40,334 nt of DNA, taken from positions 1 through 40,334 of the forward strand of contig CAZDTO010000001.1 of the NCBI GenBank assembly GCA_964508395.1, given 5' to 3'. Positions 1-40,334 of the stretch are shown here, in pieces (positions within the stretch are counted from its first letter, which is position 1; the number at the start of each line of letters is the position of its first letter). The position numbers and the translations under genes are program-made. Source of the DNA: an uncultured Gammaproteobacteria bacterium. Its GTDB lineage: Bacteria; Patescibacteriota; Microgenomatia; Levybacterales; UBA12049. Below the pieces are notes generated by a model, which was given only the letters and a program-made list of their open reading frames with translations, did not search any database and had not been told where the DNA came from.

Positions 1-36
1 TATAATGCCACTTCTCCATGAATTTAAAGCTGTGTG

Positions 37-276
37 ATGTCGCAAAAGTTATATTATCAACAAAGCTTACAAAAAGACCAAAAAACTCCTAGACTAGATT
101 TCACTCCTAGTCCTTCACTCCTCAAAAAAATGGAGAAGATTTACACACTTCATGAAAACGGGTTAACCTACTACGAAATAGCCAATATCCTGAAGAATCA
201 CAGAGTGCATGTTACTAGACTCTGCAATTGGTATACCAATAACATAGTCAAGAAAGGAAAAAATGAGAAGAGCTAG
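37..276 (+). CDS. small helix-turn-helix DNA-binding protein (early regulator candidate)
   Basis: ORF track 34..276 (GTG 34, ATG 37). HTH-like segment LTYYEIANILKNHRVHVTRLCNW. Confidence 0.55.
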   Translation: MSQKLYYQQSLQKDQKTPRLDFTPSPSLLKKMEKIYTLHENGLTYYEIANILKNHRVHVTRLCNWYTNNIVKKGKNEKS

Positions 277-412
277 TTTGCCTTTTAAAATAACACAATG
301 GGATGGGAAGAAAGAAAAGGAATTGGAGCTGGAAAAAGCTATCGAGATAGCGCAGTATAAATTTGAAATTCACAATATGTTAGTTCAAAAACTTTATGAA
401 AAAAACAACTAA
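263..412 (+). CDS. hypothetical small protein (49 aa)
   Basis: Hand-translated ORF below the track cutoff: MRRASLPFKITQWDGKKEKELELEKAIEIAQYKFEIHNMLVQKLYEKNN. Fills an otherwise empty gap in a fully packed region. Confidence 0.3.
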   Translation: MRRASLPFKITQWDGKKEKELELEKAIEIAQYKFEIHNMLVQKLYEKNN

Positions 413-551
413 CTATAAATACCCAAAATATATTGAAGATCTAATTGAAAAAGCGGGCAGCGATATAAAAAAGGCTTATCATGAAGGAGTTGCAAATGGA
501 CTCAATCGAGCTGGGGAAATAATGAAAGGATTGGATAAAAAGAAAAATTGA
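396..551 (+). CDS. hypothetical small protein (51 aa)
   Basis: Hand-translated ORF MKKTTNYKYPKYIEDLIEKAGSDIKKAYHEGVANGLNRAGEIMKGLDKKKN. Overlaps its neighbours in phage-typical fashion. Confidence 0.3.
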   Translation: MKKTTNYKYPKYIEDLIEKAGSDIKKAYHEGVANGLNRAGEIMKGLDKKKN

Positions 552-553
552 GT

Positions 554-1039
554 ATGAAAAATCTTTTAGCACCAAAAAGAAAATATAAATTTTGGGGATC
601 GGTATTTTTGATTCTCCTAATCATAAGTCCGATTGTTGTATTCGGAAGATTTTATAAATTGCAGGAAAACATAACCGCGCATTACTTTAATAAGGCTTAC
701 GCACAAGAACAGAAGATCAGGGAATTGACCACATATAAACAACTAGAATTAGGAAGTGTCAGCGAACAGCAAAAAGCAAGAATAATTATCGCTAAGGTTT
801 GGCGTGGGGATGCAAAAGTCGGAATCATACTAGCTGTTTGCGAATCGGGACTGAGAGAGAAAGTGGTAAATTCAATCGGCGCGACAGGGTATTTTCAAAT
901 AAACGCTCCCGTACACAATGTGCCAATAAATGAGATGCGGAATGGATATGCTAATGCTGGATACGCCTACGCGCTCTATAAGGAACAAGGATTGACTCCT
1001 TGGGTTTCTAGTAAGAATTGTTGGGGGGAAAGAATATGA
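554..1039 (+). CDS. membrane-anchored lytic transglycosylase (SLT domain)
   Basis: Track ORF 548..1039 (TTG 548, ATG 554). N-terminal hydrophobic helix FWGSVFLILLIISPIVVF. SLT-like catalytic block CESGLRE ... GATGYFQIN ... AGYAYALY. Confidence 0.65.
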   Translation: MKNLLAPKRKYKFWGSVFLILLIISPIVVFGRFYKLQENITAHYFNKAYAQEQKIRELTTYKQLELGSVSEQQKARIIIAKVWRGDAKVGIILAVCESGLREKVVNSIGATGYFQINAPVHNVPINEMRNGYANAGYAYALYKEQGLTPWVSSKNCWGERI

Positions 1040-1227
1040 GTAATTTAAGTTTTGTCGGAAATCAGGAGAAATTTAAAACAAAATCGAATCAATATGTAGA
1101 AGGAAGATGGTGCAAAACCCATCCTGCGGGGTTTTGGGGCAAGAAATCAGACGGAACTTACTTTGATACTTGTACTAGAGGATATAGAGATCCGAAAAAT
1201 AAGTGCGAGATAGGAGAAAATGAATGA
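1036..1227 (+). CDS. hypothetical small Cys-containing protein
   Basis: Track ORF 1018..1227. ATG at 1036 is preceded by a G-rich SD (ggggggaaag). Confidence 0.45.
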   Translation: MSNLSFVGNQEKFKTKSNQYVEGRWCKTHPAGFWGKKSDGTYFDTCTRGYRDPKNKCEIGENE

Positions 1228-1781
1228 CAGATAAACTACCGACAATGAATATCAAGGGCAAGCAATACGTCATGGTTAAGGACAGAATACTGGCTTTCAA
1301 TGAACATTTTCCTAACGGCTGTATTCAAACTGAAATAGTATCCCCATTGGATAGCAAAACCATAATTGTCAAAGCAATAGTTACACCGGATGCCAAGAAT
1401 CCAGAGAGAAAATTCATTGATTATTCTCAGGCTGTAATAGGTCAGGGATACATCAATACTACATCAGCGTTGGAAAACGCGTCTACAAGCGCTGTAGGAC
1501 GTGCTCTAGCCTATATGGGCATAGGTGTAATAGAAAGCGTAGCAAGCGCGGATGAGGTTAGCAAGGCTATATCTCAACCCGATACTGATGCTGAGTGGAT
1601 CAAAAAGAACAATAAAAAGACAGAAGAATTAAATGAGACAACTGTAGCCAGAAAATGCTCTATCCACAACATCCCGCTTCTAAGAGCTTTATCAAAAACT
1701 AAAGTTACAAAAGAGGGGAACCCAAAACCATATTGGTATCACCCGACAGCCAATGGCGGGATGTGTTTCGGAAATGAATAA
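1224..1781 (+). CDS. conserved-looking phage replication/recombination-module protein, function unknown
   Basis: Track ORF, overlapping the upstream stop (ATG 1224-1226, TGA 1225-1227). N-terminal block KGKQYVMVKDRILAFNEHFPNG and ALENASTSAVGRALAYMGIG resemble blocks I recall from phage DNA-metabolism modules, but I cannot name the family. Confidence 0.45.
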   Translation: MTDKLPTMNIKGKQYVMVKDRILAFNEHFPNGCIQTEIVSPLDSKTIIVKAIVTPDAKNPERKFIDYSQAVIGQGYINTTSALENASTSAVGRALAYMGIGVIESVASADEVSKAISQPDTDAEWIKKNNKKTEELNETTVARKCSIHNIPLLRALSKTKVTKEGNPKPYWYHPTANGGMCFGNE

Positions 1782-2571
1782 TAATATGAAAACTTGGTTT
1801 AAGTTTTATGGACAAGAATTTTTAAGTGATCCCAAAATGCTTTCTTTAACAGCAATTCAAAAAGCATTATGGCTGACAATTCTATGCCTTGCAAGCGCAT
1901 CAGAAAAAGAAGGGGAAATTAACTATGTAACGGAGCAAAAAATACTCTCGTTATGCGGAGTAACGCCGCTTGATGACGAATGGAAAGAAAATATGGGCTT
2001 CCTACAACACTTTCGGAGATTAAACATGGTCAAACTTGAAGATAATAAAATTATCGTTTCTAGCTTCAAAAAGAGGCAAGAACAAAGCCTTAGTAACGCC
2101 GAAAGACAAGCCCGTTATAGAACGAAACACAACAAGAGTAACGTTACTACCCATAACAAAAGTAACGCAATAGTAACGAATAGAGAAGAAAAGAATAGAA
2201 TAGAGAAGAATAGAATAGATAATATAACTAATAATATTGCAACGCCAAAAAGCGTTGCGAAAAAAAAGGAAATTCAGGTAAATGATCCCATAAATGATCT
2301 AATCAAATTATTCGAACCTGTCAATCCCAATTATGAGAGGATTTTTCCAAACAAATCACAGCGTGAGGCATTGGCGCGGATGGTTAAAAAACACGGGGAA
2401 GATAAAATATGCCGGTCAATTAAGTTTGCCGTTGATTCCTACGGCAAACAATATGCCCCTCAAATTACAACGCCGCTTCAGCTTGAGCAAAAACTCGGAT
2501 CATTAATTGCTTACGCTAAGTCAAGAAGTCCGGATAAGCCAGTTATCGCGGTAATGCCGCAGAGATTATGA
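1753..2571 (+). CDS. phage replisome organizer / DnaD-like replication initiation protein
   Basis: N-terminus WFKFYGQEFLSDPKMLSLTAIQKALWLTILCLAS matches the replisome-organizer N-terminal pattern. Internal DNA iterons (2128-2262) are typical of an origin embedded in such genes. True start may be ATG 1774 or 1786. Confidence 0.6.
   Translation: MAGCVSEMNNNMKTWFKFYGQEFLSDPKMLSLTAIQKALWLTILCLASASEKEGEINYVTEQKILSLCGVTPLDDEWKENMGFLQHFRRLNMVKLEDNKIIVSSFKKRQEQSLSNAERQARYRTKHNKSNVTTHNKSNAIVTNREEKNRIEKNRIDNITNNIATPKSVAKKKEIQVNDPINDLIKLFEPVNPNYERIFPNKSQREALARMVKKHGEDKICRSIKFAVDSYGKQYAPQITTPLQLEQKLGSLIAYAKSRSPDKPVIAVMPQRL
2128..2262. repeat. iteron cluster plus inverted repeat, candidate replication origin inside the organizer gene
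   Basis: cacaacaagagtaacg (2128-2143) / cataacaaaagtaacg (2152-2167). agtaacg again at 2172-2178. gaatagaataga at 2193-2204 and 2208-2219. Hairpin gcaacgc-N-gcgttgc near 2239-2259. Confidence 0.5.
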
Positions 2572-2864
2572 GCGACATTCAAATCTATAAAACTATTGCT
2601 AAATATGAAGACTTTTTGGATGACAAGATTCCAGAGAAGAGATTCCGGTTGGTCTATCCCAACAAGGAAGTATTTTATCTGACTGATGAGGAGAGAAATT
2701 TTTTACTTGCTCAGGTCAACGGCGGAGCAAGATATGTGCAGATCGGAGAACACACTTTTACTAATTCTTTCATAACTTTATATCCGATAAGAGAAGGCAG
2801 AAAGAAGGAGTGGTCTGAAGTTAAAGATGAATCCGGAAAAGTAGTTAAATTTCAAGAGGTGTGA
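2568..2864 (+). CDS. hypothetical protein
   Basis: Track ORF, ATGA overlap with the upstream gene. Confidence 0.5.
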   Translation: MSDIQIYKTIAKYEDFLDDKIPEKRFRLVYPNKEVFYLTDEERNFLLAQVNGGARYVQIGEHTFTNSFITLYPIREGRKKEWSEVKDESGKVVKFQEV

Positions 2865-2916
2865 GTATAAATAATAACTGGATTCTTTGGTTAATAATAA
2901 TTAGTTTTTTAGTGAT

Positions 2917-3099
2917 ATGGTTAGTATAAAAAAGGGTCAAAGATTAAGGAAAAGATTAGAGAAATTTTTTTGGGAAGAAAAACTTGGCCCAGTAAACCAA
3001 ATAGCTAGTCCAAACGAGAAACTTTATAAGTATGGCCAAGGTCAACTTAATAGTTTAATTGATAAGTTAATAAATATTTATGAAGCTCAAGATATATAA
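2917..3099 (+). CDS. hypothetical protein
   Basis: Track ORF, followed by a weak hairpin plus T-run (aagcaagaatgctttttt). Confidence 0.4.
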   Translation: MVSIKKGQRLRKRLEKFFWEEKLGPVNQIASPNEKLYKYGQGQLNSLIDKLINIYEAQDI

Positions 3100-3309
3100 G
3101 AAGACAGGTACATAAGCAAGAATGCTTTTTTAACCGATCCTGTAAAAACCAGACGGGATTAAAGCGAAGGGCAGAATAAGGAGAAGTTGAGGGGATTGTA
3201 AGTGTTCATGTATTTGACTCTAGCAGTCCCTTCAACAAAGCAATTGAGGGGTAAGAAAAGTAAAAGGAAGTGTGGGTATTGTCCATGACCACCTGCCCCT
3301 CAGCAAATT

Positions 3310-3618
3310 ATGAAAAAACATTTTTTTGAAGCAGGAAAGCAAAAATTAGTTAAGAGTAAAGTGTCTGGATATGTTTGTCTTTGTAGGGTTTGTGGCAAGA
3401 CAGCATTCGAACACACGAACTGGAAAGAGGGTTTTATGAGGACTGCAAGAGCTATACAAAGATCGGAAGAAAACTATCCAATCAAAAAACTACCAGTCAG
3501 GAGAGGCGTACAACTTAGCTCAACGCTGTCTGGTCAAAGAGAATTAATAAGAGAAATGAGAAACAAAATCAACGAAATTATTAAATATATAAATGAAGAT
3601 TATGAAAAAACCAAGTAA
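3310..3618 (+). CDS. hypothetical protein with CxCxxC motif
   Basis: Track ORF. Contains CLCRVCGK. Confidence 0.45.
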   Translation: MKKHFFEAGKQKLVKSKVSGYVCLCRVCGKTAFEHTNWKEGFMRTARAIQRSEENYPIKKLPVRRGVQLSSTLSGQRELIREMRNKINEIIKYINEDYEKTK

Positions 3619-3949
3619 AAAAACATTAAAATTAAGAGCCGATAAATTATTTAGAGATAAGGTTCGTTCTCTAGGTAGGTGTGAATTAAGAGGGCTAGAT
3701 CACATAGAGTGTTCTGGTGATCTGCAAACTATGCACATAATAGGCCGTAGTAATCACAGGTTGCGTTGGGAGCTACTCAATTCGATTTGCGGGTGTTCTG
3801 GTCATCACTTTTGGTATACTAACAATCCGTTCTACTTCTTTGAGTTAGTTAAAAGGGAATTTCCCGGCCGATATGAATTTGTTACCCAGTATAAGAATAC
3901 AGTTTGGGACAAGGATATAGAATCAGTTATTGCTAGATTACAAGTATGA
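3593..3949 (+). CDS. NinG/Rap-like or HNH-like nuclease candidate
   Basis: Pattern LFRDKVRSLGRCEL...LQTMHIIGRSNHRLRWELLNSICGCSGHH resembles the Cys/His layout of lambda NinG-type proteins. Recognised from memory only. Confidence 0.35.
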   Translation: MKIMKKPSKKTLKLRADKLFRDKVRSLGRCELRGLDHIECSGDLQTMHIIGRSNHRLRWELLNSICGCSGHHFWYTNNPFYFFELVKREFPGRYEFVTQYKNTVWDKDIESVIARLQV

Positions 3950-4143
3950 TATTTACACTTACAGATTCCCAAGTAAAAGAACAAAGGGAAGAAATGGTTG
4001 GGTGGCTTAATAGAGCTTTAAACCAAAAGCATGGAATAAGTATTCATAATATGCTCTTACATTTAAGATACATCTTAAAACAGTCACCTAAATACTCTTG
4101 GAATATAGATGGGAAGGAGAAATTTAAGTCTAAATCTAAATAA
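3946..4143 (+). CDS. hypothetical protein
   Basis: Track ORF, ATGA overlap. Confidence 0.45.
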   Translation: MIFTLTDSQVKEQREEMVGWLNRALNQKHGISIHNMLLHLRYILKQSPKYSWNIDGKEKFKSKSK

Positions 4144-4162
4144 AAGGCTCTAATTAGAAAAT

Positions 4163-4777
4163 ATGAAATTTACAACTAAACAAAAACAGGAACTTAAGAA
4201 AAAAGGTTATCTTATATTTTTTCTTTCTGGAAAATCGTTAGGAGAAATGAAAAATAAGGTTTACTCAAGTTGGCATAGGGAAGAAAATTTTGGAAAGGAA
4301 AAAGGAAGGAAAATGGAAGTAGCTTTTAATCCTAAATCAGAGATGAAATATAACTTAACTTATGATGAAGCTCAAGAGGAAGCTAAAAAGCCTACGGGAA
4401 TAGCAGGAACTCACTTTGAAATTCTCTCAATATCCGAGTATGTGGAGTTTAACAATTTATTTTATCAAAAAACAGGCAAGGAGCTTGAAGGATGGTATAC
4501 GTGGACTAATACTAAATTTGAGGACGGCCTCCGCCTTCTCGGTGGCTACTCTGACCTTGGTGGCTTGTCGTATGTCGATCGCGATTGGTCTGGCCATCGC
4601 CATGACGTTTTTGCCTTTCGTCCTCTGGTAGTTTCAGACCTTGAATCCTTGGAACCTAACCCCTTGGCCGTTCCCTTGGATATTAGTTCCTTGGATGAGA
4701 AATTAGATAAGATTGAAGAAAAACTGGATAAACTCATGGAACATCTGGGGGTTGGTGAGGAGAAAGAGATTTTATGA
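4163..4777 (+). CDS. hypothetical protein (204 aa)
   Basis: Track ORF. Ends in a conserved junction (GEEKEIL, then an ATGA overlap). Confidence 0.55.
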   Translation: MKFTTKQKQELKKKGYLIFFLSGKSLGEMKNKVYSSWHREENFGKEKGRKMEVAFNPKSEMKYNLTYDEAQEEAKKPTGIAGTHFEILSISEYVEFNNLFYQKTGKELEGWYTWTNTKFEDGLRLLGGYSDLGGLSYVDRDWSGHRHDVFAFRPLVVSDLESLEPNPLAVPLDISSLDEKLDKIEEKLDKLMEHLGVGEEKEIL

Positions 4778-5145
4778 AAACAACCGATAAGTATATTTTA
4801 AAAGGCAAGAAGGTCGTTCCAGAATATGACTTGATGAAATGGGCTAGATGGTTTGAAACAGCAGGCAAGACGAGAATTGTTAGACAAACGCAGATAATTA
4901 AAGGATTAAAGTTCGGCAAAAAAGCATTAGGAATACCCATAAAAATATCAACTGTATTCTTAGGACTAGATCATTCTTTTGCCTTTGGTAGAAATCATAT
5001 TCCTATTTTATTTGAAACTATGATATTTGGTGGAAAGCATGACCAGTATCAAGAAAGATACGCAACGTGGGAAGAAGCGGAAAAAGGACATAAAAAGGCA
5101 TTAAAACTTGTTAAGGAGTCCTTTAGTGAGGAGAAAGTTTTATGA
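4774..5145 (+). CDS. hypothetical protein
   Basis: Track ORF. Block LFETMIFGG...RYATWEEAEKGH looks like a recurrent phage family of unknown function. Confidence 0.55.
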   Translation: MKTTDKYILKGKKVVPEYDLMKWARWFETAGKTRIVRQTQIIKGLKFGKKALGIPIKISTVFLGLDHSFAFGRNHIPILFETMIFGGKHDQYQERYATWEEAEKGHKKALKLVKESFSEEKVL

Positions 5146-5318
5146 AAAAATATTTTTTTACAATAAAAGCTCACGAAGCACATAAAAACTCTAAGTATGA
5201 AGATTCTATTGGTAAAGAAATCTTTACGTGGCAAGCTATGGTTACACCAAAAGAATTAAAAGAGTTTTTAAAATATGCAACTAACGAATTATTGTCTGTT
5301 GAGAAAGAGGTTTTATGA
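5142..5318 (+). CDS. hypothetical small protein (58 aa)
   Basis: Hand-translated MKKYFFTIKAHEAHKNSKYEDSIGKEIFTWQAMVTPKELKEFLKYATNELLSVEKEVL. ATGA overlaps at both ends and the same junction motif as its neighbours. Confidence 0.5.
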   Translation: MKKYFFTIKAHEAHKNSKYEDSIGKEIFTWQAMVTPKELKEFLKYATNELLSVEKEVL

Positions 5319-5509
5319 AAGAATATATTAGATTTTTATATCACGATACCATGCGAGTAATTTGGAGTTACTATCATAAATTTATCTTGCATAAAGGAAG
5401 ATTTGGCATGAGGCAATGGTTGACTTGTAGACACCATAACCCTTTTTATATTTTAACTCCTAGACTTTTAAAGCAACAGTTTAAAAATGCGTGGGAGGCT
5501 GAATCATGA
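5315..5509 (+). CDS. hypothetical protein
   Basis: Track ORF, ATGA overlaps at both ends. Confidence 0.45.
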   Translation: MKEYIRFLYHDTMRVIWSYYHKFILHKGRFGMRQWLTCRHHNPFYILTPRLLKQQFKNAWEAES

Positions 5510-5973
5510 AAACTAATCCATCCCCTATATCGGTATCTGGTATAGAGAAACTACACAATATTTTTATTAAGAGTGGGGAAATATATTGGAGACAGGATAT
5601 TCAAGCAAAAATAGTTTCTCTTTTCCAATCCGAGCTCTCAAAAGCTAAAAAAGAGGGGGAGAAAGAAGTCTGGAAAAATAACTGTTACAAACATCATTCA
5701 AAAAGATTGGCATTGAGAAAAAAGTATTATCAAAAGTCTAAGCATAAATTTATTGGAGTAGTAACAACTGATAAAAGTATGTGGTGTGAAACACACGATA
5801 AATTTGAGAAGCTTAAAGAACAGGTTACTAATTTAACTGACACTCCTGTAATGTGTAAATGCGGAGATAAAAGAAAAGACCACTATAATAATTGGGGAGA
5901 ATATACAGGTTGCGGTAATAAGCTAAACTGTGGGTGCAGTAAATTTATTTTATCTAAATTAGAGGGGGAGTAA
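5506..5973 (+). CDS. hypothetical Cys-rich protein
   Basis: Track ORF. C-terminal CKCGDKRKDHYNNWGEYTGCGNKLNCGC. Confidence 0.5.
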   Translation: MKTNPSPISVSGIEKLHNIFIKSGEIYWRQDIQAKIVSLFQSELSKAKKEGEKEVWKNNCYKHHSKRLALRKKYYQKSKHKFIGVVTTDKSMWCETHDKFEKLKEQVTNLTDTPVMCKCGDKRKDHYNNWGEYTGCGNKLNCGCSKFILSKLEGE

Positions 5974-5983
5974 AGAATAGAGA

Positions 5984-6205
5984 ATGAAAAGCGAAAATGT
6001 AAAAGAAGAAAAAGTGTGGGAAACCCAGGGTTATCTTATTAGAGAGGCTTTAGTAAGAGAAATTATAGATGCTGAAAGGTGGCAAACAGTTGTATCTTGT
6101 TGGCAAGCCCTTCTTAAAGTTAAAATTATGATAAAAGAAGCACAAGAAGAAGATAAAATACTAACCCAATCTCAAATGGCTAATTCAGATGAAAGTAAAG
6201 GATAG
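5984..6205 (+). CDS. hypothetical protein
   Basis: Track ORF. Its start lies in a repeated junction gtaaagaatagagaatgaaaag. Confidence 0.45.
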   Translation: MKSENVKEEKVWETQGYLIREALVREIIDAERWQTVVSCWQALLKVKIMIKEAQEEDKILTQSQMANSDESKG

Positions 6206-6218
6206 AGAATGAAAGGGG

Positions 6219-6416
6219 GTGTTTAAAATTTCAACTTTACAATACGTCCAGCCAACAGACGAGCAAAAGGCAGTAATGCAGACTTTTAGAGATAAGTATG
6301 AGGTTCTTTTCAATGAATTAAAAGAACTTCCGAGCAGTCGTGGTATGTCGCTTGCATTAACAAAACTAGAAGAAAGTGCAATGTGGCTTAATAAAGCATT
6401 AACTAAAAACGATTAG
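6219..6416 (+). CDS. hypothetical protein (start uncertain)
   Basis: Track ORF with GTG start. An ATG at 6209 is separated from this frame by a G5 run. Confidence 0.4.
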   Translation: MFKISTLQYVQPTDEQKAVMQTFRDKYEVLFNELKELPSSRGMSLALTKLEESAMWLNKALTKND

Positions 6417-6491
6417 TCTTTTGCAACCATTTTACCGATGTCGGGAGAATGGTTATAGTAGATTAATTTTAGGATAGGAGGAATAGAAAAT

Positions 6492-6680
6492 ATGGCACAA
6501 ATAATTGAATTGATAATCACAAGTGATAATGAAGGCAATATAGACCTTTACTCAAAAAGTGGAAGTTGGATTGCACATAGCGATTTAAAAACAGAAGGTT
6601 GGTTTATGCCCAATGATTTATTAGAAGGAAAATTGAGAGATATTTTTAAGCCAAAAAAACCTAGAATAAATAATTTATGA
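6492..6680 (+). CDS. hypothetical protein (cassette A)
   Basis: Track ORF. Perfect SD aggagg, with conserved 5' and 3' flanks shared with the next ORF. Confidence 0.5.
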   Translation: MAQIIELIITSDNEGNIDLYSKSGSWIAHSDLKTEGWFMPNDLLEGKLRDIFKPKKPRINNL

Positions 6681-6708
6681 ATATTCCATTTAAGGAGGAA
6701 TAGAAAAT

Positions 6709-6996
6709 ATGACTACTAAAACCAAGATAAGAACAATACAAAAAGAGAATTGGAAAAAGATAAATTTTTTAATGGATTTAAGGCGAAAACAATTTGAAGA
6801 TTTATACCAAGAGAACTGGTGGAATTATTTAATTGAAGATAAATTATATAAACATTTATGCCAGAAACTCGTTGAGATTAAATTAATGGGTAGACCTATG
6901 TTTTTAATTGACAAAAAATTGTCAGAGGAGGATATTAAGAACTTAGCAAGTGGATTTATAAACGTAGCGAATTTTATTAAAAATATAGATTTATGA
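6709..6996 (+). CDS. hypothetical protein (cassette B)
   Basis: Track ORF. Same 19-nt 5' flank and 17-nt 3' flank as cassette A. Confidence 0.5.
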   Translation: MTTKTKIRTIQKENWKKINFLMDLRRKQFEDLYQENWWNYLIEDKLYKHLCQKLVEIKLMGRPMFLIDKKLSEEDIKNLASGFINVANFIKNIDL

Positions 6997-7112
6997 ATAT
7001 TCCATCTCCTACAGTAAAGGTAAAAGGGAAAAGGAAAAAGGTTCTAATCAAAGAATTAGTTATTGAGAGATTAAAATCAATACCCGATAATGTTAGAGTT
7101 TCTATTGGCTAA
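6993..7112 (+). CDS. hypothetical small basic protein (39 aa)
   Basis: Hand-translated MNIPSPTVKVKGKRKKVLIKELVIERLKSIPDNVRVSIG. Its first 13 nt are duplicated at 6677-6689. Confidence 0.3.
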   Translation: MNIPSPTVKVKGKRKKVLIKELVIERLKSIPDNVRVSIG

Positions 7113-7115
7113 TCT

Positions 7116-7271
7116 ATGAAATCTTTTACTACATCTATTAAGAAAAAGAAAGAGAAACTATTTATAGATAATTACAAAGACAAAGATTACAGATACGTTG
7201 TTATTACTTATCGAGATAAGATGGGAAATTTAAGCAGCAGCTCTGAATTTATAAAAAGATATGAAAACTAA
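7116..7271 (+). CDS. hypothetical small protein (51 aa)
   Basis: Hand-translated MKSFTTSIKKKKEKLFIDNYKDKDYRYVVITYRDKMGNLSSSSEFIKRYEN. Confidence 0.3.
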   Translation: MKSFTTSIKKKKEKLFIDNYKDKDYRYVVITYRDKMGNLSSSSEFIKRYEN

Positions 7272-7452
7272 CTCATCTATCGAGAAAAAGAAAGAAATGG
7301 TTTATAAGAGAGTTAAAGCCTTAATGCCTCACTGTAAAGATTGTGGGGAAGAATTATTTGGGAATAATAGTGTAGCCTTACCTTATAGATGCAGTTGCGG
7401 AACTTGGGAGCAGAATTGGTCAACGGGAGAATTTTATATTAAAATTAAATGA
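7261..7452 (+). CDS. hypothetical zinc-ribbon protein
   Basis: Track ORF. CKDCGEE...CSCG. Confidence 0.45.
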   Translation: MKTNSSIEKKKEMVYKRVKALMPHCKDCGEELFGNNSVALPYRCSCGTWEQNWSTGEFYIKIK

Positions 7453-8042
7453 CTAACTCATCTCATAAAGACAATAGGAAACATTTTCATACACCGTGGG
7501 GAAGTCCACCTTATTTATGCAAAGATAGTTTATGTGCCAAAATGCAACTTAAGACCCCAGAAGTAAAGGAGAAACCAATTTCGGATCGCCCCGAAAATGG
7601 TTGTGAGTGCCATTGTCATAAACCAACTCATGCAAAAACGATGTATTGTAATTGTAAGTGCTCTTGCTCTACCCCTAGAGAGGAATCTACTAATTACCAG
7701 TCAAGTAGTAGTAAACTAGGAGCAAACGTGGAAGGGTGGGAAAAGGAGTTTGAGGAACTTCCTGAATGGGAAACATGGCGTGATACTCCACCAGAAAAAG
7801 AAGATTATCAATATGATTTAGGATTCTTACAAGCACAAATTAAAATCTTTATTTCTAATTTGCTCCGTTCAGAGAGAAAAAGGTTGGTGGAGGAAATTAA
7901 AAAAAAGGTAAAAGAAGAATTAGAATTAACTAGGGTTAAGAATCTCAAAGGCTTAAAGGTTATAGATCAATTGAATGATATATTTGATTTCGCTTTTGAT
8001 GATGTTTTGGAGTACTTGGAGGAGGTATTTAAGGGAGATTGA
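7449..8042 (+). CDS. hypothetical Cys/His-rich protein with acidic coiled-coil C-terminus
   Basis: Track ORF. CECHCHKPTHAKTMYCNCKCSCS cluster. Confidence 0.5.
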   Translation: MTNSSHKDNRKHFHTPWGSPPYLCKDSLCAKMQLKTPEVKEKPISDRPENGCECHCHKPTHAKTMYCNCKCSCSTPREESTNYQSSSSKLGANVEGWEKEFEELPEWETWRDTPPEKEDYQYDLGFLQAQIKIFISNLLRSERKRLVEEIKKKVKEELELTRVKNLKGLKVIDQLNDIFDFAFDDVLEYLEEVFKGD

Positions 8043-8146
8043 GTTGGGGAGAATGTTGACTATTGACTCTATTATCGTAGTTCAAGAGTGCTCTTGGGCT
8101 AAATTGAATAGAGGGTTCTTCTCTCCAACTGAGTCTCTTTAAGAAT

Positions 8147-8347
8147 ATGAAGAAGATAATGTATAAACATCATATAGAGTTTTTGAAAAGAATAAATAAA
8201 GAATTTACAACTGAAGATGCACAAAAAATACTAGGTAAATCCAGCATGGCATTGGGAGGTTTTTTAGGTGCATTAGTAAAAAATAAATATATAGAACCAA
8301 TTTATAGAATAACTCGTTCGAATGTTGTTTATAAAAAACTTGTATGA
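8147..8347 (+). CDS. small winged-helix-like DNA-binding protein (regulator candidate)
   Basis: Track ORF. FTTEDAQKILGKSSMALGGFLGALVKNKYIEP resembles a wHTH. It sits between two copies of TATTGAC...TTATCGTAGTT. Confidence 0.4.
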   Translation: MKKIMYKHHIEFLKRINKEFTTEDAQKILGKSSMALGGFLGALVKNKYIEPIYRITRSNVVYKKLV

Positions 8348-8437
8348 ATGTAGTCAATCTCTTGATTGAGAAGAAGGAGAAATGAACCTATTTTGGCGGG
8401 GATACTAGTGCCCGCCAGCAATACGTTCGGGAGAAAG

Positions 8438-8463
8438 AGGAGGCTATTAACAGCTTCCTTTTT
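8438..8463 (+). terminator. intrinsic terminator candidate after the wHTH gene
   Basis: aggaggc (8438-8444) pairs with gcttcct (8453-8459, one G-U), followed by a T5 run. Confidence 0.4.
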
Positions 8464-8468
8464 CGTTA

Positions 8469-8497
8469 TTGACAAGTAATTTCGGATGTGTTATCGT
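8469..8497 (+). promoter_or_regulatory. sigma70-type promoter with extended -10 (late operon promoter candidate)
   Basis: TTGACA 8469-8474, 17-nt spacer, TGt 8489-8491, TATCGT 8492-8497. Confidence 0.5.
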
Positions 8498-8506
8498 AGT
8501 TGCATA

Positions 8507-8545
8507 CCCGAACGTTTCATTAAATTGAAAGGTGCGGGTTTTTTT
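8507..8545 (+). terminator. terminator/attenuator hairpin immediately downstream of the promoter
   Basis: cccgaac (8507-8513) pairs with gtgcggg (8532-8538, one mismatch), then a T7 run 8539-8545 abutting ATG 8546. Confidence 0.45.
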
Positions 8546-8785
8546 ATGGTTCAGAAGAATAGTCACAAGGACAGCCTGACAATTTTCAGAAACAATATGA
8601 TGCTGGAAATTGCCATTACGGAAGTTAATCTGAGAATGGCGGAAAGAGATAAACTTCTCGCAGTTGATATAAACCCTAATCTTTCAGCACACATTGCGGG
8701 CTTAACAGAAAAAATAAAATTAATACAAAAGAATATTGCTATGGTTGATAAACTTTTAGAAGAGGAGGAGAAAAAATTAAACTGA
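8546..8785 (+). CDS. hypothetical coiled-coil protein, first gene of the late operon
   Basis: Track ORF 8486..8785. The upstream part overlaps the promoter and leader hairpin, so ATG 8546 (MVQKNSHK) is preferred. Confidence 0.45.
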   Translation: MVQKNSHKDSLTIFRNNMMLEIAITEVNLRMAERDKLLAVDINPNLSAHIAGLTEKIKLIQKNIAMVDKLLEEEEKKLN

Positions 8786-8786
8786 T

Positions 8787-9143
8787 ATGGCTTTAATTCC
8801 GTCTCCAGGATTCATGTTACTTGAAAAAGTTCCCGTTCCTCACACCAGTAAGCTGGCTCGTTCCAACGAGGATACCGCAGACTCCAACTACGGCAAGGTT
8901 TTAGATTGGGGTCTGCCTTTACTGCAAGAGGGCGGAGTTGTCCTACAGATACCCAGATTTTCCATAGAGACTAATGAGGAAGGGTTGGGAGGTAAGGAAA
9001 GAAAGCTCAAGAAGGGGGACATAGTAGTTTTCGAGAAGAGAACGGAACGTAAAATGAATGATGATTATAGCTCGGGGGCAGATATAATTCAGGTTCGATT
9101 TGATTCACTGCTCGCTTTATTTATAGAGGAGGTAAGAGAATAA
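8787..9143 (+). CDS. groES: GroES-like co-chaperonin (Cpn10 family, divergent)
   Basis: LIPSPGFMLLEKV (cf. GroES i-P-l-g-d-r-v-l-v), NYGKVLDWG (cf. G-x-V-v-A-v-G), LKKGDIVVFEK (cf. v-k-v-G-D-x-V-l-f) and a terminal IIQVRFDSLLALF. Lies immediately upstream of the GroEL-like gene and overlaps it by 1 nt. Confidence 0.6.
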   Translation: MALIPSPGFMLLEKVPVPHTSKLARSNEDTADSNYGKVLDWGLPLLQEGGVVLQIPRFSIETNEEGLGGKERKLKKGDIVVFEKRTERKMNDDYSSGADIIQVRFDSLLALFIEEVRE

Positions 9144-10792
9144 TGGCAATAATTCCAAAAAGGGTAGAGTTTTCTACGGAGGCTCGAAACTATATCTTAA
9201 AAGGAGCTGGAATTATGGCTCGTGCAGTTGGAACTACCTTGGGGCCTAAAGGCAGGAATGTCTTACTATCCTCAAAATATGGTGGGATTATTGAGGTGCA
9301 TGACGGGGTGACTGTAAGTAACGAAACCAAGCTGGACGATCCTCGTGAAGACGCAGGAGCTACAGCTATACGAGACGCAGCCCGAAAGACTAATGATGCC
9401 TCCGGGGATGGCACTACCACCGCCACAGTTTTAGCTTACGAGATTTTACGGGAGGGGAACGCTTACATAATTGCAGGTAAGAACCCCATGTTGATGCAGA
9501 AAGGTATTGATACTGCGGCTAAGCAGGCGGTCGAACTCCTAAAAGAAATGGCAGAACCTATTAAAGAATCTTTAGAGAAGATGATCCAGGTGGCTACAGT
9601 CTCGGCAGCTGATGAGGAGATAGGAAAAGTTATAGCTGAGGCTCTTAAAAAAGTAGGCAAATACGGAGTGGTGACGGTAGACAAGGGTAACGAATTGGGC
9701 TATCATACCGAGTTTAAGGACGGTATGGAGTGGGATAAAGGCTGGATACATCCTGGTTTTGTTTTAAGGGTGCTTGACGGTAAGCCTAACGTGAGGTTAG
9801 AAGCTAAGGTTGAGGAACCCTTTGTTTTGGTGACCGATCACACGATCACTTCGCGATTAGAGATACTACCCTTTTTGGAGAGGTTTGTGGAGGCGGGACA
9901 CAAAAACTTGCTTATTATCTGTGACGGAGTAGAGAGAGAAGCAATGGTTATTTTAGGAGCGCAGTTTGAACGGGGAGTAATTAATGTCTTGCCTGTTCCC
10001 GCCCCCTCATTTGGTGAGCATAAAAGAGATGGTCTGGAAGACATTGCTATTTTAACGGGCGGAGTGTTTGTCTCTAAAGAGATGGGAATGAACATCAAGG
10101 ACATTAAGCTAGACGTTGAGCCGCAGATATTAGGTAGGGCTGATTCGGTTGTTGCCACCCAAACTTCAACAGTCCTTATAGGAGGCAGGGGTGATCCGGA
10201 GAAAGTCAAGGCCAGGGCAAAACAAATCGAAGAACAATTAAAGGATGCGGATCATGAGTTGAAGAAAGAGAAGTACATCGAAAGGCTTGCCAAGCTGACT
10301 TCGGGAGTAGCGGTAGTTAAGGTCGGGACATCTGGGGATGCGGAAAACAGAGAAAAGACCGAGAGGGTTAAGGATGCCATAGGTGCTACCAAGGCTGCGG
10401 TGGAGGAAGGGATTGTACCTGGAGGCGGAATAGCCTTGCTAGAAATAGCTCAAAAGATAAACACCAATTTGGGTTCTGAGGAGGAAAATCTAGGGGCAGA
10501 AATTTTAAAGAAAGCTCTATTAAAACCAATTAAACTATTAGTAGAAAATGCCGGGGGCAGTCCTGATGTAGTTATTAACGAGATTCTTAAAAAGGAAGCG
10601 GGAACAGGCTATAATGTGGTTACAGGAAAGTATGTTGACATGAAGAAGGCGGGAATTGTGGATCCACTCAAAGTTACTATCTCCGCAGTACAAAATGCGG
10701 CAAGTGTGGGGGGGATGTTATTGACTGTAGAGGCAACCATAACTGATATGCCTGATCCCGAAAGAGAGAAAAAAGAACAGCAAGGAGAATAA
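9143..10792 (+). CDS. groEL: GroEL-like chaperonin (Cpn60 family)
   Basis: 549 aa. Hallmark blocks TLGPKGRNVLL, DGVTV, GDGTTTATVLA, AVVKVG, EEGIVPGGG, GIVDPLKV. Lacks the C-terminal GGM repeat tail. Confidence 0.9.
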   Translation: MAIIPKRVEFSTEARNYILKGAGIMARAVGTTLGPKGRNVLLSSKYGGIIEVHDGVTVSNETKLDDPREDAGATAIRDAARKTNDASGDGTTTATVLAYEILREGNAYIIAGKNPMLMQKGIDTAAKQAVELLKEMAEPIKESLEKMIQVATVSAADEEIGKVIAEALKKVGKYGVVTVDKGNELGYHTEFKDGMEWDKGWIHPGFVLRVLDGKPNVRLEAKVEEPFVLVTDHTITSRLEILPFLERFVEAGHKNLLIICDGVEREAMVILGAQFERGVINVLPVPAPSFGEHKRDGLEDIAILTGGVFVSKEMGMNIKDIKLDVEPQILGRADSVVATQTSTVLIGGRGDPEKVKARAKQIEEQLKDADHELKKEKYIERLAKLTSGVAVVKVGTSGDAENREKTERVKDAIGATKAAVEEGIVPGGGIALLEIAQKINTNLGSEEENLGAEILKKALLKPIKLLVENAGGSPDVVINEILKKEAGTGYNVVTGKYVDMKKAGIVDPLKVTISAVQNAASVGGMLLTVEATITDMPDPEREKKEQQGE

Positions 10793-11046
10793 TGAATACA
10801 GAAACTGGCGAACAATTCATAAAGAGAATTATTAAATGTTCTCTATCCGCTCTCTTTGCAATAGGGGTTACAAGCCCCCAAAACATTGATAAATTAGTTA
10901 ATCATTTTACAGAGGAGTTAATGAAAAACTATCCTGTTGTGCCTAGCGAGCCAACAAATGAGCCTATTCCTGAAAATGCAAGACCGCAGGATGCCCCACA
11001 AGCCCCCCAAAAAGAAGAAGTTGACATAGTAGTAGGGGAGAAATAG
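10792..11046 (+). CDS. hypothetical protein
   Basis: Track ORF, TAATG overlap with the GroEL gene. Confidence 0.45.
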   Translation: MNTETGEQFIKRIIKCSLSALFAIGVTSPQNIDKLVNHFTEELMKNYPVVPSEPTNEPIPENARPQDAPQAPQKEEVDIVVGEK

Positions 11047-11060
11047 AAAAAGAAATAAAT

Positions 11061-11468
11061 ATGGAGTACGTCTTAATTATTATTGCCGGGCTTTTGATTG
11101 CGCCTTACTTAATGTACGGTTGGCTTTTTGGACTCACGCTTATAAAAAGATTATACGACAAAGAATGGAAAGAAACCAAAGGGTTGATTGGAGCGTATGA
11201 AAAGCTAACCCCTGAGCAGAGAATGGACTTAGAGATACATAGGGATCAGCCGACTACCCCAACCCAACAGCAGCCTAAGAGCGATAAGACTACTCAATGG
11301 CTTGGTTCTCCCACTCCGCAGGCAGAGTTAAAATCGCAAAATGAGCAGGCTTTTCGTGAGGGGTTGGTTCATAAAACGCCTGTAACGGGATGGGAAAGTA
11401 ACGAGGAAGCGAACCGAGCGCCTGATACAACGATAACAAATCCATTAGCTTTAGCACCAAAACCATGA
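11061..11468 (+). CDS. hypothetical membrane-anchored protein
   Basis: Track ORF. N-terminal helix VLIIIAGLLIAPYLMYGWLFGLTLI. Confidence 0.5.
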   Translation: MEYVLIIIAGLLIAPYLMYGWLFGLTLIKRLYDKEWKETKGLIGAYEKLTPEQRMDLEIHRDQPTTPTQQQPKSDKTTQWLGSPTPQAELKSQNEQAFREGLVHKTPVTGWESNEEANRAPDTTITNPLALAPKP

Positions 11469-11478
11469 AAGGAGGTAT

Positions 11479-11667
11479 ATGACGATTTACATTTGGGAGA
11501 ATGAAATAAGCAAAATTGTCCTGGCGGTAATTGCAGGTTCAGTAGCTGATGCAATAAAACTTGCAGAGCAAGACGGTATCAAGGTAGAAGGTGAACCCCA
11601 AAGGGTGATATCTCTTGTTGAGCCAACACCCGCAATAGTTGTTTATAGCGGGGAAAAAAATGAATGA
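11479..11667 (+). CDS. hypothetical protein
   Basis: Track ORF, with SD aaggagg upstream. Confidence 0.45.
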   Translation: MTIYIWENEISKIVLAVIAGSVADAIKLAEQDGIKVEGEPQRVISLVEPTPAIVVYSGEKNE

Positions 11668-12005
11668 AATCTTGCTCGCACGTCCTCGGTTTTCTAAGTG
11701 ATATGCGAACTGTCTTAACAGACAGGGATTTTATTGAACGAAAATGCAGAGTTTGCGGAGAAGAAGAAATATTAAAAAGGGCGGGAAAAATCCAAACAGG
11801 CTATAGTGTGCCTGCAGAGCAGTTTAGGGACTTTGAGAGAAGGGAGTTTGCAAAAGAGCAGTTACAGCCCCAGCCGCAGAAGTATGATACGGGACCCGTT
11901 AACGAGTTATTTGAAGACGCTTATGGTGATCCTGCAGTGACAGCCAAGTCCAGGATGGGAGCTAAAACTGATGAGGCTTTTGTAAAGCCAGAAGGAGAGA
12001 AATGA
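11664..12005 (+). CDS. hypothetical protein
   Basis: Track ORF, ATGA overlaps. Confidence 0.45.
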   Translation: MKSCSHVLGFLSDMRTVLTDRDFIERKCRVCGEEEILKRAGKIQTGYSVPAEQFRDFERREFAKEQLQPQPQKYDTGPVNELFEDAYGDPAVTAKSRMGAKTDEAFVKPEGEK

Positions 12006-12442
12006 CTGAACAAAAAACCGATATTAAACAACTTCAAGTAATCTTTGGGGAGGATTTAGACTTATTGTTATTTTATCTTGCTTGGATTAAAAATGGACTT
12101 AATGCCACTAGAGCTTATAAAGAATTGCACCCAAACGTAACAAATGGAAGTGCGGAGGTTTTGGGTTCAAGGGCGTTAGGAAAAGTTAGTAAAGAGTTAA
12201 TTATGCAAGCCTATGGGTTGGATCAACAAATATACTTCGACCAATTAAAAGAAGGAATTGATGCTACTAAGTGGAATGATTTTACAGGCGAGAGGGAAGC
12301 AGACCATAAGACAAGACGGGAATACCACAAGACGCTTGGAAAATTATTAGGAATAGAAAGAGATGATGAAACCCCACCAATTCAAGTGAATGTAGGAGTA
12401 TTTAACAATGCAACTATGGCAAAAAGATATTCAATAAAATGA
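12002..12442 (+). CDS. terS: terminase small subunit
   Basis: LFYLAWIKNGLNATRAYKELHPNVTNGSAEVLGSRALGK matches the Terminase_2-type HTH pattern (N-A-T-x-A-y...a...as.ll). Lies directly upstream of TerL. Confidence 0.7.
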   Translation: MTEQKTDIKQLQVIFGEDLDLLLFYLAWIKNGLNATRAYKELHPNVTNGSAEVLGSRALGKVSKELIMQAYGLDQQIYFDQLKEGIDATKWNDFTGEREADHKTRREYHKTLGKLLGIERDDETPPIQVNVGVFNNATMAKRYSIK

Positions 12443-13359
12443 GAGCTTTTGGAGAAAACATCAATTATCAATCGTTTATCGAGGATAACTTCCTTATCAA
12501 AAACAAGGATGGAATAGTTGTACCATTCCTTTTTGACATCTTCCAGGAGGGACAGATCAGATCAGTACAGGACTACTACATGGTTGACCTATACCGACAC
12601 TATGGCGATGAGCTTGAGGGCGTGAGGGATATTGTCCTCAAGGGACGCAAAGAGGGGTTTAGCGCAATGATACTGGGTATGTTTGCTACCGACTTCTTAA
12701 TGTCGGAACACCCGATCGGCTGCGTATCTATTGCGGATACAAAAGAGGAAACTCAGAGACTATTGAGCAGGGCTAAGTTTTTTATAGAGTCGGCAGCAAT
12801 AAAAGAAAATAGTAAGCTAACGGACATTTGCGATATAGTCAGTAAAAACCAGTTGCGCAATAAGTGGAACGGGGCGGAGTTTTGGATTGGTACAGCAGGG
12901 AGTAAGGTTGCATTGCGTACCGAAACAGTTCAGGACTTGCATTTTTCAGAAGCAGCCTACTTTGCCGATACGGATATCATAACTGCCACAGAGACGATTG
13001 AAGGGGCGTTGCAGATGGTTCCGCAAGGCAAGGGGAAGGTGTTTATCGAGTCAACTGCTAACGGATATGGCAACTATTATCAGGACTTGTGGGATAAGGC
13101 CAGTTTAGGCGAGAGTACCTTTAGACCAGTATTCTATGGAGCTGACCAGTTCTACTCAAAAGAATGGCTGGCTATCAAAGAGATAGACTTTACGACCAGA
13201 GAGATGTTCTGGCAGGAATATCCTAATAGCCCGGGGCAGGCTTTTATTTCCAGCGGCAGTAAGTTTTTTGATACAGAAGCCATACTGTGGTTGCAAAAAG
13301 AGGTTGTTAGAAAGCCTCTGATTGAGGGCAATCTGAACATATACGGAGAGATAGTTTAA
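12439..13359 (+). CDS. terL: terminase large subunit, N-terminal ATPase half only
   Basis: VLKGRKEGFS (Walker A-like), VQDLHFSEAAYF (Walker B/catalytic Glu region), IESTANG (coupling motif), FWQEYPNSPGQAF. Stops at TAA 13357-13359 with no nuclease domain. Confidence 0.8.
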   Translation: MRAFGENINYQSFIEDNFLIKNKDGIVVPFLFDIFQEGQIRSVQDYYMVDLYRHYGDELEGVRDIVLKGRKEGFSAMILGMFATDFLMSEHPIGCVSIADTKEETQRLLSRAKFFIESAAIKENSKLTDICDIVSKNQLRNKWNGAEFWIGTAGSKVALRTETVQDLHFSEAAYFADTDIITATETIEGALQMVPQGKGKVFIESTANGYGNYYQDLWDKASLGESTFRPVFYGADQFYSKEWLAIKEIDFTTREMFWQEYPNSPGQAFISSGSKFFDTEAILWLQKEVVRKPLIEGNLNIYGEIV

Positions 13360-13643
13360 TGAAGTATTTAATAGTAGCTAAATTAAAGAAACAAAAACAG
13401 CAAGGGGGAAAATACTTTTTTCTATCTGATAAAGATTACGAGAGGTATATTGATGAAATGTCAGAATTTAACCCGAAACTTACAGGTAGTTTAGTTAAAG
13501 GCAGTTCAGCGGTGTTAAGTGAAGATGGAGTATTCCTGACCCCTGCTCAACAAGGAATCCCACTCTTATTTTATTGTGGTTTGCCTGTTTTTAGGAAGAG
13601 GTATAAAAAGTTAGTTAAAAGTATTTATGGGGAGATTGTATGA
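13359..13643 (+). CDS. hypothetical protein whose C-terminal tail copies the TerL-N tail
   Basis: Track ORF. Ends ...FRKRYKKLVKSIYGEIV, compared with the TerL-N end ...VRKPLIEGNLNIYGEIV. Confidence 0.5.
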   Translation: MKYLIVAKLKKQKQQGGKYFFLSDKDYERYIDEMSEFNPKLTGSLVKGSSAVLSEDGVFLTPAQQGIPLLFYCGLPVFRKRYKKLVKSIYGEIV

Positions 13644-13891
13644 AAAGATGGTTTGATGATTGGAAGATAGAAACAGAAAATGAACGAAAAAACTATGTTC
13701 GCTTAATACTGCGGTTACCTCATACAAAGTCAAAGCAGAAATTTTTGATGTTAACAGTTAAAAGGAATGGTGGATTACATTGGTTATTTAGCCACTTTGA
13801 ATTAGCTTTAATGAATTTATCAGAGTCTGTAGAAATAACTTTACCAGAAGACACAAAGGTTGTCAAAACAATATATAAAGAATTAAAATGA
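13640..13891 (+). CDS. hypothetical protein
   Basis: Track ORF, ATGA overlaps at both ends. Confidence 0.45.
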   Translation: MKRWFDDWKIETENERKNYVRLILRLPHTKSKQKFLMLTVKRNGGLHWLFSHFELALMNLSESVEITLPEDTKVVKTIYKELK

Positions 13892-14670
13892 ATCCTGCCG
13901 AAGTAATCAGTGAAGTTCTACAATCAATAGCTGAGAAAGCTCAAGTAGGCGTTAATTTATTGGAACTTGAAAAGAGAGCAGAGACTACTATACAAATAAG
14001 AGGAGCCGTTTCGGCAAACAAAAACTATCAACCTCAATGGGCGAAGACACCCTTCCCTTCTGTGGTGTGTCTGGGAGTCAACGATCAAGTAGGACACAAC
14101 ATACCCAGGGATTATGTCTTACAAGATGGTGATCTCTTAAAGATAGACTGCGGTATCACAATCAATGGTCAGGCAGGAGACGCAGGACTCACCATTCCTA
14201 TAGGCAAGATTAGCGATAGGGATGAGAGACTGCTAAGGTATACCAAGAGAGCTTTGTACCGAGGTATCCAAGCTATTCAAGTAGGCGGCAAGGTTAGCGA
14301 GGTAGGCAAAGTTATTGAACGCTATATAATGCAGATGGGATTGGCTGTTGTCAGACAGATGAACGGTCATGGTATAGGAGCGCAGATGCACATGGAGCCG
14401 GCCATCCCGCACTTTATCGTACCGCAAAAGAGAGTCGGGAAGAAGTACGAGTATACCGAGGTTGACTTGGGTACTTTCCGCGAGGGACAGATAGTATGCA
14501 TTGAACCTCATGTTACCTATCATAGCGATGTGGTCAAGGAGGACGATTGGGGTTTGAAAACTAGAGATGGGCGCAAGTCAGCAATGTTTGAACATATGGT
14601 AGAGATTAGTTCATCGGGAGTAAGAATTTTAACAACGCATATTGCAGAGGAGGTGAATTATGGAGAATAA
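13888..14670 (+). CDS. map: methionine aminopeptidase, type I-like
   Basis: Pita-bread fold motifs with all expected metal ligands visible: VGHNIP, KIDCG (Asp), GDAGLT (Asp), GHGIG (His), CIEP (Glu), FEHMV (Glu). Confidence 0.8.
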   Translation: MNPAEVISEVLQSIAEKAQVGVNLLELEKRAETTIQIRGAVSANKNYQPQWAKTPFPSVVCLGVNDQVGHNIPRDYVLQDGDLLKIDCGITINGQAGDAGLTIPIGKISDRDERLLRYTKRALYRGIQAIQVGGKVSEVGKVIERYIMQMGLAVVRQMNGHGIGAQMHMEPAIPHFIVPQKRVGKKYEYTEVDLGTFREGQIVCIEPHVTYHSDVVKEDDWGLKTRDGRKSAMFEHMVEISSSGVRILTTHIAEEVNYGE

Positions 14671-14920
14671 AAATATATTTGTCGCCGGTATCCCCTGGGC
14701 TTTTGATGACCTAAAGTTAAGTGAACTCTTTGCGAAACACGGAGCGGTAGTCTCGGCTAAAGTTATAACTGACAGAGATACGGGGAGATCAAAAGGCTAT
14801 GGTTTTGTTGAGATGTCAACATCAGAGGAAGCCCAAAGCGCAATCAAAAACCTTGACGGTACTGATCTTAATGGGCGAAAATTGGTAGTCAATGCCGCAA
14901 AACCAAGAAGGGAGGTATAA
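14660..14920 (+). CDS. RRM-type RNA-binding protein
   Basis: 86 aa. RNP2-like IFVAGI and a perfect RNP1 KGYGFVEM (14792-14815). Overall it resembles small bacterial RRM (Rbp) proteins. Confidence 0.8.
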   Translation: MENKNIFVAGIPWAFDDLKLSELFAKHGAVVSAKVITDRDTGRSKGYGFVEMSTSEEAQSAIKNLDGTDLNGRKLVVNAAKPRREV

Positions 14921-15141
14921 TGAGCAGTTGTGTCGTTTGTGAAAAACCTTTGGCGAAGTATCATTGCTTGCCCGATGTATATTACTGTGTCAGTCCAAGA
15001 TGTACGAACTTGGGGTTGTTAACAGTGATTGTTTTAACGCCTCAAGCGACTAAAACGGAGGTAAAAGATGATAAAGTTGTACCGCAATCTGGAAGCGTTG
15101 GAGCCGATAGTCCTGTCGGGGGATCCGGGGGAAGGAATTAG
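14920..15141 (+). CDS. hypothetical zinc-ribbon protein
   Basis: Track ORF. CVVCEKP...CVSPRC. The last 74 nt overlap TerL-C in another frame, so the C-terminus is uncertain. Confidence 0.35.
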   Translation: MSSCVVCEKPLAKYHCLPDVYYCVSPRCTNLGLLTVIVLTPQATKTEVKDDKVVPQSGSVGADSPVGGSGGRN

Positions 15142-15748
15142 TTTTGCCGCAGGAGTTTGTATAAGCAAGAAGTACCATGATGTACCGCTTGTTTATCATG
15201 CAAGGATTGAATCTCCCGCTTTTGGGAACGAGCTCTACAAAATGGGGCTGTTTGTTAAGAAAAAAACAGGGGACTTTCCTTTATTGGCTGTAGAACGAAA
15301 CATCGGTGCAGCTACAATAGCCAAACTCATTGAGCTGGAGTACCCGTACGGCAAGCTATACAGGCAGAAAACCTTTGACAGAATACTGCGTCAGGAAGAA
15401 GACAGGATAGGATGGGTTACAACATCTACCAACAGAAGAAAGATGCTGGATGATCTGGCTTTGGCTATCCGTAGAAAAGAGTTGAAAGTCTACGATAAAG
15501 ATATTGTAGATGAGATGCTTACCTTTATTATTGCGGAACGCACAGGAGAACCAAGACCTGAGCGTAACCACTTCTCTGATCTGATTATGGCATTGGCAAT
15601 AGCAAATCAAATAGCGGGAGAAAACAGAATAGCGGCGAAGTGGGCGCCGACAATAGAGAAGAAGGAGAAAGATAACTATTTGCCTGAGAAAGCGGAAGGT
15701 TTTATTACCGAAAAATGGCAAGAAAAAAGAGATTGGCGATCAGGTTAG
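15068..15748 (+). CDS. terL: terminase large subunit, C-terminal RNase H-like nuclease half only
   Basis: IVLSGDPGEG (first catalytic Asp strand), AVERNIGAATI, GWVTTSTNRRKMLDDL, HFSDLIMALAIANQ. Own SD GGAGG 15057-15061 and an in-frame TAA 15062-15064 just upstream. Confidence 0.75.
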   Translation: MIKLYRNLEALEPIVLSGDPGEGISFAAGVCISKKYHDVPLVYHARIESPAFGNELYKMGLFVKKKTGDFPLLAVERNIGAATIAKLIELEYPYGKLYRQKTFDRILRQEEDRIGWVTTSTNRRKMLDDLALAIRRKELKVYDKDIVDEMLTFIIAERTGEPRPERNHFSDLIMALAIANQIAGENRIAAKWAPTIEKKEKDNYLPEKAEGFITEKWQEKRDWRSG

Positions 15749-15751
15749 GTA

Positions 15752-15780
15752 TTGACAAACGAGAAAATTAAGATAATAAT
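15752..15780 (+). promoter_or_regulatory. sigma70-type promoter candidate upstream of the portal gene
   Basis: TTGACA 15752-15757, ~17-nt spacer, A/T-rich -10 (gataataat). Confidence 0.35.
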
Positions 15781-15825
15781 ATTAGAGCCTATGATCTTTG
15801 TAGCAGGTATTTACGAGCGTAATTT

Positions 15826-17859
15826 ATGGCACTGCCAACTGTGGCGGAGGATACAAAAGAAGGCGCTGGCGAAATACAACAATGGTCTACTATTGATACC
15901 TCTGATGCAGACCTCATAAAAATAATCAACAAAAGGATTCAGAACGCAACCAAAGACTTTGAGGAACTCCGCACCGAAGGTTTAAGAAATGAACGCTACT
16001 GGTCTAAGGATCACTTACAGGGTATTGATCTTCGCTGGCATAACTCCCGTATCGTACAAAATAGAATTTACCTGAATGTGGAGACAATGGTTCCTATTAT
16101 TACCTCAAAGCCCGCCGAGCCTGTCATCAGTATCGTCAACGATGAAGAAGAAGAAACGCAAAAAAGCAGAGACTTTATATCATCTTTGCAAAAAGTCTTA
16201 TTAGATAAATACTACGATGAGGATTACCCCCAACAGGAACTTTTTGAGATGATTGCCCGCCACCTTTTACTTTTTAAGATCGGTATTCCTAAGATAGTCT
16301 GGTATGACGATATTGATGATTTTGTCGTTGAGTTTGTCCATCCCCACAAAATGATGGTAGGGGCGGACGGATATTACAGCAGTGATGTTTGGACCGCGCA
16401 ATATCTTGAAAAGTCGGTTAAGGAATTGGTTGATGAATTTCCAGAAAAGAAAGATGAATTTTTGTTAAAGTTATTTCCTAACGCGGGAGGAGGCATTGAG
16501 CAATTTGGAGACACTCCTGTTGGCTTCTGGGAATATATGCCTGAAGACGGCAGGTATATAGTCTGGAAAATGCGGGATGTTATTTTGCAGAAAAAAATTA
16601 ATCCATATATTAAATGGACTGATGACAAGAAATTTGACAAGGAAAACAACCATTTCGATTACTCAAAAAAGCCTACTATGTTTCTTAACTCCCAGACTTT
16701 AGGCAGGCATATCTGGGATGACACCTCAGTTGTCAGTCAGGCTATTCCTTTGCAGGATGGCATCAATTTAATGCAAAGGATTATTACCGATACGTCAAGA
16801 GATCAGGGTATTCTCGTGGGAGCAATGGAGTTGATCGATAAAGACGAACTCTATAAGTACACGGGAGGGTACAGCGAAAAACTGGCGGTAACAGGAAGCG
16901 ATCCGACAAAGGCTTTGCATCGAGTAGACCCCAAGAAGTTAGAGGCTTTTATACAGGATAATCTTTTGCACCTAGAGAATGCTTTGGATAATGTGATGGG
17001 TGTTCATTCAACAACGCGGGGAGAAAAGAGCAGCCAGCCGACATTGGGACAGGATCAACTTTCAAAGGAAGGGGATTACGGAAGAATTGACGGAATTGTC
17101 AGAGGAATAGAGAGAGTAGCTTCAGAGATATATAGCTGGGAAATCCAGATGATGGCAGTCAAGTACAAAGAGAAACATTTTCAGAGAATATTGGGGAATA
17201 AAAGGGGCAAAGAGTTTTACAAAGAGTTTAAGGAAGCTCTGAAGAAAGGTATTAAGATTATCATTAAGGCAGGATCAACTCTGCCTACAGACAAGCGCAC
17301 TCAAAGAGACGAGGCAATAGAACTTGCTAAGGCGGACAAGATTAGCAACCTCGACTTTTTTGAGCGCATGGATTACCCAAACCCCAAGAAGATGGCACAG
17401 AACTTGTGGCTAGAGCAGAACGCTCCCGAAGAACTGTACCCTGAATTAGTTGAGCAAATAACGGCAAAGAAGGAAAAGGATGCGGCGGCAATGCAGGAGC
17501 AAGTGGCAGCGCAACAAGCACCTGTACCTGTTACACAAGTACCAAATGGCGTAACAAATGGACAAGCAATGCCTAATGGTCAGATGGGACAAACTACGCC
17601 AATGGGACAACCCGCTTCCCAAACTCTAGCAGTCGAACCTACAGAACACACGCAAGCCCTCTTATCAGGACAGCAAGTAGAACCTTTTGAGGGTATTGAT
17701 TCCGCACAAGCAGAGGATCATCTTATAAGAGAGTTGCAGTTTGTGGGATCTGATGAATTTATGCAGTTATCAGAAGATATACAGGCTATCTATGCGCAAC
17801 ACGTTGTAGCGGAAAAGGAGATATTGGAACAGCAGACAGGACAACAATCTTATGCCTAA
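15826..17859 (+). CDS. portal protein
   Basis: 677 aa ORF immediately after the terminase. Size and position are typical. Q/P-rich low-complexity stretch near the C-terminus. No motif-level confirmation possible by eye. Confidence 0.6.
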   Translation: MALPTVAEDTKEGAGEIQQWSTIDTSDADLIKIINKRIQNATKDFEELRTEGLRNERYWSKDHLQGIDLRWHNSRIVQNRIYLNVETMVPIITSKPAEPVISIVNDEEEETQKSRDFISSLQKVLLDKYYDEDYPQQELFEMIARHLLLFKIGIPKIVWYDDIDDFVVEFVHPHKMMVGADGYYSSDVWTAQYLEKSVKELVDEFPEKKDEFLLKLFPNAGGGIEQFGDTPVGFWEYMPEDGRYIVWKMRDVILQKKINPYIKWTDDKKFDKENNHFDYSKKPTMFLNSQTLGRHIWDDTSVVSQAIPLQDGINLMQRIITDTSRDQGILVGAMELIDKDELYKYTGGYSEKLAVTGSDPTKALHRVDPKKLEAFIQDNLLHLENALDNVMGVHSTTRGEKSSQPTLGQDQLSKEGDYGRIDGIVRGIERVASEIYSWEIQMMAVKYKEKHFQRILGNKRGKEFYKEFKEALKKGIKIIIKAGSTLPTDKRTQRDEAIELAKADKISNLDFFERMDYPNPKKMAQNLWLEQNAPEELYPELVEQITAKKEKDAAAMQEQVAAQQAPVPVTQVPNGVTNGQAMPNGQMGQTTPMGQPASQTLAVEPTEHTQALLSGQQVEPFEGIDSAQAEDHLIRELQFVGSDEFMQLSEDIQAIYAQHVVAEKEILEQQTGQQSYA

Positions 17860-17980
17860 AAAACTTGAAGCCAAATTACTCAATGCGGCTAAGAGAAAAG
17901 GTTTTAGTAAGGAGAGGATTGGTGCGTATGTTTATGGAAGTCTCCATAAACTGGGTTGGAAACCCAACAAGGAAAAATGA
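17852..17980 (+). CDS. hypothetical small basic protein (42 aa)
   Basis: Hand-translated MPKKLEAKLLNAAKRKGFSKERIGAYVYGSLHKLGWKPNKEK. Overlaps the portal stop. Confidence 0.35.
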   Translation: MPKKLEAKLLNAAKRKGFSKERIGAYVYGSLHKLGWKPNKEK

Positions 17981-18189
17981 AAACCAAAGTAGATAGGGTA
18001 ATTATTCTTAAAAGAATAAGAGATGAAGGCAGGGTATCTTGGAAAATTATTGGTAGAATTTTCAAAATCAGTTATACCAGAGCAAGACAAATTTATTTTA
18101 ATAATGGACAAAATAACAATTATCCTAAAACGACTGGCTTAAAGGTACAGCCTCGAAAAATAGCAGACTATACAAACCTCTATTCTTAG
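17977..18189 (+). CDS. small HTH protein
   Basis: Track ORF 17956..18189, with the ATG at 17977 in an ATGA overlap. VSWKIIGRIFKISYTRARQIY is HTH-like. Confidence 0.45.
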   Translation: MKTKVDRVIILKRIRDEGRVSWKIIGRIFKISYTRARQIYFNNGQNNNYPKTTGLKVQPRKIADYTNLYS

Positions 18190-18216
18190 TCAATAATATA
18201 ACCAGCAGAAAAAGGT

Positions 18217-18256
18217 GAGCAATCTGATAAGCAGTTATCAGGTCGCTCTTTTTTAT
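18217..18256 (+). terminator. intrinsic terminator
   Basis: gagc..ctgataa-gcag-ttatcag..gctc stem (perfect 7-bp core), followed by tttttt. Confidence 0.7.
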
Positions 18257-18319
18257 TTTAATAGATAGTCTCGGAGAACGCTACTCCGCAACAAATATGC
18301 GTAAAAAGACTATGACATT

Positions 18320-19117
18320 ATGTTAAGACCAATAGACGGAGCAGAGGTTTCACAGGAAGAAATAGATGCTTTGAAACCAAAGCCGCCTGAAGAAAAATCT
18401 GAACCTGGGAGTGAACCCAGCGAAAAAACACCAGAAGGGGAAGAAAAGAAGGAAGTCTCGCCCGAAGGCGGAGAGAAAGTTCCTTATCACGAAGACCCGA
18501 CAGTTCAACTGTACATTGAAAGACAAGTTGCCAAAAGAGTCGGGGAGGGCAACAAGGCTTGGGAGGAAAGGTTAGCCAGATTAGAACAAGGACTAACCAA
18601 GAAAGAGGAAAGCCCGAGCATTTTTGGGGGACTAAAACTTGAAGGTAATGATGCGGTAATAGCAAAAGCCTTAGTTTTACAAGCCAAAAAGGAAATGTAC
18701 GAGGACTTAAAAAGGGTTGACGGAGAAAATAGAGCACAGATAGAGAAAGAGGAGCAGGCTTTACTAGGCTGGCTGAACGAACTCAAGACAACCAGCGTAA
18801 TAAAATCTGATGATGACATAACAGAAATTGTCAGGTTACTAAAAAAGTACGGCAAGGGGAGAGATGACGAGGAAGACAAGAGTTTAGTCTTAGAGCTTTT
18901 TGAACAGACAAGGACAGCAAGAGAAGCGGCAATAGCGGAAGGAAAGAAAGCAGGAGAAGAAGAAGGAATTAAAAAAGCTCAGGAGGCAAAGGTAGGTTCA
19001 GGAAGAAAGGGAGCAGAGATAGGCAAGACAGACAGAACCTATCAGGACAGAAGACTGCATGACAGAAACATGGACGATATAGTAGCGCAGGAAATAGAAA
19101 AGATTAGAGGAAGTTAA
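18320..19117 (+). CDS. scaffolding protein candidate
   Basis: Highly charged, Glu/Lys-rich, coiled-coil-like 265 aa ORF between the portal and major capsid genes. Confidence 0.5.
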   Translation: MLRPIDGAEVSQEEIDALKPKPPEEKSEPGSEPSEKTPEGEEKKEVSPEGGEKVPYHEDPTVQLYIERQVAKRVGEGNKAWEERLARLEQGLTKKEESPSIFGGLKLEGNDAVIAKALVLQAKKEMYEDLKRVDGENRAQIEKEEQALLGWLNELKTTSVIKSDDDITEIVRLLKKYGKGRDDEEDKSLVLELFEQTRTAREAAIAEGKKAGEEEGIKKAQEAKVGSGRKGAEIGKTDRTYQDRRLHDRNMDDIVAQEIEKIRGS

Positions 19118-19185
19118 AGAATTACTAAAAGTTTATATCAAAAATATAAATTTCTAGTAGCACTTTAACAACTGAATAGATATAG

Positions 19186-19214
19186 TTGACAGAGGAGTTT
19201 TGTAGTGTTATACT
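19186..19214 (+). promoter_or_regulatory. sigma70-type promoter with extended -10 driving the HNH gene
   Basis: TTGACA 19186-19191, 17-nt spacer, TGt 19206-19208, TATACT 19209-19214. ATG 19221 lies about 7 nt downstream, so the transcript may be leaderless. Confidence 0.5.
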
Positions 19215-19220
19215 TTGGAT

Positions 19221-19778
19221 ATGCCAAGGTATAAATTTCCCAAAGGACATATTGCTTGGAATAAGGGAAAAACTGCTAAAAACGATCCTCGAATCTCAAA
19301 ACTTGCAGTATGGCAAGGTAAAAAGTTTTCTCTTGAGCATCGCAGAAGGATTGCCGAAGGAAATAAGGGCAAGAAAATGTCTGAGGAAGCCAAAGAGAAA
19401 ATAAGACAGTCCCATTTAGGCGAGAAAAACGCAGTGTATGGGAAGAAACAGACGCCAGAGCATATTGAAAAGCGGACGGCAAAGATTCGGGGTCGTAAGA
19501 ATACTTGGTTGCAAGGTAAGAAACACAAACGATGGCAAGGCGGAGTCAGAAGAGATAGAGGCTATAGATATATTCTCAAACCTAACCATCCAAATGCAAT
19601 CCAGGGATATGTAGCAGAACATAGACTTGTAATAGAGGAACAATCAGGAGAATTATTAGATCGAAAATTGGTTGTCCATCATATAGATGGGAGCAGAGAT
19701 AATAATAACCTAGAAAACTTACAAGTCCTAAATAGAAAAGAACATAGCAGACTACATAGACTACAAAAACTTCATTAA
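19221..19778 (+). CDS. HNH homing endonuclease with NUMOD3-like repeats
   Basis: Track ORF 19215..19778 (TTG 19215, ATG 19221). Repeated s-x-E-h-r-x-k-I motifs (LEHRRRIAEGNKG, SEEAKEKIRQSHLG, TPEHIEKRTAKIRG). C-terminal HNH block VVHHIDGSRDNNNLENLQVLNRKEHSRLH. Confidence 0.8.
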   Translation: MPRYKFPKGHIAWNKGKTAKNDPRISKLAVWQGKKFSLEHRRRIAEGNKGKKMSEEAKEKIRQSHLGEKNAVYGKKQTPEHIEKRTAKIRGRKNTWLQGKKHKRWQGGVRRDRGYRYILKPNHPNAIQGYVAEHRLVIEEQSGELLDRKLVVHHIDGSRDNNNLENLQVLNRKEHSRLHRLQKLH

Positions 19779-19831
19779 ATAACATTCGGTCATCTATACC
19801 TATTCAGTTGAAGAAGTAGCTCAAAAAAATT

Positions 19832-20878
19832 ATGGCTACCTTCGATGAGTACCTAAATTCTCTTACTTTGCACAGGATGGCACCTAACGTTTACGATGGC
19901 GTTTTGGGTGGAAACTTCTTAACGAACAGGCTTTTTATGAACGCTAAGCCTTGGGGCGGAGAAACAATTAAAGTAGCTTTCATGTACCGCAAAAATACTT
20001 CCGGCCAATGGTATGACGGAATGGACTCGCTTTCAACCGCAAGAGTCAATACACGTATAAGACTTTCTTTTGAGCCAAGATGGTTCTCTCAATCAGTAGT
20101 GGTTGCAGGAACTGATCTTGATGTCAACAATACCAAAGAGGGAGTTATTAAACTTTTAGGCGTTGAGATGGAGACAGCCAAGATTTCTATGGCTGACAGC
20201 GTTGGAGACGCATTTTATACCCTTCAAGCAGGCAAAGCCCCATTATCTCTATTAGATGTGGCTGATGACGCAACAGATGTAACAACGTATGGCGGAGCCA
20301 GCAGAAGCACATACAGCGCTCTTAACGGACAAAGAAACGCAGCGGGCGGAGTATTGTCTACCTCTATGATGGGAACTCTGTATGATGACTGTTCGGCAGG
20401 AACAATCCATCCTAACCTCCTCACAGCAGGAGAGGCAGTCTGGAGAGCTTATGAAGGACTTTTACAGCCGACTATAGTAAATAACATTCAAGCATCTGGT
20501 TACTCTCAAGCAACCGCAGACGGAGTTGTAGCTTCTAAACAAGCATTAGGCGGAGACATCGGATTTGATTCACTCTTTTACACAGGACATCCTGTTGTAA
20601 GAGATGAGAAAGTTCCAGCTCAAAACTTATTTATGATCCCTGAAGACTATGTAGCTTGGTACTCGCTTCCTTCCATGAAATGGACACAAGTATCAATGGG
20701 TACTTCGGTAATTGACGGACCTTACAAGAAAGCTCCTAACAGTGCTTTGAAACTTTACTGGTCAGGGTTGAGAGAACCTACATCATCCGATTCGGAAGTA
20801 GGATTTTTCAAGATCGGCGGACAGTTAATTGGTACGAACCCAAGGTTTGTAGGAAGGCTGACCGGAATAACAGGATAA
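19832..20878 (+). CDS. major capsid protein candidate
   Basis: 348 aa ORF following the scaffold gene. Size and position fit, but no motif-level proof. Confidence 0.55.
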   Translation: MATFDEYLNSLTLHRMAPNVYDGVLGGNFLTNRLFMNAKPWGGETIKVAFMYRKNTSGQWYDGMDSLSTARVNTRIRLSFEPRWFSQSVVVAGTDLDVNNTKEGVIKLLGVEMETAKISMADSVGDAFYTLQAGKAPLSLLDVADDATDVTTYGGASRSTYSALNGQRNAAGGVLSTSMMGTLYDDCSAGTIHPNLLTAGEAVWRAYEGLLQPTIVNNIQASGYSQATADGVVASKQALGGDIGFDSLFYTGHPVVRDEKVPAQNLFMIPEDYVAWYSLPSMKWTQVSMGTSVIDGPYKKAPNSALKLYWSGLREPTSSDSEVGFFKIGGQLIGTNPRFVGRLTGITG

Positions 20879-20882
20879 ATAT

Positions 20883-21605
20883 ATGTCTTATTTAAGAGGA
20901 TTGCCAGAAGTATTTGGAATTGACAGCTTCGATGTATCTACAGTGCAACAGCACCAGCTAGGGAGTATAGGATATGATGCACTCTTTAGAAAGTATAGAT
21001 ACGTTCAGGCAGGAGCAGTAGCCTTAGTTAAAGGCAATCTTTTACAATCCCCTGCCAGATCAACCGACTATACAGACATGGCAGTACAGGCAGCGGCAGC
21101 GGTTGACGCAAAGACCATGGAAGTTACTTTGGGCGCAACAGCTACCACAGCCAACCAGTTTACAGAAGGTACTTTAGTTGTTTCCGTTACTCCAGGTATT
21201 GGACAGAATTTCTCTATAACTGGACACGATGTGACAGCGGCTTCGGGAGTTGCTACCTTCAATATCGCAGAGCCAATCTTGACAGCCTTGACAACCGCCT
21301 CAAAGGTAACTGTTACCAAAAATCCTTATGACGGGGTTATTGTCAGTCCGACCACTAGAACAGGTATTACCGTAGGTGTGGCTATAACAGCAGTAGCGAT
21401 AGATGGATACGGCTGGATCGGGGTAGAGGGACAATTCGGAGTACTTTCAGACGCAACAGTAGCTGCAGTTGGAGAGGGACTTTCTCCCTCCACAACCACA
21501 GCAGGAACAGTTACCAAAGCAGTTACCTTACTTGAGAGAATTGGTACAGCAGGAATACTGGGAGTATCGGCTCAGGTTGAGCCATGCTTCCTGAACTTGC
21601 CTTAG
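20883..21605 (+). CDS. capsid-associated (decoration/cement-like) protein candidate
   Basis: Ala/Thr/Val/Gly-rich 240 aa ORF directly after the capsid gene. Confidence 0.3.
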   Translation: MSYLRGLPEVFGIDSFDVSTVQQHQLGSIGYDALFRKYRYVQAGAVALVKGNLLQSPARSTDYTDMAVQAAAAVDAKTMEVTLGATATTANQFTEGTLVVSVTPGIGQNFSITGHDVTAASGVATFNIAEPILTALTTASKVTVTKNPYDGVIVSPTTRTGITVGVAITAVAIDGYGWIGVEGQFGVLSDATVAAVGEGLSPSTTTAGTVTKAVTLLERIGTAGILGVSAQVEPCFLNLP

Positions 21606-21615
21606 TAAAATACCT

Positions 21616-23007
21616 ATGCGAAGCTTAGCAGAACGAAATACCCTATTAAAATATAGGAAAGGACAGCTTAAACTCGAAGACCTCGAAGGCGGTGGCGGAC
21701 ACGTCGCCCCAGCTCCGGGAGGCAGAATCTTCTACGTAGACTCAGTTTCAGGCGCCTCAACCAATGGCGGAGAAGACACAGATCATCCAATGGCAACTAT
21801 TGACCAGGCTGTCAGTCTGGCAGCAGTAACAGCAACTAGAGGCGATGTGATTGCAGTTTTACCAGGACATGCAGAAAACATCTCGGCAGCAACCTCTTTG
21901 GTATCCGACATAGCAGGACTTAGGATTGTAGGCTTTGGTGTAGGCAGGGCAAGACCAGTTCTGACTTGGACAGCTACGGCAGGAACTATCGAGATGGATG
22001 CGGCCAACTGTACTCTTGAGAATTTGGTGTTTTTAGCGTCAGTTTCAGCAATTACGGTAGGAATAAATGTTGATGCAGCTAATTGTCAGATGGTCGGCTG
22101 CGAGTTTAACTGGGATGAAACAGGAGATGACTTTCTAATTGGAGTTGATCCCGCAACAAGCGGAACGAGGTTTAAATTTATCGAAAATGATTTTATCGCA
22201 GAAGACACTGCGGGCGCAGCTGATGGACTTAGATTAAATGACACAGACGGGTATGAAATTATCGGAAATTTCTTTACAGGAAATTGGTCAAATGCTCCTA
22301 TAAGAAGTGTTACTGGTGTTTCTTCGGGGGTTAATATTAGTGATAATTATGTAGTTAATACTTCAACCACCGCTGGAGATGGATGTATTCTGATTGCAAC
22401 AGCAGATACGGGAATTTGTGCCAACAACTGGATGGGTTCTGGTGTAGTTGGTACTGGTGCAGACAATACACTATTTGATCCGGGCTCTCTTTACTGTACT
22501 GGCAATCGTCTTGCAAGAGGTATTGATAAAGCAGGTTATATCGTTCCCACAGGCAGTCTTACAGGAGGTAGGCTATTAGAGTGGAGACTAGCTAAGGTTG
22601 CAGACTCGTCCTTTACAGGTGGCTCAGCTAACACTCATGGAGATGATGGCGGAACAGACGATCCCCACACAGTCTTTACTGTTACAGGAGATATAGTTAT
22701 ACAGGCAATTTGGGGCGTATGTAATACCGATCTTACAGGAGCTACAGCTACTATTGAAGTAGGAGTTGCAGGAAATACCGCAGGACTTATTGCTCAAGAA
22801 ACTGCCACAGAAATTGACGATGGTGGAATATATGTTAGTGCTACCCAGGCAGTAGGAGTGGCTGCAGCTGCCGGATCGGGTGCGTTGATTGCTCTAAATG
22901 ATGGTGTAGATATTATTGAAACTGTCGGAACAGCAGATGTTACAGCTGGTCAGATTGATTATTACTGTGTTTGGGCGCCAGCTGAGGATGGAGCATACTT
23001 AGCATGA
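21616..23007 (+). CDS. right-handed beta-helix (pectate-lyase-fold-like) structural protein
   Basis: GGRIFYVDSVSGASTNGGEDTDHPMATIDQAV...GDVIAVLPGHAENI, then a repetitive N/G/D-rich coil pattern (NDF, GNFFTGN, SDNYVVN). Confidence 0.45.
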   Translation: MRSLAERNTLLKYRKGQLKLEDLEGGGGHVAPAPGGRIFYVDSVSGASTNGGEDTDHPMATIDQAVSLAAVTATRGDVIAVLPGHAENISAATSLVSDIAGLRIVGFGVGRARPVLTWTATAGTIEMDAANCTLENLVFLASVSAITVGINVDAANCQMVGCEFNWDETGDDFLIGVDPATSGTRFKFIENDFIAEDTAGAADGLRLNDTDGYEIIGNFFTGNWSNAPIRSVTGVSSGVNISDNYVVNTSTTAGDGCILIATADTGICANNWMGSGVVGTGADNTLFDPGSLYCTGNRLARGIDKAGYIVPTGSLTGGRLLEWRLAKVADSSFTGGSANTHGDDGGTDDPHTVFTVTGDIVIQAIWGVCNTDLTGATATIEVGVAGNTAGLIAQETATEIDDGGIYVSATQAVGVAAAAGSGALIALNDGVDIIETVGTADVTAGQIDYYCVWAPAEDGAYLA

Positions 23008-23011
23008 TACT

Positions 23012-23290
23012 ATGGCTAAAAAGAAAGTAAAAAAAGTTAAAGAAGTCGTAGAGACTCCTCAAGAGGAGGCAGTAGAAGAAGTGGTTGTTGAGGAAGCATC
23101 TGTTGAAGAGGGCGTTGAAGAAGTTAAAAAAGAAGAACAACCAGTCGTTGCAAGTGCGCCCTGTCCTGATTGCACTGTCTTAATAGATGATGGGGGCAAG
23201 AGCGAATTTGGAGGCAAAGGCGGAGTTAAGCCAGGTTTGATAAATCCGAATACTCATTGTCCTAATTGTGAAGGTCATGGAGTAGTATAG
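23012..23290 (+). CDS. acidic protein with C-terminal zinc-finger (CxxC...CxxCxGxG)
   Basis: Track ORF. CPDC ... CPNCEGHG. Confidence 0.45.
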   Translation: MAKKKVKKVKEVVETPQEEAVEEVVVEEASVEEGVEEVKKEEQPVVASAPCPDCTVLIDDGGKSEFGGKGGVKPGLINPNTHCPNCEGHGVV

Positions 23291-23398
23291 TTGTCTTTTG
23301 TAGGGTCGGTCTTATAATGTCATAGGTAAAAGTACATTTGCTCACGAATATCTGCTAAAGATAAGCCCGACCTTAGAGAAGACAATTAAAAAGAAAAT

Positions 23399-24052
23399 AT
23401 GGATAACAGCAGATATTCATTCTACAATTTTACGGAAACTCCTTTTGAAGGACGCTTTGGCGGACAACCTTATGTCTTTGCCCCTGGAGAAACAAAAGAA
23501 TTTGACCCTGATAAACATCACATGCTCCATATCTTGGCTAAACAGTTGGCAGACCGTGAACTGGCCAAAGGTGTAAAGGGAATTTTAAGAACTAAAGAAG
23601 CGGGCAATGACTACGGCAAGGCCATAGATGCTAACGGAAACCTCTACAAACCTACCATTGAAGACCGCAAGGCTCTTATGCGAAAAAGTATAGGCGAGCT
23701 TGCTGATAAAGCAATTCCTTATCCAGTCCAGGAAGAACCTGAGGCAGGAGCAACTAAGGAGACGACAGAGGACATAGCAGAGTTGAAGGAGACGGTAAAG
23801 AGCCTAATGGAGATGGTACAGGGTCTGACAAATCAGTTGGGGGCAGTAAAACAACCCACTGTGCCCGTTAATTCGCCTATAGGGAATGGGCAACCACCTG
23901 TGGAAGCTGTAGAACCTTCCAGCACAGGAGTTACGAGGGATGTACTTTCAGAGATGTTAAAAGAAAAAGGTATTACTCCGCCTGAAAATGCAAGCAAAGA
24001 ACAACTCATACGATTATTCGAGAATAGGGGTTCAGTACAAACAGCAGTTTAA
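23399..24052 (+). CDS. hypothetical protein with C-terminal HeH/SAP-like motif
   Basis: Track ORF. LSEMLKEKGITPPENASKEQLIRLFE resembles an HeH (Rho-N/SAP-like) motif. Confidence 0.45.
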   Translation: MDNSRYSFYNFTETPFEGRFGGQPYVFAPGETKEFDPDKHHMLHILAKQLADRELAKGVKGILRTKEAGNDYGKAIDANGNLYKPTIEDRKALMRKSIGELADKAIPYPVQEEPEAGATKETTEDIAELKETVKSLMEMVQGLTNQLGAVKQPTVPVNSPIGNGQPPVEAVEPSSTGVTRDVLSEMLKEKGITPPENASKEQLIRLFENRGSVQTAV

Positions 24053-24466
24053 TTCGTAATCTGATCTGAGAGGAAACTCTCTACGAGTATGGCGGCCGCC
24101 GTCTCACCTTTCAGATCAGGCTAGGAATGGCTTGAGATGGAGCAAGACACCTACAGGCACTCTTTTCCTCGTAAGAGGTTCGGCGAATAAAAAGAGATAA
24201 CAGTAGGACGTACACTAACTCATTCAGACGCATCTATTAGAAACGCTTGACTCTCTCAAGAACAAACAAGGGAGTAGGAGGACTAAGGATGAATGCGGAG
24301 AATAGATTAGGAACGGAAGGTGAGATCAACTACTCGTACCCTAGTACCCCGAGAGGGGGAAATAAGGGAAGGATTAAACACGCAATTTGACAATCTAAAA
24401 TCGTTTGACATTCACGCAAGAGTCAAAGTCTTCTCTATCGGGTAGAAGATGGAGACTCTTTTTTTG
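24053..24466 (+). ncRNA. candidate large structured RNA (family not recognised), ending in an intrinsic terminator
   Basis: No ORF of 60 aa or more on either strand. Three GNRA-capped hairpins on the + strand only (gagag-GAAA-ctctc 24068-24081, cctc-GTAA-gagg 24167-24178, cccc-GAGA-gggg 24347-24358). Nested long-range helices tacgagta/tactcgta and tctcacc/ggtgaga. See findings. Confidence 0.45.
24418..24466 (+). terminator. intrinsic terminator
   Basis: aagagtc (24418-24424) pairs with gactctt (24454-24460). Inner stem tcttct (24429-24434) pairs with agaaga (24444-24449). T-run to 24466. Confidence 0.65.
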
Positions 24467-24487
24467 GTAAAGAGGCACATTGAAAAA

Positions 24488-24730
24488 TTAAAGACCGTTT
24501 CGATGAAGACAGAAATTATATTTATCTTTTGCACGTTTGGTAAACCAGTCAATGTCAACTTGGCGTATTAAACCATCCTTGTCTGTGTCTTTACGGTTGA
24601 ATGACCTCTCAAAGTAATCGTCAGCCTCTGTTTGACACGAGGCTTTTATTTGAGAAGGTCTTAATTGAAACCAATAAATGAGTAGAAAAATGATTAGTGT
24701 AATCGAAGCAATAATTATTTTTTTGTTCAT
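24488..24730 (-). CDS. small membrane-anchored protein (antisense moron)
   Basis: Track ORF. N-terminal helix IIIASITLIIFLLIYWF, with two Cys in the soluble part. Confidence 0.5.
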   Translation of the reverse strand: MNKKIIIASITLIIFLLIYWFQLRPSQIKASCQTEADDYFERSFNRKDTDKDGLIRQVDIDWFTKRAKDKYNFCLHRNGL

Positions 24731-24975
24731 TTAATTAAGTGTTTTTTGAAAAAAGTCAAGGGTTTATCGAGAGGAAAAAATTTGATAGTGATTACTAAAG
24801 AAATGGTATAGGAAATAAAAACAGCATAAGGATAAGTATTGGAAGGAAAAAAATCATCGTGATTTTTTAAACGAAGAAACTCAAGTAGATAAGCGACAAA
24901 AATAGTTCCAACATAAAATATGGGAATTGAAAAAATAACTGATAAGAAAAAATAATGACGAATTTTTCTGAACAT
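24727..24975 (-). CDS. small integral membrane protein, about 2-3 TM helices (antisense moron)
   Basis: Track ORF. FFLSVIFSIPIFYVGTIFVAYLL and YAVFISYTISLVITIKFF. ATGA-type overlap with the downstream minus-strand ORF. Confidence 0.5.
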   Translation of the reverse strand: MFRKIRHYFFLSVIFSIPIFYVGTIFVAYLLEFLRLKNHDDFFPSNTYPYAVFISYTISLVITIKFFPLDKPLTFFKKHLIK

Positions 24976-25018
24976 GACAAAAGAATAATAGCATAAATAA
25001 ATAAAATTATCTAATAAT

Positions 25019-26224
25019 ATGGGTATTTTACAAAGTGCAATAAGATGGTTAAAAACAGGAGGAGAAGGCCCTATTGCTAGACAGGTACAACAGGCCTTAC
25101 CAAAAACCTACTCACAGAGTAGTCCAATATTGAATTATCTTAAAGTACCGCAAGCTCAAGCAGCAGCACCTGCTCCAACCAAACCGCCCCAGCAAAGGAT
25201 TATCTCTGATGCGGCAGATCAGGCAAGACTTCGAGAGTGGGAAGCTGCAAATGCCGCAAGAGCCAGAACAACTCCTACAGACGGTGGCGGGCAATCTCAG
25301 CCAGAATCCCAGCGGCAACAGGAGCAAGGGCCTAGCGACTATGACAGGGGTTTTGATCTTGCCGAAGATAAAAGGAGAGTGGCAGAAGAAGCGGCAAACC
25401 AGAGAGTCAGAAGATACGGAGAGGTTATTACTCCACTTACAGGTGATATTGAGTCTTATCTTAGGGGAAGGCCCGATCTTAACCAACTCTTTAGAGAGCA
25501 GCTTGCAGAGCAGGGTGTGCCAGGCAGAGAGTCTACATTAAGAGGATTTGAGAAAGACGTAACCAATTTACAAGGGCAATTAGAAACTGTCCCCACAGAG
25601 GACATTCAAAGAAGAAAGGAAACAGGCATGCTAACCGCAGCAGCCGAGCGAAGAATTAGATCAATGGAAGAACGGCCTATCAGGGAGCAGCTTTTGAAGA
25701 CTCAGGGCGCGGTAAGTTCGGAGAGGATAGGACTGCAAAGAGCGTATGACCTGGTAGATAAGATGCTGGATATAACACGGGAGCAGGAGAAAAGAGGATT
25801 AGAGCCTTTGACAACCCGACTGGAAGCGGCCAGAGGAGAATTTGCCAATGAGGTTGACGCTTTGGCTCAAAGACTGACAGGGTTTAATCAAGCCAGAACA
25901 GACCAGTTATCAATACTTAAACAGAAAATAGCAAATGACCAGGCATTAAGTTTGCAGGAACAAAAAGCAGCAGATGAACTTATAAAGCAAGAGGCTGCGC
26001 ACTTACTCGAAATGGAGAGAATAGCAGCCAGGAAAAAGGGAGGGGATTTCACTTTTGATGAGAATGATACAGCCGCCAAAATAGTGGAAGCAGAAACGAG
26101 AATACTGGATGGAGAACTAACAGCCCAACAATTCCAAGATGAATATGATTTTAGTTTTGAGACTATGCAAAAGATACTAAAAGATTATGCGGTGAGCTTT
26201 AGACAAACATCGGATACGCACTAA
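25019..26224 (+). CDS. hypothetical coiled-coil virion/assembly protein
   Basis: Track ORF of 401 aa. Gln/Glu/Arg-rich helical sequence. Confidence 0.5.
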   Translation: MGILQSAIRWLKTGGEGPIARQVQQALPKTYSQSSPILNYLKVPQAQAAAPAPTKPPQQRIISDAADQARLREWEAANAARARTTPTDGGGQSQPESQRQQEQGPSDYDRGFDLAEDKRRVAEEAANQRVRRYGEVITPLTGDIESYLRGRPDLNQLFREQLAEQGVPGRESTLRGFEKDVTNLQGQLETVPTEDIQRRKETGMLTAAAERRIRSMEERPIREQLLKTQGAVSSERIGLQRAYDLVDKMLDITREQEKRGLEPLTTRLEAARGEFANEVDALAQRLTGFNQARTDQLSILKQKIANDQALSLQEQKAADELIKQEAAHLLEMERIAARKKGGDFTFDENDTAAKIVEAETRILDGELTAQQFQDEYDFSFETMQKILKDYAVSFRQTSDTH

Positions 26225-26275
26225 ATATGACTAAAGATGATAATGGAGCAATATTTATAAAGAAAGGATATTACT

Positions 26276-26434
26276 GTGCCTGAATTTAGCAAATATCCAT
26301 CAGAATCAAGCGAAGATTTTGCCGAAAGAATGAAACGGAAGGGCAAGGGGGGCGGTCTGGTCAAGGCTGCGGGCAGGTTTTTGCAGACCGCCAGAGAAAA
26401 GGATCAAAAGAAAGGAATTATAAGAAACTACTAA
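26276..26434 (+). CDS. hypothetical small basic protein (52 aa, GTG start)
   Basis: Hand-translated VPEFSKYPSESSEDFAERMKRKGKGGGLVKAAGRFLQTAREKDQKKGIIRNY. Fills the gap before 26436. Confidence 0.25.
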   Translation: MPEFSKYPSESSEDFAERMKRKGKGGGLVKAAGRFLQTAREKDQKKGIIRNY

Positions 26435-26435
26435 T

Positions 26436-26969
26436 ATGCCAGTAAGATCAAGGTCAACACATGGAGCTTATGCGGCCGAGGAGATGGTCTATGAAAACTT
26501 TTCCAGGCCTGCCAATACTACTGCTTATGCAGCAGGGGACGCTGTTACCGACTCTACTTCTGCTCCAACTGTAATCACCTTTTCAGAGTGTGCAAGGGAA
26601 GCGGCTGGATCGGGGACAATTATTTCGATCACTATGCTAGACTCCGCCAACCAGTCAACCAAGGGATCGTTCGAGCTGTGGCTTTTCGACACTACGTTTA
26701 CCCCTGACAACGACAATGCAGTCTTTACCCCGACAGATGCAGAGTTAAGGACACTTCTACCTAATGGGGTTATTCCTTTAACTTTGACTTATGTGGGCGA
26801 TGCTACCTCTGGCGCTGGTGGTAATGCTGTCTATACATCTGAGGTCAGGATTCCTTTTGTTTGCGCTTCAGGCTCAAGGGATTTATACGGAGGTATCGTT
26901 GTTAGAAATGCTTATACTCCAGTCTCAGCAGAAAGGTTTGACTTTACTTTAGGAATTTTGCAAAGGTAA
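26436..26969 (+). CDS. hypothetical structural protein
   Basis: Track ORF in the structural block. Confidence 0.5.
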   Translation: MPVRSRSTHGAYAAEEMVYENFSRPANTTAYAAGDAVTDSTSAPTVITFSECAREAAGSGTIISITMLDSANQSTKGSFELWLFDTTFTPDNDNAVFTPTDAELRTLLPNGVIPLTLTYVGDATSGAGGNAVYTSEVRIPFVCASGSRDLYGGIVVRNAYTPVSAERFDFTLGILQR

Positions 26970-26979
26970 AAAACTATGT

Positions 26980-28317
26980 ATGGACAATTATTTATTAAAA
27001 AAAGCCACATTCTTGCCTACAGACTTGGCTGGGCTTCAGCTTTGGCTTGCCGCAGATCACGCCACTTCAACTCGTGAGGCAGGAATGGCTGCTCAATTTA
27101 CAGCAGCCACTTCCGAATATTTAAGTAATAGCGGAACTGCTGCTTTAAGAGGACAAACAGGAACTGGAGGATGGTGGAGAGCTGGCTGGATTTATCTGGA
27201 TACGGCAGCAGCCATGACTATACAATCTTGTCTTGGCACGAATGTTGGATATCTTTTGAGTGTAAACGCTACTCCAGCATTAGTATTGGAAGCAGGAAAC
27301 GGCACCACTACTTCAACCGCGACTCATGGGTCAACACTTTCTACTGCAACTTGGTATTTTTTCTACGCTTATTATGATGGTACAAATATTGGCATCTCAT
27401 TAAACGATGGAGCTGATACCACTACAGCCTTATCTACCTACTCTCCAGGATCTACCGCTTGGAATATGGGAGCATTAGTTACCCCAGGAACTTATTTTAA
27501 CGGAAGAATGCAAGTGCATTTTGGCGGTGATGGGACTTTAACGGCAGCTCAGAGGACAGCTCTTTATAACTCAGGCACACCCTTAGCTTACGACCAGATT
27601 GATCCGCTTGTAAGAAATGTCTTGGGTTTTTTTTATGAACTCAATGAGCCTTCCAGCACAAGAGCAGATTTAGCAGGGACTAATAACCTGACTGATAATA
27701 ATACAGTTACCACCAATCCTGGGACTGTTTTGAATGCTATTGGGACTTGGCGTGATCTTTCAGGATTGGGAAATAATGCAACACAAAGCACCCAAGCAAA
27801 GAAACCAGGATATAGGACAAATACGCTGAATGGAAAACCAATAATACGTTTTGATGGAACAGACGATGTATTAATAACGACTACGGCAAGTATCAGTCAG
27901 CCATTTACAATTTTTTTAGTTTACATCCAAAGAGCATGGGTTGGAGGCAGTAGATTGATAGATGCTGGCGGTGGAGTAGGATTTATTATACGCCAACGGG
28001 GCAATTCCCCGCAGATTGAATTTTACGCAGGAACATCAGATGAGATGACTTTGGCGGGGGCAACGATTGATGCTGGAGGAATATTCGCTGGTATTTGTGA
28101 CGGAGCAGATTCACTTCACTTTGAAAGCGGAGGATCACCTGACACGGGCAATCCGGGAACGCAATCTCTAGGAAGCAGTATGGAGATTTCATCAAACACA
28201 ACTGTTTGTCAGGTTGATTTTGCCGAAGTTATCGTCTATAACCGCAGACTAAATTCTATGGAACGAGTCAGGGTGGAAAGATACTTGAGCCAAAAATACG
28301 GGATTTCAATAACTTGA
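26980..28317 (+). CDS. LamG/concanavalin-like lectin-fold protein (receptor-binding candidate)
   Basis: ATWYFFYAYYDGTNIGISLNDG and FTIFLVYIQRAW...FAEVIVYNRRL resemble the two jelly-roll signatures of Laminin_G_3-type domains. Confidence 0.45.
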   Translation: MDNYLLKKATFLPTDLAGLQLWLAADHATSTREAGMAAQFTAATSEYLSNSGTAALRGQTGTGGWWRAGWIYLDTAAAMTIQSCLGTNVGYLLSVNATPALVLEAGNGTTTSTATHGSTLSTATWYFFYAYYDGTNIGISLNDGADTTTALSTYSPGSTAWNMGALVTPGTYFNGRMQVHFGGDGTLTAAQRTALYNSGTPLAYDQIDPLVRNVLGFFYELNEPSSTRADLAGTNNLTDNNTVTTNPGTVLNAIGTWRDLSGLGNNATQSTQAKKPGYRTNTLNGKPIIRFDGTDDVLITTTASISQPFTIFLVYIQRAWVGGSRLIDAGGGVGFIIRQRGNSPQIEFYAGTSDEMTLAGATIDAGGIFAGICDGADSLHFESGGSPDTGNPGTQSLGSSMEISSNTTVCQVDFAEVIVYNRRLNSMERVRVERYLSQKYGISIT

Positions 28318-28318
28318 T

Positions 28319-28603
28319 ATGGATAAATTAACCCTAGATAAAATAATCTCGGAACAAGAAGATTACTTCAATAAAGAAATAATTGATTCCGAAGGGAATA
28401 TCAAAACAAAGGGGCAATATAATCAAATTCTTCAAAGTGAGGGATTGGGATATTGGGTTGATATTTATGATGGGAATGAAGGTAAGGGTTTTGTAATCAT
28501 AGAAGAAAAAACAGAAAATGGGACAATTTACAGAAAAGCAACCAATTTTGGCAACGAAGAATATAGGAATTATGATTGGACAGAGATTAAGGAGGTAAAA
28601 TAA
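28319..28603 (+). CDS. hypothetical protein
   Basis: Track ORF. Confidence 0.45.
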   Translation: MDKLTLDKIISEQEDYFNKEIIDSEGNIKTKGQYNQILQSEGLGYWVDIYDGNEGKGFVIIEEKTENGTIYRKATNFGNEEYRNYDWTEIKEVK

Positions 28604-28604
28604 T

Positions 28605-29780
28605 ATGGCGACAACCTACCCAGTGTCTTTGCAAGATTTGGACAGCACACGTGGGACTGCTAATCAGGCTCTTACTTCACCGAACCATGTTACTCACCAT
28701 GCCTTAGAAGATGACACAATCGAGGCGCTACAAACAAAAGTAGGCATAGATAGCTCGGCAGTTGCCACGTCTCTTGACTATCTTGTCAAAAATACCAACT
28801 CCAACGCTGTTACTTATAGCGGCAATATCAAGCTGACGGGCAACCCCCAGTTTACTAATGGTTTATATGACACTAACGGCAACGAGGAGCTAAAAATTGT
28901 AACAACCGCCAGTGCTGTCAACGAATTGCAGCTTACTAATGCTGCTACTGCTAACAATCCACTTTTAGAGACTACAGGTGGCGACACAAATATCGGATTG
29001 GATATCTCAACAAAAGGCACTGGCACAATGACCTTATGGTCGGGAGCGAAGGGACGGGAACTTTTGGTCCTAGTCAATGTAGCTTCGGCTGTAAATCAAT
29101 TTCAAATCTCCCCTTCCGCTACAGGAGCTAACCCGATATTGGAGGCAACAGGCGGGGATACAAATATAGGACTGGATATTACCCCTAAAGGCACAGGCAA
29201 GTTAAGACTAACTGCGGGAGACTATGATTTAGTAGCTGCTACTGCGAACATTCAGGTTGCGGGCGCTGATCCAGTCAGAGGAATGTACATACCAGCTTCG
29301 GGATTAACAGCAGCAACAACCAATGGTGCAGCTTTGGGAACAATAGAAACTACAACAAACAAGGTAGTTGCAGCGGTAAAGGACTTTGACCAGACCACCC
29401 AGGAATTTGTTGCTCTTGCCATTCAATCTCCCATTTGGTGGAATGCCTCAACAATAACAGTACAGTTTATCTGGACGGCAGCTTCGGGAACAGGTGCGGT
29501 AGTTTGGGCTGCGCAAGGTGTAGCCTTCTCAGATGACGATGCTATGGATACTGCCTATGGAACGGAACAAACTGCAACTGACACTTTAATTACTGCCAAT
29601 GATTCTCATGCTGCACCTGTTACTGCCGCAATCACAATCGCAGGAACGCCAGTCGCAGGAGACTTGGTTTGCTTACGATTTAAGCGTAATCCTGCCGATG
29701 CGGGAGATACCCTAAATGCCGATGCAAGACTTATCGCGGTTCGGGTGAGGTGGACGATGGCACAATATGATGATCAATAA
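28605..29780 (+). CDS. tail fibre-like protein with internal ~57 aa tandem repeat
   Basis: NELQLTNAATANNPLLETTGGDTNIGLDISTKGTGTMTL is repeated as NQFQISPSATGANPILEATGGDTNIGLDITPKGTGKLRL. Confidence 0.55.
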   Translation: MATTYPVSLQDLDSTRGTANQALTSPNHVTHHALEDDTIEALQTKVGIDSSAVATSLDYLVKNTNSNAVTYSGNIKLTGNPQFTNGLYDTNGNEELKIVTTASAVNELQLTNAATANNPLLETTGGDTNIGLDISTKGTGTMTLWSGAKGRELLVLVNVASAVNQFQISPSATGANPILEATGGDTNIGLDITPKGTGKLRLTAGDYDLVAATANIQVAGADPVRGMYIPASGLTAATTNGAALGTIETTTNKVVAAVKDFDQTTQEFVALAIQSPIWWNASTITVQFIWTAASGTGAVVWAAQGVAFSDDDAMDTAYGTEQTATDTLITANDSHAAPVTAAITIAGTPVAGDLVCLRFKRNPADAGDTLNADARLIAVRVRWTMAQYDDQ

Positions 29781-29785
29781 AAAAT

Positions 29786-30655
29786 ATGGCTAATATAACA
29801 GCAAAACTGTTGGTTGTTGGCGGAGGAGGATCGGGGGGTTCAGGAGCAGTAAATTCCCGCGGTGCTGGAGGCGGCGGAGCAGGCGAACATTATTATAACG
29901 CCGCCTATACATTCGCCGAAGGTAGTTACTCTGCAACTGTCGGAGCAGGAGGAGTTGCTCCTGCTGCGGGGAATCGGGGAGCAAACGGAGCAAATTCTGT
30001 CTTCAATGACAAAACAGCCCAAGGCGGAAATGGAGGAGGGATAGAAGGAGCAGACGCAAATAATTCTACAGGTTCAGGGGGAGGAGGATACGGAGGCGGA
30101 GTTGGCGCAGCAAGCTCTAACGCATCAGGCGGTTCAGTAAACGCAGGCGGAAATGGACTTTCCGATGATCCCAATAATTCTCCAGGAGGAGGGGGAGGAG
30201 GATCAGGTGCGGTGGGAACAAACGCATCAGCAAACCAAGGCGGGGCTGGGGGTGCAGGAACAGCTAACGATATTACAGGTTCATCGGTAACTCGTGCAGG
30301 AGGAGGAGGAGGGGGACTTCTTGATGTAGCAGCAGCAGGAACACCAGGTGCGGGCGGTTCGGGCGGAGGCGGGGCTGGGGGTCAAGATGACCCCCCAACA
30401 GATGCTACCGCAGGAACAGCTAATACTGGTTCTGGTGGAGGAGGAGGAACAAATTCAAGTTCGGCAGCAGCTCTCGGTGGAAACGGAGGCTCTGGCGTTG
30501 TAATTTTAAGTTATGTAACTGCTGATTATTCAGGTTGGACTATAACAGGCGGGACAATAACAACAAGCGGAGCAAATACCATTCATACATTTAACAGTAA
30601 CGGGACATTTGTGGCTACATCACCAGAAGGAGGATTACCTTTTATAGGTTACTAA
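29786..30655 (+). CDS. glycine-rich fibre/receptor-binding protein
   Basis: LLVVGGGGSGGSG...GGGGAGE and many GGxGG runs, as in phage glycine-rich tail-fibre domains. Confidence 0.5.
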   Translation: MANITAKLLVVGGGGSGGSGAVNSRGAGGGGAGEHYYNAAYTFAEGSYSATVGAGGVAPAAGNRGANGANSVFNDKTAQGGNGGGIEGADANNSTGSGGGGYGGGVGAASSNASGGSVNAGGNGLSDDPNNSPGGGGGGSGAVGTNASANQGGAGGAGTANDITGSSVTRAGGGGGGLLDVAAAGTPGAGGSGGGGAGGQDDPPTDATAGTANTGSGGGGGTNSSSAAALGGNGGSGVVILSYVTADYSGWTITGGTITTSGANTIHTFNSNGTFVATSPEGGLPFIGY

Positions 30656-30656
30656 T

Positions 30657-31598
30657 ATGGCTTTAACATTTAATAATTTATTCGTAAATTATCAAGATCA
30701 TACAGGCGACACAACAGCTACCAATTTAACTATTGGGAAAAACAGGATCAATGATACTCATATGGAGCTTTTGGCAATGCACGATTACTACTTTGCGGAG
30801 ACCAGCGCAAACTTCACCACAGGAGCTAATGATTATACCTATGACCTGCCCTATGACTTCGGCAGGATGGTTGCGGTAACAATCAGGGTAGATGACATAA
30901 CTTATCATTTAGAGGAAGTTTCCTCGCACGAGAAATGGCAGCAGTTGCATATGTACAGAGCTACTGAAACCGATGACATTCCTTTGGCTTACCATGTTAC
31001 GGGAGACAGGATAGAGATATATCCTATTCCCGTTGCTGCTGGAACTACCAATTACGGCACTTTCTACTATGTCAAAAGGGTGGTGGCTATGTCGGAGGAC
31101 GACTATACGACAGGCACGGCTACAGCCACTAATGCCTCTACTGCGGTAACAGGGGCAAGTTCGGTCTGGACAGATGCTTTTGTCGGTAGGTTCTTTAAGA
31201 TTAACGCTGACAAGAGGTGGTATGAAATTTCCGCAAGAACATCTAATACCGCCATAACGCTTAAAAAATCCTTTCAAGGCACAACAGCCTCGGCAGCAGC
31301 TTATACCATTGGCGAGATGCCACTAATTCCAGAGGATTATCACAACCTCTTGTATTACCAGCCTGTAGCTCAATACTGGATGCTTAAAAAGGAGCTAGAA
31401 CAGGCGGGGTATTATCAGGGAATGTACGACAAAGGCAAGAAGGAGTTTTTTAACGCCTACGCCAACCGCACCAGAAGCCAGATTATATTAGGCAGAGTGA
31501 GCCATCCTAACCGCACTTTGACAGCATATGGATCTCCACGATGGACAGAACCTAGCTTGGAATGGGCGGATGATGACGGAGGGAGTTGGACTGGTTAA
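30657..31598 (+). CDS. hypothetical structural protein
   Basis: Track ORF in the structural block. Confidence 0.5.
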   Translation: MALTFNNLFVNYQDHTGDTTATNLTIGKNRINDTHMELLAMHDYYFAETSANFTTGANDYTYDLPYDFGRMVAVTIRVDDITYHLEEVSSHEKWQQLHMYRATETDDIPLAYHVTGDRIEIYPIPVAAGTTNYGTFYYVKRVVAMSEDDYTTGTATATNASTAVTGASSVWTDAFVGRFFKINADKRWYEISARTSNTAITLKKSFQGTTASAAAYTIGEMPLIPEDYHNLLYYQPVAQYWMLKKELEQAGYYQGMYDKGKKEFFNAYANRTRSQIILGRVSHPNRTLTAYGSPRWTEPSLEWADDDGGSWTG

Positions 31599-31601
31599 AT
31601 T

Positions 31602-33044
31602 ATGGCAAAAAAGCAACTGTGGCTTATCAATAATTTTTACGGGGGACTTTCGGAAGCTCCGAAAGAAGGAGCTAAGGGTGCGTTTGCTTATGGGGACAGG
31701 CTTGATATTAAAAGCGATTTAAACAGTGTTACGGCAGGAATAAAAACTACCAAGGACTCGTCAACAACAATAACTGATTTACCTAAGTGGATTGAGCACG
31801 ATGCGGTAAATGATAGAACTTATGCGTATGGGGATGATGGTAACTTCTATTCAGAGAATGCGGGGACTTGGTCTGCCTTGACAACTCCCACCACTGCTAA
31901 GGGACAGGGGATGAAAATTTGGAATGATTATGTGTATCTTCGCAAAACTTCTGCGCTATCAAGATACGGGGTGCTTTCGGGCAGTCCTACTCTAACCCAA
32001 TCCTGGCAGACCTCAAACGTTCAAACGGAGAATGACCACGGACCTATTGTGGAGTTTTTAGGCAATCTCTATTTTGCTAACGGCAGATATTTAGGTGAGT
32101 GGAATGACACTACCTGGACATACAATAAAATCACCCTACCTATAGGGTGGAAAATTCGGGCAATGGCAGTGTTGGGAGAGGACTTGGTGATGGGAGGATG
32201 GGTTGGATCAAATGTCTACGACTACTCAAAAGGCTTCCTGTGGTTTTGGAACGGCACGGATACATCTGTAACAAACTTTCTTGAAATTTCAGAGGGAGCG
32301 GTCAACTCAATGTATGTCGTGGATAATTTGCTTTACTTTGTGGCAGGGTCGGTAGGTAATTTGTACGTCTATACGGGACAGACTATTAAGCTGAGACAGC
32401 TAACCAACCTTTTGCTGACAGATGATTATATTGAGGTCTTTCCCGGGGCAATGGGGACTCACAAAGGCGATTTGATGATAGGTTTGGCAGGCAAGACCGA
32501 CTCGGCTGATATTACACAGGGAGTTTATTCTTACAGCCGAACTTCAAAAAACTACCCCAGAGCTATGAACATAGACCACCTAATCTCAACAGGAACTTCA
32601 ACAGGGACAACTTTGAAGATAGGTGCTGTTCATTCAGTCGGCCCTAACGAATTTTATATCGGCTGGGAGGATACAACAGCTACCAATGGCATAGATAAAG
32701 TATCGGGAACCTCACCCTACACAACAGCCCTTTGGCACTCACTCTGGTTTGATAATGGCAATCCTTACTCGGTAAAGGAATTGGATCAAATAAAATTCAC
32801 ATTTAAGCCTTTGGCGGCTAATGAGAGCTTTGACTTTTACTACCGCCTAGATAGAGCTTCAACATGGACTAGCCTAGGGACTGCTGATACCGATAGCGAT
32901 ACCGAGACAGTCTATTCAATTACTCCTATGAAAACATGGAAAGAAATTCAACTGAGAGCCGATATTAAGACATCGGGATCAACAGCGCCCGATCTTTTAT
33001 CAACAGCAGTTTCATTCTCTGAAAGAAGGGGTCTCAAGCTATGA
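31602..33044 (+). CDS. hypothetical structural protein (beta-rich, propeller-like by composition)
   Basis: Track ORF of 480 aa, W/G/Y/T-rich. Confidence 0.5.
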   Translation: MAKKQLWLINNFYGGLSEAPKEGAKGAFAYGDRLDIKSDLNSVTAGIKTTKDSSTTITDLPKWIEHDAVNDRTYAYGDDGNFYSENAGTWSALTTPTTAKGQGMKIWNDYVYLRKTSALSRYGVLSGSPTLTQSWQTSNVQTENDHGPIVEFLGNLYFANGRYLGEWNDTTWTYNKITLPIGWKIRAMAVLGEDLVMGGWVGSNVYDYSKGFLWFWNGTDTSVTNFLEISEGAVNSMYVVDNLLYFVAGSVGNLYVYTGQTIKLRQLTNLLLTDDYIEVFPGAMGTHKGDLMIGLAGKTDSADITQGVYSYSRTSKNYPRAMNIDHLISTGTSTGTTLKIGAVHSVGPNEFYIGWEDTTATNGIDKVSGTSPYTTALWHSLWFDNGNPYSVKELDQIKFTFKPLAANESFDFYYRLDRASTWTSLGTADTDSDTETVYSITPMKTWKEIQLRADIKTSGSTAPDLLSTAVSFSERRGLKL

Positions 33045-33763
33045 GTGAAGATAAGTTTAAGATAGTCAGGAGTCCTGTAATTGAAGATGCAGAACTCCCT
33101 GAAACACACAAGCATAATGACATAGATCAACCTGCTATAGACGTTGAAGATGTACCAGCAGGTACAGATCACGCCTTACTAAGCAATGTAACAATAGACC
33201 AGCATCACGCACGGGATCATGCAACAAGGCATCTATCGGGCGGCGGAGATGAGTTAAGTCTGACAGTTTTGGAAGGCGGAACAGGGATTGAGACATATAC
33301 ACAGGGAGATATAATCTATAGCTCGGCTGCAAATACTTTGGCAAAGCTGGTAAAAAACACTACTGCAACAAGGTATCTTTCAAATACCGGCACAGACAAT
33401 AACCCCGCATGGGCGCTGGTTAACCTAGCTAATGGAGTAACAGGAACTCTACCGGTTGCCAATGGCGGAACGGGAGCTACAACATTAACAGGTATTCTGC
33501 TAGGAAACGGAACATCGGCAGTTACAGCGCTTGCATCAACAGGCACAGGAGATGTAGTTAGAGCTACTTCGCCTACTTTAGTAACTCCTACGCTAGGGGC
33601 GGCAACTGTTACTACAATTAGCGTTTCCGCTATTCAAGTTTTGGGAGCGCAGGGTGCTGCCGTAGCTGACGCTTCAGGAGGAGCTACTATAGATGCCGAA
33701 GCCAGAACTGCCATAAATACATTACTAGCGAGATTACGAACTCATGGAATGATTGCAACATAA
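33041..33763 (+). CDS. tail fibre protein
   Basis: HALLSNVTIDQHHARDHATRHLSGGGDEL and LPVANGGTGATTLTGILLGNGTSAVTA are common phage-fibre N-terminal patterns. Confidence 0.55.
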   Translation: MSEDKFKIVRSPVIEDAELPETHKHNDIDQPAIDVEDVPAGTDHALLSNVTIDQHHARDHATRHLSGGGDELSLTVLEGGTGIETYTQGDIIYSSAANTLAKLVKNTTATRYLSNTGTDNNPAWALVNLANGVTGTLPVANGGTGATTLTGILLGNGTSAVTALASTGTGDVVRATSPTLVTPTLGAATVTTISVSAIQVLGAQGAAVADASGGATIDAEARTAINTLLARLRTHGMIAT

Positions 33764-33768
33764 AAAAT

Positions 33769-36700
33769 ATGGGAATTTTTGATGCAACAAGCAGATTTTT
33801 AGAGCAAGCCAAAAAGAAGGTTCAGCCTGTTGTACAAGCTGTGAAAAATTTCAATAAACCTATTACGGCTCAAGGAATAGGAAATAGACAGCCTTTTATC
33901 AATCCTATTCCAAAAAGTGATATTGTAAAACCGACTCCCATAATAAGACCTGTGCCTGCGAGACCTGCGGCAGTACCCGTAGCGCGAAAGCCTACGCAAG
34001 CTGCTCCTGGACTGGCAAGCGCAGCTCAAAGATTGTTGGGAGGTGCTGTAAATACTGCCAAGAAGTTTGTTGGTATCCAATCACCTTTTACACCAATGGG
34101 TGTAACGCCTAACATTGCAGAGAAGGTAGGACAGGCATTACGAAAGACTCCTGATGTACCAATCAGGGCTCCGAGCTTTTTAAACCGACAAAAAATCCTT
34201 CCTATATTAGGAGAAAAGAGTCCATCTTTAGGACAGGCTTTTGACTTTGCCAAGAACATACCTTCACAAATAGCTAGGGATACGGGATTTTTCCTTGAGA
34301 AATCTGCGACTCCTCAAGGCAGGAAACAACTTTTTACAGGAGCAAAACAAATTCCAACGCAAATCAGAAACAAAGATGTAGGAGCGCTGTTTGAAAATCC
34401 TGCAATTATAGCTTTATCTGGCGCAAGCAACATTATTCCAGGAGGAGGAATTGTACCCTCTATTGCTAAAAAGGGAATAAAACAAGCAGTAGTAAAAGCA
34501 GGTGCAAAAGAAGTAACCAAAAAGGAAGCGCCACAGTTATTTAAGGGAACAAAACCCCTCCAATCATTAGCAGAAGAAGCAAGAAGAGTACCTGATGAAA
34601 TACCTCGATTGGTAAATATAGCAAAGCAAACTAAAAATCCTAAAGATTTTGCTGAAACCTTTGCAAGAATGAGAAATGTTTTGATTGCCGAAAAAGGTAA
34701 AGCTGGAATTTGGGAAGAGCCGTCCCATTTTAATAGGTTATTCTCTACAGAAGAAACAACACGGGAATTGACTAAAAGGTTACAGCAAAAAGGGTTTAAA
34801 TCAATAGAAGACTTCTATACCCAAGCTACAGGAGGAGTTAAGCCTACTTTATTTGGGAAAACTTCTGTTGTTAGACAACCAGCTAGGATTGCTAAAGAAG
34901 TTGAACCGACAGCACAGCAGATAGCGGATGCCGAAGATCAAATACTCCGAGAAGTACAAGCAGAAATGCGAGCGGTCAATCAAGCCGATCCAAACCAAAA
35001 ACTATTTACTAAAATGCGTAATTTTCTTAGGATTTCAGGAGAAAAACGACCCGAAAGCACAGGAGAATTATATAGAGAACATATACCAGCTTATGTTTTT
35101 GGACAATCAAGCGACGAGTTGGCTACTTCTATGGGAATGACTGAAAATGAACTGATGGCAAAATTAACCGAAGGAATAACAGTAGGTGGCAGAGTAACTG
35201 CTCAAAAAATAAATATATCAAGATTGCAGAAAAAAGCCAAAGACTTATTTGAAAAACTAGATCCGCAATCGTATAAAGTAATGCGTGATGTATTCAATAA
35301 GGTCGAGGCTGTTTCTGCGGAGGCGACCCCACAGACTCTAGCAAAGGTGGCAAAACAACAAGCACGGGTGGCAGAACAAGCGGCAAAAGAGGAATATAAC
35401 ACATGGAAAACCAATATGTTTAAGCAGGAAGCAAGAACAACAGGAGAAGCGGTTGAGGATATAGTAAGCGAGATTGACCGAGCAACAGTTTCGCCTCTTT
35501 CAAAAGGAGTAGAAGAACTAAAAGATATAGGCAATGTAGCAAAAGGATTTAGAGATGTATTTAGAAACTTCTCTCATGTTTTTGGCAAAAAAGTTGTAGA
35601 TGCAAAAAGACTTATTCTTGACCCCTTTGATGAGGCAAAAGGAGTATTTGTTAAAAATCTCAACCAGTGGGAAAACGCAATAGAGCAAAATGTTATTAAA
35701 AATGGCATTAAAAAGGGAAACAGAGAAAGCGAGCTAACGCAGCTTTTTGGAGAAAGACAAATGAGTCTGGCTGAACTTCAGGCAAAAGCTCCCAAAAAAT
35801 GGCAGGCTATAGTTGAAGCTGACAGATGGTTTAGACAAGCCTATGATAATCTTCTCAACGAAGTAAATTCGGTTAGAGCAAGAATTTATCCTAATGATCC
35901 GACAAAGATAATCCCAAGACGGGCGGATTACTATCGCCATTTCCGAGAGATGGCGCAAGGTATAGAGGGATTAAGAAATGTATTTGATACCCCAGCTAAT
36001 ATAACATCCCATCTATCAGGAATTTCAGAGTTTACCAAACCAAAGTCAAAGTTTCTATCTTTCGCACAAAAAAGACTAGGATTAAGAACAGATGTTGATG
36101 CTGTCGGAGGATTTATAGACTATGTTAGAGCTGCCGAATATGCGAAAAACATTGATCCCCACATAGGCAAATTCAGAGCCTTAGCCAAAGAGTTAGCAGA
36201 ACAAACAGCAGAAGGTGTTAATGCTGGTCGTTTAAATAACTTCATAGAATACTTACAGGATTTTGCTAATGATTTGGCAGGTAAAACTAACCCGATTGAC
36301 AGAGCTTTACAAAAGTATATTCCCGGAGGAAGACAGGCATTTAGAATTATCACCTGGGCGAATAGTAGAGTGAAAGCTAATGTTATGCTGGGTAATATAT
36401 CATCTTCTTTGGCCCAGATATTTAATGTTCCTCAAGGAATGGCGAATGTGGGTAATCCGAAATATTGGTACAAGGGAGCAGGAGACAGCTTGGCCTCCAT
36501 GTTTGCCAAAAACGCACCAATGGAAAAGTCAACTTTTATAGCAGAGAGATACAACCGCGCTTTTGAAAAATTTAATACAGGACTTTTAGATAATCCTAAG
36601 CGATTTACTATCTGGATGATAACAGTGCTTGACGAGGTCGGTACTAAGTATATTTGGAATATGCACTACCAGAAAGCGATAGCAGAAGGTGTTGGTAATC

Positions 36701-37881
36701 CTATTAAATATGCAGACGACATTACTAGGGGTATGGTAGCGGGGCGCAGTATTGGAGAAGTTCCATTGGCACAAAAAGCCAGACTTTCGCAGATGATTAT
36801 ACCATTTCAAATTGAGGTAGGAAATTTGTGGTGGGTAATGAAGGACATGGTTGATGAGAAGACTTTTGGAAAACTGGCCACTCTTTTTGTACTCAATCAT
36901 GTTTTCAACAAAGCCGCAGAAGCTATAAGAGGATCGGGGGTTACTCTCGATCCCATACAAGCAATGCTTGACTCTTTTGAGACCTTTGCAGAAGAAGAAG
37001 ACAAAGGTGTTGGGGCAATAAGAGCTGTCGGAAGACTGGCGGGAGAGGTTTTATCAAATGTGCCTTTTGGACAAACGGCTGCTCAACTCTACCCAGAGTA
37101 TGGAGTTAAAATCCCAGGAACGGAAGAAACACTAACAAGGAAAGAGTTTTTTGGCAGAGAAGATCCGACAAGGTTTGGAGGAGGGCCACTTTTTGCAAAA
37201 GGACTGACTGATCCTCTTTTTAAACTTTTACCTCCTTTTGGGGGAGTACAGGCGCAAAGAACCATTGAAGGATCTAAGGCTTTGAATAGAGGATATTCGG
37301 AAACTAAAACAGGCAGGGTGCGCTTTCCTATAGAACCAACGCCCAGAAACATAGGGCAGGGAGCATTGTTTGGACAATATGCACTTCCCGAAGGACAAAC
37401 ATACTTTAGAGAAAATAGGCAACCATTAGGAGATCAGCAATCAGAGGCTTTCAAGGCTACCTCTCCTAATGAAAGAAGGGGCGTATATGAGGGAATTTTA
37501 GAGACAAGAGAAGCTGAAAGAAAGAAGACCAAGCAAAAAGAAACAGACACAGAAAGGCTAATGCCTATTTATGAACAATTAGAAGCTCTTGATGAAGCTG
37601 ACAGGTGGCAGGAGGCAGAAGACATATACCAAAGCCTGCCTGAAGAGGACAAAGAAATATATAGGAGTATTAAACAGTCGGAAAAAACTAAAGCAGGTAA
37701 TATCTTAGAAAAACAGATGTACTCAATAGTCAAACAATTCCAGGAGTTAGATGATCAAGGCAGGTGGGATGAGGCGGAACAGATATATCAAGACATGACT
37801 CCGGAAGAAAAAAGGGCTTACAAGGCAGCCAAGAAGGCCTTGGGAATTGGGAAAGAGACGCAGCAGGTTTTTGCACAATAA
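33769..37881 (+). CDS. very large virion protein (internal/ejection protein or tape-measure-like)
   Basis: 1370 aa, helical composition, C-terminal ~37 aa tandem repeat. No enzymatic motif recognised. Confidence 0.5.
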   Translation: MGIFDATSRFLEQAKKKVQPVVQAVKNFNKPITAQGIGNRQPFINPIPKSDIVKPTPIIRPVPARPAAVPVARKPTQAAPGLASAAQRLLGGAVNTAKKFVGIQSPFTPMGVTPNIAEKVGQALRKTPDVPIRAPSFLNRQKILPILGEKSPSLGQAFDFAKNIPSQIARDTGFFLEKSATPQGRKQLFTGAKQIPTQIRNKDVGALFENPAIIALSGASNIIPGGGIVPSIAKKGIKQAVVKAGAKEVTKKEAPQLFKGTKPLQSLAEEARRVPDEIPRLVNIAKQTKNPKDFAETFARMRNVLIAEKGKAGIWEEPSHFNRLFSTEETTRELTKRLQQKGFKSIEDFYTQATGGVKPTLFGKTSVVRQPARIAKEVEPTAQQIADAEDQILREVQAEMRAVNQADPNQKLFTKMRNFLRISGEKRPESTGELYREHIPAYVFGQSSDELATSMGMTENELMAKLTEGITVGGRVTAQKINISRLQKKAKDLFEKLDPQSYKVMRDVFNKVEAVSAEATPQTLAKVAKQQARVAEQAAKEEYNTWKTNMFKQEARTTGEAVEDIVSEIDRATVSPLSKGVEELKDIGNVAKGFRDVFRNFSHVFGKKVVDAKRLILDPFDEAKGVFVKNLNQWENAIEQNVIKNGIKKGNRESELTQLFGERQMSLAELQAKAPKKWQAIVEADRWFRQAYDNLLNEVNSVRARIYPNDPTKIIPRRADYYRHFREMAQGIEGLRNVFDTPANITSHLSGISEFTKPKSKFLSFAQKRLGLRTDVDAVGGFIDYVRAAEYAKNIDPHIGKFRALAKELAEQTAEGVNAGRLNNFIEYLQDFANDLAGKTNPIDRALQKYIPGGRQAFRIITWANSRVKANVMLGNISSSLAQIFNVPQGMANVGNPKYWYKGAGDSLASMFAKNAPMEKSTFIAERYNRAFEKFNTGLLDNPKRFTIWMITVLDEVGTKYIWNMHYQKAIAEGVGNPIKYADDITRGMVAGRSIGEVPLAQKARLSQMIIPFQIEVGNLWWVMKDMVDEKTFGKLATLFVLNHVFNKAAEAIRGSGVTLDPIQAMLDSFETFAEEEDKGVGAIRAVGRLAGEVLSNVPFGQTAAQLYPEYGVKIPGTEETLTRKEFFGREDPTRFGGGPLFAKGLTDPLFKLLPPFGGVQAQRTIEGSKALNRGYSETKTGRVRFPIEPTPRNIGQGALFGQYALPEGQTYFRENRQPLGDQQSEAFKATSPNERRGVYEGILETREAERKKTKQKETDTERLMPIYEQLEALDEADRWQEAEDIYQSLPEEDKEIYRSIKQSEKTKAGNILEKQMYSIVKQFQELDDQGRWDEAEQIYQDMTPEEKRAYKAAKKALGIGKETQQVFAQ

Positions 37882-37883
37882 AA

Positions 37884-38141
37884 ATGAGCATAGAACAATT
37901 ATTTATAAATCAAATTAGTTCAGTAGTAGTTACGGGAGCTTTTATTTTTTATTTAGTCCGCAAAGACAAATCGAGCAAGGAAACATACGATAGGTTTTCC
38001 AATGTAATAGAAAATCATTTAGTGCATAGTACTAGAATAACTGAAAAAGCTACTAAAGCTAATGTAGAAATTGCAAAAACACTTCAGAAGATGTGCGATC
38101 TTTTGCAGCAATTAGAGAAAAAACAATTAAATAAAAAATGA
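37884..38141 (+). CDS. holin candidate
   Basis: 85 aa with a single TM (ISSVVVTGAFIFYLV) and a charged C-terminus. ATGA overlap with the endolysin gene. Confidence 0.5.
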   Translation: MSIEQLFINQISSVVVTGAFIFYLVRKDKSSKETYDRFSNVIENHLVHSTRITEKATKANVEIAKTLQKMCDLLQQLEKKQLNKK

Positions 38142-38815
38142 GAAGAAAATATACATCATTGCCATTTGAAGAATTTGAGACTGCTTCTGGCAATTTTGAT
38201 GACAATAGACAGACTATAGATACAATTATTATTCATTCAACTGTTGGAACAGTAAAAAGTGCAATATCCCGTTTTGGAAATCCTGAATCTGAAGTATCTG
38301 CTCATTATATTATTGGAAATGACGGCAAATTGTATGCGGGATTGGAAGAATATCTTGTTGCCTATCATTCGGGCAAGTATGCGGTAAATCAAAAGTCTAT
38401 AGGAATTGAGCATGAGTGGTATGATGGATTAGCTCCTTCCGATGCTTTATATCAAACTTCGGCAAAACTCGTAAAAGACATTTGTGATTTTTATAATATC
38501 CCTATTGATAGAGATCATATTAAGCAACATAAAGAAATAGTAGCTACCAGATGTCCCAACGCTATTGATATAGACAGAATTATTAAAGAAGCTCAAGTTG
38601 ATCCATTGGCACAATGTGCTAAAGATAGAGATGCAAACTGGCGTATCGTTAATACGGTGGGAGATGCCCTAGATATGTCGCCTGATCCTAATGATAAAAA
38701 GGCAACTTCTGAAATGTTTTCTAAAGCTATTTTAGATTTGAAGAAACAACTAAAAGAATGTCAAAATTCGCAACCACAATCGCCTACAAACCCTATTGCT
38801 AAAAAAGGTTTTTAA
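38138..38815 (+). CDS. N-acetylmuramoyl-L-alanine amidase endolysin (Amidase_2/PGRP fold)
   Basis: IIIHSTVGT, AHYIIGNDGKLY, AYHSG, SIGIEHE, HKEIVATRCP. Confidence 0.8.
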   Translation: MRRKYTSLPFEEFETASGNFDDNRQTIDTIIIHSTVGTVKSAISRFGNPESEVSAHYIIGNDGKLYAGLEEYLVAYHSGKYAVNQKSIGIEHEWYDGLAPSDALYQTSAKLVKDICDFYNIPIDRDHIKQHKEIVATRCPNAIDIDRIIKEAQVDPLAQCAKDRDANWRIVNTVGDALDMSPDPNDKKATSEMFSKAILDLKKQLKECQNSQPQSPTNPIAKKGF

Positions 38816-39130
38816 ATGAAAAACACTAATTTGACAGAACAGATACTTAATAAAATTAAAATTATTGCTGATCGGTTGGATAGTATAGAAAAAACAATCC
38901 AATTTATAAATTCTGAAAGGGAAATTTTGGAAGATATAAGAACATCTCATGTATCATTAAAAGAACTCTTATTAAATCAACGCCAACATTTTGACAATAA
39001 AATTGGAGACGTAAAATCGGAAGTAACAATACAAGGCATTAAAACTGAGGATAAACTTGAGGAGACACAGGAAAAAGTAGAGAATACAAGAAATCGAATT
39101 GAAGAAGTCAAGAAAGCTATAACTCAATGA
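38816..39130 (+). CDS. hypothetical coiled-coil protein
   Basis: Track ORF. Confidence 0.45.
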   Translation: MKNTNLTEQILNKIKIIADRLDSIEKTIQFINSEREILEDIRTSHVSLKELLLNQRQHFDNKIGDVKSEVTIQGIKTEDKLEETQEKVENTRNRIEEVKKAITQ

Positions 39131-39252
39131 AAGATACAAGCCGTTGGAAAAAATGCGTTATCTGCAAAGCTCTCTTTCGGTCAAGAGGTAATAAGAAATA
39201 TTGTGCTCCTTGCAGTTATGATGAACGAATGAAAATGTATCAAAGTTCTTAA
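39127..39252 (+). CDS. hypothetical zinc-ribbon protein (41 aa)
   Basis: Hand-translated MKDTSRWKKCVICKALFRSRGNKKYCAPCSYDERMKMYQSS. ATGA overlap. Confidence 0.35.
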   Translation: MKDTSRWKKCVICKALFRSRGNKKYCAPCSYDERMKMYQSS

Positions 39253-39264
39253 AGGAGGTGAAAA

Positions 39265-39438
39265 ATGAAACTTTTAAAAAAGGTTTTAGAAAACGATAAG
39301 GTACAGGTTGCTCTCTGGGTAGGAGTGTCATACTTGGTAACGCAGGCATTATCAGCTTTACTCCAAGTACCAGAATTGACAAACTACTACGGAGCAATCA
39401 ATGTACTTTTATATATTGCTAAAAACTTCAAAAAATGA
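39265..39438 (+). CDS. hypothetical small membrane protein (57 aa)
   Basis: Hand-translated MKLLKKVLENDKVQVALWVGVSYLVTQALSALLQVPELTNYYGAINVLLYIAKNFKK. SD aaggagg sits 7 nt upstream. Confidence 0.45.
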   Translation: MKLLKKVLENDKVQVALWVGVSYLVTQALSALLQVPELTNYYGAINVLLYIAKNFKK

Positions 39439-39590
39439 AAGAAAATCCTAAACTTGTTAATTTTCAAGTAAACTTTCATATAGAAGACGGGAATTTTGTT
39501 ATTTCCAAAAATCCTATCGGACAGGAAACTCTCTTTATGATTCCAATGATCCCGAAGGAAAAAATAGGAAAAGCAGACTATAAAAAATGA
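39435..39590 (+). CDS. hypothetical small protein (51 aa)
   Basis: Hand-translated MKENPKLVNFQVNFHIEDGNFVISKNPIGQETLFMIPMIPKEKIGKADYKK. ATGA overlaps at both ends. Confidence 0.35.
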   Translation: MKENPKLVNFQVNFHIEDGNFVISKNPIGQETLFMIPMIPKEKIGKADYKK

Positions 39591-39901
39591 ACAAGGAAAT
39601 TATCTTAGTTACGCCAGAACAGGCAAGTTATGCTATTGGACTCAGACAGTCAATAGAGGGAGCTAGGTTTTTTCGTTGGGCTTTAAAAAGACCAAATGAG
39701 AGACTTCAGCTTTTTGATGAAAATAAAAAAATGATCTTTGAAGGAGACTTGGGAACTGCTAAAATGTTGGATGGAGTTGCAAATGGACTTTTTAATGAGC
39801 TTGTGCATCCCTTAAATAGCAACATGGAAAGGACTACTGATAACGAGATGAAAGAATTAGCTCAAGAAGTTATTGAAGATGCCAGACAAACAGTTTTTTG
39901 A
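39587..39901 (+). CDS. hypothetical protein
   Basis: Track ORF. Confidence 0.5.
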   Translation: MNKEIILVTPEQASYAIGLRQSIEGARFFRWALKRPNERLQLFDENKKMIFEGDLGTAKMLDGVANGLFNELVHPLNSNMERTTDNEMKELAQEVIEDARQTVF

Positions 39902-39920
39902 TAAAAAAATTAAATCACTA

Positions 39921-39949
39921 TTGACTTTCGCATTTTCTCCGTATATAAT
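39921..39949 (+). promoter_or_regulatory. near-consensus sigma70 promoter
   Basis: TTGACT 39921-39926, 17-nt spacer, TATAAT 39944-39949. Confidence 0.65.
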
Positions 39950-39982
39950 CCGCTTCCCTGCCCCTGCCTAGAGAGGAGGGGA

Positions 39983-40135
39983 ATGAGAACTAAAATCTTT
40001 CTATTTTTCTTTAGGATAAGTAAGTATACAGAGCGAAAAATGGACTTTTCACAAAGCCAAATGCCACATAGGGTAAGGGCATTTTGGGCGATACTCAACG
40101 GATTTAGTAAAGCAGGGGTTTTCCTTGTTTCATAA
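39983..40135 (+). CDS. hypothetical small basic/hydrophobic protein (50 aa)
   Basis: Hand-translated MRTKIFLFFFRISKYTERKMDFSQSQMPHRVRAFWAILNGFSKAGVFLVS. GGAGG lies 5-6 nt upstream, directly after the promoter. It could instead be non-coding leader. Confidence 0.3.
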   Translation: MRTKIFLFFFRISKYTERKMDFSQSQMPHRVRAFWAILNGFSKAGVFLVS

Positions 40136-40169
40136 CCCATAGTAGGGAAGTCCAGTCATGGTTTTATTT

Positions 40170-40205
40170 AAGGGGTTTTTCTTGAAAAAGGAAAGCCCCT
40201 TTTTC
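40170..40205 (+). terminator. terminator-like hairpin
   Basis: aagggg (40170-40175) pairs with cccctt (40196-40201), with an inner tttttc/gaaaaa stem, then a T-run. Confidence 0.35.
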
Positions 40206-40238
40206 ATGGGATGTGAAAACTGAAGCTATTTTGGGGTA

Positions 40239-40267
40239 TTGACAAAGACTGTCCCCTATGTTACATT
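40239..40267 (+). promoter_or_regulatory. sigma70-type promoter with extended -10 pointing out of the window end
   Basis: TTGACA 40239-40244, 17-nt spacer, TGt 40259-40261, TACATT 40262-40267. Confidence 0.5.
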
Positions 40268-40334
40268 TACATTATGACATCGCAAAAGTTATATTGTACG
40301 ACATAATCACTTTCTCCTCCAAGGCTGCTTAAAC

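Follow-up and report, generated by a model that had tools for sequence, protein, structure and literature searches.

A phage-encoded GroEL-type chaperonin and a divergent Cpn10-type partner in ~40 kb tailed phages that probably infect CPR/Patescibacteria

The window, meaning the whole 40,334-nucleotide stretch of DNA analysed here, carries a phage genome of ~40 kb with an HK97-type major capsid protein (19832-20878; phrog_9953, 2.1e-38), a portal, and a terminase that is split in two halves linked by PHROG profiles. A chaperonin module lies in it, among the following features:

8395..8416, plus strand: GC-rich hairpin (GGCGGG-10 nt-CCCGCC), from direct reading of the sequence, with no T-run
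8469..8497, plus strand: sigma-70-like promoter candidate (TTGACA-17 nt-TATCGT, with TG before the -10), 10/12 matches
8546..8785, plus strand: ORF80, a predicted two-helix hairpin of 79 aa, from homologue alignment and an AF2 model
8787..9143, plus strand: divergent Cpn10/GroES-type co-chaperonin of 118 aa, assigned by predicted fold and profile-profile evidence
9143..10792, plus strand: GroEL/Cpn60 group I chaperonin of 549 aa, from Pfam, PHROG and PDB profile matches
10792..11046, plus strand: 84 aa ORF, coupled to the GroEL stop via TAATG, with a motif conserved in relatives
13888..14670, plus strand: type I methionine aminopeptidase (MAP) of 260 aa, from a Peptidase_M24 profile

The three plus-strand ORFs of the module, 8546-8785 (79 aa), 8787-9143 (118 aa) and 9143-10792 (549 aa), were confirmed, and the ORF coordinates, the order of the chaperonin genes and the 1-nt Cpn10/GroEL overlap given by an earlier sequence-only reading of the window were all reproduced. 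ORF80 stops 1 nt before the Cpn10 start (TGAtATG), the Cpn10 and GroEL ORFs share one nucleotide (TAATG), and a GAGGAGG Shine-Dalgarno sequence lies ~10 nt upstream of the GroEL start. Downstream of GroEL, the N-terminal motif of the 84 aa ORF (GEQ.IK…ALFAIG) is kept in the same place in relatives, where the proteins are longer; the homologue on relative L006 has a weak RNA_pol_A_CTD match. Upstream of the module, a 200-nt gap follows the last ORF of the early region. The hairpin at 8395..8416 sits in this gap and may mark a transcript boundary; the terminator scan did not call it. The promoter candidate lies 49 nt upstream of the ORF80 start, and promoter-like sites across the region are no more frequent than chance (17 found, 14.4 expected from shuffles). 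That the module comes first after a late promoter is not established; ahead of it lie a gap, a hairpin and a single sigma-70-like site of a kind that is not enriched over shuffled sequence.

The ORF finder extends ORF80 in the 5' direction to 8486 (99 aa). The 79/80 aa form is likelier, because homologues align from the ATG at 8546 and the promoter-like site overlaps 8486. ORF80 returned no Pfam, PHROG or Foldseek match, and its homologues are 21-32% identical in the homologue alignment. The AF2 model is confident (pLDDT 89.6) and predicts helices at residues 4-39 and 44-78, a two-helix hairpin that fits the coiled-coil ORF previously proposed at this position. An ORF80 gene lies directly 5' of the Cpn10 gene in 9/9 of the related chaperonin-module contigs examined (L013, L015 and L016 included).

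The 549 aa product is clearly a group I chaperonin by sequence comparison. It matches Pfam Cpn60_TCP1 over its full length (1.2e-63; 215.9 bits against a cut-off of 34.3) and phrog_5725 (3.3e-128), and it is much closer to GroELs in the PDB (1e-120 to 1.7e-130) than to group II chaperonins (1e-30). The motifs GDGTTTATVLA, TLGPKGRNV and EEGIVPGGG that had been read from the translation are present, and the noted lack of a GGM tail is likewise borne out, the C-terminal tail (…PDPEREKKEQQGE) being charged. Identity to enterobacterial GroEL is 43%, and all 21 of the nucleotide-site positions checked either match that protein or differ conservatively (I150V, A480V). Identity is complete at the residues for nucleotide binding and hydrolysis, those for catalysis and Mg/ATP among them (LGPKG31-35, D52, D87, T89-91, D398, GGG414-416 and D495).

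Outside the nucleotide site the protein is less conventional. The apical domain carries a 6-aa insertion, and the groove between helices H and I is changed at six positions (Y199W, S201H, Y203G, L259M, V263G, V264A). The hydrophobic groove residues F204, L234 and L237 are kept, and the canonical groove pattern as a whole is absent; this pattern was used as a functional signature and not as a criterion for membership of Cpn60. The same groove changes are common to the whole clade of related phage GroELs, whereas the GroELs of CPR bacteria are canonical there. Among the salt-bridge residues, D83 is retained, R197 and E386 have conservative replacements (R197K, E386D) and K327 is lost (K327Q). 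At the inter-ring interface A109 and V464 are kept and R452K, E461S and K105A are changed. Because these inter-ring contacts differ (E461S and K105A in particular), assembly of the phage GroEL into a double ring is not assured.

By its profile match (Peptidase_M24, 8.3e-34; 117.6 bits against a cut-off of 23), the product of 13888-14670 is identified as a methionine aminopeptidase, as had been suggested. Its homologues on contigs of 37-44 kb are 40-100% identical, as against at most 37% for cellular MAPs. It is an additional gene for protein maturation, kept throughout the phage family that carries the chaperonin module. A third component had been proposed in the ORF at 23012-23290, described as a CxxCxGxG zinc-finger protein. 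A DnaJ-type zinc-finger domain has four CxxCxGxG repeats, which form two zinc centres. The ORF has one CPDC and one CPNCEGHG, hence one such unit and not four, and no Pfam or PHROG match, so the self-contained protein-biogenesis toolkit envisaged for this genome rests on the chaperonin and the MAP, both of which are real, and the DnaJ-like member is not established.

The 118 aa ORF required more indirect evidence. It has no match to Pfam Cpn10 (PF00166) at E≤1 and so does not qualify as a Cpn10 by direct Pfam search; its PHROG GroES match is marginal (E=0.036), weak Pfam Cupin matches appear at E ~0.1, phmmer with the single protein and a search with a 7-sequence profile found no PDB sequence, and BLASTP against the GroES of MW202566 and of the Flavobacterium phage gave no match. 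Only profile-profile comparison, exhaustive HMMER searching and fold comparison were informative. The AF2 model, built from a 7-sequence alignment, is a Cpn10 β-barrel of moderate confidence (pLDDT 71.9). The best 31 Foldseek matches in the PDB are all Cpn10/GroES-type (probability 1.00, target TM as high as 0.75), and nothing but Cpn10/GroES and gp31 chains, together with three Cpn10-type chloroplast chains from a single ClpP complex, ranks above any unrelated fold; T4 gp31 (1g31) appears at E=0.045. Among the best 50 matches in BFVD, all at probability 1.00, some are unnamed, and those with a name are without exception viral GroES/Cpn10-type co-chaperonins.

Profile comparisons within the family lead to the same assignment. 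With hhalign, the 118 aa protein matches its positional equivalents on L006 (97.8%, E 7e-13) and L005 (93.8%, E 1.7e-7), the latter a Cpn10. The profile of the 118 aa family (A1) matches P0129 at 3.6e-17, among other proteins, and relatives retrieved in this way pass Pfam Cpn10 (P0129, for instance, with 42.3 bits against a cut-off of 21.1). An exhaustive HMMER scan yielded 16 representatives, two of them long repetitive proteins matched over a short stretch; 11 of the 14 aligned family members (query included) are positive for Pfam Cpn10, and the family profile retrieves from the PDB only Cpn10 chains, down to 2.4e-10. On L003 the ORF at 3343-3684 was considered as the equivalent gene and rejected by hhalign. 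It starts with a HAD-phosphatase-like motif; the true equivalent is at 3018-3359. The 118 aa ORF is thus identified, by its predicted fold and its profile links to Pfam-passing relatives, as a Cpn10 homologue, and the description of a divergent Cpn10-like ORF with an unusual mobile loop was correct. Failure in Cpn10 profile searches had been named as grounds for abandoning that description; such failure occurs literally for Pfam, but is overturned by the family-level profiles and the fold.

Two regions of the predicted lid depart from GroES. [quoted passage not shown] The loop of the 118 aa protein (residues ~16-34) reads HTSKLARSNED, is 3-5 residues shorter, and is missing the glycine, as well as two of the three hydrophobic positions by which GroES docks on GroEL, so that binding of this lid to the phage GroEL is not assured. 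Within its subclade (seven sequences, 60-100% identity) S21, K22 and L23 are invariant. The roof hairpin carries ~17 extra residues (~52-72). A search of GroEL helices H and I for changes that would track and compensate the loss of the canonical loop found none; these helices in the query subclade are almost identical to those of L006, whose Cpn10 keeps GVYLP.

The module recurs well beyond this genome. The order ORF80-Cpn10-GroEL is kept on L003/L004, L005, L006, L009, L010, L013, L015 and L016, and in all on at least nine further contigs with genomes of ~37-42 kb, which come from different samples (SRR29078154, SRR29078210, SRR31655980, SRR22387949, SRR22388065, ERZ26661968, ERZ27254846 and IMG 3300025314 are among the source samples). 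There the module has early genes on one side and the terminase, portal and capsid genes on the other. The junctions of the module are coupled, with strong Shine-Dalgarno sites. All three genes are under purifying selection (dN/dS 0.02-0.25 overall; 0.17-0.25 for ORF80, 0.09-0.15 for Cpn10 and 0.02-0.05 for GroEL). The phylogeny suggested by the sequence-only reading gave, on the GroEL side, a clade of phage proteins of their own (bootstrap 100), apart from cellular GroELs. This clade groups with GroELs of CPR/Patescibacteria (NJ bootstrap 77), which are also the closest cellular sequences (~51%); no cellular GroEL exceeds 51% identity. A scan of 185,579 GTDB species genomes returned no close relative, the only match being a Clostridiales GroEL (39%) that is unrelated. 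Of the 50,697 phage records searched, only MW202566.1 and a TM7 phage match the capsid over its full length and also match the portal; there is also a partial capsid match to Myxococcus phage Mx8. The TM7 phage also encodes a Cpn60, and its capsid and portal are 26-31% identical to those of the window, TM7 being a different CPR lineage. The GroEL phylogeny and this capsid and portal similarity suggest, as an indirect link, that the host is probably a member of the CPR/Patescibacteria.

Phage-encoded chaperonin pairs are already known, and the novelty initially attributed to this one was overstated. GroES>GroEL operons are common in viromes, where phage-encoded GroEL has been tied to genomes >70 kb and Cellulophaga phages are also cited (Marine et al., 2017, PMC5649160), and cultured Flavobacterium phages carry an annotated pair (e.g., vB_FspM_immuto, NC_055915). 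As in these operons, a group I chaperonin here follows its own co-chaperonin in canonical order, the GroEL diverges from cellular ones, and the mobile loop and roof hairpin of the GroES vary (Marine et al., 2017, PMC5649160). Several differences are evident. The genome is ~40 kb, whereas those of the virioplankton and Flavobacterium viruses are inferred or known to exceed 70 kb (immuto ~160 kb); the upstream accessory gene encodes a 79 aa helical hairpin instead of a small heat-shock protein, and the roof has an insertion of ~17 aa where the virome proteins have a deletion (Marine et al., 2017, PMC5649160). Identity to the GroEL of the Flavobacterium-type pair is only 38.6%, and the Flavobacterium phage GroES passes Pfam easily (4e-21), unlike the 118 aa ORF.

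Two circular genomes of the same size class carry a related module: MW202566.1 (Caudoviricetes sp., Manatee Spring, 38,956 bp) and MG269973.1 (TM7 phage DolZOral124_53_65, 38,840 bp). In both, a small ORF immediately precedes the Cpn60 gene, and MG269973.1 is counted as carrying a similar module though its upstream ORF is unconfirmed as a Cpn10. Their capsid and portal matches are at 22-33% identity, MW202566 shares the order small ORF, groEL, small ORFs, terminase and portal, and the GroELs of the two genomes are only remotely similar to the present one (38.6% and 28% identity, respectively). Comparing each half of the split terminase with the MW202566 terminase by BLASTP gave no useful information. 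In MW202566, the small upstream ORF scores as a Cpn10 below threshold (E=0.0031). That of the TM7 phage is not recognisable by profile, and its hhalign comparison with the family profile was not significant (5.6%), with an N-terminal PLPGFALV motif that is suggestive; the TM7 Cpn60, at 480 aa, is a shortened form with the sequence GDSTT. The annotation of neither genome shows a MAP, and literature searches on chaperonins in CPR phages found no paper discussing them.

T4 gp31 and RB49 CocO offer a further comparison, as phage lids of the Cpn10 fold with low sequence similarity to GroES. Both work with the host GroEL, T4 and RB49 encoding none of their own. They lack the roof hairpin, whereas the present pair has a lengthened roof (~17 aa) and a phage GroEL, and the mobile loop of gp31 is longer where this one is shortened (PMC5649160). 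Like Pseudomonas phage EL gp146 (and the OBP and AR9 chaperonins), the 549 aa protein combines a conserved nucleotide pocket with an altered apical H/I groove. In gp146, from a giant phage, only the nucleotide pocket is conserved relative to GroEL; the protein has many indels, lacks the D83-K327 and R197-E386 bridges, has no known co-chaperonin and can act alone (PMC7185714). Here, there is a dedicated Cpn10 partner, 43% identity to enterobacterial GroEL, and retention of D83 beside the loss of K327. What is unusual in the present system is the combination of a small genome and an altered lid contact loop, together with the enlarged roof hairpin of the lid and the remodelled docking groove of GroEL.

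Alternative explanations bear on the identity of the lid, the origin of the pair and its mode of action. That the 118 aa ORF is an unrelated small β-barrel protein merely adjoining GroEL might be argued from the absent Pfam Cpn10 match, the weak Cupin matches, and the failure to reach any PDB sequence even with a 7-sequence profile. We regard this as highly improbable, given that profile-profile comparison matches it over its full length to Cpn10s which are Pfam-positive and occupy the equivalent genomic position, the prevalence of Pfam-positive members in the family and the precedence of Cpn10-type chains over any unrelated fold in Foldseek; moreover, the Pfam signal of the relatives lies in the N-terminal half, mobile loop included, which is the part altered here, and this accounts for the Pfam failure. 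It might also be supposed that the pair is cellular DNA, mis-binned or mis-assembled, or a very recent transfer from host to phage, as bacterial operons have GroES>GroEL as their canonical order, GC climbs at ~9 kb from 0.31-0.37 to 0.40-0.49, and the closest cellular GroELs form one coherent group, the CPR. However, the raised GC runs through the entire structural region and not the chaperonin genes alone, and the equivalent placement on at least nine contigs, the separate GroEL clade at ≤51% identity to cellular proteins and the GTDB scan effectively refute this explanation, to which we give next to no credence. The mis-binned host DNA against which the sequence-only reading had cautioned is not what lies here; its genuine GroES-like and GroEL-like pair in a ~40 kb phage genome stands.

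A less remote alternative accepts the homology and holds that the Cpn10 of this subclade has lost its lid function, with GroEL acting alone (as EL gp146) or borrowing the host GroES and the 118 aa protein kept for another role. The shortened loop without the glycine and hydrophobic tripeptide that most family members keep is consistent with such a loss, as are changes in groove residues that E. coli GroEL needs for GroES and substrate binding, and the EL chaperonin provides a precedent for solitary action (PMC7185714). Yet the gene is still translationally coupled to GroEL and under purifying selection, S-K-L is invariant in all seven sequences, and the GroEL is far nearer to canonical than gp146 (R197K and E386D conservative, D83 kept). 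Polar tripeptide residues already occur in 23% of viral GroES (Marine et al., 2017, PMC5649160), and a host GroES with a canonical loop would face a non-canonical groove. We therefore consider a loss of lid function unlikely.

We instead consider it likely that the window encodes a phage group I chaperonin module, long kept by tailed phages of ~38-42 kb that probably infect CPR/Patescibacteria. Its core is three translationally coupled genes, which encode the hairpin protein ORF80, the Cpn10-type lid and the GroEL-type ATPase, at the head of a block that runs on into the packaging and virion genes. GroEL, in which all catalytic residues are present, is predicted to form heptameric rings that bind and hydrolyse ATP, a Cpn10 heptamer would cap the ring, and the complex would fold those phage proteins that are produced in large amounts late in infection. 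A GroES lid ordinarily reduces GroEL ATPase activity by ~50%. The most likely client would be the HK97-type major capsid protein, on the analogy of T4 gp23, GroEL and gp31. The lid-ring contact appears to have diverged on both sides, through remodelling of the H/I groove and reduction of the lid loop to the invariant S-K-L in the subclade, and the pair for this reason probably works in private, with no swapping of partners between it and host GroES/GroEL. A bolder proposal, which we offer tentatively and think on balance doubtful, is that ~40 kb phages of Patescibacteria (CPR) possess a private three-part chaperonin of hairpin accessory, lid and ring, whose interface has been rewired through S-K-L, an enlarged roof and a remodelled groove, insulating it from host GroES/GroEL by a docking mode new among studied group I chaperonins, and which together with MAP would give the phage its own protein-maturation capacity in a host with a minimal proteome.

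A phage family with genomes of ~38-42 kb thus devotes ~5% of its sequence to a chaperonin pair, in addition to MAP, and such spending suggests that the folding capacity of the host limits these phages. The Cpn10 series, with a canonical loop in relatives and a minimal S-K-L in one subclade, both facing a remodelled GroEL groove that hardly differs between them, lends itself to experiments on what part of the mobile loop lid docking requires and on the evolution of orthogonal chaperonin pairs. Should the host be a CPR bacterium, the module would be among the few functional clues to how phages exploit ultra-small cells.

The window carries a real phage chaperonin module that looks functional. 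Judged from its head, terminase and portal genes, the window itself is phage DNA, encoding a major head protein (phrog_9953, 2.1e-38), terminase pieces and a portal homologue. As the sequence-only reading had described, three packed ORFs lie on the + strand at 8546-8785, 8787-9143 (118 aa) and 9143-10792 (549 aa), the first running from 8486 in a mechanical ORF list. The first junction is TGAtATG, the second is TAATG with GAGGAGG about 10 nt upstream, and a further ORF is joined to the end of GroEL by another TAATG preceded by AAGGAG. All long ORFs of the window lie on one strand, and the window contains no tRNA and no Rfam match.

Features of the chaperonin block and its surroundings (window coordinates)
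8395-8416, GC hairpin inside the gap 8348-8545
8469-8497, sigma-70-like candidate site inside the gap 8348-8545
8546-8785, + strand, ORF80, two-helix hairpin protein of about 80 aa
8787-9143, + strand, very probable Cpn10 homologue (lid), 118 aa; fold and profile evidence
9143-10792, + strand, almost certain GroEL, 549 aa; Pfam, PHROG and PDB matches
10792-11046, + strand, coupled downstream ORF, 84 aa; motif GEQ.IK…ALFAIG
13888-14670, methionine aminopeptidase (MAP); profile match

The order ORF80-Cpn10-GroEL was found on a further nine contigs, which come from different samples (L003-L006, L009, L010, L013, L015 and L016), and on seven of them Cpn10 directly adjoins GroEL. Contigs with GroEL homologues at 55-95% identity have longest lengths clustering at 37.5-42 kb.

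The 549 aa protein is almost certainly a group I chaperonin by sequence, matching Pfam Cpn60_TCP1 (1.2e-63), phrog_5725 (3.3e-128) and PDB GroELs across the whole of their length (1e-120 to 1e-130). The GroEL motifs quoted in the sequence-only reading are seen in the translation, as is the absence of a GGM tail; the C-terminal tail is charged (PDPEREKKEQQGE). Compared with Salmonella GroEL (numbering as in E. coli), all 21 nucleotide-site positions checked, including D52, D87, T89-91, D398, GGG414-416 and D495, are identical or conservative. The apical surface, which binds substrate and the GroES loop, carries Y199W, S201H, Y203G, L259M, V263G, V264A and N265Q, together with a 6-residue insertion after position 207. 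These apical changes are common to the whole phage GroEL clade, whereas the nearest cellular GroELs are canonical there. Inter-ring contacts are partly altered (E461S, R452K, K105A).

The 118 aa ORF is very probably a Cpn10 homologue, on the evidence of fold, positional equivalents, an exhaustive search and a family profile. Direct searches with the ORF gave no Pfam Cpn10 match at E<=1, a marginal PHROG GroES match (E=0.036) and nothing in PDB sequences, also with a 7-sequence profile. Its AF2 model (pLDDT 71.9, pTM 0.68) matched Cpn10/GroES chains in all of the top 31 PDB fold hits (probability 1.00, target TM 0.58-0.75), followed by three chloroplast Cpn10-type chains from a ClpP complex and T4 gp31. 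All top 50 BFVD hits had probability 1.00; some lack a name, and those named are all viral GroES/Cpn10-type co-chaperonins. A profile of the subclade of closest lids matched the same-position ORFs of L006 (full-length, 97.8%, E 7e-13) and L005 (full-length, 93.8%, E 1.7e-7), the latter having a precomputed Pfam Cpn10 match. Only 16 proteins matched in an exhaustive HMMER search of 1.84 billion representatives, two of them long repetitive proteins aligned over a short stretch. In these two, P0128 (5007 aa) and P0135 (2115 aa, a tandem-repeat and FG-GAP/VCBS-like surface protein), profile positions ~16-64 were matched 35 and 5 times, most likely repeat-inflated chance. The closest members beyond the subclade pass Pfam Cpn10 (e.g., the database protein P0129, with 42.3 bits where 21.1 is the cut-off), as do 11 of the 14 aligned family members overall, and the family profile retrieved only Cpn10 chains from PDB (best 2.4e-10). 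In the relatives, Pfam recognises chiefly the first strand and the mobile loop (model positions 2-52), and the direct search fails because this N-terminal part is altered in the 118 aa ORF.

In alignments, T-K-x-G-[IVL]-Y-[ILV]-P is retained by almost every family member and corresponds to G24-I25-V26-L27 of GroES. GroEL receives the GroES tripeptide between its helices H and I. In the subclade (the window, L013, L015, L016 and database proteins P0003-P0007) the motif is replaced by H-T-S-K-L-A-[RK] and the loop is 3-5 residues shorter. The main rival to a working module is that the subclade lid has lost its function. Helices H and I of the subclade are almost the same as in L006, although the L006 lid keeps GVYLP, and no compensating change for the lost motif is visible there between the subclade and L006. 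On the other side, S21, K22 and L23 are invariant in seven subclade sequences at 60-100% identity, and dN/dS (Nei-Gojobori, against close relatives) is 0.09-0.15 for Cpn10, beside 0.02-0.05 for GroEL and 0.17-0.25 for ORF80. We regard loss of function as unlikely and hypothesize, with reasonable probability, that a private lid-ring pair would fold late phage proteins. The window lid also has ~17 extra residues in the roof-hairpin region (…LQIPRFSIETNEEGLGGKERK…), shared with L006, L009 and most family members; L005, L010 and cellular GroES are without them.

The ORF80 product, always encoded directly upstream of Cpn10 and ending in an invariant Asn, had no family or fold match, and may be a third component or regulator of the module. 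Homologues lie at L003:2758-3018, L005:3457-3714, L006:3024-3275, L009:5403-5657, L010:2220-2468, L013:2915-3154, L015:1856-2098 and L016:135-374. The Cpn10/GroEL junction tolerates insertions, since a 113 aa ORF separates the two genes in L003/L004 and two 58 aa ORFs do so in L006; the former (L003:3343-3684, same in L004) begins with a HAD-phosphatase-like motif, VDFDGV. Downstream of GroEL, the GEQ.IK…ALFAIG N-terminal motif links the 84 aa ORF to longer homologues (L009:7586-8035, L010:4405-4815, L006:5829-6263, L013:5167-6016). Of these, the one in L006 matches the RNA polymerase alpha-CTD weakly, and L013 has an additional 196 aa gene there with HTH_3 and sigma-70 region 4 matches. This locus may be a transcription factor locus.

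The wider protein-biogenesis toolkit that had been proposed held in part. The MAP is real and, like GroEL, a hallmark of the phage family, its homologues at 40-100% identity coming from contigs of 37-44 kb, with cellular MAPs at <=37%. The supposed CxxCxGxG zinc finger at 23012-23290 (92 aa, between structural genes) has a single CPDC…(26 aa)…CPNCEGHG unit at its C-terminus, a zinc-knuckle-like pair, while its N-terminal half is of low complexity, highly acidic and rich in Lys and Val; it has no family match, and a DnaJ zinc-finger domain, which has four repeats, was rejected. As for the late promoter, the largest local gap (8348-8545) does precede the chaperonin block and holds one good sigma-70-like site, but sites of this type show no enrichment over shuffled sequence. 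A strand switch marks the beginning of the block in L003/L004, consistent with a transcription unit starting there.

Several other features of the window were observed. GC is ~0.31-0.37 in 1-9000, ~0.40-0.49 from the chaperonin through the structural genes (9000-37000), and falls again past 38 kb. The large terminase is apparently split: a 306 aa ORF (12439-13359) corresponds to the N-terminal portion of phrog_38407 and phrog_26724, and a 226 aa ORF (15068-15748) hits phrog_24361 'terminase' (3e-8) as well as the C-terminal portion of phrog_38407. Five ORFs (13359-15141) separate the halves, among them the MAP and, overlapping its stop, an 86 aa single-domain RRM protein (14660-14920; Pfam RRM_1, 1.9e-21), an unusual gene in a phage this small, and one also present in L013. 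The split order is the same in L005 and L013, and the N-terminal ORF of L013 (568 aa) has a weak intein-splicing match. A 31-nt direct repeat (30059-30203, two copies 114 nt apart) encodes Gly-rich stretches in ORF 29786-30655 (phrog_2295, 4.3e-42).

A Patescibacteria host is plausible, somewhat favoured by the available matches. GroEL identity drops to ~51% below the phage clade, where named matches are Microgenomates, Shapirobacteria and 'Patescibacteria group', with Chloroflexi at 46-47%, Salmonella at 43%, and a Flavobacterium phage and MW202566 at 38.6%. In NJ trees of the best matches and a few outgroups, 29 phage GroELs and the candidate phyla radiation (CPR) set are each monophyletic (100%), grouping together in 77% of replicates. 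A line on host independent of these trees comes from the capsid and portal proteins. Among 50,697 phage records, full-length major capsid matches and all portal matches were confined to two circular genomes, MW202566.1 (38,956 bp) and DolZOral124_53_65 (38,840 bp; host recorded as candidate division TM7); a partial capsid match came from Myxococcus phage Mx8. No relative was found in the GTDB species genomes searched.

Phage chaperonin modules are already known as a kind. Marine et al. (2017; PMC5649160) found GroES, in either order, on 40% of the virome contigs that bear GroEL, and inferred genomes >70 kb. In that study 23% of viral GroES had polar residues substituted within the loop tripeptide, the roof hairpin was deleted in some, and small heat-shock genes preceded GroES>GroEL. 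Flavobacterium phage immuto has an annotated pair in a 160 kb genome, and the far more divergent GroEL of phage EL, gp146, works without a lid (PMC7185714). The Cpn60 annotated in the published TM7 (Saccharibacteria) phage DolZOral124_53_65 (L017, MG269973.1, 14894-16625 locus; 28% identity to the window GroEL, E 8e-43) is shortened to 480 aa and very divergent, with GDSTT instead of GDGTTT. A 100 aa ORF overlaps it from upstream, and its PLPGFALV start resembles a Cpn10 N-terminus; hhalign and Pfam comparisons of this ORF with Cpn10 were not significant. The lid of MW202566.1 is labelled 'mhsp60', and the window's proteins are present in public databases without names. New here are the ~40 kb genome class, a host that is likely CPR, the helical-hairpin gene conserved in front of the lid gene, the enlarged lid roof, and the subclade's near-complete loss of the docking tripeptide opposite a remodelled groove. 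These systems would gain in interest if the lid were shown to dock in a non-canonical way or the host to be CPR.

Follow-up and report, generated by a model that had tools for sequence, protein, structure and literature searches.

A phage terminase encoded as separate ATPase and nuclease genes, conserved across a clade of uncultured phages

Introduction

How does a phage package its DNA when the two catalytic domains of its large terminase subunit (TerL) are carried by different genes? In the window considered here (the whole stretch of DNA analysed, 40,334 nt) the ATPase and nuclease domains of TerL occupy separate reading frames, with five further ORFs lying between them. A preliminary description of the locus had proposed that this 'island' splits the gene, and had offered two alternatives: a packaging motor that works as a two-polypeptide enzyme, or a joining step that restores the single chain. 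The evidence favours the first of these; we consider it probable that the locus encodes a genuine terminase of two polypeptides, which arose by fission of a single gene, the junction later becoming a hot-spot for insertion. Such an enzyme is of note since the T4 terminase, when split at the same linker, loses packaging; we found no published description of a two-gene terminase of this kind.

Layout of the locus

The features of the region, all on the + strand, are as follows:

12002..12442, +: 146-aa ORF, possible small terminase (from position only); adjoins terL-N upstream with a 4-nt overlap
12439..13359, +: terL-N, free-standing ATPase subunit of the terminase, 306 aa; stop TAA at 13357-13359
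13336..13359, +: current 3' end of terL-N (N-I-Y-G-E-I-V-stop); the stop overlaps the ATG of orf94 (TAATG)
13359..13643, +: orf94, orphan ORF, an insertion in the final part of terL-N
13620..13643, +: duplicate of the terL-N tail (S-I-Y-G-E-I-V-stop), overlapping the start of orf83 (ATGA)
13640..13891, +: orf83, lineage-specific small ORF
13888..14670, +: predicted methionine aminopeptidase (MetAP; Peptidase_M24, PF00557, 8e-34 over 4-240), conserved cargo of the island clade
14660..14920, +: RRM_1 RNA-binding protein, 86 aa, window-specific (Pfam, 1.9e-21)
14920..15141, +: Zn-ribbon protein (C4-x2-C7 ... C22-x5-C28, then LGLL); overlaps terL-C by 74 nt
15057..15064, +: GGAGG SD (15057-15061) and in-frame TAA (15062-15064), 3 nt before the terL-C ATG
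15068..15748, +: terL-C, free-standing nuclease subunit of the terminase, 226 aa, with an RNase H-like fold (D19/E76/D171)
15826..17859, +: portal protein candidate, 677 aa, directly 3' of terL-C (from position and homology)

Separate ATPase and nuclease genes, at the coordinates first proposed and with the GGAGG and in-frame TAA that precede the latter, are confirmed. The stop of terL-N and the ATG of terL-C lie 1,708 nt apart, the space being filled by five ORFs that overlap or abut one another. These had been described as SD-led and coupled: all five exist in the overlapping or abutting arrangement, with the Peptidase_M24 and RRM_1 assignments confirmed by Pfam, but a GGAG-type SD precedes four of the five, the start of the MetAP gene having no visible SD and showing an ATGA overlap instead. 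No terminator-like site was found on the + strand between the halves, and the genes from terL-N through to terL-C would be both co-transcribed and translationally coupled.

On the upstream side, the 146-aa ORF is without match in Pfam and PHROG searches; it has a homolog, 81% identical, at the equivalent position in L097. Downstream, the portal candidate shares 57-81% identity with the gene that follows terL-C in four relatives (L005, L006, L007 and L097); it has no Pfam match itself, the L006 homolog weakly matches P22_portal, and genes at the portal position in L004 and L008 match SU10_portal.

Identity of the two halves

Neither half matches a Pfam terminase family (terL-N having no Pfam-A match at E<=0.1) or any sequence in the PDB; their identity therefore rests on other evidence. 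By tblastn both match annotated TerL genes, and each aligns to its own section of a profile of contiguous homologs, some of which carry PF17289: terL-N to positions 18-318 of 516 (E 7e-49) and terL-C to 323-496 of 516 (E 2e-14). Among PHROGs, terL-N matches only those of unknown function and terL-C matches PHROG 24361 'terminase' (3e-8). An AlphaFold (AF2) model of terL-N (pLDDT 88) returns the ATPase domain of T4 gp17 as its best Foldseek match (E 5e-11), followed by the TerL proteins of P74-26, Sf6, HK97 and D6E; that of terL-C (pLDDT 85.5), whose last ~40 aa, ending DWR, are modelled at low confidence, best matches the T4 gp17 / G20c nuclease (E 1e-7, rmsd 2.7-2.9 A, being 2.9 A for T4 gp17), with additional matches to the nucleases of RB49 and P74-26. 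The family assignments that the preliminary description had anticipated are seen by tblastn, profile, fold comparison and, for the nuclease, PHROG 24361, but not through Pfam.

The motifs it had picked out are present and contain residues conserved in our alignments. Across 52 sequences, contiguous TerLs included, K68 and G73 of the Walker A-like K-x-R-x-x-G-x-S of terL-N are invariant, as are S170 and E171 of Walker B together with E204, T206 and G209; R70 and S75 are nearly so (>=90%), and are invariant within the split family. This deviant Walker A may resemble that of lambda gpA. The nuclease triad of terL-C (D19, E76, D171) is likewise invariant in alignment. Profile, fold and catalytic residues being concordant, 12439-13359 is the terminase ATPase domain and 15068-15748 the terminase nuclease domain.

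Together the halves tile single-chain relatives of 526-542 aa, in keeping with the earlier remark that 306 + 226 aa amounts to one normal TerL. When aligned by BLASTP to a 533-aa TerL, residues 11-299 of terL-N fall on 19-313, and 2-182 of terL-C on 329-502; in the contiguous relative P0180 the sequence runs uninterrupted through the split site. Alignment with contiguous relatives places the break in the linker that joined the two domains of the ancestral single-chain protein. The single-chain architecture itself is absent in the window, where a stop follows the ATPase and an in-frame TAA lies upstream of the nuclease ATG; six-frame translation of all 40,334 nt yields only one ATPase half and one nuclease half.

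The two-gene state in relatives

All of the 70 closest terL-N homologs (42-100% identity) are of N-only size, 65 of them being 290-308 aa long, whereas 24 more distant homologs (26-35% identity) measure 493-536 aa; the terL-C homologs are stand-alone in 70 of 70 cases, at <=248 aa (most 207-248 aa). The halves directly abut, with no island, in nine distinct relatives (L004, L008, L023/24, L025, L026, L028, L029, L037 and L041), via TAATG or ATGA junctions, longer overlaps or short spacers; the frame offset is +2 in six pairs and +1 in three, each nuclease gene starting from a separate ATG that coincides with the N stop or lies close to it, and in some pairs an N-terminal extension of the nuclease half occupies the linker position. 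In other loci (the window, L003, L005-7, L017-22, L097, L100 and L101) the halves are separated by gaps of 0.4-3.4 kb that differ in content. In all phage-like loci examined, terL-C is flanked by terL-N on one side and the portal gene on the other, all in one orientation. In L099 the ATPase half has no nuclease partner within 10 kb, and the halves are thus not always linked. The two-gene TerL is conserved over a diverse clade of uncultured phages, many of them from groundwater. In comparison with L097, the closest relative that includes the junction (89% N identity), dN is 0.084 for terL-N and 0.08-0.13 over the halves, with dS saturated; both halves, their catalytic residues kept, are under strong purifying selection.

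Because these 70 homologs of each half are all stand-alone, and nine abutting pairs have no island, the island is probably not the cause of the split. The original proposal that 1.7 kb of inserted DNA divided the gene is not upheld, the two-gene state being clade-wide and the inserts of other relatives unrelated; the most economical reading is that the five genes accreted in a pre-existing junction. Fission would have come first, and the junction would then have become a hot-spot for insertion and recombination. In a neighbour-joining tree of nuclease domains, itself unsupported, all split forms group together except L066; in a second, equally unsupported, tree with more representatives, contiguous P0180, P0171, P0184 and P0182 are nested among the split forms, such that a single ancient fission is not secure; fission may have occurred several times, or some pairs may have fused again.

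Only two of the window's island genes, those for MetAP and the Zn-ribbon protein, are common to relatives; orf94, orf83 and the RRM gene are lineage-specific. MetAP homologs lie between the halves in L003, L005, L006, L007, L018/19/20, L021, L022 and L097, with a partial start in L098. The window's own copy is a predicted methionine aminopeptidase by its family match and five candidate metal-ligand motifs (D87, D98, H161, E205 and E235, from a motif scan, their equivalence to the ligands of E. coli MetAP being judged by inspection). The Zn-ribbon family, which matches no Pfam family, is conserved upstream of terL-C across the island clade and its gene has a dN/dS of about 0.2. The RRM gene has no homolog in related loci, and orf94, which coincides with a local dip in GC (0.37), is present in no relative examined and found only itself in a search of 5.8 billion proteins.

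How orf94 arrived may be read from its own 3' end. The last 18 nt of the tail copy at 13620..13643 are identical at 17/18 positions to the terL-N 3' end of L005, and we believe the tail of orf94 to be a relic of the original terL-N end: an insertion footprint. The incoming sequence may have recombined within the final seven codons of the ATPase gene, leaving the second copy of the tail behind; a GGAGAG in the present 3' end of terL-N stands at the expected SD position for the next gene. The MetAP and Zn-ribbon genes would have entered the junction early, and orf94, orf83 and the RRM gene recently.

Fission or a mobile element

A different route to the same two genes, which concerns origin only, is invasion of the linker by a homing endonuclease or other mobile cassette that supplied the stop and start and was later lost from the abutting relatives (model Ia of the 'fractured genes' scheme). 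The model has been described, with the division of Aeh1 nrdA by mobE as precedent (PMC2677866, PMC3045599), and it calls for as many steps as fission first. The absence of intron, intein and homing-endonuclease signatures noted initially is true of the window's insert, none of whose five ORFs matches an endonuclease family in Pfam, but does not extend to the family: in L097 a gene for an HNH+NUMOD3 endonuclease (HNH score 25.4 bits, cutoff 21.4) is located between the Zn-ribbon gene and terL-C and overlaps the terL-C start, HNH genes are found close to terL in L005, L100 and L101, and related contiguous TerLs contain insertions that, read from sequence only, are intein-like. Nevertheless, the junction endonuclease occurs in one relative and is not part of the common island core; the abutting pairs have clean coupling junctions, some with the linker-position extensions described above; and the window holds no detectable endonuclease remnant, orf73 having neither a Pfam match nor BLAST similarity to the HNH protein. 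We regard this origin as possible, though distinctly less likely than fission first.

One enzyme, two enzymes or a rejoined chain

Conservation, synteny and coupling are the grounds on which we infer that the two halves associate. The ATPase and nuclease proteins would come together on the portal without a covalent link, a ring of the former translocating DNA and the latter, recruited in trans, cutting concatemers. Splitting T4 gp17 at the linker retains ATPase and nuclease activities but abolishes DNA translocation (PMC3012670), and function in trans is consequently not guaranteed by precedent.

Alternatively, the halves may no longer form one enzyme, the ATPase acting alone as the motor (as in phi29) and the nuclease working separately from it, as a resolvase, in maturation or in some other role. 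Motors of the phi29 type are reported to translocate with an ATPase that has only a vestigial nuclease domain (PMC7672431); the unaccompanied ATPase half of L099 fits such a division, as do the discordant identities of N and C between genomes (86% and 63%, respectively, for the window against L005). Against it, terL-C retains all three residues of the D-E-D triad as well as the TerL nuclease fold, its gene always lies next to terL-N and the portal gene as described above in the phage-like loci examined, and the intermingling of contiguous and split forms in the tree suggests that they are functionally equivalent. We think this improbable.

That a normal single-chain TerL is restored at the RNA or protein level, by an intron, split intein, frameshifting or bypassing, we judge very improbable, although terL genes with group I introns or inteins are documented, as are TerL inteins that are split in nature (PMC12880540, PMC7344957, PMC2677866, PMC13014065). 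Rfam, which covers described families only, gives no match in the whole window at gathering thresholds, and a permissive scan (E<=5) of 12300-15900 gives three chance-level matches and no intron; with no ribozyme structure between the halves, a group I/II intron is rejected. The end of terL-N and the start of terL-C (Met1) align to native TerL residues, and the shortest known Int-N fragments are of 16-25 aa and known Int-C fragments of 33-122 aa (PMC13014065, PMC2677866): split-intein ligation is rejected as neither half has extra residues at its end to house them. Programmed frameshifting is rejected on account of the 1.7 kb gap in the window and of the offsets, +1 or +2 with a separate ATG each, that differ among the abutting relatives, at whose junctions no slippery heptamer was seen by eye. 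The gap is moreover filled by overlapping, coupled ORFs, and a 1.7 kb bypass is without precedent.

Least credible of all is an artefact (chimeric assembly, a sequencing frameshift or a pseudogene decaying in a defective element): the source is a metagenomic contig, with no terminal repeat confirming completeness, but identical or near-identical proteins recur on several independent contigs, which argues against misassembly, dozens of assemblies, drawn from different projects, have the same architecture, dN is much lower than the saturated dS, and a strong SD and in-frame stop precede terL-C.

Comparison with known systems

With canonical single-chain TerL proteins (T4 gp17, P74-26/G20c, Sf6 gp2 and HK97) the window shares folds, catalytic residues and the order ATPase-nuclease-portal gene, the difference being that its domains are separate polypeptides. 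In herpesviruses, UL15, the terminase ATPase/nuclease gene, has two coding parts flanking other genes; these are spliced to give one mRNA and one protein, and the exon boundary is not known to lie at the domain linker. The gp16 protein of phi29 is a terminase-type ATPase that translocates DNA without a covalently attached active nuclease. In that phage, which packages unit-length, protein-primed DNA, nuclease activity is wholly lost; the window, unlike phi29, keeps an intact nuclease subunit.

In the intron- or intein-interrupted terL genes of the Jug phages, Certrevirus CB7 and Campylobacter phage IBB_35, splicing restores the single chain. The terL gene is a frequent target of mobile elements, and relatives of the present clade too have intein-like insertions; in the window, unlike those phages, no ribozyme was found, and the abutting relatives have overlapping cistrons. 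The 'fractured' terL genes with split inteins (GOS, AceL) also comprise two ORFs that keep their original order and location, another gene lying between them in some cases (PMC2677866, PMC13014065), but carry the ligating Int-N and Int-C for which the window's halves have no additional residues.

In nrdA of Aeh1, split by the homing endonuclease mobE, no RNA or protein splicing takes place and the fragments function as a non-covalent complex (PMC3045599, PMC2677866). Here too an essential phage enzyme is encoded by two genes, and in L097 the gap contains an HNH endonuclease. The insert in Aeh1 is however a single endonuclease, that of the window being cargo, and the novel tails created by insertion in Aeh1 are essential for assembly, whereas the halves of the island clade end in native linker residues only. 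Lastly, in contrast with Aeh1, the terminase is split throughout a clade, many of whose members lack any insert.

Organisation of the locus

Reading downstream from the ATPase gene, the locus is arranged as follows.

Features of the window locus
12439–13359, + strand: terL-N, the ATPase (N) half; 306-aa ORF ending at TAA (ORF list and sequence)
13359–13643, + strand: orf94, island ORF 1 (ORF list)
13640–13891, + strand: orf83, island ORF 2 (ORF list)
13888–14670, + strand: methionine aminopeptidase (MetAP) gene, island ORF 3 (Pfam Peptidase_M24, 8e-34)
14660–14920, + strand: RRM gene, island ORF 4 (Pfam RRM_1, 2e-21)
14920–15141, + strand: Zn-ribbon gene (orf73), island ORF 5 (ORF list)
15068–15748, + strand: terL-C, the nuclease (C) half; 226-aa ORF with GGAGG and an in-frame TAA just upstream

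All of these positions, taken from the ORF list and the sequence, match those of the preliminary description. The island ORFs lie on the same strand as terL-N with successive overlaps of 1 to 11 nt, and terL-C starts 74 nt inside the last of them; the gap between the halves is wholly taken up by coupled ORFs. A terminator scan found no terminator-like site on the + strand between the halves; scanning the island for repeats, promoters and terminators gave nothing beyond chance level, and no exact att-like or TSD-like repeats flank it. GC content falls to 0.37 across 13001–14000 (0.41–0.45 in the flanks), a dip that coincides with orf94 and orf83 and is consistent with a recent foreign origin for the pair.

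Elsewhere in the window, a Cpn60/GroEL-type chaperonin gene occupies 9143–10792 (Pfam 1.2e-63); further genes in the relatives L005, L007, L097 and L098 are those for Cpn10 and an RNA polymerase alpha-CTD-like protein, with an HNH gene placed between the chaperonin genes. An exact 16-nt direct repeat, TCGCAAAAGTTATATT, is found at 40–55 and 40280–40295, ~40 nt from each contig end (chance expectation, 0.06 matches), and may represent a regulatory or terminal motif; the contig ends themselves share no exact overlap.

Identity of the two halves

Neither half has a Pfam family match, and PDB sequence searches with each gave no usable match; their identity is therefore drawn from homolog profiles and predicted folds. 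By tblastn, each matches annotated large-terminase genes at about 25% identity, and the N half retrieves single-chain homologs of 493–536 aa (some carrying PF17289), with single-chain residues 19–313 aligning to the N half and 329–502 to the C half. A profile of contiguous, single-chain homologs (516 positions) matches the window only at 12406–13356 (positions 18–318) and 15065–15745 (positions 323–496); in six-frame HMM searches each of the two domains turned up once only in the window. From 52-sequence alignments AlphaFold gave confident models (pLDDT 88 for the N half, 85.5 for the C half), the N-half model finding its best PDB match in the ATPase domain of T4 gp17 (E 5e-11) and the C-half model in the T4 gp17 / G20c nuclease (E 1e-7, rmsd 2.7–2.9 Å). 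Invariant alignment columns include Walker A-like K68/G73, Walker B S170–E171 and E204/T206 of the N half, where R70/S75 are nearly invariant, and nuclease residues D19/E76/D171 of the C half. Pfam stays silent, yet tblastn, the contiguous-homolog profile, the predicted folds and the catalytic residues all agree with the original assignment of the halves as TerL ATPase and nuclease.

The split is a conserved state with its break in the interdomain linker

Among homologs of the N half, the closest 70 (42–100% identity) are all of N-only size, 65 of them measuring 290–308 aa; all 70 C-half homologs are likewise ≤248 aa, most being 207–248 aa. Scanning viral contigs with a single protein returned no match; an alignment-based scan succeeded, and gene maps were drawn from 30-odd related contigs. 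In the window, L003, L005–7, L017–22, L097, L100 and L101 the halves lie 0.4–3.4 kb apart, and in L004, L008, L023/24, L025, L026, L028, L029, L037 and L041 they abut, through a TAATG or ATGA overlap, a longer 10–17 nt overlap or a short spacer. Six of these abutting pairs have the nuclease gene in the +2 frame and three in the +1 frame, and in every case it starts from a codon of its own: a junction pattern that fits translationally coupled cistrons, not a conserved frameshift.

Contiguous relatives, whose use for locating the break the preliminary description had proposed, map it to the linker between the domains. When the concatenated halves are aligned with contiguous TerLs, the break falls after the ‘G-x-L...G’ hairpin that closes the ATPase domain and before the ‘l-r-i-Y-x-e-P...D’ first strand of the nuclease, and the contiguous protein P0180 (526 aa, with about 40% identity to each half) continues uninterrupted across it. 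Compared with L097, the closest relative, the window shows a dN of 0.08 for the N half and 0.13 for the C half, with dS saturated.

On these comparisons, the two-gene TerL is a conserved state, not a lesion peculiar to the window genome. Part of the earlier interpretation stands: separate ATPase and nuclease genes are borne out, and a two-polypeptide TerL is favoured. Its other part, that the island splits terL, is not supported, since the split is conserved in homologs and nine relatives have abutting halves with no island.

Joining mechanisms and artefacts

Misassembly is excluded, since many independent assemblies show the same proteins in the same architecture. Stop read-through and alternative genetic codes fail because the downstream genes sit in other frames; the window is, besides, densely coded under table 11. 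A split intein would have no room for its Int-N and Int-C parts, as the ends of both halves align to native TerL residues. Rfam gave no intron match in the window, in keeping with the lack of an intron signature first noted for the insert.

The published ‘split terL’ cases that we found are all intron-, intein- or split-intein-based, with a single chain restored; we found no description, in open-access full text, of a conserved terminase split without intron or intein. New here would be that the essential phage enzyme with its genes in pieces is the terminase, with a hot-spot for cargo at the junction.

Content of the island and the probable arrival of orf94

A MetAP gene is located between the halves in L003, L005, L006, L007, L018/19/20, L021, L022 and L097; L098 has a partial MetAP start and L017 no MetAP. 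In most loci of the island clade a gene of the Zn-ribbon family (orf73) precedes terL-C and usually overlaps it; in L097, the closest junction-containing relative of the window (89% N identity), the two are separated by an HNH gene, a free-standing HNH+NUMOD3 homing endonuclease (6012–6758) that overlaps the start of terL-C by 17 nt. Other content varies by genome (a zf_Tbcl protein, KGG-motif proteins, unrelated small ORFs, a minus-strand gene). Counterparts of orf94, orf83 and the RRM gene were found in no relative, nor was a homolog of orf94 among 5.8 billion proteins; an unrelated 103-aa ORF fills the orf94 slot in L098 (79% N identity), and more distant branches hold other inserts (a 120-aa ORF in L100; 50- and 66-aa ORFs in L101). 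As insert content differs between relatives, the junction is a recurrent insertion site, and the five-gene island of the window appears, from the gene maps, to be a lineage-specific elaboration of an older MetAP and Zn-ribbon core. Just downstream of terL-C in L100 (4941–5147) there is a match to Acb2_Tad1_hairpin, an anti-defence protein family.

The gene termini preserve what looks like a footprint of insertion. The 3′ end of terL-N (13336–13359) reads AAC ATA TAC GGA GAG ATA GTT TAA, encoding N-I-Y-G-E-I-V, and that of orf94 (13620–13643) reads AGT ATT TAT GGG GAG ATT GTA TGA, encoding S-I-Y-G-E-I-V. Over its final 18 nt, orf94 is identical at 17/18 positions to the 3′ end of terL-N in L005 (TAT GGG GAG GTT GTA TGA), a match that takes in the ATGA overlap with the next gene. 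In both tails the Gly-Glu codons (GGAGAG / GGGGAG) stand where the Shine-Dalgarno sequence of the next gene is expected, a position that may help to explain conservation at the DNA level. The 17/18 nt match, the orphan status of orf94 and the placement of these codons speak against the IYGEIV tail as a selected docking peptide; the duplication is better explained as marking a recombination joint. We infer that orf94 arrived by recombination within the final seven codons of terL-N, the incoming DNA giving terL-N a new end and the old end remaining fused to orf94.

Possible order of fission and insertion

A first NJ tree of nuclease domains placed all split forms together except L066, with the island clade nested within, and a single ancient fission could be read cleanly from it. 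That reading was lost once more representatives, from an exhaustive HMMER search, were added: in the enlarged NJ tree contiguous proteins (P0180, P0182 and P0171/P0184, the latter two with intein-like insertions at the Walker B motif) are nested among split ones, and the N-domain tree conflicts with one ancient fission for L028 and L041. Because of this nesting, either the linker underwent repeated cutting or re-fusion, or the NJ trees cannot be relied on; the sequences point to at least one, and possibly several, fissions or re-fusions. L066, a high-GC phage contig (~30% identical), looks like an independent split, its terminase parts (394–1962 and 2831–3679) being broken at the same profile position (319/320) and separated by a 0.8 kb gap that holds two ORFs (100 and 168 aa) and, in L066, no Rfam intron.

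Fission followed by later insertions and fracture caused by an insert that was later lost require an equal number of steps. The latter is kept alive by the HNH gene of L097; abutting pairs, however, show cleanly coupled junctions and some nuclease halves retain linker-position residues, and for these two reasons we favour fission first.

Among the best 150 50%-cluster representatives matching the nuclease half (P0169–P0316; 1.84 billion proteins), 47 are 190–270 aa long (42 of the 47 starting with Met) and 63 are 450–700 aa. Two of them checked in genomic context, L100 and L101, are both true two-gene terminases with small inserts, and stand-alone terminase nucleases may be common.

As read from their sequences only, the single-chain TerLs P0171 and P0184 carry a large in-frame intein-like insertion at the Walker B motif (LF|C...N|SE), P0184 having a second in its nuclease domain; in L040 (1075–3738), also a single-chain TerL, an intein-like insertion of ~345 aa lies later in the ATPase domain.

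Discordant relatedness of the halves

Identity between the window and L005 is 86% for the N half, 63% for the C half, 56% for MetAP and 58% for the portal; against L097 the values are 89% (N), 81% (C) and 81% (portal). Such discordant relatedness of the halves suggests recombination at or near the junction. In the contig L099, a TerS-like gene (weak TerS PHROG matches) and an ATPase half (62% identical) together occupy 9651–10903, within an element of ~12 kb (roughly 5650–18130) that also holds a Prim-Pol, an HTH regulator and an integrase-like fragment and is flanked by cellular-looking genes (LexA, NUDIX, UDP-glucose dehydrogenase). No nuclease half, portal or capsid homolog was found within 10 kb on either side; the region may be what is left of a prophage, or else an integrated satellite-like element needing only the ATPase half.

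The discordant halves, the ATPase-only element and the Zn-ribbon protein as a possible adaptor together prompt a further reading, one we consider improbable: that fission was not neutral and yielded a modular two-subunit terminase, with each part open to exchange and hijacking independently of the other. L099 would then carry its ATPase half and TerS-like gene as if redirecting the nuclease, portal and capsid of a helper phage to its own DNA, and the conserved Zn-ribbon protein, whose gene immediately precedes terL-C, could be a new adaptor in place of the lost hinge.

Implications for terminase annotation

Tailed phages and herpesviruses share TerL as their hallmark enzyme, and annotation, phylogeny and mechanistic work alike treat it as one chain. 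Phages of this kind will be missed or wrongly scored by pipelines that seek a TerL of ~500 aa or take TerL as a marker; Pfam matched neither half. Roughly one in three of the closest relatives of the nuclease domain (best 150 representatives) has stand-alone size, so the two-gene format may go under-recognised. Host-like cargo, too, collects at the junction, a hot-spot for MetAP, RRM, KGG and zinc-finger proteins. A contiguous 542-aa TerL (35% identity) on a 7.3 kb Candidatus Paceibacterota (CPR) MAG contig, L009, is the only reference-genome match above 30% identity, and gives a weak hint of host range for the wider group.

The case bears directly on TerL-based phage detection and on terminase mechanism: a clade with separate, selected domain genes is a natural experiment on the requirement for a covalent hinge, its sequences ready for asking if the nuclease has to be in cis and by what means it is recruited.

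Proposed mechanism and comparison with known systems

Each of the two genes has its own start signal, and the order terL-N, terL-C, portal (the candidate portal gene lying at 15826–17859 in the window) is conserved; both halves keep their catalytic residues and are under purifying selection. In the mechanism we propose, terL-N to terL-C would be co-transcribed with coupled translation, the ATPase subunit would make the translocating ring, and the nuclease subunit would be recruited to it non-covalently. A conserved C-terminal (K/D)WR tail of the nuclease, common to the contiguous P0180, P0171 and P0184, may be involved in this recruitment and, by analogy with other TerLs, may contact the portal.

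In the influential electrostatic ‘inchworm’ model for T4, the ATPase pulls the nuclease/translocation domain via a covalent hinge. T4 gp17 cut at the linker retains ATPase and nuclease activity and loses translocation (PMC3012670), whereas here the domains are naturally separate, selected genes; were the terminase indeed modular, translocation in this motor would need no covalent nuclease domain, contrary to the T4 result. The closest functional precedent for such a two-piece enzyme is the NrdA of Aeh1, fragmented by mobE and reassembled via protein–protein contacts (PMC3045599).

Follow-up and report, generated by a model that had tools for sequence, protein, structure and literature searches.

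The IYGEIV ending of ORF94, a 94-aa open reading frame adjacent to the first half of a split terminase gene, is most probably a leftover of recombination between phages. In the window (the whole 40,334-nt stretch of DNA that was analysed) IYGEIV* closes both the ATPase half of the terminase large subunit (TerL-N, 12439-13359) and ORF94 (13359-13643), and the codons of the two hexapeptides differ in five of six cases, always at the third position. This combination of identical amino acids and synonymous differences is explained if the two copies are orthologous TerL-N alleles of two lineages. Each allele would have been selected as TerL-N tail and ribosome-binding site before the joining, and selection acting on the ORF94 tail would be unnecessary. 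A pattern resembling strong selection on a peptide can arise without selection on that copy when recombination joins orthologous alleles of two lineages, and awareness of this guards against a mistaken functional assignment for ORF94. The relevant features, all on the forward (+) strand, are the following:

12439..13359, +, TerL-N, ATPase half of the split terminase large subunit, 306 aa (tblastn to annotated phage TerLs)
13339..13359, +, native TerL-N tail IYGEIV*, with in-frame Shine-Dalgarno sequence GGAGAG at 13345-13350; the stop overlaps the ORF94 start (TAATG)
13359..13598, +, ORF94 body, residues 1-80, cassette gene in a low-GC island (43% identity to P0096 over residues 2-80)
13599..13622, +, first part of the ORF94 extension (RYKKLVKS), read-through of a flank that is non-coding in L025
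13620..13643, +, second copy of the TerL-N 3′ end, exact over 13623-13643 (ATTTATGGGGAGATTGTATGA), encoding IYGEIV* in the ORF94 frame
13640..13891, +, ORF83, second cassette gene (P0098 is 72% identical)
13888..14670, +, M24 metallopeptidase (methionine-aminopeptidase-like), resident of the gap (Pfam PF00557, E=8e-34)
14660..14920, +, RRM_1 RNA-binding protein, 86 aa, variable occupant of the gap (Pfam PF00076, E=2e-21)
14920..15141, +, ORF73, small Cys-rich protein just upstream of TerL-C, whose start it overlaps by 74 nt
15068..15748, +, TerL-C, nuclease half, 226 aa, starting MIKLYRNLE (PHROG 24361 'terminase', E=3e-8)

The split terminase and its tail motif

Annotated terminase large subunits were found in 12 of the 13 phage records matching TerL-N (tblastn, E down to 3e-14). 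Residues 9-299 of TerL-N align to residues 17-313 of P0073, an unsplit TerL of 532 aa (E=4e-42), and residues 2-182 of TerL-C align to P0073 residues 329-502 (E=1e-17). The nuclease-side region of P0073 aligns to the nuclease domains of T4 and RB49 gp17 (3ezk, 3cpe, 3c6a). The two halves are thus co-linear with P0073, with a break between P0073 residues 313 (TerL-N 299) and 329 (TerL-C 2), where a 15-residue stretch of P0073 is covered by only eight residues of the window. Pfam searches revealed no intein domain at the break. The truncated form of TerL-N (257-308 aa) is common to about 70 protein clusters. In a large clade of ~40-kb groundwater phages TerL is permanently split at a β-meander that lies between its ATPase domain and its nuclease domain. 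This is an ancient split, which in L035 exists with nothing separating the halves. A literature search found nothing specific on split terminase genes.

The tail motif G.L..[YFW]GE[ILMV]x is kept throughout the family of split TerL-N proteins. In the AF2 model of the unsplit P0073, which has strands at 309-314, 320-323, 329-331 and then 341-346 (YVIGGD), the motif maps to the strands directly before the split point. In alignments with unsplit TerLs, the start of TerL-C pairs with LRIYKEPE, which lies downstream of the part corresponding to the TerL-N tail. The original prediction took MIKLYRNLE for a third version of the repeated strand; IKLYRNLE is instead the next β-strand of the ancestral unsplit TerL, a neighbour of the tail and no copy of it.

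Core genes of phages can be split by an inserted free-standing gene and remain functional as two polypeptides ('genes in pieces'), and Aeh1 NrdA is reportedly split in this way by the homing endonuclease gene mobE. The terminase of the window resembles these cases in that an essential enzyme is encoded by two ORFs parted by unrelated genes, with the break at a domain boundary; the gap of one relative, L004, contains an HNH ORF. In contrast to them, none of the five ORFs in the gap of the window has an endonuclease domain (HNH, GIY-YIG or LAGLIDADG), the split is ancient with an empty gap in L035, and the genes resident in the gap encode an M24 peptidase and a small Cys-rich protein.

The second copy of the TerL-N 3′ end

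The C-terminus of TerL-N reads ...VRKPLIEGNLNIYGEIV* (codons ata tac gga gag ata gtt taa at 13339-13359) and that of ORF94 reads ...FRKRYKKLVKSIYGEIV* (codons att tat ggg gag att gta tga at 13623-13643), in agreement with the coordinates and codons from which the original prediction started. Given the amino acid composition of the window, a shared C-terminal hexapeptide is expected in ~9e-5 gene pairs, and no further gene pair in the window has more than three terminal residues in common. The core 18-mer of the ORF94 tail copy occurs nowhere else in the window with up to four mismatches. The arrangement recurs in two other sequencing runs (L037 and L038), with 0 mismatches over 6285 and 1019 nt, respectively. 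The strain of the window is present in the runs SRR12113384 and SRR12113424.

The last 15-35 nt of TerL-N have two roles: they encode the last β-strand, and they supply the Shine-Dalgarno sequence (GGGGAG), the spacer and the overlapping start (ATGA) of the next gene. In the second copy GGGGAG (13629-13634) is followed by a 5-nt spacer and the ATG of ORF83 (13640-13642), which overlaps the stop. Dual coding of this kind could by itself have given the same peptide twice. The G-E of the tail is partly forced by the in-frame Shine-Dalgarno sequence (GGAGAG in TerL-N, GGGGAG in ORF94; in general GGRGAG), 10 of 60 genes in the window have GE within their last six residues where ~1.5 would be expected, and in both tails the distance to the following ATG is 5-8 nt. 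The constraint explains at most the G-E, however, and not the I-Y or the I-V, and it has not produced a second such pair of genes in the window. We disfavour convergence as barely credible, since the DNA match of the ORF94 tail to the TerL-N ends of relatives points to common descent.

The DNA of the ORF94 tail, ATTTATGGGGAGATTGTATGA (13623-13643), is identical to the TerL-N 3′ end of L007/8 in 21 of 21 nt, a match that takes in the TGA stop and, overlapping it, the ATG of the following gene, and the last 18 nt of the tail are identical to the TerL-N ends of L005 and L006 (18/18). With the TerL-N tail of its own genome it shares ~15/21 nt. A DNA profile made from the TerL-N 3′ ends of relatives matched 13620-13643 with E=0.0028 (nhmmer). 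The TerL-N genes of the relatives are 73-81% identical to that of the window at the DNA level, and codons for the same amino acid are identical in 44-55% of cases; L005, L006 and L007 agree over the last 18 nt although codon identity elsewhere is ~50%. Among relatives the DNA of this 18-21-nt segment is conserved to an unusual degree, probably owing to its role as a ribosome-binding site, and therefore its identity neither dates the event nor proves that it was recent.

An exact scan with the 18-mer TATGGGGAGATTGTATGA gave one match in viral contigs and 15 in metagenome contigs, and none of these contigs encodes a TerL-N relative (tblastn). The number of matches is about that expected by chance for collections of that size. 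Many of the matches are merely a ribosome-binding site with a start codon. Searches of IMG/VR with TerL-N or ORF94 peptides did not find close relatives, and no DNA match was found among GenBank phages.

In the original prediction the repeat was attributed to an ancient duplication, with both tails then kept by purifying selection. If the TerL-N end had been duplicated in tandem long ago in this lineage, in the style of a target-site duplication and with later recoding of one copy, this would account for the two direct, imperfect copies that flank ORF94, and possibly for a co-linear block of 12 nt, 45 nt upstream of the stop (GTTTTTAGGAAG in ORF94, GTTGTTAGGAAG in TerL-N of L006; same offset, 11/12 identical). 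The copy at ORF94 nevertheless matches other lineages (21/21 with L007) better than the tail of its own genome (15/21). Moreover, the homologue of ORF83 has the same junction, at a true TerL-N end. The signs of a transposon or IS target-site duplication are lacking: the two copies in the window share only those ~15 nt, they have no convincing terminal inverted repeats, and neither ORF94 nor ORF83 contains a transposase domain. Tandem duplication is therefore a very improbable origin of the ending.

The 12-nt block encodes V-x-R-K, and its equal offset could mean that the ancestral duplication was longer, ~57 nt. We rejected such a 57-nt duplication. The residues belong to the conserved C-terminus of ORF94 itself, which reads CGLPVFRK where the homologous protein P0096 ends with CGFPVYKN*; the same comparison removes the R-K 'at the same offset' from the repeat, of which it had been regarded as a part. 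The match of the block is treated as coincidence or microhomology. Derivation of the whole of ORF94 as a diverged duplicate of the TerL-N C-terminus was rejected, as the similarity is confined to the last 60 nt; upstream of these, ORF94 and TerL-N are 26.7% identical (background, 27.3%).

P0096, encoded at locus L025, is the sole homologue of ORF94 among 1.8 billion representative proteins. It is 43% identical to ORF94 and occupies the same slot, between TerL-N and M24. P0096 stops at the position of ORF94 residue 80 and lacks IYGEIV. The tblastn match of ORF94 continues past the stop codon of L025 to residue 91, and nucleotides 13599-13631 of the window match the post-stop spacer of L025 (611-643) in 19 of 33 nt at a co-linear offset (p ~0.001-0.007). 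The base composition sets the two cassette genes apart: GC is 0.31-0.38 across the ORF94/ORF83 island versus 0.44-0.48 in the flanking TerL-N and M24 genes. A weak Pfam match of ORF94 to FBPase_C (E=0.0026; 18 bits, cut-off 27) was regarded as spurious.

A second explanation contained in the original prediction was a shared C-terminal docking peptide. By β-strand complementation the tail strand of ORF94 would bind TerL-C, so that ORF94 could act on the split terminase as competitor, regulator or adaptor, and purifying selection would maintain IYGEIV. The TerL-N tail is conserved in the split family, and in the model of the unsplit relative it adjoins the strand that begins TerL-C, so the tail strand plausibly helps to join the two halves; in ORF94 the identical hexapeptide lies at the very C-terminus. 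We nevertheless consider docking very improbable. Conservation of IYGEIV among relatives of ORF94, whose absence the original prediction had named as refuting it, was not found, the sole homologue ending at residue 80, and the tail is thus not kept in the ORF94 family independently of its context; because that homologue is only one, and 43% identical, its lack of a tail amounts to a single comparison. The G.L.. part of the conserved motif is missing from ORF94, which has LVKS where TerL-N has GNLN. The extra copies in relatives (L026 and, less clearly, L005 and L025) are not translated as the tail of the upstream ORF. The copy also runs through the stop codon into the start of the following gene, neither of which a selected peptide would need, and the tailed form of ORF94 occurs in one strain only.

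The junctions of the ORF83 homologue are further evidence for the recombination reading. In L026-28, P0098 begins at the ATGA that overlaps the true TerL-N stop; the TerL-N/P0098 junction is ...GGGGAGGTTGTATGAAAAGATGGTTTGATGATTGG, and the corresponding junction of the window is ...GGGGAGATTGTATGAAAAGATGGTTTGATGATTGG. The TerL-N end is also found a second time in L026-28, with an exact match over 33 nt and a profile match over 35 nt (E=7.6e-8); this copy lies after P0098, is out of frame with it and untranslated, and overlaps the start of the next cassette gene. The tail copy in the window is best read as the 5′ boundary of the ORF83 cassette, comprising its Shine-Dalgarno sequence GGGGAG and its start, because of the 21/21-nt match, the tailless P0096, the L026-28 junction and the untranslated copy in L026.

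We infer that two related phages recombined, one with TerL-N followed by an ORF94-type gene (L025-like) and the other with TerL-N followed by an ORF83-type gene (L026-28-like). The ORF83 gene would have been joined behind ORF94, bringing with it the last 21-24 nt of the donor's TerL-N, and the copy would have persisted as the translation-initiation region of ORF83. ORF94, which has no stop where its homologue stops, simply reads on through eight codons of former flank into the boundary of the ORF83 cassette, in frame with the fragment, and therefore has a 14-residue extension ending IYGEIV*. Against this reading, an in-frame fusion without an intervening stop could have been kept by selection. 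The key junctions in relatives come from contigs of ~600-950 nt; the donor and recipient genomes were not recovered.

Mosaic junctions and morons of tailed phages arise by illegitimate or short-homology recombination at gene boundaries, as in the mosaicism of lambdoid phages. The window shares with them genes inserted between two conserved genes, a deviant base composition, junctions at gene boundaries and fragments of a neighbouring gene left as scars. It differs in that the hotspot lies within a split essential gene and that the upstream inserted ORF runs in frame into the scar, duplicating a conserved structural peptide. The case is an ordinary mosaic junction within an interesting, anciently split terminase gene.

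The variable slot after TerL-N

A comparison of relatives, proposed together with the original prediction, revealed that the presence or absence of cassettes differs among close relatives (L001-L008, L025-28, L036). The TerL-N stop is followed directly by M24 in L001-L004, by a 73-aa ORF in L007/8, by a 103-aa ORF in L036, by other small ORFs in L005 and L006, by the ORF94 homologue in L025 and by the ORF83 homologue in L026-28. The content of the slot varies among relatives whose TerL-N is 79-92% identical. L001, L004 and L025-L028 derive from the H14, H51 and H52 assemblies of the Hainich wells. Serial insertion of cassettes at one hotspot, as originally proposed, is thus supported at the DNA level in a modified form, as a variable slot after the TerL-N stop with extra copies of the TerL-N end before cassettes.

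These observations would also fit an active site of cassette shuffling, where the TerL-N 3′ end with its ribosome-binding site and start serves as the short homology that drives gain, loss and exchange of cassettes. We regard this as a tentative possibility. Tail copies precede ORF83 in the window, a 59-aa ORF in L026-28, the second ORF of L005 and P0096 in L025, that is, they lie at the 5′ boundaries of cassettes in the window and in three distinct relatives, and the variable slot and the identity of the last 18 nt in L005, L006 and L007 agree with such a role. However, two of the four cases, the L005 and L025 copies, fall short of significance when taken singly, and the M24 gene behind a cassette is usually without a recognisable copy. 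The lengths of the copies vary (15, 18, 21-24 and 33-35 nt), and the varied breakpoints favour illegitimate joins over one defined site. No promoter-like or terminator-like site or stem-loop was found at 13339-13359 or 13620-13643, and the gap of the window contains no recombinase or nuclease gene.

Precedent for shuffling exists in the promoter-early stem-loop (PeSL) cassettes of T4-type phages, which bring about the shuffling of modules in hyperplastic regions (Arbiol et al. 2010, PMC2839356; Comeau et al. 2014, PMC4122927) and for which mini-circles were described (PMC2839356). By analogy, shuffling might proceed by recombination between copies and re-integration of small circles, a mechanism that is compatible with the recombination reading and would add to it. 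As in the PeSL system, a short expression signal is repeated 5′ of small, mostly ORFan genes in a variable region between conserved core genes, and related phages vary by insertion, deletion and replacement of genes at the repeats. Unlike PeSLs, which consist of a sigma-70-like promoter and a terminator stem-loop, the copies in the window have neither of these elements, and copy lengths vary; the repeat is a translation-initiation region (Shine-Dalgarno sequence and overlapping start) and at the same time the 3′ coding end of an essential gene.

With the same reserve, the TerL gap may be viewed as a gene-cassette array, in which the final 15-35 nt of TerL-N form a portable linker for recombination and expression, with which related phages capture, stack and swap small genes at a single site. 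In-frame read-through could then at times equip a cassette protein with the docking strand of TerL-N, as in ORF94, where it could be co-opted for binding TerL-C. If the linker reading is true, the system would be a translational counterpart of PeSL, and if cassette exchange is actively mediated by the tail repeat, this would illustrate in compact form the acquisition of genes by phages beside essential genes.

Other genes of the gap

The features that deserve attention are the permanently split TerL, the M24 peptidase and the small Cys-rich protein resident in its gap, and the variable cassette slot after the first half. The end of ORF83, TIYKELK*, was considered as a third, degenerate copy before M24. 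It matches a TerL-N tail in 15 of 24 nt (hand count); the profile misses it and the regions upstream of M24 in other relatives are dissimilar, and we do not claim it as a copy. M24 lies between the TerL halves in L001-4, L007 and L031; on short contigs (L005, L025, L026 and L036) it directly follows TerL-N or the cassettes behind it. The RRM_1 gene is present in L007 and missing from L001-4. ORF73 is conserved, with 37-55% identity (tblastn) in L001-4, L007 and L031.

The repeated end of TerL-N

The terminase region of the window is laid out as follows, TerL-N and TerL-C being the ATPase and nuclease halves of a split terminase large subunit:

12439..13359, + strand: TerL-N, 306 aa, matching annotated phage terminase large subunits
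13359..13643, + strand: ORF94, the next ORF after TerL-N
13640..13891, + strand: ORF83, after ORF94
13888..14670, + strand: M24 metallopeptidase (PF00557, E=8e-34)
14660..14920, + strand: RRM_1 protein
14920..15141, + strand: ORF73, small and Cys-rich
15068..15748, + strand: TerL-C

TerL-N ends with ...NIYGEIV* (ata tac gga gag ata gtt taa) and ORF94 with ...SIYGEIV* (att tat ggg gag att gta tga); re-reading of the sequence confirmed the coordinates and codons originally reported for both tails. From composition, ~9e-5 gene pairs of the window would be expected to have this C-terminal hexapeptide in common, and any other gene pair shares at most three terminal residues. The tail arrangement is identical in contigs of two other sequencing runs, which, together with the low expectation, excludes a chance match or an assembly accident. 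Together, ORF94 and ORF83 make up an island of low GC (0.31-0.38; 0.44-0.48 on either side).

The final 21 nt of ORF94, ATTTATGGGGAGATTGTATGA (13623-13643), are identical to the final 21 nt of TerL-N in the related loci L007/8, and the last 18 nt to those of TerL-N in L005 and L006. The match takes in the TGA stop and the overlapping ATG of the next gene. Over the rest of the gene these relatives' TerL-N is 73-81% identical in DNA to that of the window, with 44-54% identical codons among those specifying the same amino acid; the window's own TerL-N tail matches the relatives' ends in only 14-15 of 21 nt. Before its final 60 nt, ORF94 shows no resemblance to TerL-N (26.7% identity, background 27.3%), and a DNA profile of TerL-N ends picked up 13620-13643 (E=0.0028). 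The core 18-mer of the tail has no second occurrence in the window, even at 4 mismatches, thus this phage does not use it as a general ribosome-binding-site motif. Pure convergence of both tails under ribosome-binding-site constraints, which accounts for G-E alone, is very unlikely.

The GE dipeptide is found in the last six residues of 10 of the 60 predicted genes (~1.5 expected), likely because the Shine-Dalgarno sequence (GGAG) of the next gene lies in frame within the end of the upstream gene. Along the plus strand of the window, neighbouring genes are closely coupled through overlapping stops and starts (ATGA or TAATG).

ORF94, ORF83 and the slot after TerL-N

A word-indexed search for relatives of ORF94 among 5.8 billion proteins came back empty; among 1.8 billion representatives, searched exhaustively with HMMER, there was one, P0096 (86 aa, 43% identity). 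It occupies the same slot after the TerL-N stop on L025, a 907-nt contig of a Hainich groundwater assembly, in the order TerL-N end (...NIYGEIC*), 63-nt spacer, P0096, 32-nt spacer, M24. The end of P0096, ...FYCGFPVYKN*, aligns with ...FYCGLPVFRK(80) of ORF94, which runs 14 residues further (RYKKLVKSIYGEIV). ORF94 codons 81-91 match the non-coding DNA past the P0096 stop in 19 of 33 nt at a co-linear offset (p ~0.001-0.007). The end of P0096 and this flank match argue that the ORF94 extension is a former 3′ flank, now read through, followed by a TerL-N-end fragment. The original prediction had invoked old duplication with purifying selection on both tails; this is contradicted by the lack of IYGEIV in the ORF94 homologue. 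The R-K that had been placed at the same offset in both tails belongs, in the P0096 alignment, to ORF94's own conserved end.

Judged from these comparisons, the IYGEIV* of ORF94 is probably the recombination scar of a TerL-N end from another phage; from the sequence relationships we infer both the recombination event and the reason for the copy's retention. The final 15-35 nt of TerL-N have a dual use: besides encoding the conserved last strand, they provide the next gene with a Shine-Dalgarno sequence (GGGGAG), a spacer of 5 nt and an overlapping start codon. When phages with different slot genes recombine, a gene from directly after TerL-N would carry along the TerL-N end through illegitimate or short-homology joins, as suggested by the differing lengths of the copies, and recombinants keeping the TerL-N piece would keep the translation signal of the carried gene. 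In the window the joint would lie in the 3′ flank of ORF94, where the frame was open by chance, and ORF94 would have gained IYGEIV*. Identical amino acids with synonymous divergence would then reflect two orthologous TerL-N alleles, each selected in its own lineage.

A homologue of ORF83, P0098 (72% identity), is encoded on three short Hainich groundwater contigs (L026-28), where its start and a genuine TerL-N stop (...GNLNSFGEVV*) overlap as ATGA. The TerL-N/P0098 junction reads GGGGAGGTTGTATGAAAAGATGGTTTGATGATTGG, and the corresponding one behind ORF94 in the window GGGGAGATTGTATGAAAAGATGGTTTGATGATTGG; at the sequence level, the former is the donor arrangement predicted if the ORF94 tail is a scar. 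In the same contigs a second TerL-N-end copy follows P0098 (GGTAACTTAAATATGTATGGGGAGATTGTATGA), matching the TerL-N end of L005 exactly over 33 nt (35 nt by profile, E=7.6e-8). This copy is one base off the P0098 frame, so that it ends P0098 with a stop codon and adds no tail to the protein. It also overlaps the beginning of the cassette gene that comes next (59 aa) and precedes M24. Weaker copies, neither significant alone nor translated as a tail, precede the second small ORF of L005 (GGGGAGATTGTATGA) and P0096 in L025 (TATGGAGAAATAATATGA, differing at 2 positions from the TerL-N tail of L004).

ORF83, longer than P0098 by 11 residues, ends with TIYKELK* (13868-13891) immediately ahead of M24, which starts at an ATGA. 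This end resembles IYGEIV* at the same offset, has 15 of 24 nt in common with a TerL-N tail and may be a third, degenerate copy, without statistical support.

The slot after the TerL-N stop varies among relatives.

Table. Genes after the TerL-N stop in relatives (loci; TerL-N identity to the window; genes)
L001-3, L004; 86%, 89%; M24 directly (ATGA overlap)
L007/8; 86%; 73-aa ORF, then M24 and RRM
L005; 92%; small ORFs, then M24
L006; 88%; another small ORF (contig ends there)
L036; 79%; 103-aa ORF, then M24

Mosaic junctions and moron-type insertions with a carried-along boundary fragment are known events in tailed phages, and the window junction is one of these. What is unusual is the boundary fragment itself, which represents the coding end of a gene that is both essential and split, and which became joined in frame to a cassette ORF. 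The closest described system is modular shuffling by PeSL elements, which mediate cassette exchange in T4-type phages (PMC2839356). That the copies themselves actively mediate cassette exchange in a similar way would be compatible with a scar, but the promoter and stem-loop of PeSL are absent at the copies, and such a role is possible though doubtful. IS-like inverted repeats were not found at the copies. Once explained, the ORF94 tail itself is ordinary; the split terminase with its cassette slot is the more interesting by-product.

The split terminase and the start of TerL-C

By sequence comparison the terminase split, which lies at the ATPase/nuclease junction, is old and a permanent trait of a large clade. 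A protein search with TerL-N returned ~70 clusters (257-308 aa, 42-92% identity), all ending at the same place, and unsplit TerLs of ~530 aa only at ≤35% identity. The tail motif G.L..[YFW]GE[ILMV]x is kept across the split family, even in L029, where the next gene is on the opposite strand, which argues that in its native place the TerL-N tail is selected at the protein level.

TerL-N residues 9-299 align with residues 17-313 of P0073, an unsplit 532-aa homologue, and TerL-C residues 2-182 with P0073 329-502, a segment matching the nuclease domains of T4 and RB49 gp17. The AlphaFold2 model of P0073 (pLDDT ~87-93 over residues 300-340) has a helix at 293-303, strands at 309-314, 320-323 and 329-331, then a strand at 341-346 (YVIGGD), which by alignment to T4 gp17 presumably holds the first nuclease acidic residue. 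The alignments and modelled strands place the split within a small β-meander, after its second strand and before its third. The TerL-C start, previously regarded as a third tail copy, is the next strand: IKLYRNLE aligns with LRIYKEPE of P0073. Strand pairing plausibly holds the halves together. The TerL-N tail probably adjoins the first strand of TerL-C, a point in favour of the ORF94 tail acting as a docking peptide for TerL-C; no comparative support for such docking remains, and we consider it improbable.

In the distant L035 (47% identity) the TerL halves adjoin with a 17-nt overlap and nothing between, and in L031 (59% identity) the order is TerL-N, M24, ORF73-like gene, TerL-C, thus the split probably preceded the insertions. 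At L035 5850-5880 TerL-N ends ...TTT ATT TGA TAG, and TerL-C, in the +1 frame, has its own ATG with GGGAGA upstream; the two halves may arise there by independent initiation or through a +1 frameshift at ATT-TGA.

In a relative whose TerL-N is 62% identical (L029 5001-10903, L030), the genes after TerL-N are opposite-strand or replication genes (HTH, Prim-Pol). TerL-C was not found there by tblastn in the ~5 kb flank on either side; it may lie at a distance from TerL-N, or this genome may have a different layout. A limited literature search found no paper on this split terminase clade.

The M24 peptidase and the small Cys-rich ORF reside in the gap between the halves across the clade (59-100% identity). 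ORF73 (14920-15141) is conserved and shares its last 74 nt with the beginning of TerL-C, which is read in another frame; such an overlap recurs in relatives (e.g. L001, 7903-8073 versus 8042). In a single relative, L004, the gap contains an HNH-domain ORF (6012-6758, 248 aa) right before TerL-C, a hint that the split is at times occupied by homing-type nucleases or arose with their help.

Several of the relatives were assembled from metagenomes of groundwater: the Hainich wells and, in the case of L029, a groundwater metagenome. The window phage encodes a Cpn60 (GroEL-like) chaperonin (9143-10792); added genes of relatives (L001 1-2390; L007 87-1696) encode Cpn10 and an RNA polymerase alpha C-terminal-domain protein, and L007 also has Tet_JBP and TAGT domains.

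Follow-up and report, generated by a model that had tools for sequence, protein, structure and literature searches.

The window analyzed here is a 40,334-nucleotide stretch of DNA and represents a tailed-phage genome of about 40 kb, in which the large terminase (TerL) is encoded in two pieces on the forward (+) strand. The ATPase half, TerL-N (12439..13359, a separate gene of 306 amino acids), aligns with residues 3-283 of the unsplit, 526-residue relative P0190 (41% identity, E = 3e-67), and the RNase H-like nuclease half, TerL-C (15068..15748, likewise a separate gene, of 226 amino acids), with residues 314-524 of the same protein (38% identity, E = 3e-38); on the 514-position profile of the TerL family (A3) the two occupy positions 4-300 and 313-501, respectively. 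The halves are colinear with unsplit relatives, with 1.7 kb and five ORFs separating them. Single-sequence searches of Pfam and PDB did not identify either half and only the family profile succeeded, matching the T4 gp17 terminase (3ezk, E = 5e-40), the gp17 ATPase domain (2o0h) and the RB49 and G20c nuclease domains; among PHROGs, TerL-N also matches phrog_26724 and phrog_38407, and TerL-C matches phrog_24361 ('terminase', E = 3e-8). The domain profile is thus that of T4-type large terminases (Terminase_6N/6C), but the two domains, which in that class share one polypeptide, are here carried by two. The break falls at the same profile position (300 to about 310) in all close relatives, the gene order TerL-N, methionine aminopeptidase (MetAP), TerL-C is conserved in L003-L011, L086, L087 and L168, and TerL-C starts at an ATG of its own behind a GGAGG ribosome-binding site, which together suggest that terL was split once, at the ATPase-nuclease linker, into two separately translated genes. 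That the split is itself the more unusual feature was missed by an earlier note on the same DNA, and with the search terms tried we found no paper on an unspliced split TerL.

Five small genes fill the interval. Two ORFs that match no Pfam, PHROGs or NCBIfam family, o94 (13359..13643, 94 amino acids) and o83 (13640..13891, 83 amino acids), are followed by a type I MetAP (13888..14670, 260 amino acids), a single-domain RRM protein (14660..14920, 86 amino acids) and zf73 (14920..15141, 73 amino acids), a Cys-rich ORF (CxxC...C...RC) with no Pfam or NCBIfam match that is putatively zinc-binding, judging from its Cys pattern. Every gene from 12439 to 15748 lies on the + strand with stop and start codons overlapping or abutting, and translational coupling links the gap ORFs to TerL-N: the stop codon of TerL-N and the first codon of the following ORF overlap, o83 and MetAP share an ATGA at their stop and start codons, 11 nt (14660-14670) are common to the MetAP and RRM genes with a strong GAGGAGG ribosome-binding site for the RRM gene within the MetAP 3' end, and the 3' end of zf73 runs over the start of TerL-C by 74 nt in a different frame. 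A promoter and terminator scan of 10500-19500 returned site counts at chance level, and the arrangement points to a single operon from TerL-N through TerL-C. The earlier note had placed the MetAP and RRM genes with their overlap inside a terminase gap, in one same-strand block with the packaging genes, and all of this is borne out, with P0190 aligning on either side of the gap. A PADLOC search of the gap ORFs gave no matches, and a defence or anti-defence role for them was rejected on that count.

Comparison with relatives indicates that accessory genes have come to occupy the space between the terminase halves, with MetAP as the sole constant occupant. The remaining cargo (o94, o83, the RRM gene, zf_Tbcl genes and 2 kb of other ORFs) comes and goes: o94 has a 95-residue homologue in L168 and is absent from L003, L006 and L011; o83 occurs in L001 and L002 (one and the same phage) and was seen in none of L003, L006, L011 and L086; and zf73 homologues lie immediately upstream of TerL-C in L003, L006, L010, L087 and L168 and are absent in L011. 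The C-terminus of o94 (IYGEIV) is the same as the end of TerL-N, and this repeat may mark a target-site duplication, although the DNA similarity covers only about 20 nt and doubles as the ribosome-binding site of the next gene, and the o94 homologue of L168 ends in IYKDIE. Mobile elements are abundant in the lineage, as seen in the HNH/NUMOD3 endonuclease of the window (19215-19778) and in the inteins within TerL-N of relatives.

The MetAP assignment is supported at the level of family, residue and fold. The ORF matches Pfam Peptidase_M24 (E = 8e-34) and, with 210.2 bits where 171.35 are required, the NCBIfam model TIGR00500 ('type I methionyl aminopeptidase'), whereas its type II score (TIGR00501) stays at 75.9 bits against a cut-off of 222.65, and its 260 residues include no type II helical insert. 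The metal ligands D97, D108, H171, E204 and E235 of the E. coli enzyme correspond to D87, D98, H161, E206 and E235 of the window, and the substrate and transition-state histidines H79 and H178 to H70 and H168; all seven are invariant in 35 aligned sequences that span 43-88% identity. The AF2 model (pLDDT 94.4, pTM 0.91) retrieves only MetAPs among its top 50 Foldseek matches in PDB, nearly all of them explicitly type I (TM 0.83-0.86), and dN/dS, at 0.08-0.10, equals that of TerL-C. The earlier claim that the gene retains every expected motif and catalytic residue and looks functional rather than decayed is thus corroborated (dN/dS 0.08, pLDDT 94, TM 0.84-0.86 to type I MetAPs), and we predict that the enzyme is catalytically competent. 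Compared with bacterial type Ia MetAPs (MEROPS M24A; E. coli Map; PDB 2mat, 3tb5, 3mr1) it has the same pita-bread fold, ligands, histidines and size and the same lack of an N-terminal extension, but begins some 10-13 residues further in than E. coli Map, falls in a virus-only clade and is encoded next to or inside terminase genes. The phage clade further differs by a variable Lys-rich insert, placed between H168 and E206 and modelled with less confidence, and by a 6-residue insert after Y47 that is also found in an actinobacterial MAG sequence. The Lys-rich loop of E. coli Map (residues 208-229), which we take to dock on the ribosome, is not conserved in the phage clade, and given the variable insert, ribosome docking, if any, may therefore differ.

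Some 60 homologues of this MetAP share 40-88% identity with it, many of them on contigs of 37-45 kb. In a neighbor-joining tree 56 database members and 17 IMG/VR loci group apart from 83 cellular MetAPs (bootstrap 85/100), and on this tree the enzyme is a member of a virus-only lineage with at least 73 members. Across 185,579 species genomes the best cellular MetAP reaches no more than 37% identity, the closest matches (32-37%) coming from Actinomycetota, Bacteroidales, Planctomycetes and one member of Saccharibacteria; because they are both weak and spread over mixed phyla, we make no donor call, and the earlier proposal that MetAP phylogeny would reveal donor or host fails. Around 103 viral contigs in IMG/VR carry a MetAP-like gene, and an isolated Vibrio phage has a type I MetAP annotated in phage context. 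The earlier statement that no characterized phage MetAP is known accordingly stands insofar as our literature searches, with the terms tried, found none, but not as regards rarity, as MetAP-like genes (and, in about 162 IMG/VR contigs, RRM_1-like ones) are already on record. Many MetAP-matching 'phage' database records, on the other hand, resemble host contamination, among them Listeria and Salmonella 'phage' records that are short, unannotated fragments, and the Acinetobacter 'phage MD-2021a' contigs.

The location of the gene is conserved beyond the immediate relatives. In L012, L013 and L033 a MetAP of the clade precedes an unsplit TerL by 0.8-1.9 kb, and the same holds in L252 and L253, whose terminases do not match the profile of this family. 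In all, four other phage groups have MetAP at most about 2 kb upstream of their terminase genes, and two of these groups have unrelated TerL families. Its placement inside a split TerL is found only in the present lineage. The earlier note had missed this recurrence of MetAP next to terminase genes across phages with unrelated terminases. The position could also simply mark the boundary between early and late genes, a place where accessory genes tend to accumulate. The gene arrangement itself recurs in independent assemblies from several samples and is therefore not due to chance.

The downstream RRM gene has a different history. Its product is a canonical RRM protein, as previously claimed, matching Pfam RRM_1 (PF00076; 76.1 bits against 20.7, E = 2e-21) and, marginally, the 'RNA-binding regulator' family NF058537 (103.4 bits against a cut-off of 100), with conserved RNP1 (K45-GYGFVE-M52) and RNP2 (I6-FVAGI-11) and aromatic residues at F7, Y47 and F49. 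Across 18 aligned sequences F49 and G46 never vary, and only Phe or Tyr occurs where the window has Y47. The gene directly follows MetAP only in the window, L168/L169, L086 and L087, and its dN/dS of 0.15-0.32 indicates weaker constraint than on MetAP, so that the two are not an ancient pair and the RRM gene is best described as a later acquisition of cellular type, confined to the closest subclade. Its nearest cellular relatives are mixed (64% identity on a contig with Planctomycete-type genes, 60% in Saccharimonadales), and a host assignment from RRM similarity was rejected. The characterized bacterial single-RRM relatives are global ssRNA-binding regulators, and the Bacteroides proteins RbpA/B/C (NF058537) have in common with the phage protein a single RRM_1 domain of about 80 residues and the aromatic RNP1/RNP2 residues (PMC11697453); many cellular Rbp homologues carry a Gly/Arg-rich tail, whereas the phage protein has none and is translationally linked to MetAP. 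By this likeness the RRM protein most likely binds ssRNA, acting on transcripts of the phage (or the host) as a chaperone or regulator; the role in mRNA handling late in infection that the earlier note had suggested would be purely conjectural. An intergenic region further downstream (24053-24487) showed no conservation in the relatives fetched.

A clue to the host comes instead from the phage GroEL, for which phage-clade matches range from 55 to 95% identity and the best-scoring named cellular matches, at about 51%, are all Microgenomates, Shapirobacteria or Patescibacteria. These matches point to CPR Microgenomates, and on the strength of a GroEL similarity of only about 51% the host is probably a CPR/Patescibacteria bacterium, the host population probably consisting of ultra-small groundwater bacteria.

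In light of these comparisons, we infer enzymatic activity, substrates, timing, RRM targets and host as follows. The best explanation, to which we assign a probability of roughly 0.6, is that the split TerL provides a slot holding a competent type I MetAP that removes the initiator Met from phage proteins and cuts dependence on the host MetAP, with the RRM protein as a later addition. The enzyme would be made alongside packaging and structural proteins; a host deformylase would act first, and the phage MetAP would then remove the initiator Met wherever the second residue is small. Candidate substrates would include the probable portal (677 amino acids, MALP...), GroEL (MAII...) and the products of most genes further downstream in the probable structural region, and a late maturation step would thereby be freed from the limits of host MetAP capacity. 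A small second residue is found in 25 of the 50 phage genes, the probable portal and GroEL included, and in 13 of the 22 genes that make up the probable structural region, from 15826 onward; set against 12 of the 28 other genes this is not a distinctive enrichment, and since a 50% share of predicted substrates is unremarkable, no specific target is implied.

Two known systems bear on this proposal. Peptide deformylase (PDF) catalyses the step that precedes MetAP in N-terminal processing. Cyanophages carry it, and the S-SSM7 PDF has been studied both structurally and functionally (PMC3660681); phage PDF and phage MetAP are both phage-borne, host-type enzymes of co-translational N-terminal processing, alike in function only, as PDF belongs to a different enzyme family and the present phage has no detectable PDF, none having been found among the ORFs scanned in the window or in the gene tables of relatives. 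The MetAP of this phage is a new example of a known idea, that of phages bringing their own protein-maturation enzymes. In cos-type Streptococcus phages, in turn, host MetAP is required for a late step (PMC6761271), matching the position of the gene among packaging genes here; those phages, however, rely on an enzyme of the host, and the study did not pin down which phage substrate is critical, whereas the present phage brings its own enzyme.

It is possible, although in our estimate unlikely, that the phage enzyme serves mainly to escape host resistance or shut-off (a host MetAP that is mutated, down-regulated or inhibited) rather than to relieve limited capacity. In its favour, a single point mutation in host MetAP confers strong resistance to cos-type Streptococcus phages and is transferable to S. 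mutans (PMC6761271), and the age of the MetAP clade and its spread over unrelated phage groups are what one would expect if escape by this gene were of general use. Against it, MetAP is usually essential, and the resistant mutants of that study grew less well. The sequence itself offers no means of telling escape from capacity.

A more speculative extension, which we regard as improbable but keep alive on positional evidence, is that the virus-only MetAP and a small nucleic-acid-binding partner form a two-part module. Genes for a treble-clef zinc finger (zf_Tbcl) lie less than 1 kb from MetAP in five phage-locus groups (L003-L005, L010, L012/L013, L018 and L020) and at none of 80 cellular MetAP loci, and the RRM gene of the window occupies exactly the zf_Tbcl slot of its relatives. 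The partner, zf_Tbcl in several lineages and RRM here, might steer the enzyme to ribosomes on late phage messages, giving a phage-specific co-translational processing tied to virion assembly.

Less probable again is the notion that MetAP and the RRM gene are selfish or neutral passengers ('morons') that landed in a permissive gap opened when a mobile element split terL and that bring the phage no benefit. The gap is indeed a slot for variable cargo and the lineage is rich in mobile elements; MetAP, however, is constant within it, evolves at a dN/dS of 0.08 as does TerL-C, has invariant catalytic residues and is retained where TerL is unsplit. For the RRM gene taken alone, passenger status is harder to exclude.

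We consider it very improbable that the MetAP fold performs a non-catalytic job, for example by occupying the ribosome exit site or by joining the packaging motor as a third subunit that bridges the terminase halves. Non-enzymatic roles are known for pita-bread proteins such as EBP1, and the corresponding family TIGR00495 weakly matches the phage MetAP, which moreover sits between the terminase halves here, adjoins terminase genes elsewhere and carries clade-specific inserts (the 6 residues after Y47 and the Lys-rich loop). Such a job would leave the invariance of five metal ligands and both substrate histidines hard to explain, and the occurrence of MetAP with unsplit and unrelated terminases rules out a dedicated bridge.

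There is scarcely any likelihood that a self-splicing intron or an intein accounts for the 1.7 kb interval, with its removal restoring full-length TerL. There is precedent in the terL genes of Jug and crAss-like phages and of intein-bearing actinophages, where the coding sequence is likewise broken with ORFs in between and is restored after splicing, including from group I introns (PMC12880540), and the present lineage is itself rich in homing endonucleases and has relatives with inteins inside TerL-N. Those inteins, however, reside inside the ATPase domain and not at the break, and the junction of the window shows neither intron RNA nor intein halves: Rfam gave no match in the window at gathering thresholds and, for 13200-15300 at E values up to 5, three chance-level matches (E above 1) of which none is an intron family, although very divergent introns may escape such a search; with TerL-N spanning 4-300 of the profile and TerL-C 313-501, fewer than 10 residues at the junction are unaccounted for, too few to accommodate Hint or intein halves, and Pfam detects no intein domain on either half. 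Both halves carry the motif aligned to VHVYRELK of P0190, TerL-N as NIYGEIV at its end and TerL-C as IKLYRNLE at its start, so a spliced product would contain it twice. The gap ORFs are moreover coupled to TerL-N and TerL-C is initiated from its own signals, in keeping with halves that are separate polypeptides and with cargo that is a metabolic enzyme rather than an endonuclease.

That the window is cellular or a misassembled host fragment with a housekeeping MetAP, as the many seemingly contaminated 'phage' records might suggest, we judge next to negligible given its T4-type terminase, HNH endonuclease, single-strand gene layout and relatives of 37-42 kb in independent assemblies, the absence of any MetAP more than 37% identical from the species genomes, and a translation-gene neighbour (InfA, from the set of genes tested) at just 1 of 80 IMG/VR MetAP loci.

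If, as we propose, the phage MetAP is active, phage takeover of nascent-protein processing would extend from deformylase to Met excision, and the first virus-only MetAP lineage would be defined. Its fixed place beside terminase genes in unrelated phages echoes the need for MetAP at a late step and offers a route to the phage protein that must lose its Met. The naturally split TerL, for its part, tests whether the ATPase and nuclease domains of a packaging motor need a covalent linkage. Finally, the presence of MetAP together with a phage GroEL suggests that protein-maturation capacity may limit virus production in ultra-small CPR cells.

The 260 aa ORF at 13888-14670 on the forward strand encodes a methionine aminopeptidase (MetAP) that matches Pfam Peptidase_M24 (E=8e-34) and, at 210 bits, passes the 171-bit cut-off of the NCBIfam model TIGR00500 'type I methionyl aminopeptidase'. 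All the active-site motifs listed in an earlier note on this DNA are found in its translation, and the seven catalytic positions, equivalent to H79, D97, D108, H171, H178, E204 and E235 of E. coli Map, are invariant in 35 sequences; the residue numbering of the Map sequence used for alignment agreed on check. A structure model built from 46 homologues is confident (pLDDT 94.4, pTM 0.91) and gives TM 0.84-0.86 against solved structures of type I MetAPs. Between the window and L168, a related phage locus, dN/dS is 0.08 for MetAP, 0.08 for the nuclease half of the large terminase (TerL-C) and 0.32 for the RNA-recognition-motif (RRM) protein encoded downstream, with 0.15 for the latter against a second relative, L087. 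The window MetAP gene is intact, under selection and of type I. As the same note said, it overlaps by 11 nt the 86 aa RRM ORF (14660-14920, forward strand; RRM_1, E=2e-21), which carries canonical RNP2 (IFVAGI) and RNP1 (KGYGFVEM) motifs; both proteins are ordinary members of well-known families.

What sets the MetAP apart is its lineage and its position. About 60 homologues in a large protein database share 40-88% identity with it, many on contigs of 37-45 kb, and the cellular proteins in that search reach 31-37% only. Among 185,579 species, represented by one genome each, no match exceeds 37%, and the best are scattered over Actinomycetota, Bacteroidales, Planctomycetes and others. A neighbor-joining tree splits all 56 database members and 17 IMG/VR viral loci from all 83 cellular sequences, with a bootstrap of 85/100 in an 80-taxon subsample. 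The clade MetAP is also present in other phage groups. L012, L013 and L033 have it 0.8-1.3 kb ahead of a large terminase (TerL) of the window's own family that is unsplit and 535-545 aa long. In L252, a phage with Mu-like head genes, a 555 aa TerL lies downstream of it, and in L253 the genes for a Terminase_2 small subunit, a 505 aa TerL and an SU10-type portal do; neither of these two TerLs gives any match to the window's TerL family profile. Placement of the MetAP no more than about 2 kb ahead of the packaging genes is thus shared by phages whose packaging enzymes are unrelated, and its location inside a split TerL is the special case of the window's lineage.

That the gene sits within a terminase gap is borne out by its flanks. 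Neither the 306 aa TerL-N (12439-13359) nor the 226 aa TerL-C (15068-15748) has a Pfam match, and a PDB search with the unsplit 526 aa relative P0190 as a single sequence returned none; with TerL-N as query, an exhaustive HMMER search recovered 536 relatives at E<=1e-10, including stand-alone forms of ~300 aa, full-length forms of 480-555 aa and longer intein-bearing ones. The two window ORFs are colinear with P0190, aligning to its residues 3-283 and 314-524, and a profile from 40 full-length relatives matches T4 gp17 (3ezk, E=5e-40), covering the ATPase domain (2o0h) as well as nuclease domains from RB49 and G20c. By these sequence comparisons, the window carries a T4-type large terminase with its ATPase and nuclease domains encoded as two genes. 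Every related locus is broken at one and the same profile position (300 | about 310), which points to a single ancestral splitting event. Between the halves lie o94 (94 aa, 13359-13643), o83 (83 aa, 13640-13891), MetAP, the RRM gene and a Cys-rich 73 aa ORF (14920-15141), and a probable portal gene (677 aa, 15826-17859) follows, all in a single tightly packed, translationally coupled forward-strand block in which a scan found terminator-like sites no more often than chance. Near-consensus sigma-70-like sites (11/12 matches) occur at 15752-15780, just 5' of the probable portal gene, and at 19186-19214, just 5' of an HNH endonuclease gene; their regional count is at chance level, and the host may use another promoter type.

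In other phages a terL interrupted by group I introns is rejoined by splicing (PMC12880540). Four observations speak against an intron or an intein here: Rfam has no match in the gap; the two halves leave no spare residues at the junction from which intein halves could be formed; the equivalent of the VHVYRELK stretch of the unsplit relative occurs at the end of TerL-N and again at the start of TerL-C; and translation of the gap ORFs is coupled to that of TerL-N, while TerL-C starts at an ATG of its own behind a GGAGG site. Both explanations are rejected on these grounds, and the split terminase appears to be unspliced. There is a 74-nt overlap between the Cys-rich ORF and the start of TerL-C, which is read in the +1 frame relative to it; L003, L006 and L010 show the same frame relation, where the overlaps, counted from the likely starts, are 26-35 nt. 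Because TerL-C has its own ribosome-binding site no frameshift is needed, and a fusion product of the two ORFs is conceivable. Stretches of this kind are found at several of these ORF ends and starts: IYGEIV closes both TerL-N (13339-13359) and o94 (13623-13643), o83 ends in TIYKELK (13868-13891), TerL-C begins with MIKLYRNLE (15068-15094), and the o94 homologue of L168 ends in IYKDIE. The pattern may be a relic of several insertions into a single site, or may reflect constraint from the next gene's ribosome-binding site, GGAGAG encoding Gly-Glu.

Among the loci compared, MetAP is the only constant gap gene. L168 and L169 (MetAP 88% identical) carry o95, MetAP, RRM and the Cys-rich ORF, together with an intein within TerL-N (568 aa, L168 7230-8936); L086 and L087 (69-72%) carry MetAP then RRM; L003 (about 58%) MetAP, a 54 aa zf_Tbcl protein and the Cys-rich ORF; L006 MetAP and the Cys-rich ORF; L010 some 2 kb of further ORFs 5' of MetAP and zf_Tbcl 3' of it; and L011 MetAP alone. 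LAGLIDADG inteins are present in other TerL-N relatives, an HNH gene lies between cpn10 and cpn60 in L003 (3279-3818), and a free-standing homing endonuclease of the HNH_3/NUMOD3 type occurs in the window (19215-19778); the phage lineage is rich in mobile elements. Just 5' of its terminase region, L086 (MetAP 69% identical) encodes Tet_JBP, TAGT (Tet-associated glycosyltransferase) and NinG (87-1696), which suggests DNA hypermodification in part of the group; no Tet_JBP/TAGT-type Pfam match occurs among the window ORFs scanned.

The RRM gene is limited to the closest subclade, directly 3' of MetAP, which is the slot taken in L003 and L010 by zf_Tbcl (PF13451, 'probable treble clef'). In several phage groups the latter gene stands no more than 1 kb from a MetAP of the phage clade (L003 10819-10983, L010 10759-10944, L012 7631-7810, L013 9611-9796, L018 9337-9549 and L020 9053-9265), and it is near a cellular MetAP in none of 80 loci. 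By gene position, MetAP thus recurrently pairs with a small protein that may bind nucleic acid, a positional pattern that underlies a novel but improbable reading in which the two would work as a module. The window RRM protein has no Gly/Arg-rich tail of the kind seen in many cellular homologues and narrowly exceeds the cut-off of the NCBIfam 'RNA-binding regulator' model; the characterized proteins of the same kind are Bacteroides RbpA/B/C, global RNA-binding proteins (PMC11697453). Its closest cellular relatives are 58-64% identical and taxonomically mixed (64% on a contig with Planctomycete-type genes, 60% for a Saccharimonadales protein), and this proximity, far greater than for MetAP, marks it as a recent capture.

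Neither gene is unprecedented in viral sequence data. About 103 IMG/VR contigs, many >100 kb, carry a MetAP-like gene, and in the tree most of these genes group with those of cells; only one of 80 such loci has any of four tested translation genes beside it (InfA). GenBank phage records yield 27 matches, all <35% identical and many resembling host fragments. The isolate Vibrio phage V6Aob has an annotated 'type I methionyl aminopeptidase' among typical phage genes; BFVD, a set of predicted viral protein structures, holds three M24-fold matches only, all from giant viruses. RRM_1-like genes are likewise known, from about 162 IMG/VR contigs and from Microcystis phage MaAM05. Our literature search found no paper characterizing or discussing a phage MetAP.

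The window GroEL (9143-10792; Cpn60_TCP1, E=1e-63) matches a phage clade first (55-95% identity), after which the best-scoring named cellular proteins (about 51%) are all from Microgenomates, Shapirobacteria or Patescibacteria; together with the record name of L003 ('Hain_H14_01um'), these affinities make a CPR host likely. Phage-type GroEL contigs and MetAP contigs agree in length, and a 118 aa ORF 5' of GroEL (8787-9143), itself without a family match, takes the position of Cpn10 in relatives. The papers on CPR and groundwater phages that were checked make no mention of MetAP, GroEL or RRM genes. Elsewhere in the window, a 435-nt stretch (24053-24487; GC 44% vs. 41% overall) between a forward-strand gene and two reverse-strand ORFs folds more stably than its shuffles (z = -2.78, 0/100 as stable), with no Rfam hit better than chance and no detectable counterpart by sequence in the parts of L003, L006, L010 and L168 that were compared. 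The 16-mer TCGCAAAAGTTATATT lies near both window ends (40-55 and 40280-40295), which have no exact terminal direct repeat.

As to function, the MetAP would be made together with late phage proteins and would remove the initiator Met from those with small second residues, as half of 50 genes have, among them those for the probable portal and GroEL and the majority of genes in the probable structural region; because this fraction is not unusual, no specific target is implied. We infer this late role from two precedents: host MetAP mutation blocks a late step in cos-type Streptococcus phages, leaving adsorption, replication and protein expression unaffected (PMC6761271), and cyanophages encode a peptide deformylase (PMC3660681); no phage deformylase was found here. 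The earlier note's observation is confirmed and its interpretation partly supported. Phage-borne maturation enzymes are an already known idea; new are a virus-only MetAP lineage, its conserved association with the terminase in unrelated phages and its site in an apparently unspliced split TerL, where a phage-encoded enzyme would free a late step from the host MetAP.

Follow-up and report, generated by a model that had tools for sequence, protein, structure and literature searches.

A lineage-specific insertion with a predicted GNRA-rich RNA fold between a late phage gene and its terminator

The window, by which we mean the whole 40,334-nt stretch of DNA that was analyzed, is a phage genome. 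Genes identified in it include those for a major head protein (19832-20878), an SU10-type adaptor, an amidase, a GroEL-like chaperonin, an M24 peptidase and an HNH homing endonuclease. A comparison of head proteins places it nearest, among the phages in GenBank, to a TM7 phage and an uncultured spring-water phage (31-33% identity). ARAGORN detected neither tRNA nor tmRNA genes anywhere in the 40-kb window. The locus considered here follows a late gene on the + strand (23399..24052 in the list of open reading frames) that encodes a protein of 217 aa and whose stop codon occupies 24050-52. This protein has 26 homologues; its N-terminal domain is conserved and its C-terminus, by a weak HeH match, is HeH/Rho_N-like, and an alignment with 14 of the homologues shows the C-terminus to be full-length. 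Further downstream on the same strand lie a TTTGACAAT…TTTGACAT box (24396..24417) that is common to relatives of the phage and an intrinsic terminator (24418..24466) that is kept in relatives and ends the transcription unit. A tttgac/gtcaaa hairpin described in the original prediction lies in this conserved stretch of box and terminator, outside the insert described below.

Between the stop codon and the box lies a structured core of ~295 nt on the + strand (24066..24360), which is lineage-specific and has a GC content of 0.48. The intergenic gap that holds it (24053-24487) has a GC content of 0.44, the highest among the intergenic gaps of the window, the others ranging from 0.30 to 0.42. Stop codons interrupt all six frames of the module and, as the original prediction had stated, there is no open reading frame of at least 60 aa in 24053-24466. 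A scan for sigma-70-type promoters predicted none on the + strand between 23429 and 24664. The late genes of the phage mostly lack a Shine-Dalgarno sequence, and upstream regions are A-rich in most of its genes and in nearly all of the late ones. Within the region, a 33-codon open reading frame on the + strand (24289..24390, stop codon at 24388-90; peptide MNAENRLGTEGEINYSYPSTPRGGNKGRIKHAI) starts inside the core, and the sequence AGGAGG (24276-81) stands 7 nt ahead of its ATG. We confirmed these elements of the micro-ORF, along with the position of the terminator, as they had originally been read.

In order to place the core in its evolutionary context, we compared the locus with its counterparts in related phages. 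Fifteen syntenic loci, fetched via the 217-aa protein and via the GroEL protein cluster, represent seven distinct related phages, whose versions of the 217-aa protein are 44-73% identical to that of the window. The closest of these, reached via the GroEL cluster, shares 75-85% (~82%) DNA identity with the window over the shared genes. None of the seven carries the structured segment at any of the 15 syntenic loci; the related loci lacking the core are L004-L012 and L018-L020. In four of the seven, a TTTGACAAT-type box or a TTGACAT motif is found a few bases past the stop codon, the box following the stop directly in L011, L012 and L018. In six of the seven, a terminator follows ~30-50 nt after the stop, with L007 having a promoter-like site instead. 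The box and terminator of the relatives correspond to 24396-24466 of the window. By parsimony, then, the segment 24066-24360 is an insertion in this phage lineage and, on the same comparison, an intergenic element outside the conserved phage backbone. Judged from these genomes, its absence from close relatives shows that phages of this type can do without the element. The original prediction had named lack of conservation in homologues as grounds for abandoning it, and the element is absent from the seven related phages and was not found in the collections described below. Because the relatives lack it, the reading of the locus as a large conserved phage RNA is not supported by the sequences compared.

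The same insert sequence was present in four independent assemblies of SRA runs, and its recovery from four different sequencing runs rules out an assembly artefact. Five other contigs with the element, all from one sample series, are 100% identical over it.

A direct repeat of 30-44 nt (about 40), imperfect in sequence, marks the two junctions of the insertion; in an anchored alignment, the likeness of the left and right copies has p ~0.007 against shuffles and random genome segments. The left copy (24022..24065, + strand) consists of the intact gene end, specifying …NRGSVQTAV*, and then the box in decayed form, TTCGTAATCT, and is orthologous to the gene end of L018. The right copy (24361..24402, + strand) consists of a decayed relic of the gene end, specifying …NKGRIKHAI*, followed by the intact TTTGACAAT box, and aligns with L018 over both gene end and box. 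Judged against the closest relative, the decay of the two copies is thus complementary. Furthermore, the micro-ORF ends in NKGRIKHAI-stop, which aligns in frame with the NRGSVQTAV-stop that closes the 217-aa protein. The complementary repeat copies and the in-frame match of the gene ends together place the foreign core at ~24066-24360, a range that matches that of the context-independent fold described below. Two other accounts of the junctions were considered and set aside. A 5-bp TCGTA target duplication, possibly around a group I intron in the 3' UTR, was suggested by comparison with L010, but the true right junction is the TTTGACAAT box seen in L011, L012 and L018. An origin by tandem duplication of the 3' part of the gene was rejected, as the insert has no similarity to the 340 nt upstream.

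The predicted fold of the + strand begins with a 5' GAAA hairpin, continues through two stacked helices that close a three-arm junction, and ends with a 3' GAGA hairpin. Hairpin A (GAGAG-GAAA-CUCUC, 24068..24081) forms with a pair probability of 1.00. It is followed by the closing helix H2, in which UACGAGUA (24082-89) pairs with UACUCGUA (24331-38) through eight Watson-Crick pairs with a probability of 0.96 in every context, and, between the 5' strands of the two helices, by hairpin B (GGC-GGCC-GCC, 24091..24100; probability 0.98), whose sequence, GGCGGCCGCC, is a self-complementary 10-mer with a NotI site. Helix H3, which closes the three-arm junction, pairs GUCUCACCUUU (24101-11) with GAAGGUGAGAU (24316-26) over 11 bp, nine Watson-Crick and two G-U, with a probability of 0.88-0.89. 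The arms of the junction are hairpin C, arm D and arm E. Hairpin C (UCAGGCUA-GGAA-UGGCUUGA, 24116..24135; probability 0.99) has two G-U pairs in its stem and, written as DNA, reads TCAGGCTA-GGAA-TGGCTTGA. Arm D (24150..24207) is built of CCUAC/GUAGG, CUCUUUU/AAAAGAG and the GNRA hairpin CCUC-GUAA-GAGG, with probabilities of 1.00, 0.96 and 0.70, respectively, and contains an internal loop of 11 nt, UUCGGCGAAUA. Arm E (24209..24315) is a long, irregular stem capped by a loop of 12 nt, CAAGAACAAACA, with helix probabilities of 0.92-0.98; its 3' strand holds both the AGGAGG at 24276-81 and the AUG at 24289. Finally, hairpin F (CCCC-GAGA-GGGG, 24347..24358; probability 0.56-0.68) sits at the 3' edge of the insert. 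The probabilities of the core helices, 0.88-1.0, were unchanged when the segment was folded within 0.4, 0.6 or 1 kb of context, and that of the outermost helix, H1 (24062-67 / 24371-76), which lies in the repeat, fell to near 0 in larger context.

Much of this architecture had been anticipated. The hairpins gagag-GAAA-ctctc (24068-81), cctc-GTAA-gagg (24167-78, nested in ctctttt/aaaagag) and cccc-GAGA-gggg (24347-58) are all present, as are the long-range pairings tacgagta/tactcgta (24082-89 / 24331-38) and tctcacc/ggtgaga (24102-08 / 24319-25). The count of three GNRA hairpins and their restriction to the + strand hold for Watson-Crick stems, there being none on the - strand of the region, and hairpin C is a fourth, formed with G-U pairs, that had been missed. 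Two further proposals fared less well: the sequences of a "competing" ctgatctga/tcagatcag helix and of a cttga hairpin are there, but both pairings have a probability near 0 in the ensemble. The extent of the structure also had to be revised, in that a unit of ~410 nt had been proposed and the structured unit spans 271-295 nt (24068-24338, or to 24358), the 3' 70 nt being the box and terminator shared with relatives. Lastly, UAUGG (24088-92) and ACUAAG (24282-87), candidates for the two halves of an 11-nt receptor for a GAAA tetraloop, face each other in no predicted helix, and this possibility was dropped.

Several statistics indicate that the fold is specific to one strand and non-random. 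Counting GNRA hairpins with a Watson-Crick stem of at least 4 bp, we found three in the 295-nt core, or four with G-U pairs allowed. In comparison, 20,000 dinucleotide-preserving shuffles of 24066-24360 had means of 0.066 and 0.225, respectively (P ~5e-5). Three of the eight Watson-Crick GNRA hairpins on the + strand of the whole 40-kb window fall here. The + strand of 24066-24360 has a minimum free energy (MFE) of -95.5 kcal/mol (z = -4.13), which none of 200 shuffles matched, compared to -76.6 kcal/mol (z = -0.83) for the - strand, an asymmetry of 19 kcal/mol with five G-U pairs. These values bear out the original description of a non-coding region with RNA-type structure on one strand. We also assessed stability across the genome by a regression scan and a sampled shuffle scan, the latter giving random windows a mean z of -0.29 (SD 1.25). 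Other intergenic regions of the genome also reach a z of about -4, so stability alone is not distinctive; those regions are stacks of local hairpins. As the fold is modelled, the distinctive signals are the enrichment in GNRA hairpins and the nested long-range architecture. The hairpin and helix signals are not due to chance.

Searches for known families and for homologues of the element were negative throughout. No family in Rfam 15, ROOL, GOLLD, OLE, raiA and HEARO included, matched any part of the whole window at the gathering score, in agreement with the original failure to match the region to known RNAs, and permissive Rfam searches (E up to 10) of 23900-24650 and of 24060-24365 returned sub-threshold noise only, with an L20-Deltaproteobacteria leader scoring best (21 bits, where the gathering score is 42.8). 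Likeness to RNase P, as suggested by GAGGAAA, GGAGCAAG and GAUGAAUG, comes down to short words at chance level with no match to a covariance model. Searches of the element by blastn against GenBank phages and PLSDB plasmids showed no similarity, scans of IMG/VR with an exact 49-mer and 22-mer found no copy, and nhmmer and blastn found no homologue of the element among the fetched relatives. In addition, we treated the frames of the element as proteins, with stops written as X, and scanned with 5-6 degenerate anchors of 24 nt, with tblastn for confirmation; seven such scans (three frames in IMG/VR, two in JGI metagenomes and two in GTDB genomes) gave no match. Together, the element searches are sensitive to copies of at least ~90% identity and to part of the 80-90% range. 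A self-search revealed no second copy in the window, and no complementarity of 11 nt or longer to + strand transcripts was found within the core. A homologue of a 47-aa open reading frame was likewise not found in protein sets of 5.8 billion and 1.84 billion. A gap in the distant phage MW202566, considered as the site of an analogous RNA, appears to hold an unannotated open reading frame of ~72 aa and no such RNA. Every other copy of the element is 100% identical to it, so there is no signal of covariation or of purifying selection.

Taken together, these observations point, if tentatively and at somewhat less than an even chance, to an acquired, self-contained structured-RNA module in the 3' UTR of a late gene. 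A module of ~295 nt would have inserted downstream of a conserved late gene, past its stop codon but ahead of its conserved terminator, and the insertion would have duplicated ~30-44 nt of the target. With no promoter predicted upstream and the conserved terminator downstream, the module would form the 3' UTR of the late structural operon and be transcribed along with it. Its action, if any, would be at the RNA level: as a compact, nuclease-resistant domain, it might persist as a stable RNA of ~300-400 nt ending at the terminator, that is, as a non-coding RNA derived from a 3' UTR. The GNRA loops might make tertiary or intermolecular contacts, and the hairpin of the palindromic GGCGGCCGCC is a candidate site of self-association. 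Such a mechanism, with a stable 3'-UTR RNA capable of self-association, we infer with low confidence. Just as well, the module could be a passenger, selfish or neutral, that stems from a structured RNA of some other genome. We regard the reading of the element as a novel structured RNA as plausible. A bolder version of it, to which we would give little credence, is that the element represents a hitherto undescribed class of GNRA-rich structured RNAs of ~270-300 nt and is the first of its members to be sampled. Members of such a class would move from phage to phage as a compact unit with duplication of the target and act as stable, possibly self-associating RNAs in late-gene 3' UTRs of groundwater phages, possibly those of CPR bacteria.

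Other explanations of the locus have to be weighed against that of an acquired RNA module. The element could be a non-autonomous mobile DNA element or a recombination scar, such as a MITE-like element or filler left by break repair, in which case H2 and H3 would reflect DNA-level repeats and the RNA fold would be functionless. The lineage-specific nature of the insertion fits this account, as do the flanking direct repeat, which resembles a target-site duplication, the occurrence of TACGAGTA and TCTCACCTT in inverted orientation in both arms, and the existence of a second mobile insertion in the genome, the gene for the HNH homing endonuclease (19118-19827), which is missing from relatives. 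MITEs are normally multi-copy, however, and the element is single-copy in the window with no copy in the collections searched. Moreover, the inverted segments are short and subterminal, those of H2/H3 lying 16-45 nt from the ends of the element, with only a TAATC match of 5-6 nt at its outer edges; a duplication of 30-44 bp exceeds the usual target-site duplication of a transposon; and four GNRA hairpins with an asymmetry of 19 kcal/mol between the strands would not be expected from repeats acting at the level of DNA. We consider a purely DNA-level origin unlikely. A diverged self-splicing intron of group I or II, or another known class of RNA (RNase P, tmRNA, HEARO/omega RNA or a riboswitch), appears the least probable of the explanations we considered. 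The size and GNRA richness of the element recall small group I introns, a homing endonuclease is encoded elsewhere in the phage, and the 5' flank could form a P1-like pairing with 24082-87. Yet no Rfam family scores and ARAGORN, which would register the tRNA-like domain and tag frame of a tmRNA, returns nothing, the upstream coding sequence is complete without splicing, and H2/H3 join the two ends of the module, a topology unlike that of group I introns. In addition, the candidate 5' splice site lacks a U·G pair, domain V is absent, and the homing of an intron does not generate a flanking direct repeat.

The 33-codon open reading frame raises the alternative that a small gene, a so-called moron, was imported, encoding a peptide of 33 aa whose translation would be controlled by a structured 5' leader of ~220 nt. 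In keeping with this possibility, the consensus Shine-Dalgarno sequence at ideal spacing from the ATG would arise by chance with a probability of roughly 1e-2, and the start codon lies within arm E, an arrangement known from translational switches. Arguing against it, the decayed relic of the upstream gene end supplies the stop of the frame as well as its last 10 codons; an open stretch of 33 codons after an ATG is expected ~20% of the time; and nearly all late genes of the phage do without a Shine-Dalgarno sequence. None of the 5.8 billion proteins in one set was a candidate homologue of the peptide, a second set of 1.84 billion representatives had none up to an E-value of 1e-3, and the frame was not called as a gene in three contigs, L001-L003. 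Furthermore, the AUG, the bases downstream of it and codons 10-17 sit in high-probability helices, and the use of codons 10-17 by H2 and H3 makes folding and translation mutually exclusive. An imported gene is thus improbable, in our view. With its end and stop codon supplied by the relic, the frame would have been made by the insertion event; it is a chimera of insert and relic and probably not a gene, contrary to the suggestion that part of the region might be coding. An RNA-only model offers no explanation for the arrangement AGGAGG-N7-ATG in arm E. The remaining alternative, that the structure is a chance feature of a meaningless spacer, draws on the similar MFE z-scores of other intergenic regions and on the lack of evidence for conservation. 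The enrichment in GNRA hairpins relative to composition-matched shuffles (P ~5e-5), the nested, adjacent and long-range arrangement of the helices, and the coincidence of the boundaries of the fold with the independently defined boundaries of the insertion make this account very unlikely.

If the acquired module is a functional RNA, it would represent a new class of phage-borne structured RNA, from groundwater phages that are poorly known, and would show that a structured RNA can behave as a discrete unit of insertion. In that case, the locus would also offer an unusually clean natural experiment, in which otherwise collinear genomes can be compared with and without the module. The case also shows how an insertion can yield a micro-ORF that looks convincing but is spurious.

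Among known systems, the module resembles MITEs and other small insertion elements of the non-autonomous kind, as well as integrative elements that restore the 3' end of the gene they enter, in that it is flanked by a direct repeat with one intact copy and one displaced relic. Unlike MITEs, the module is single-copy, has no clear terminal inverted repeats and no recombinase or transposase, and shows strand-specific features of the RNA type; no further copies were found in the window, in the relatives, or in the phage, plasmid, IMG/VR, JGI or GTDB collections. The direct repeat is longer and more diverged than typical target-site duplications. Phage group I introns are often paired with homing endonucleases; introns of this group interrupt genes whose products require splicing, and have a P1-P9 core, a U·G at the 5' splice site and a terminal G. 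Like them, the module is a sporadic, structured, GNRA-containing insertion of a few hundred nucleotides in a late region, in a genome that encodes a homing endonuclease, though elsewhere. It differs in that no coding sequence is interrupted, its ends pair with each other and it is flanked by a duplication. The Rfam model for group I introns, RF00028, did not match the region, the candidate P1 pairings lack a U·G wobble, and an intron within the coding sequence was discarded as a possibility with the 217-aa protein already complete. Group II introns have six domains, among them domain V, a hairpin of ~34 nt with the catalytic triad and a bulge; here the sole match was one of 14 nt between the GAAA hairpin and a D5 model, scoring 13.5 bits where the gathering score is 61.

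The original prediction had pointed to ROOL and GOLLD as the class of RNA that the region might resemble. In its presumed way of working, the module does come closest to these RNAs or to small RNAs derived from 3' UTRs. At ~580 nt and ~800 nt, respectively, ROOL and GOLLD are often found next to tRNA genes. The module resembles them in being non-coding and GNRA-rich, with a predicted multi-branched fold in a phage genome. A kinship is not borne out: no covariance model matches, the module, at 271-295 nt, has half to a third of their length, and no tRNA genes neighbor it. These families are also defined by covariation, whereas the module is a singleton. ROOL and GOLLD are large, ornate RNAs, often associated with prophages, that form homo-oligomers (PMC12286853). 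By analogy with their self-association, the palindromic hairpin of the module might, speculatively, serve as such a site.

Bacterial small RNAs derived from 3' UTRs are processed from the 3' end of an mRNA and share the terminator of the gene. The module is much larger and more structured than typical members of this group. In its position, it is nonetheless like them, as it lies between the stop codon of the late gene (24050-52) and that gene's own terminator (24418-66), with no promoter of its own predicted.

Between the 217-aa gene homologue and the terminator, immediately after that homologue's stop codon, lies a TTTGACAAT…(C)TTGACAT box, which occurs at 24396-24417 in the window and at 1250-1285, 824-850 and 6660-6690 in the syntenic loci of related phages L011, L012 and L018 (the last from the closest relative), respectively. 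The box is kept across phages whose proteins share only 60-73% identity. In another of these loci, L007, TTGACAT seems to act as a -35 element of the gene that follows. Within the structured module that follows the 217-aa gene in the window, GGCGGCCGCC (24091-24100) is a perfect 10-nt palindrome with a NotI site, and could either fold into a GGCC-loop hairpin or pair as an intermolecular duplex.

The antisense cassette at 24488-24975 (- strand) comprises two small ORFs of 80 and 82 aa with a very low GC content (0.26-0.29), and the 80-aa product carries an N-terminal hydrophobic, signal-like segment. At the site of this cassette the related locus L019 has an antisense small ORF (called at 2353-2517), while L004 and L008 have an uncharacterised AT-rich gap. 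In a distant phage (MW202566.1), a 319-nt "gap" (10049-10367) lies 3' of the gene distantly homologous to the 217-aa one; this gap appears to contain an unannotated ORF of ~72 aa that starts ATGAGTGAAAGC.

Strong predicted structure was also found elsewhere in the window, in the AT-rich intergenic gaps 8043-8485 (+) and 17860-18319 (-), with z-scores against shuffled sequence of -4.3 and -4.0, respectively, and sub-windows reaching approximately -6.5. The predicted structure consists of long local hairpins, as exemplified by a near-perfect ~85-nt stem at 8043-8129, and neither gap had a match in Rfam. Close to the window end, a hairpin with a GAAA loop and a 14-bp stem (AAGGGGTTTTTCTT-GAAA-AAGGAAAGCCCCTT, 40170-40201) is probably a terminator.

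The window also encodes a GroEL-type chaperonin of 549 aa (9143-10792), an M24 metallopeptidase that is methionine-aminopeptidase-like (13888-14670) and an 86-aa protein (14660-14920), whose homologue in the close relative L015 contains an RRM_1 RNA-recognition motif. Because an insert-free relative has the RRM protein too, this protein is not specific to the insert.

The window's 306-aa protein (12439-13359) has a homologue of 568 aa in L015 (7916-9622), and this difference in length, together with a weak Intein_splicing match in the longer protein, suggests an intein in the relative that is absent from the window. A homing endonuclease gene (HNH_3 and NUMOD3; 19118-19827, ORF 19215-19778) separates the 265-aa gene from the major head protein gene, which are 2 nt apart in the closest relatives, L015 and L018; by this comparison, the segment 19118-19827 is an insertion relative to both. 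A similar stretch of ~28 nt is common to its two junctions (19111-36 and 19805-32). Finally, the window has 463-aa and 92-aa genes at 21616-23290, where the closest relative instead has 52-aa and 324-aa genes (L018 4574-5708). No collinear DNA match was found by blastn across these two intervals, and 21616-23290 is a variable cassette within a head module that is collinear elsewhere.
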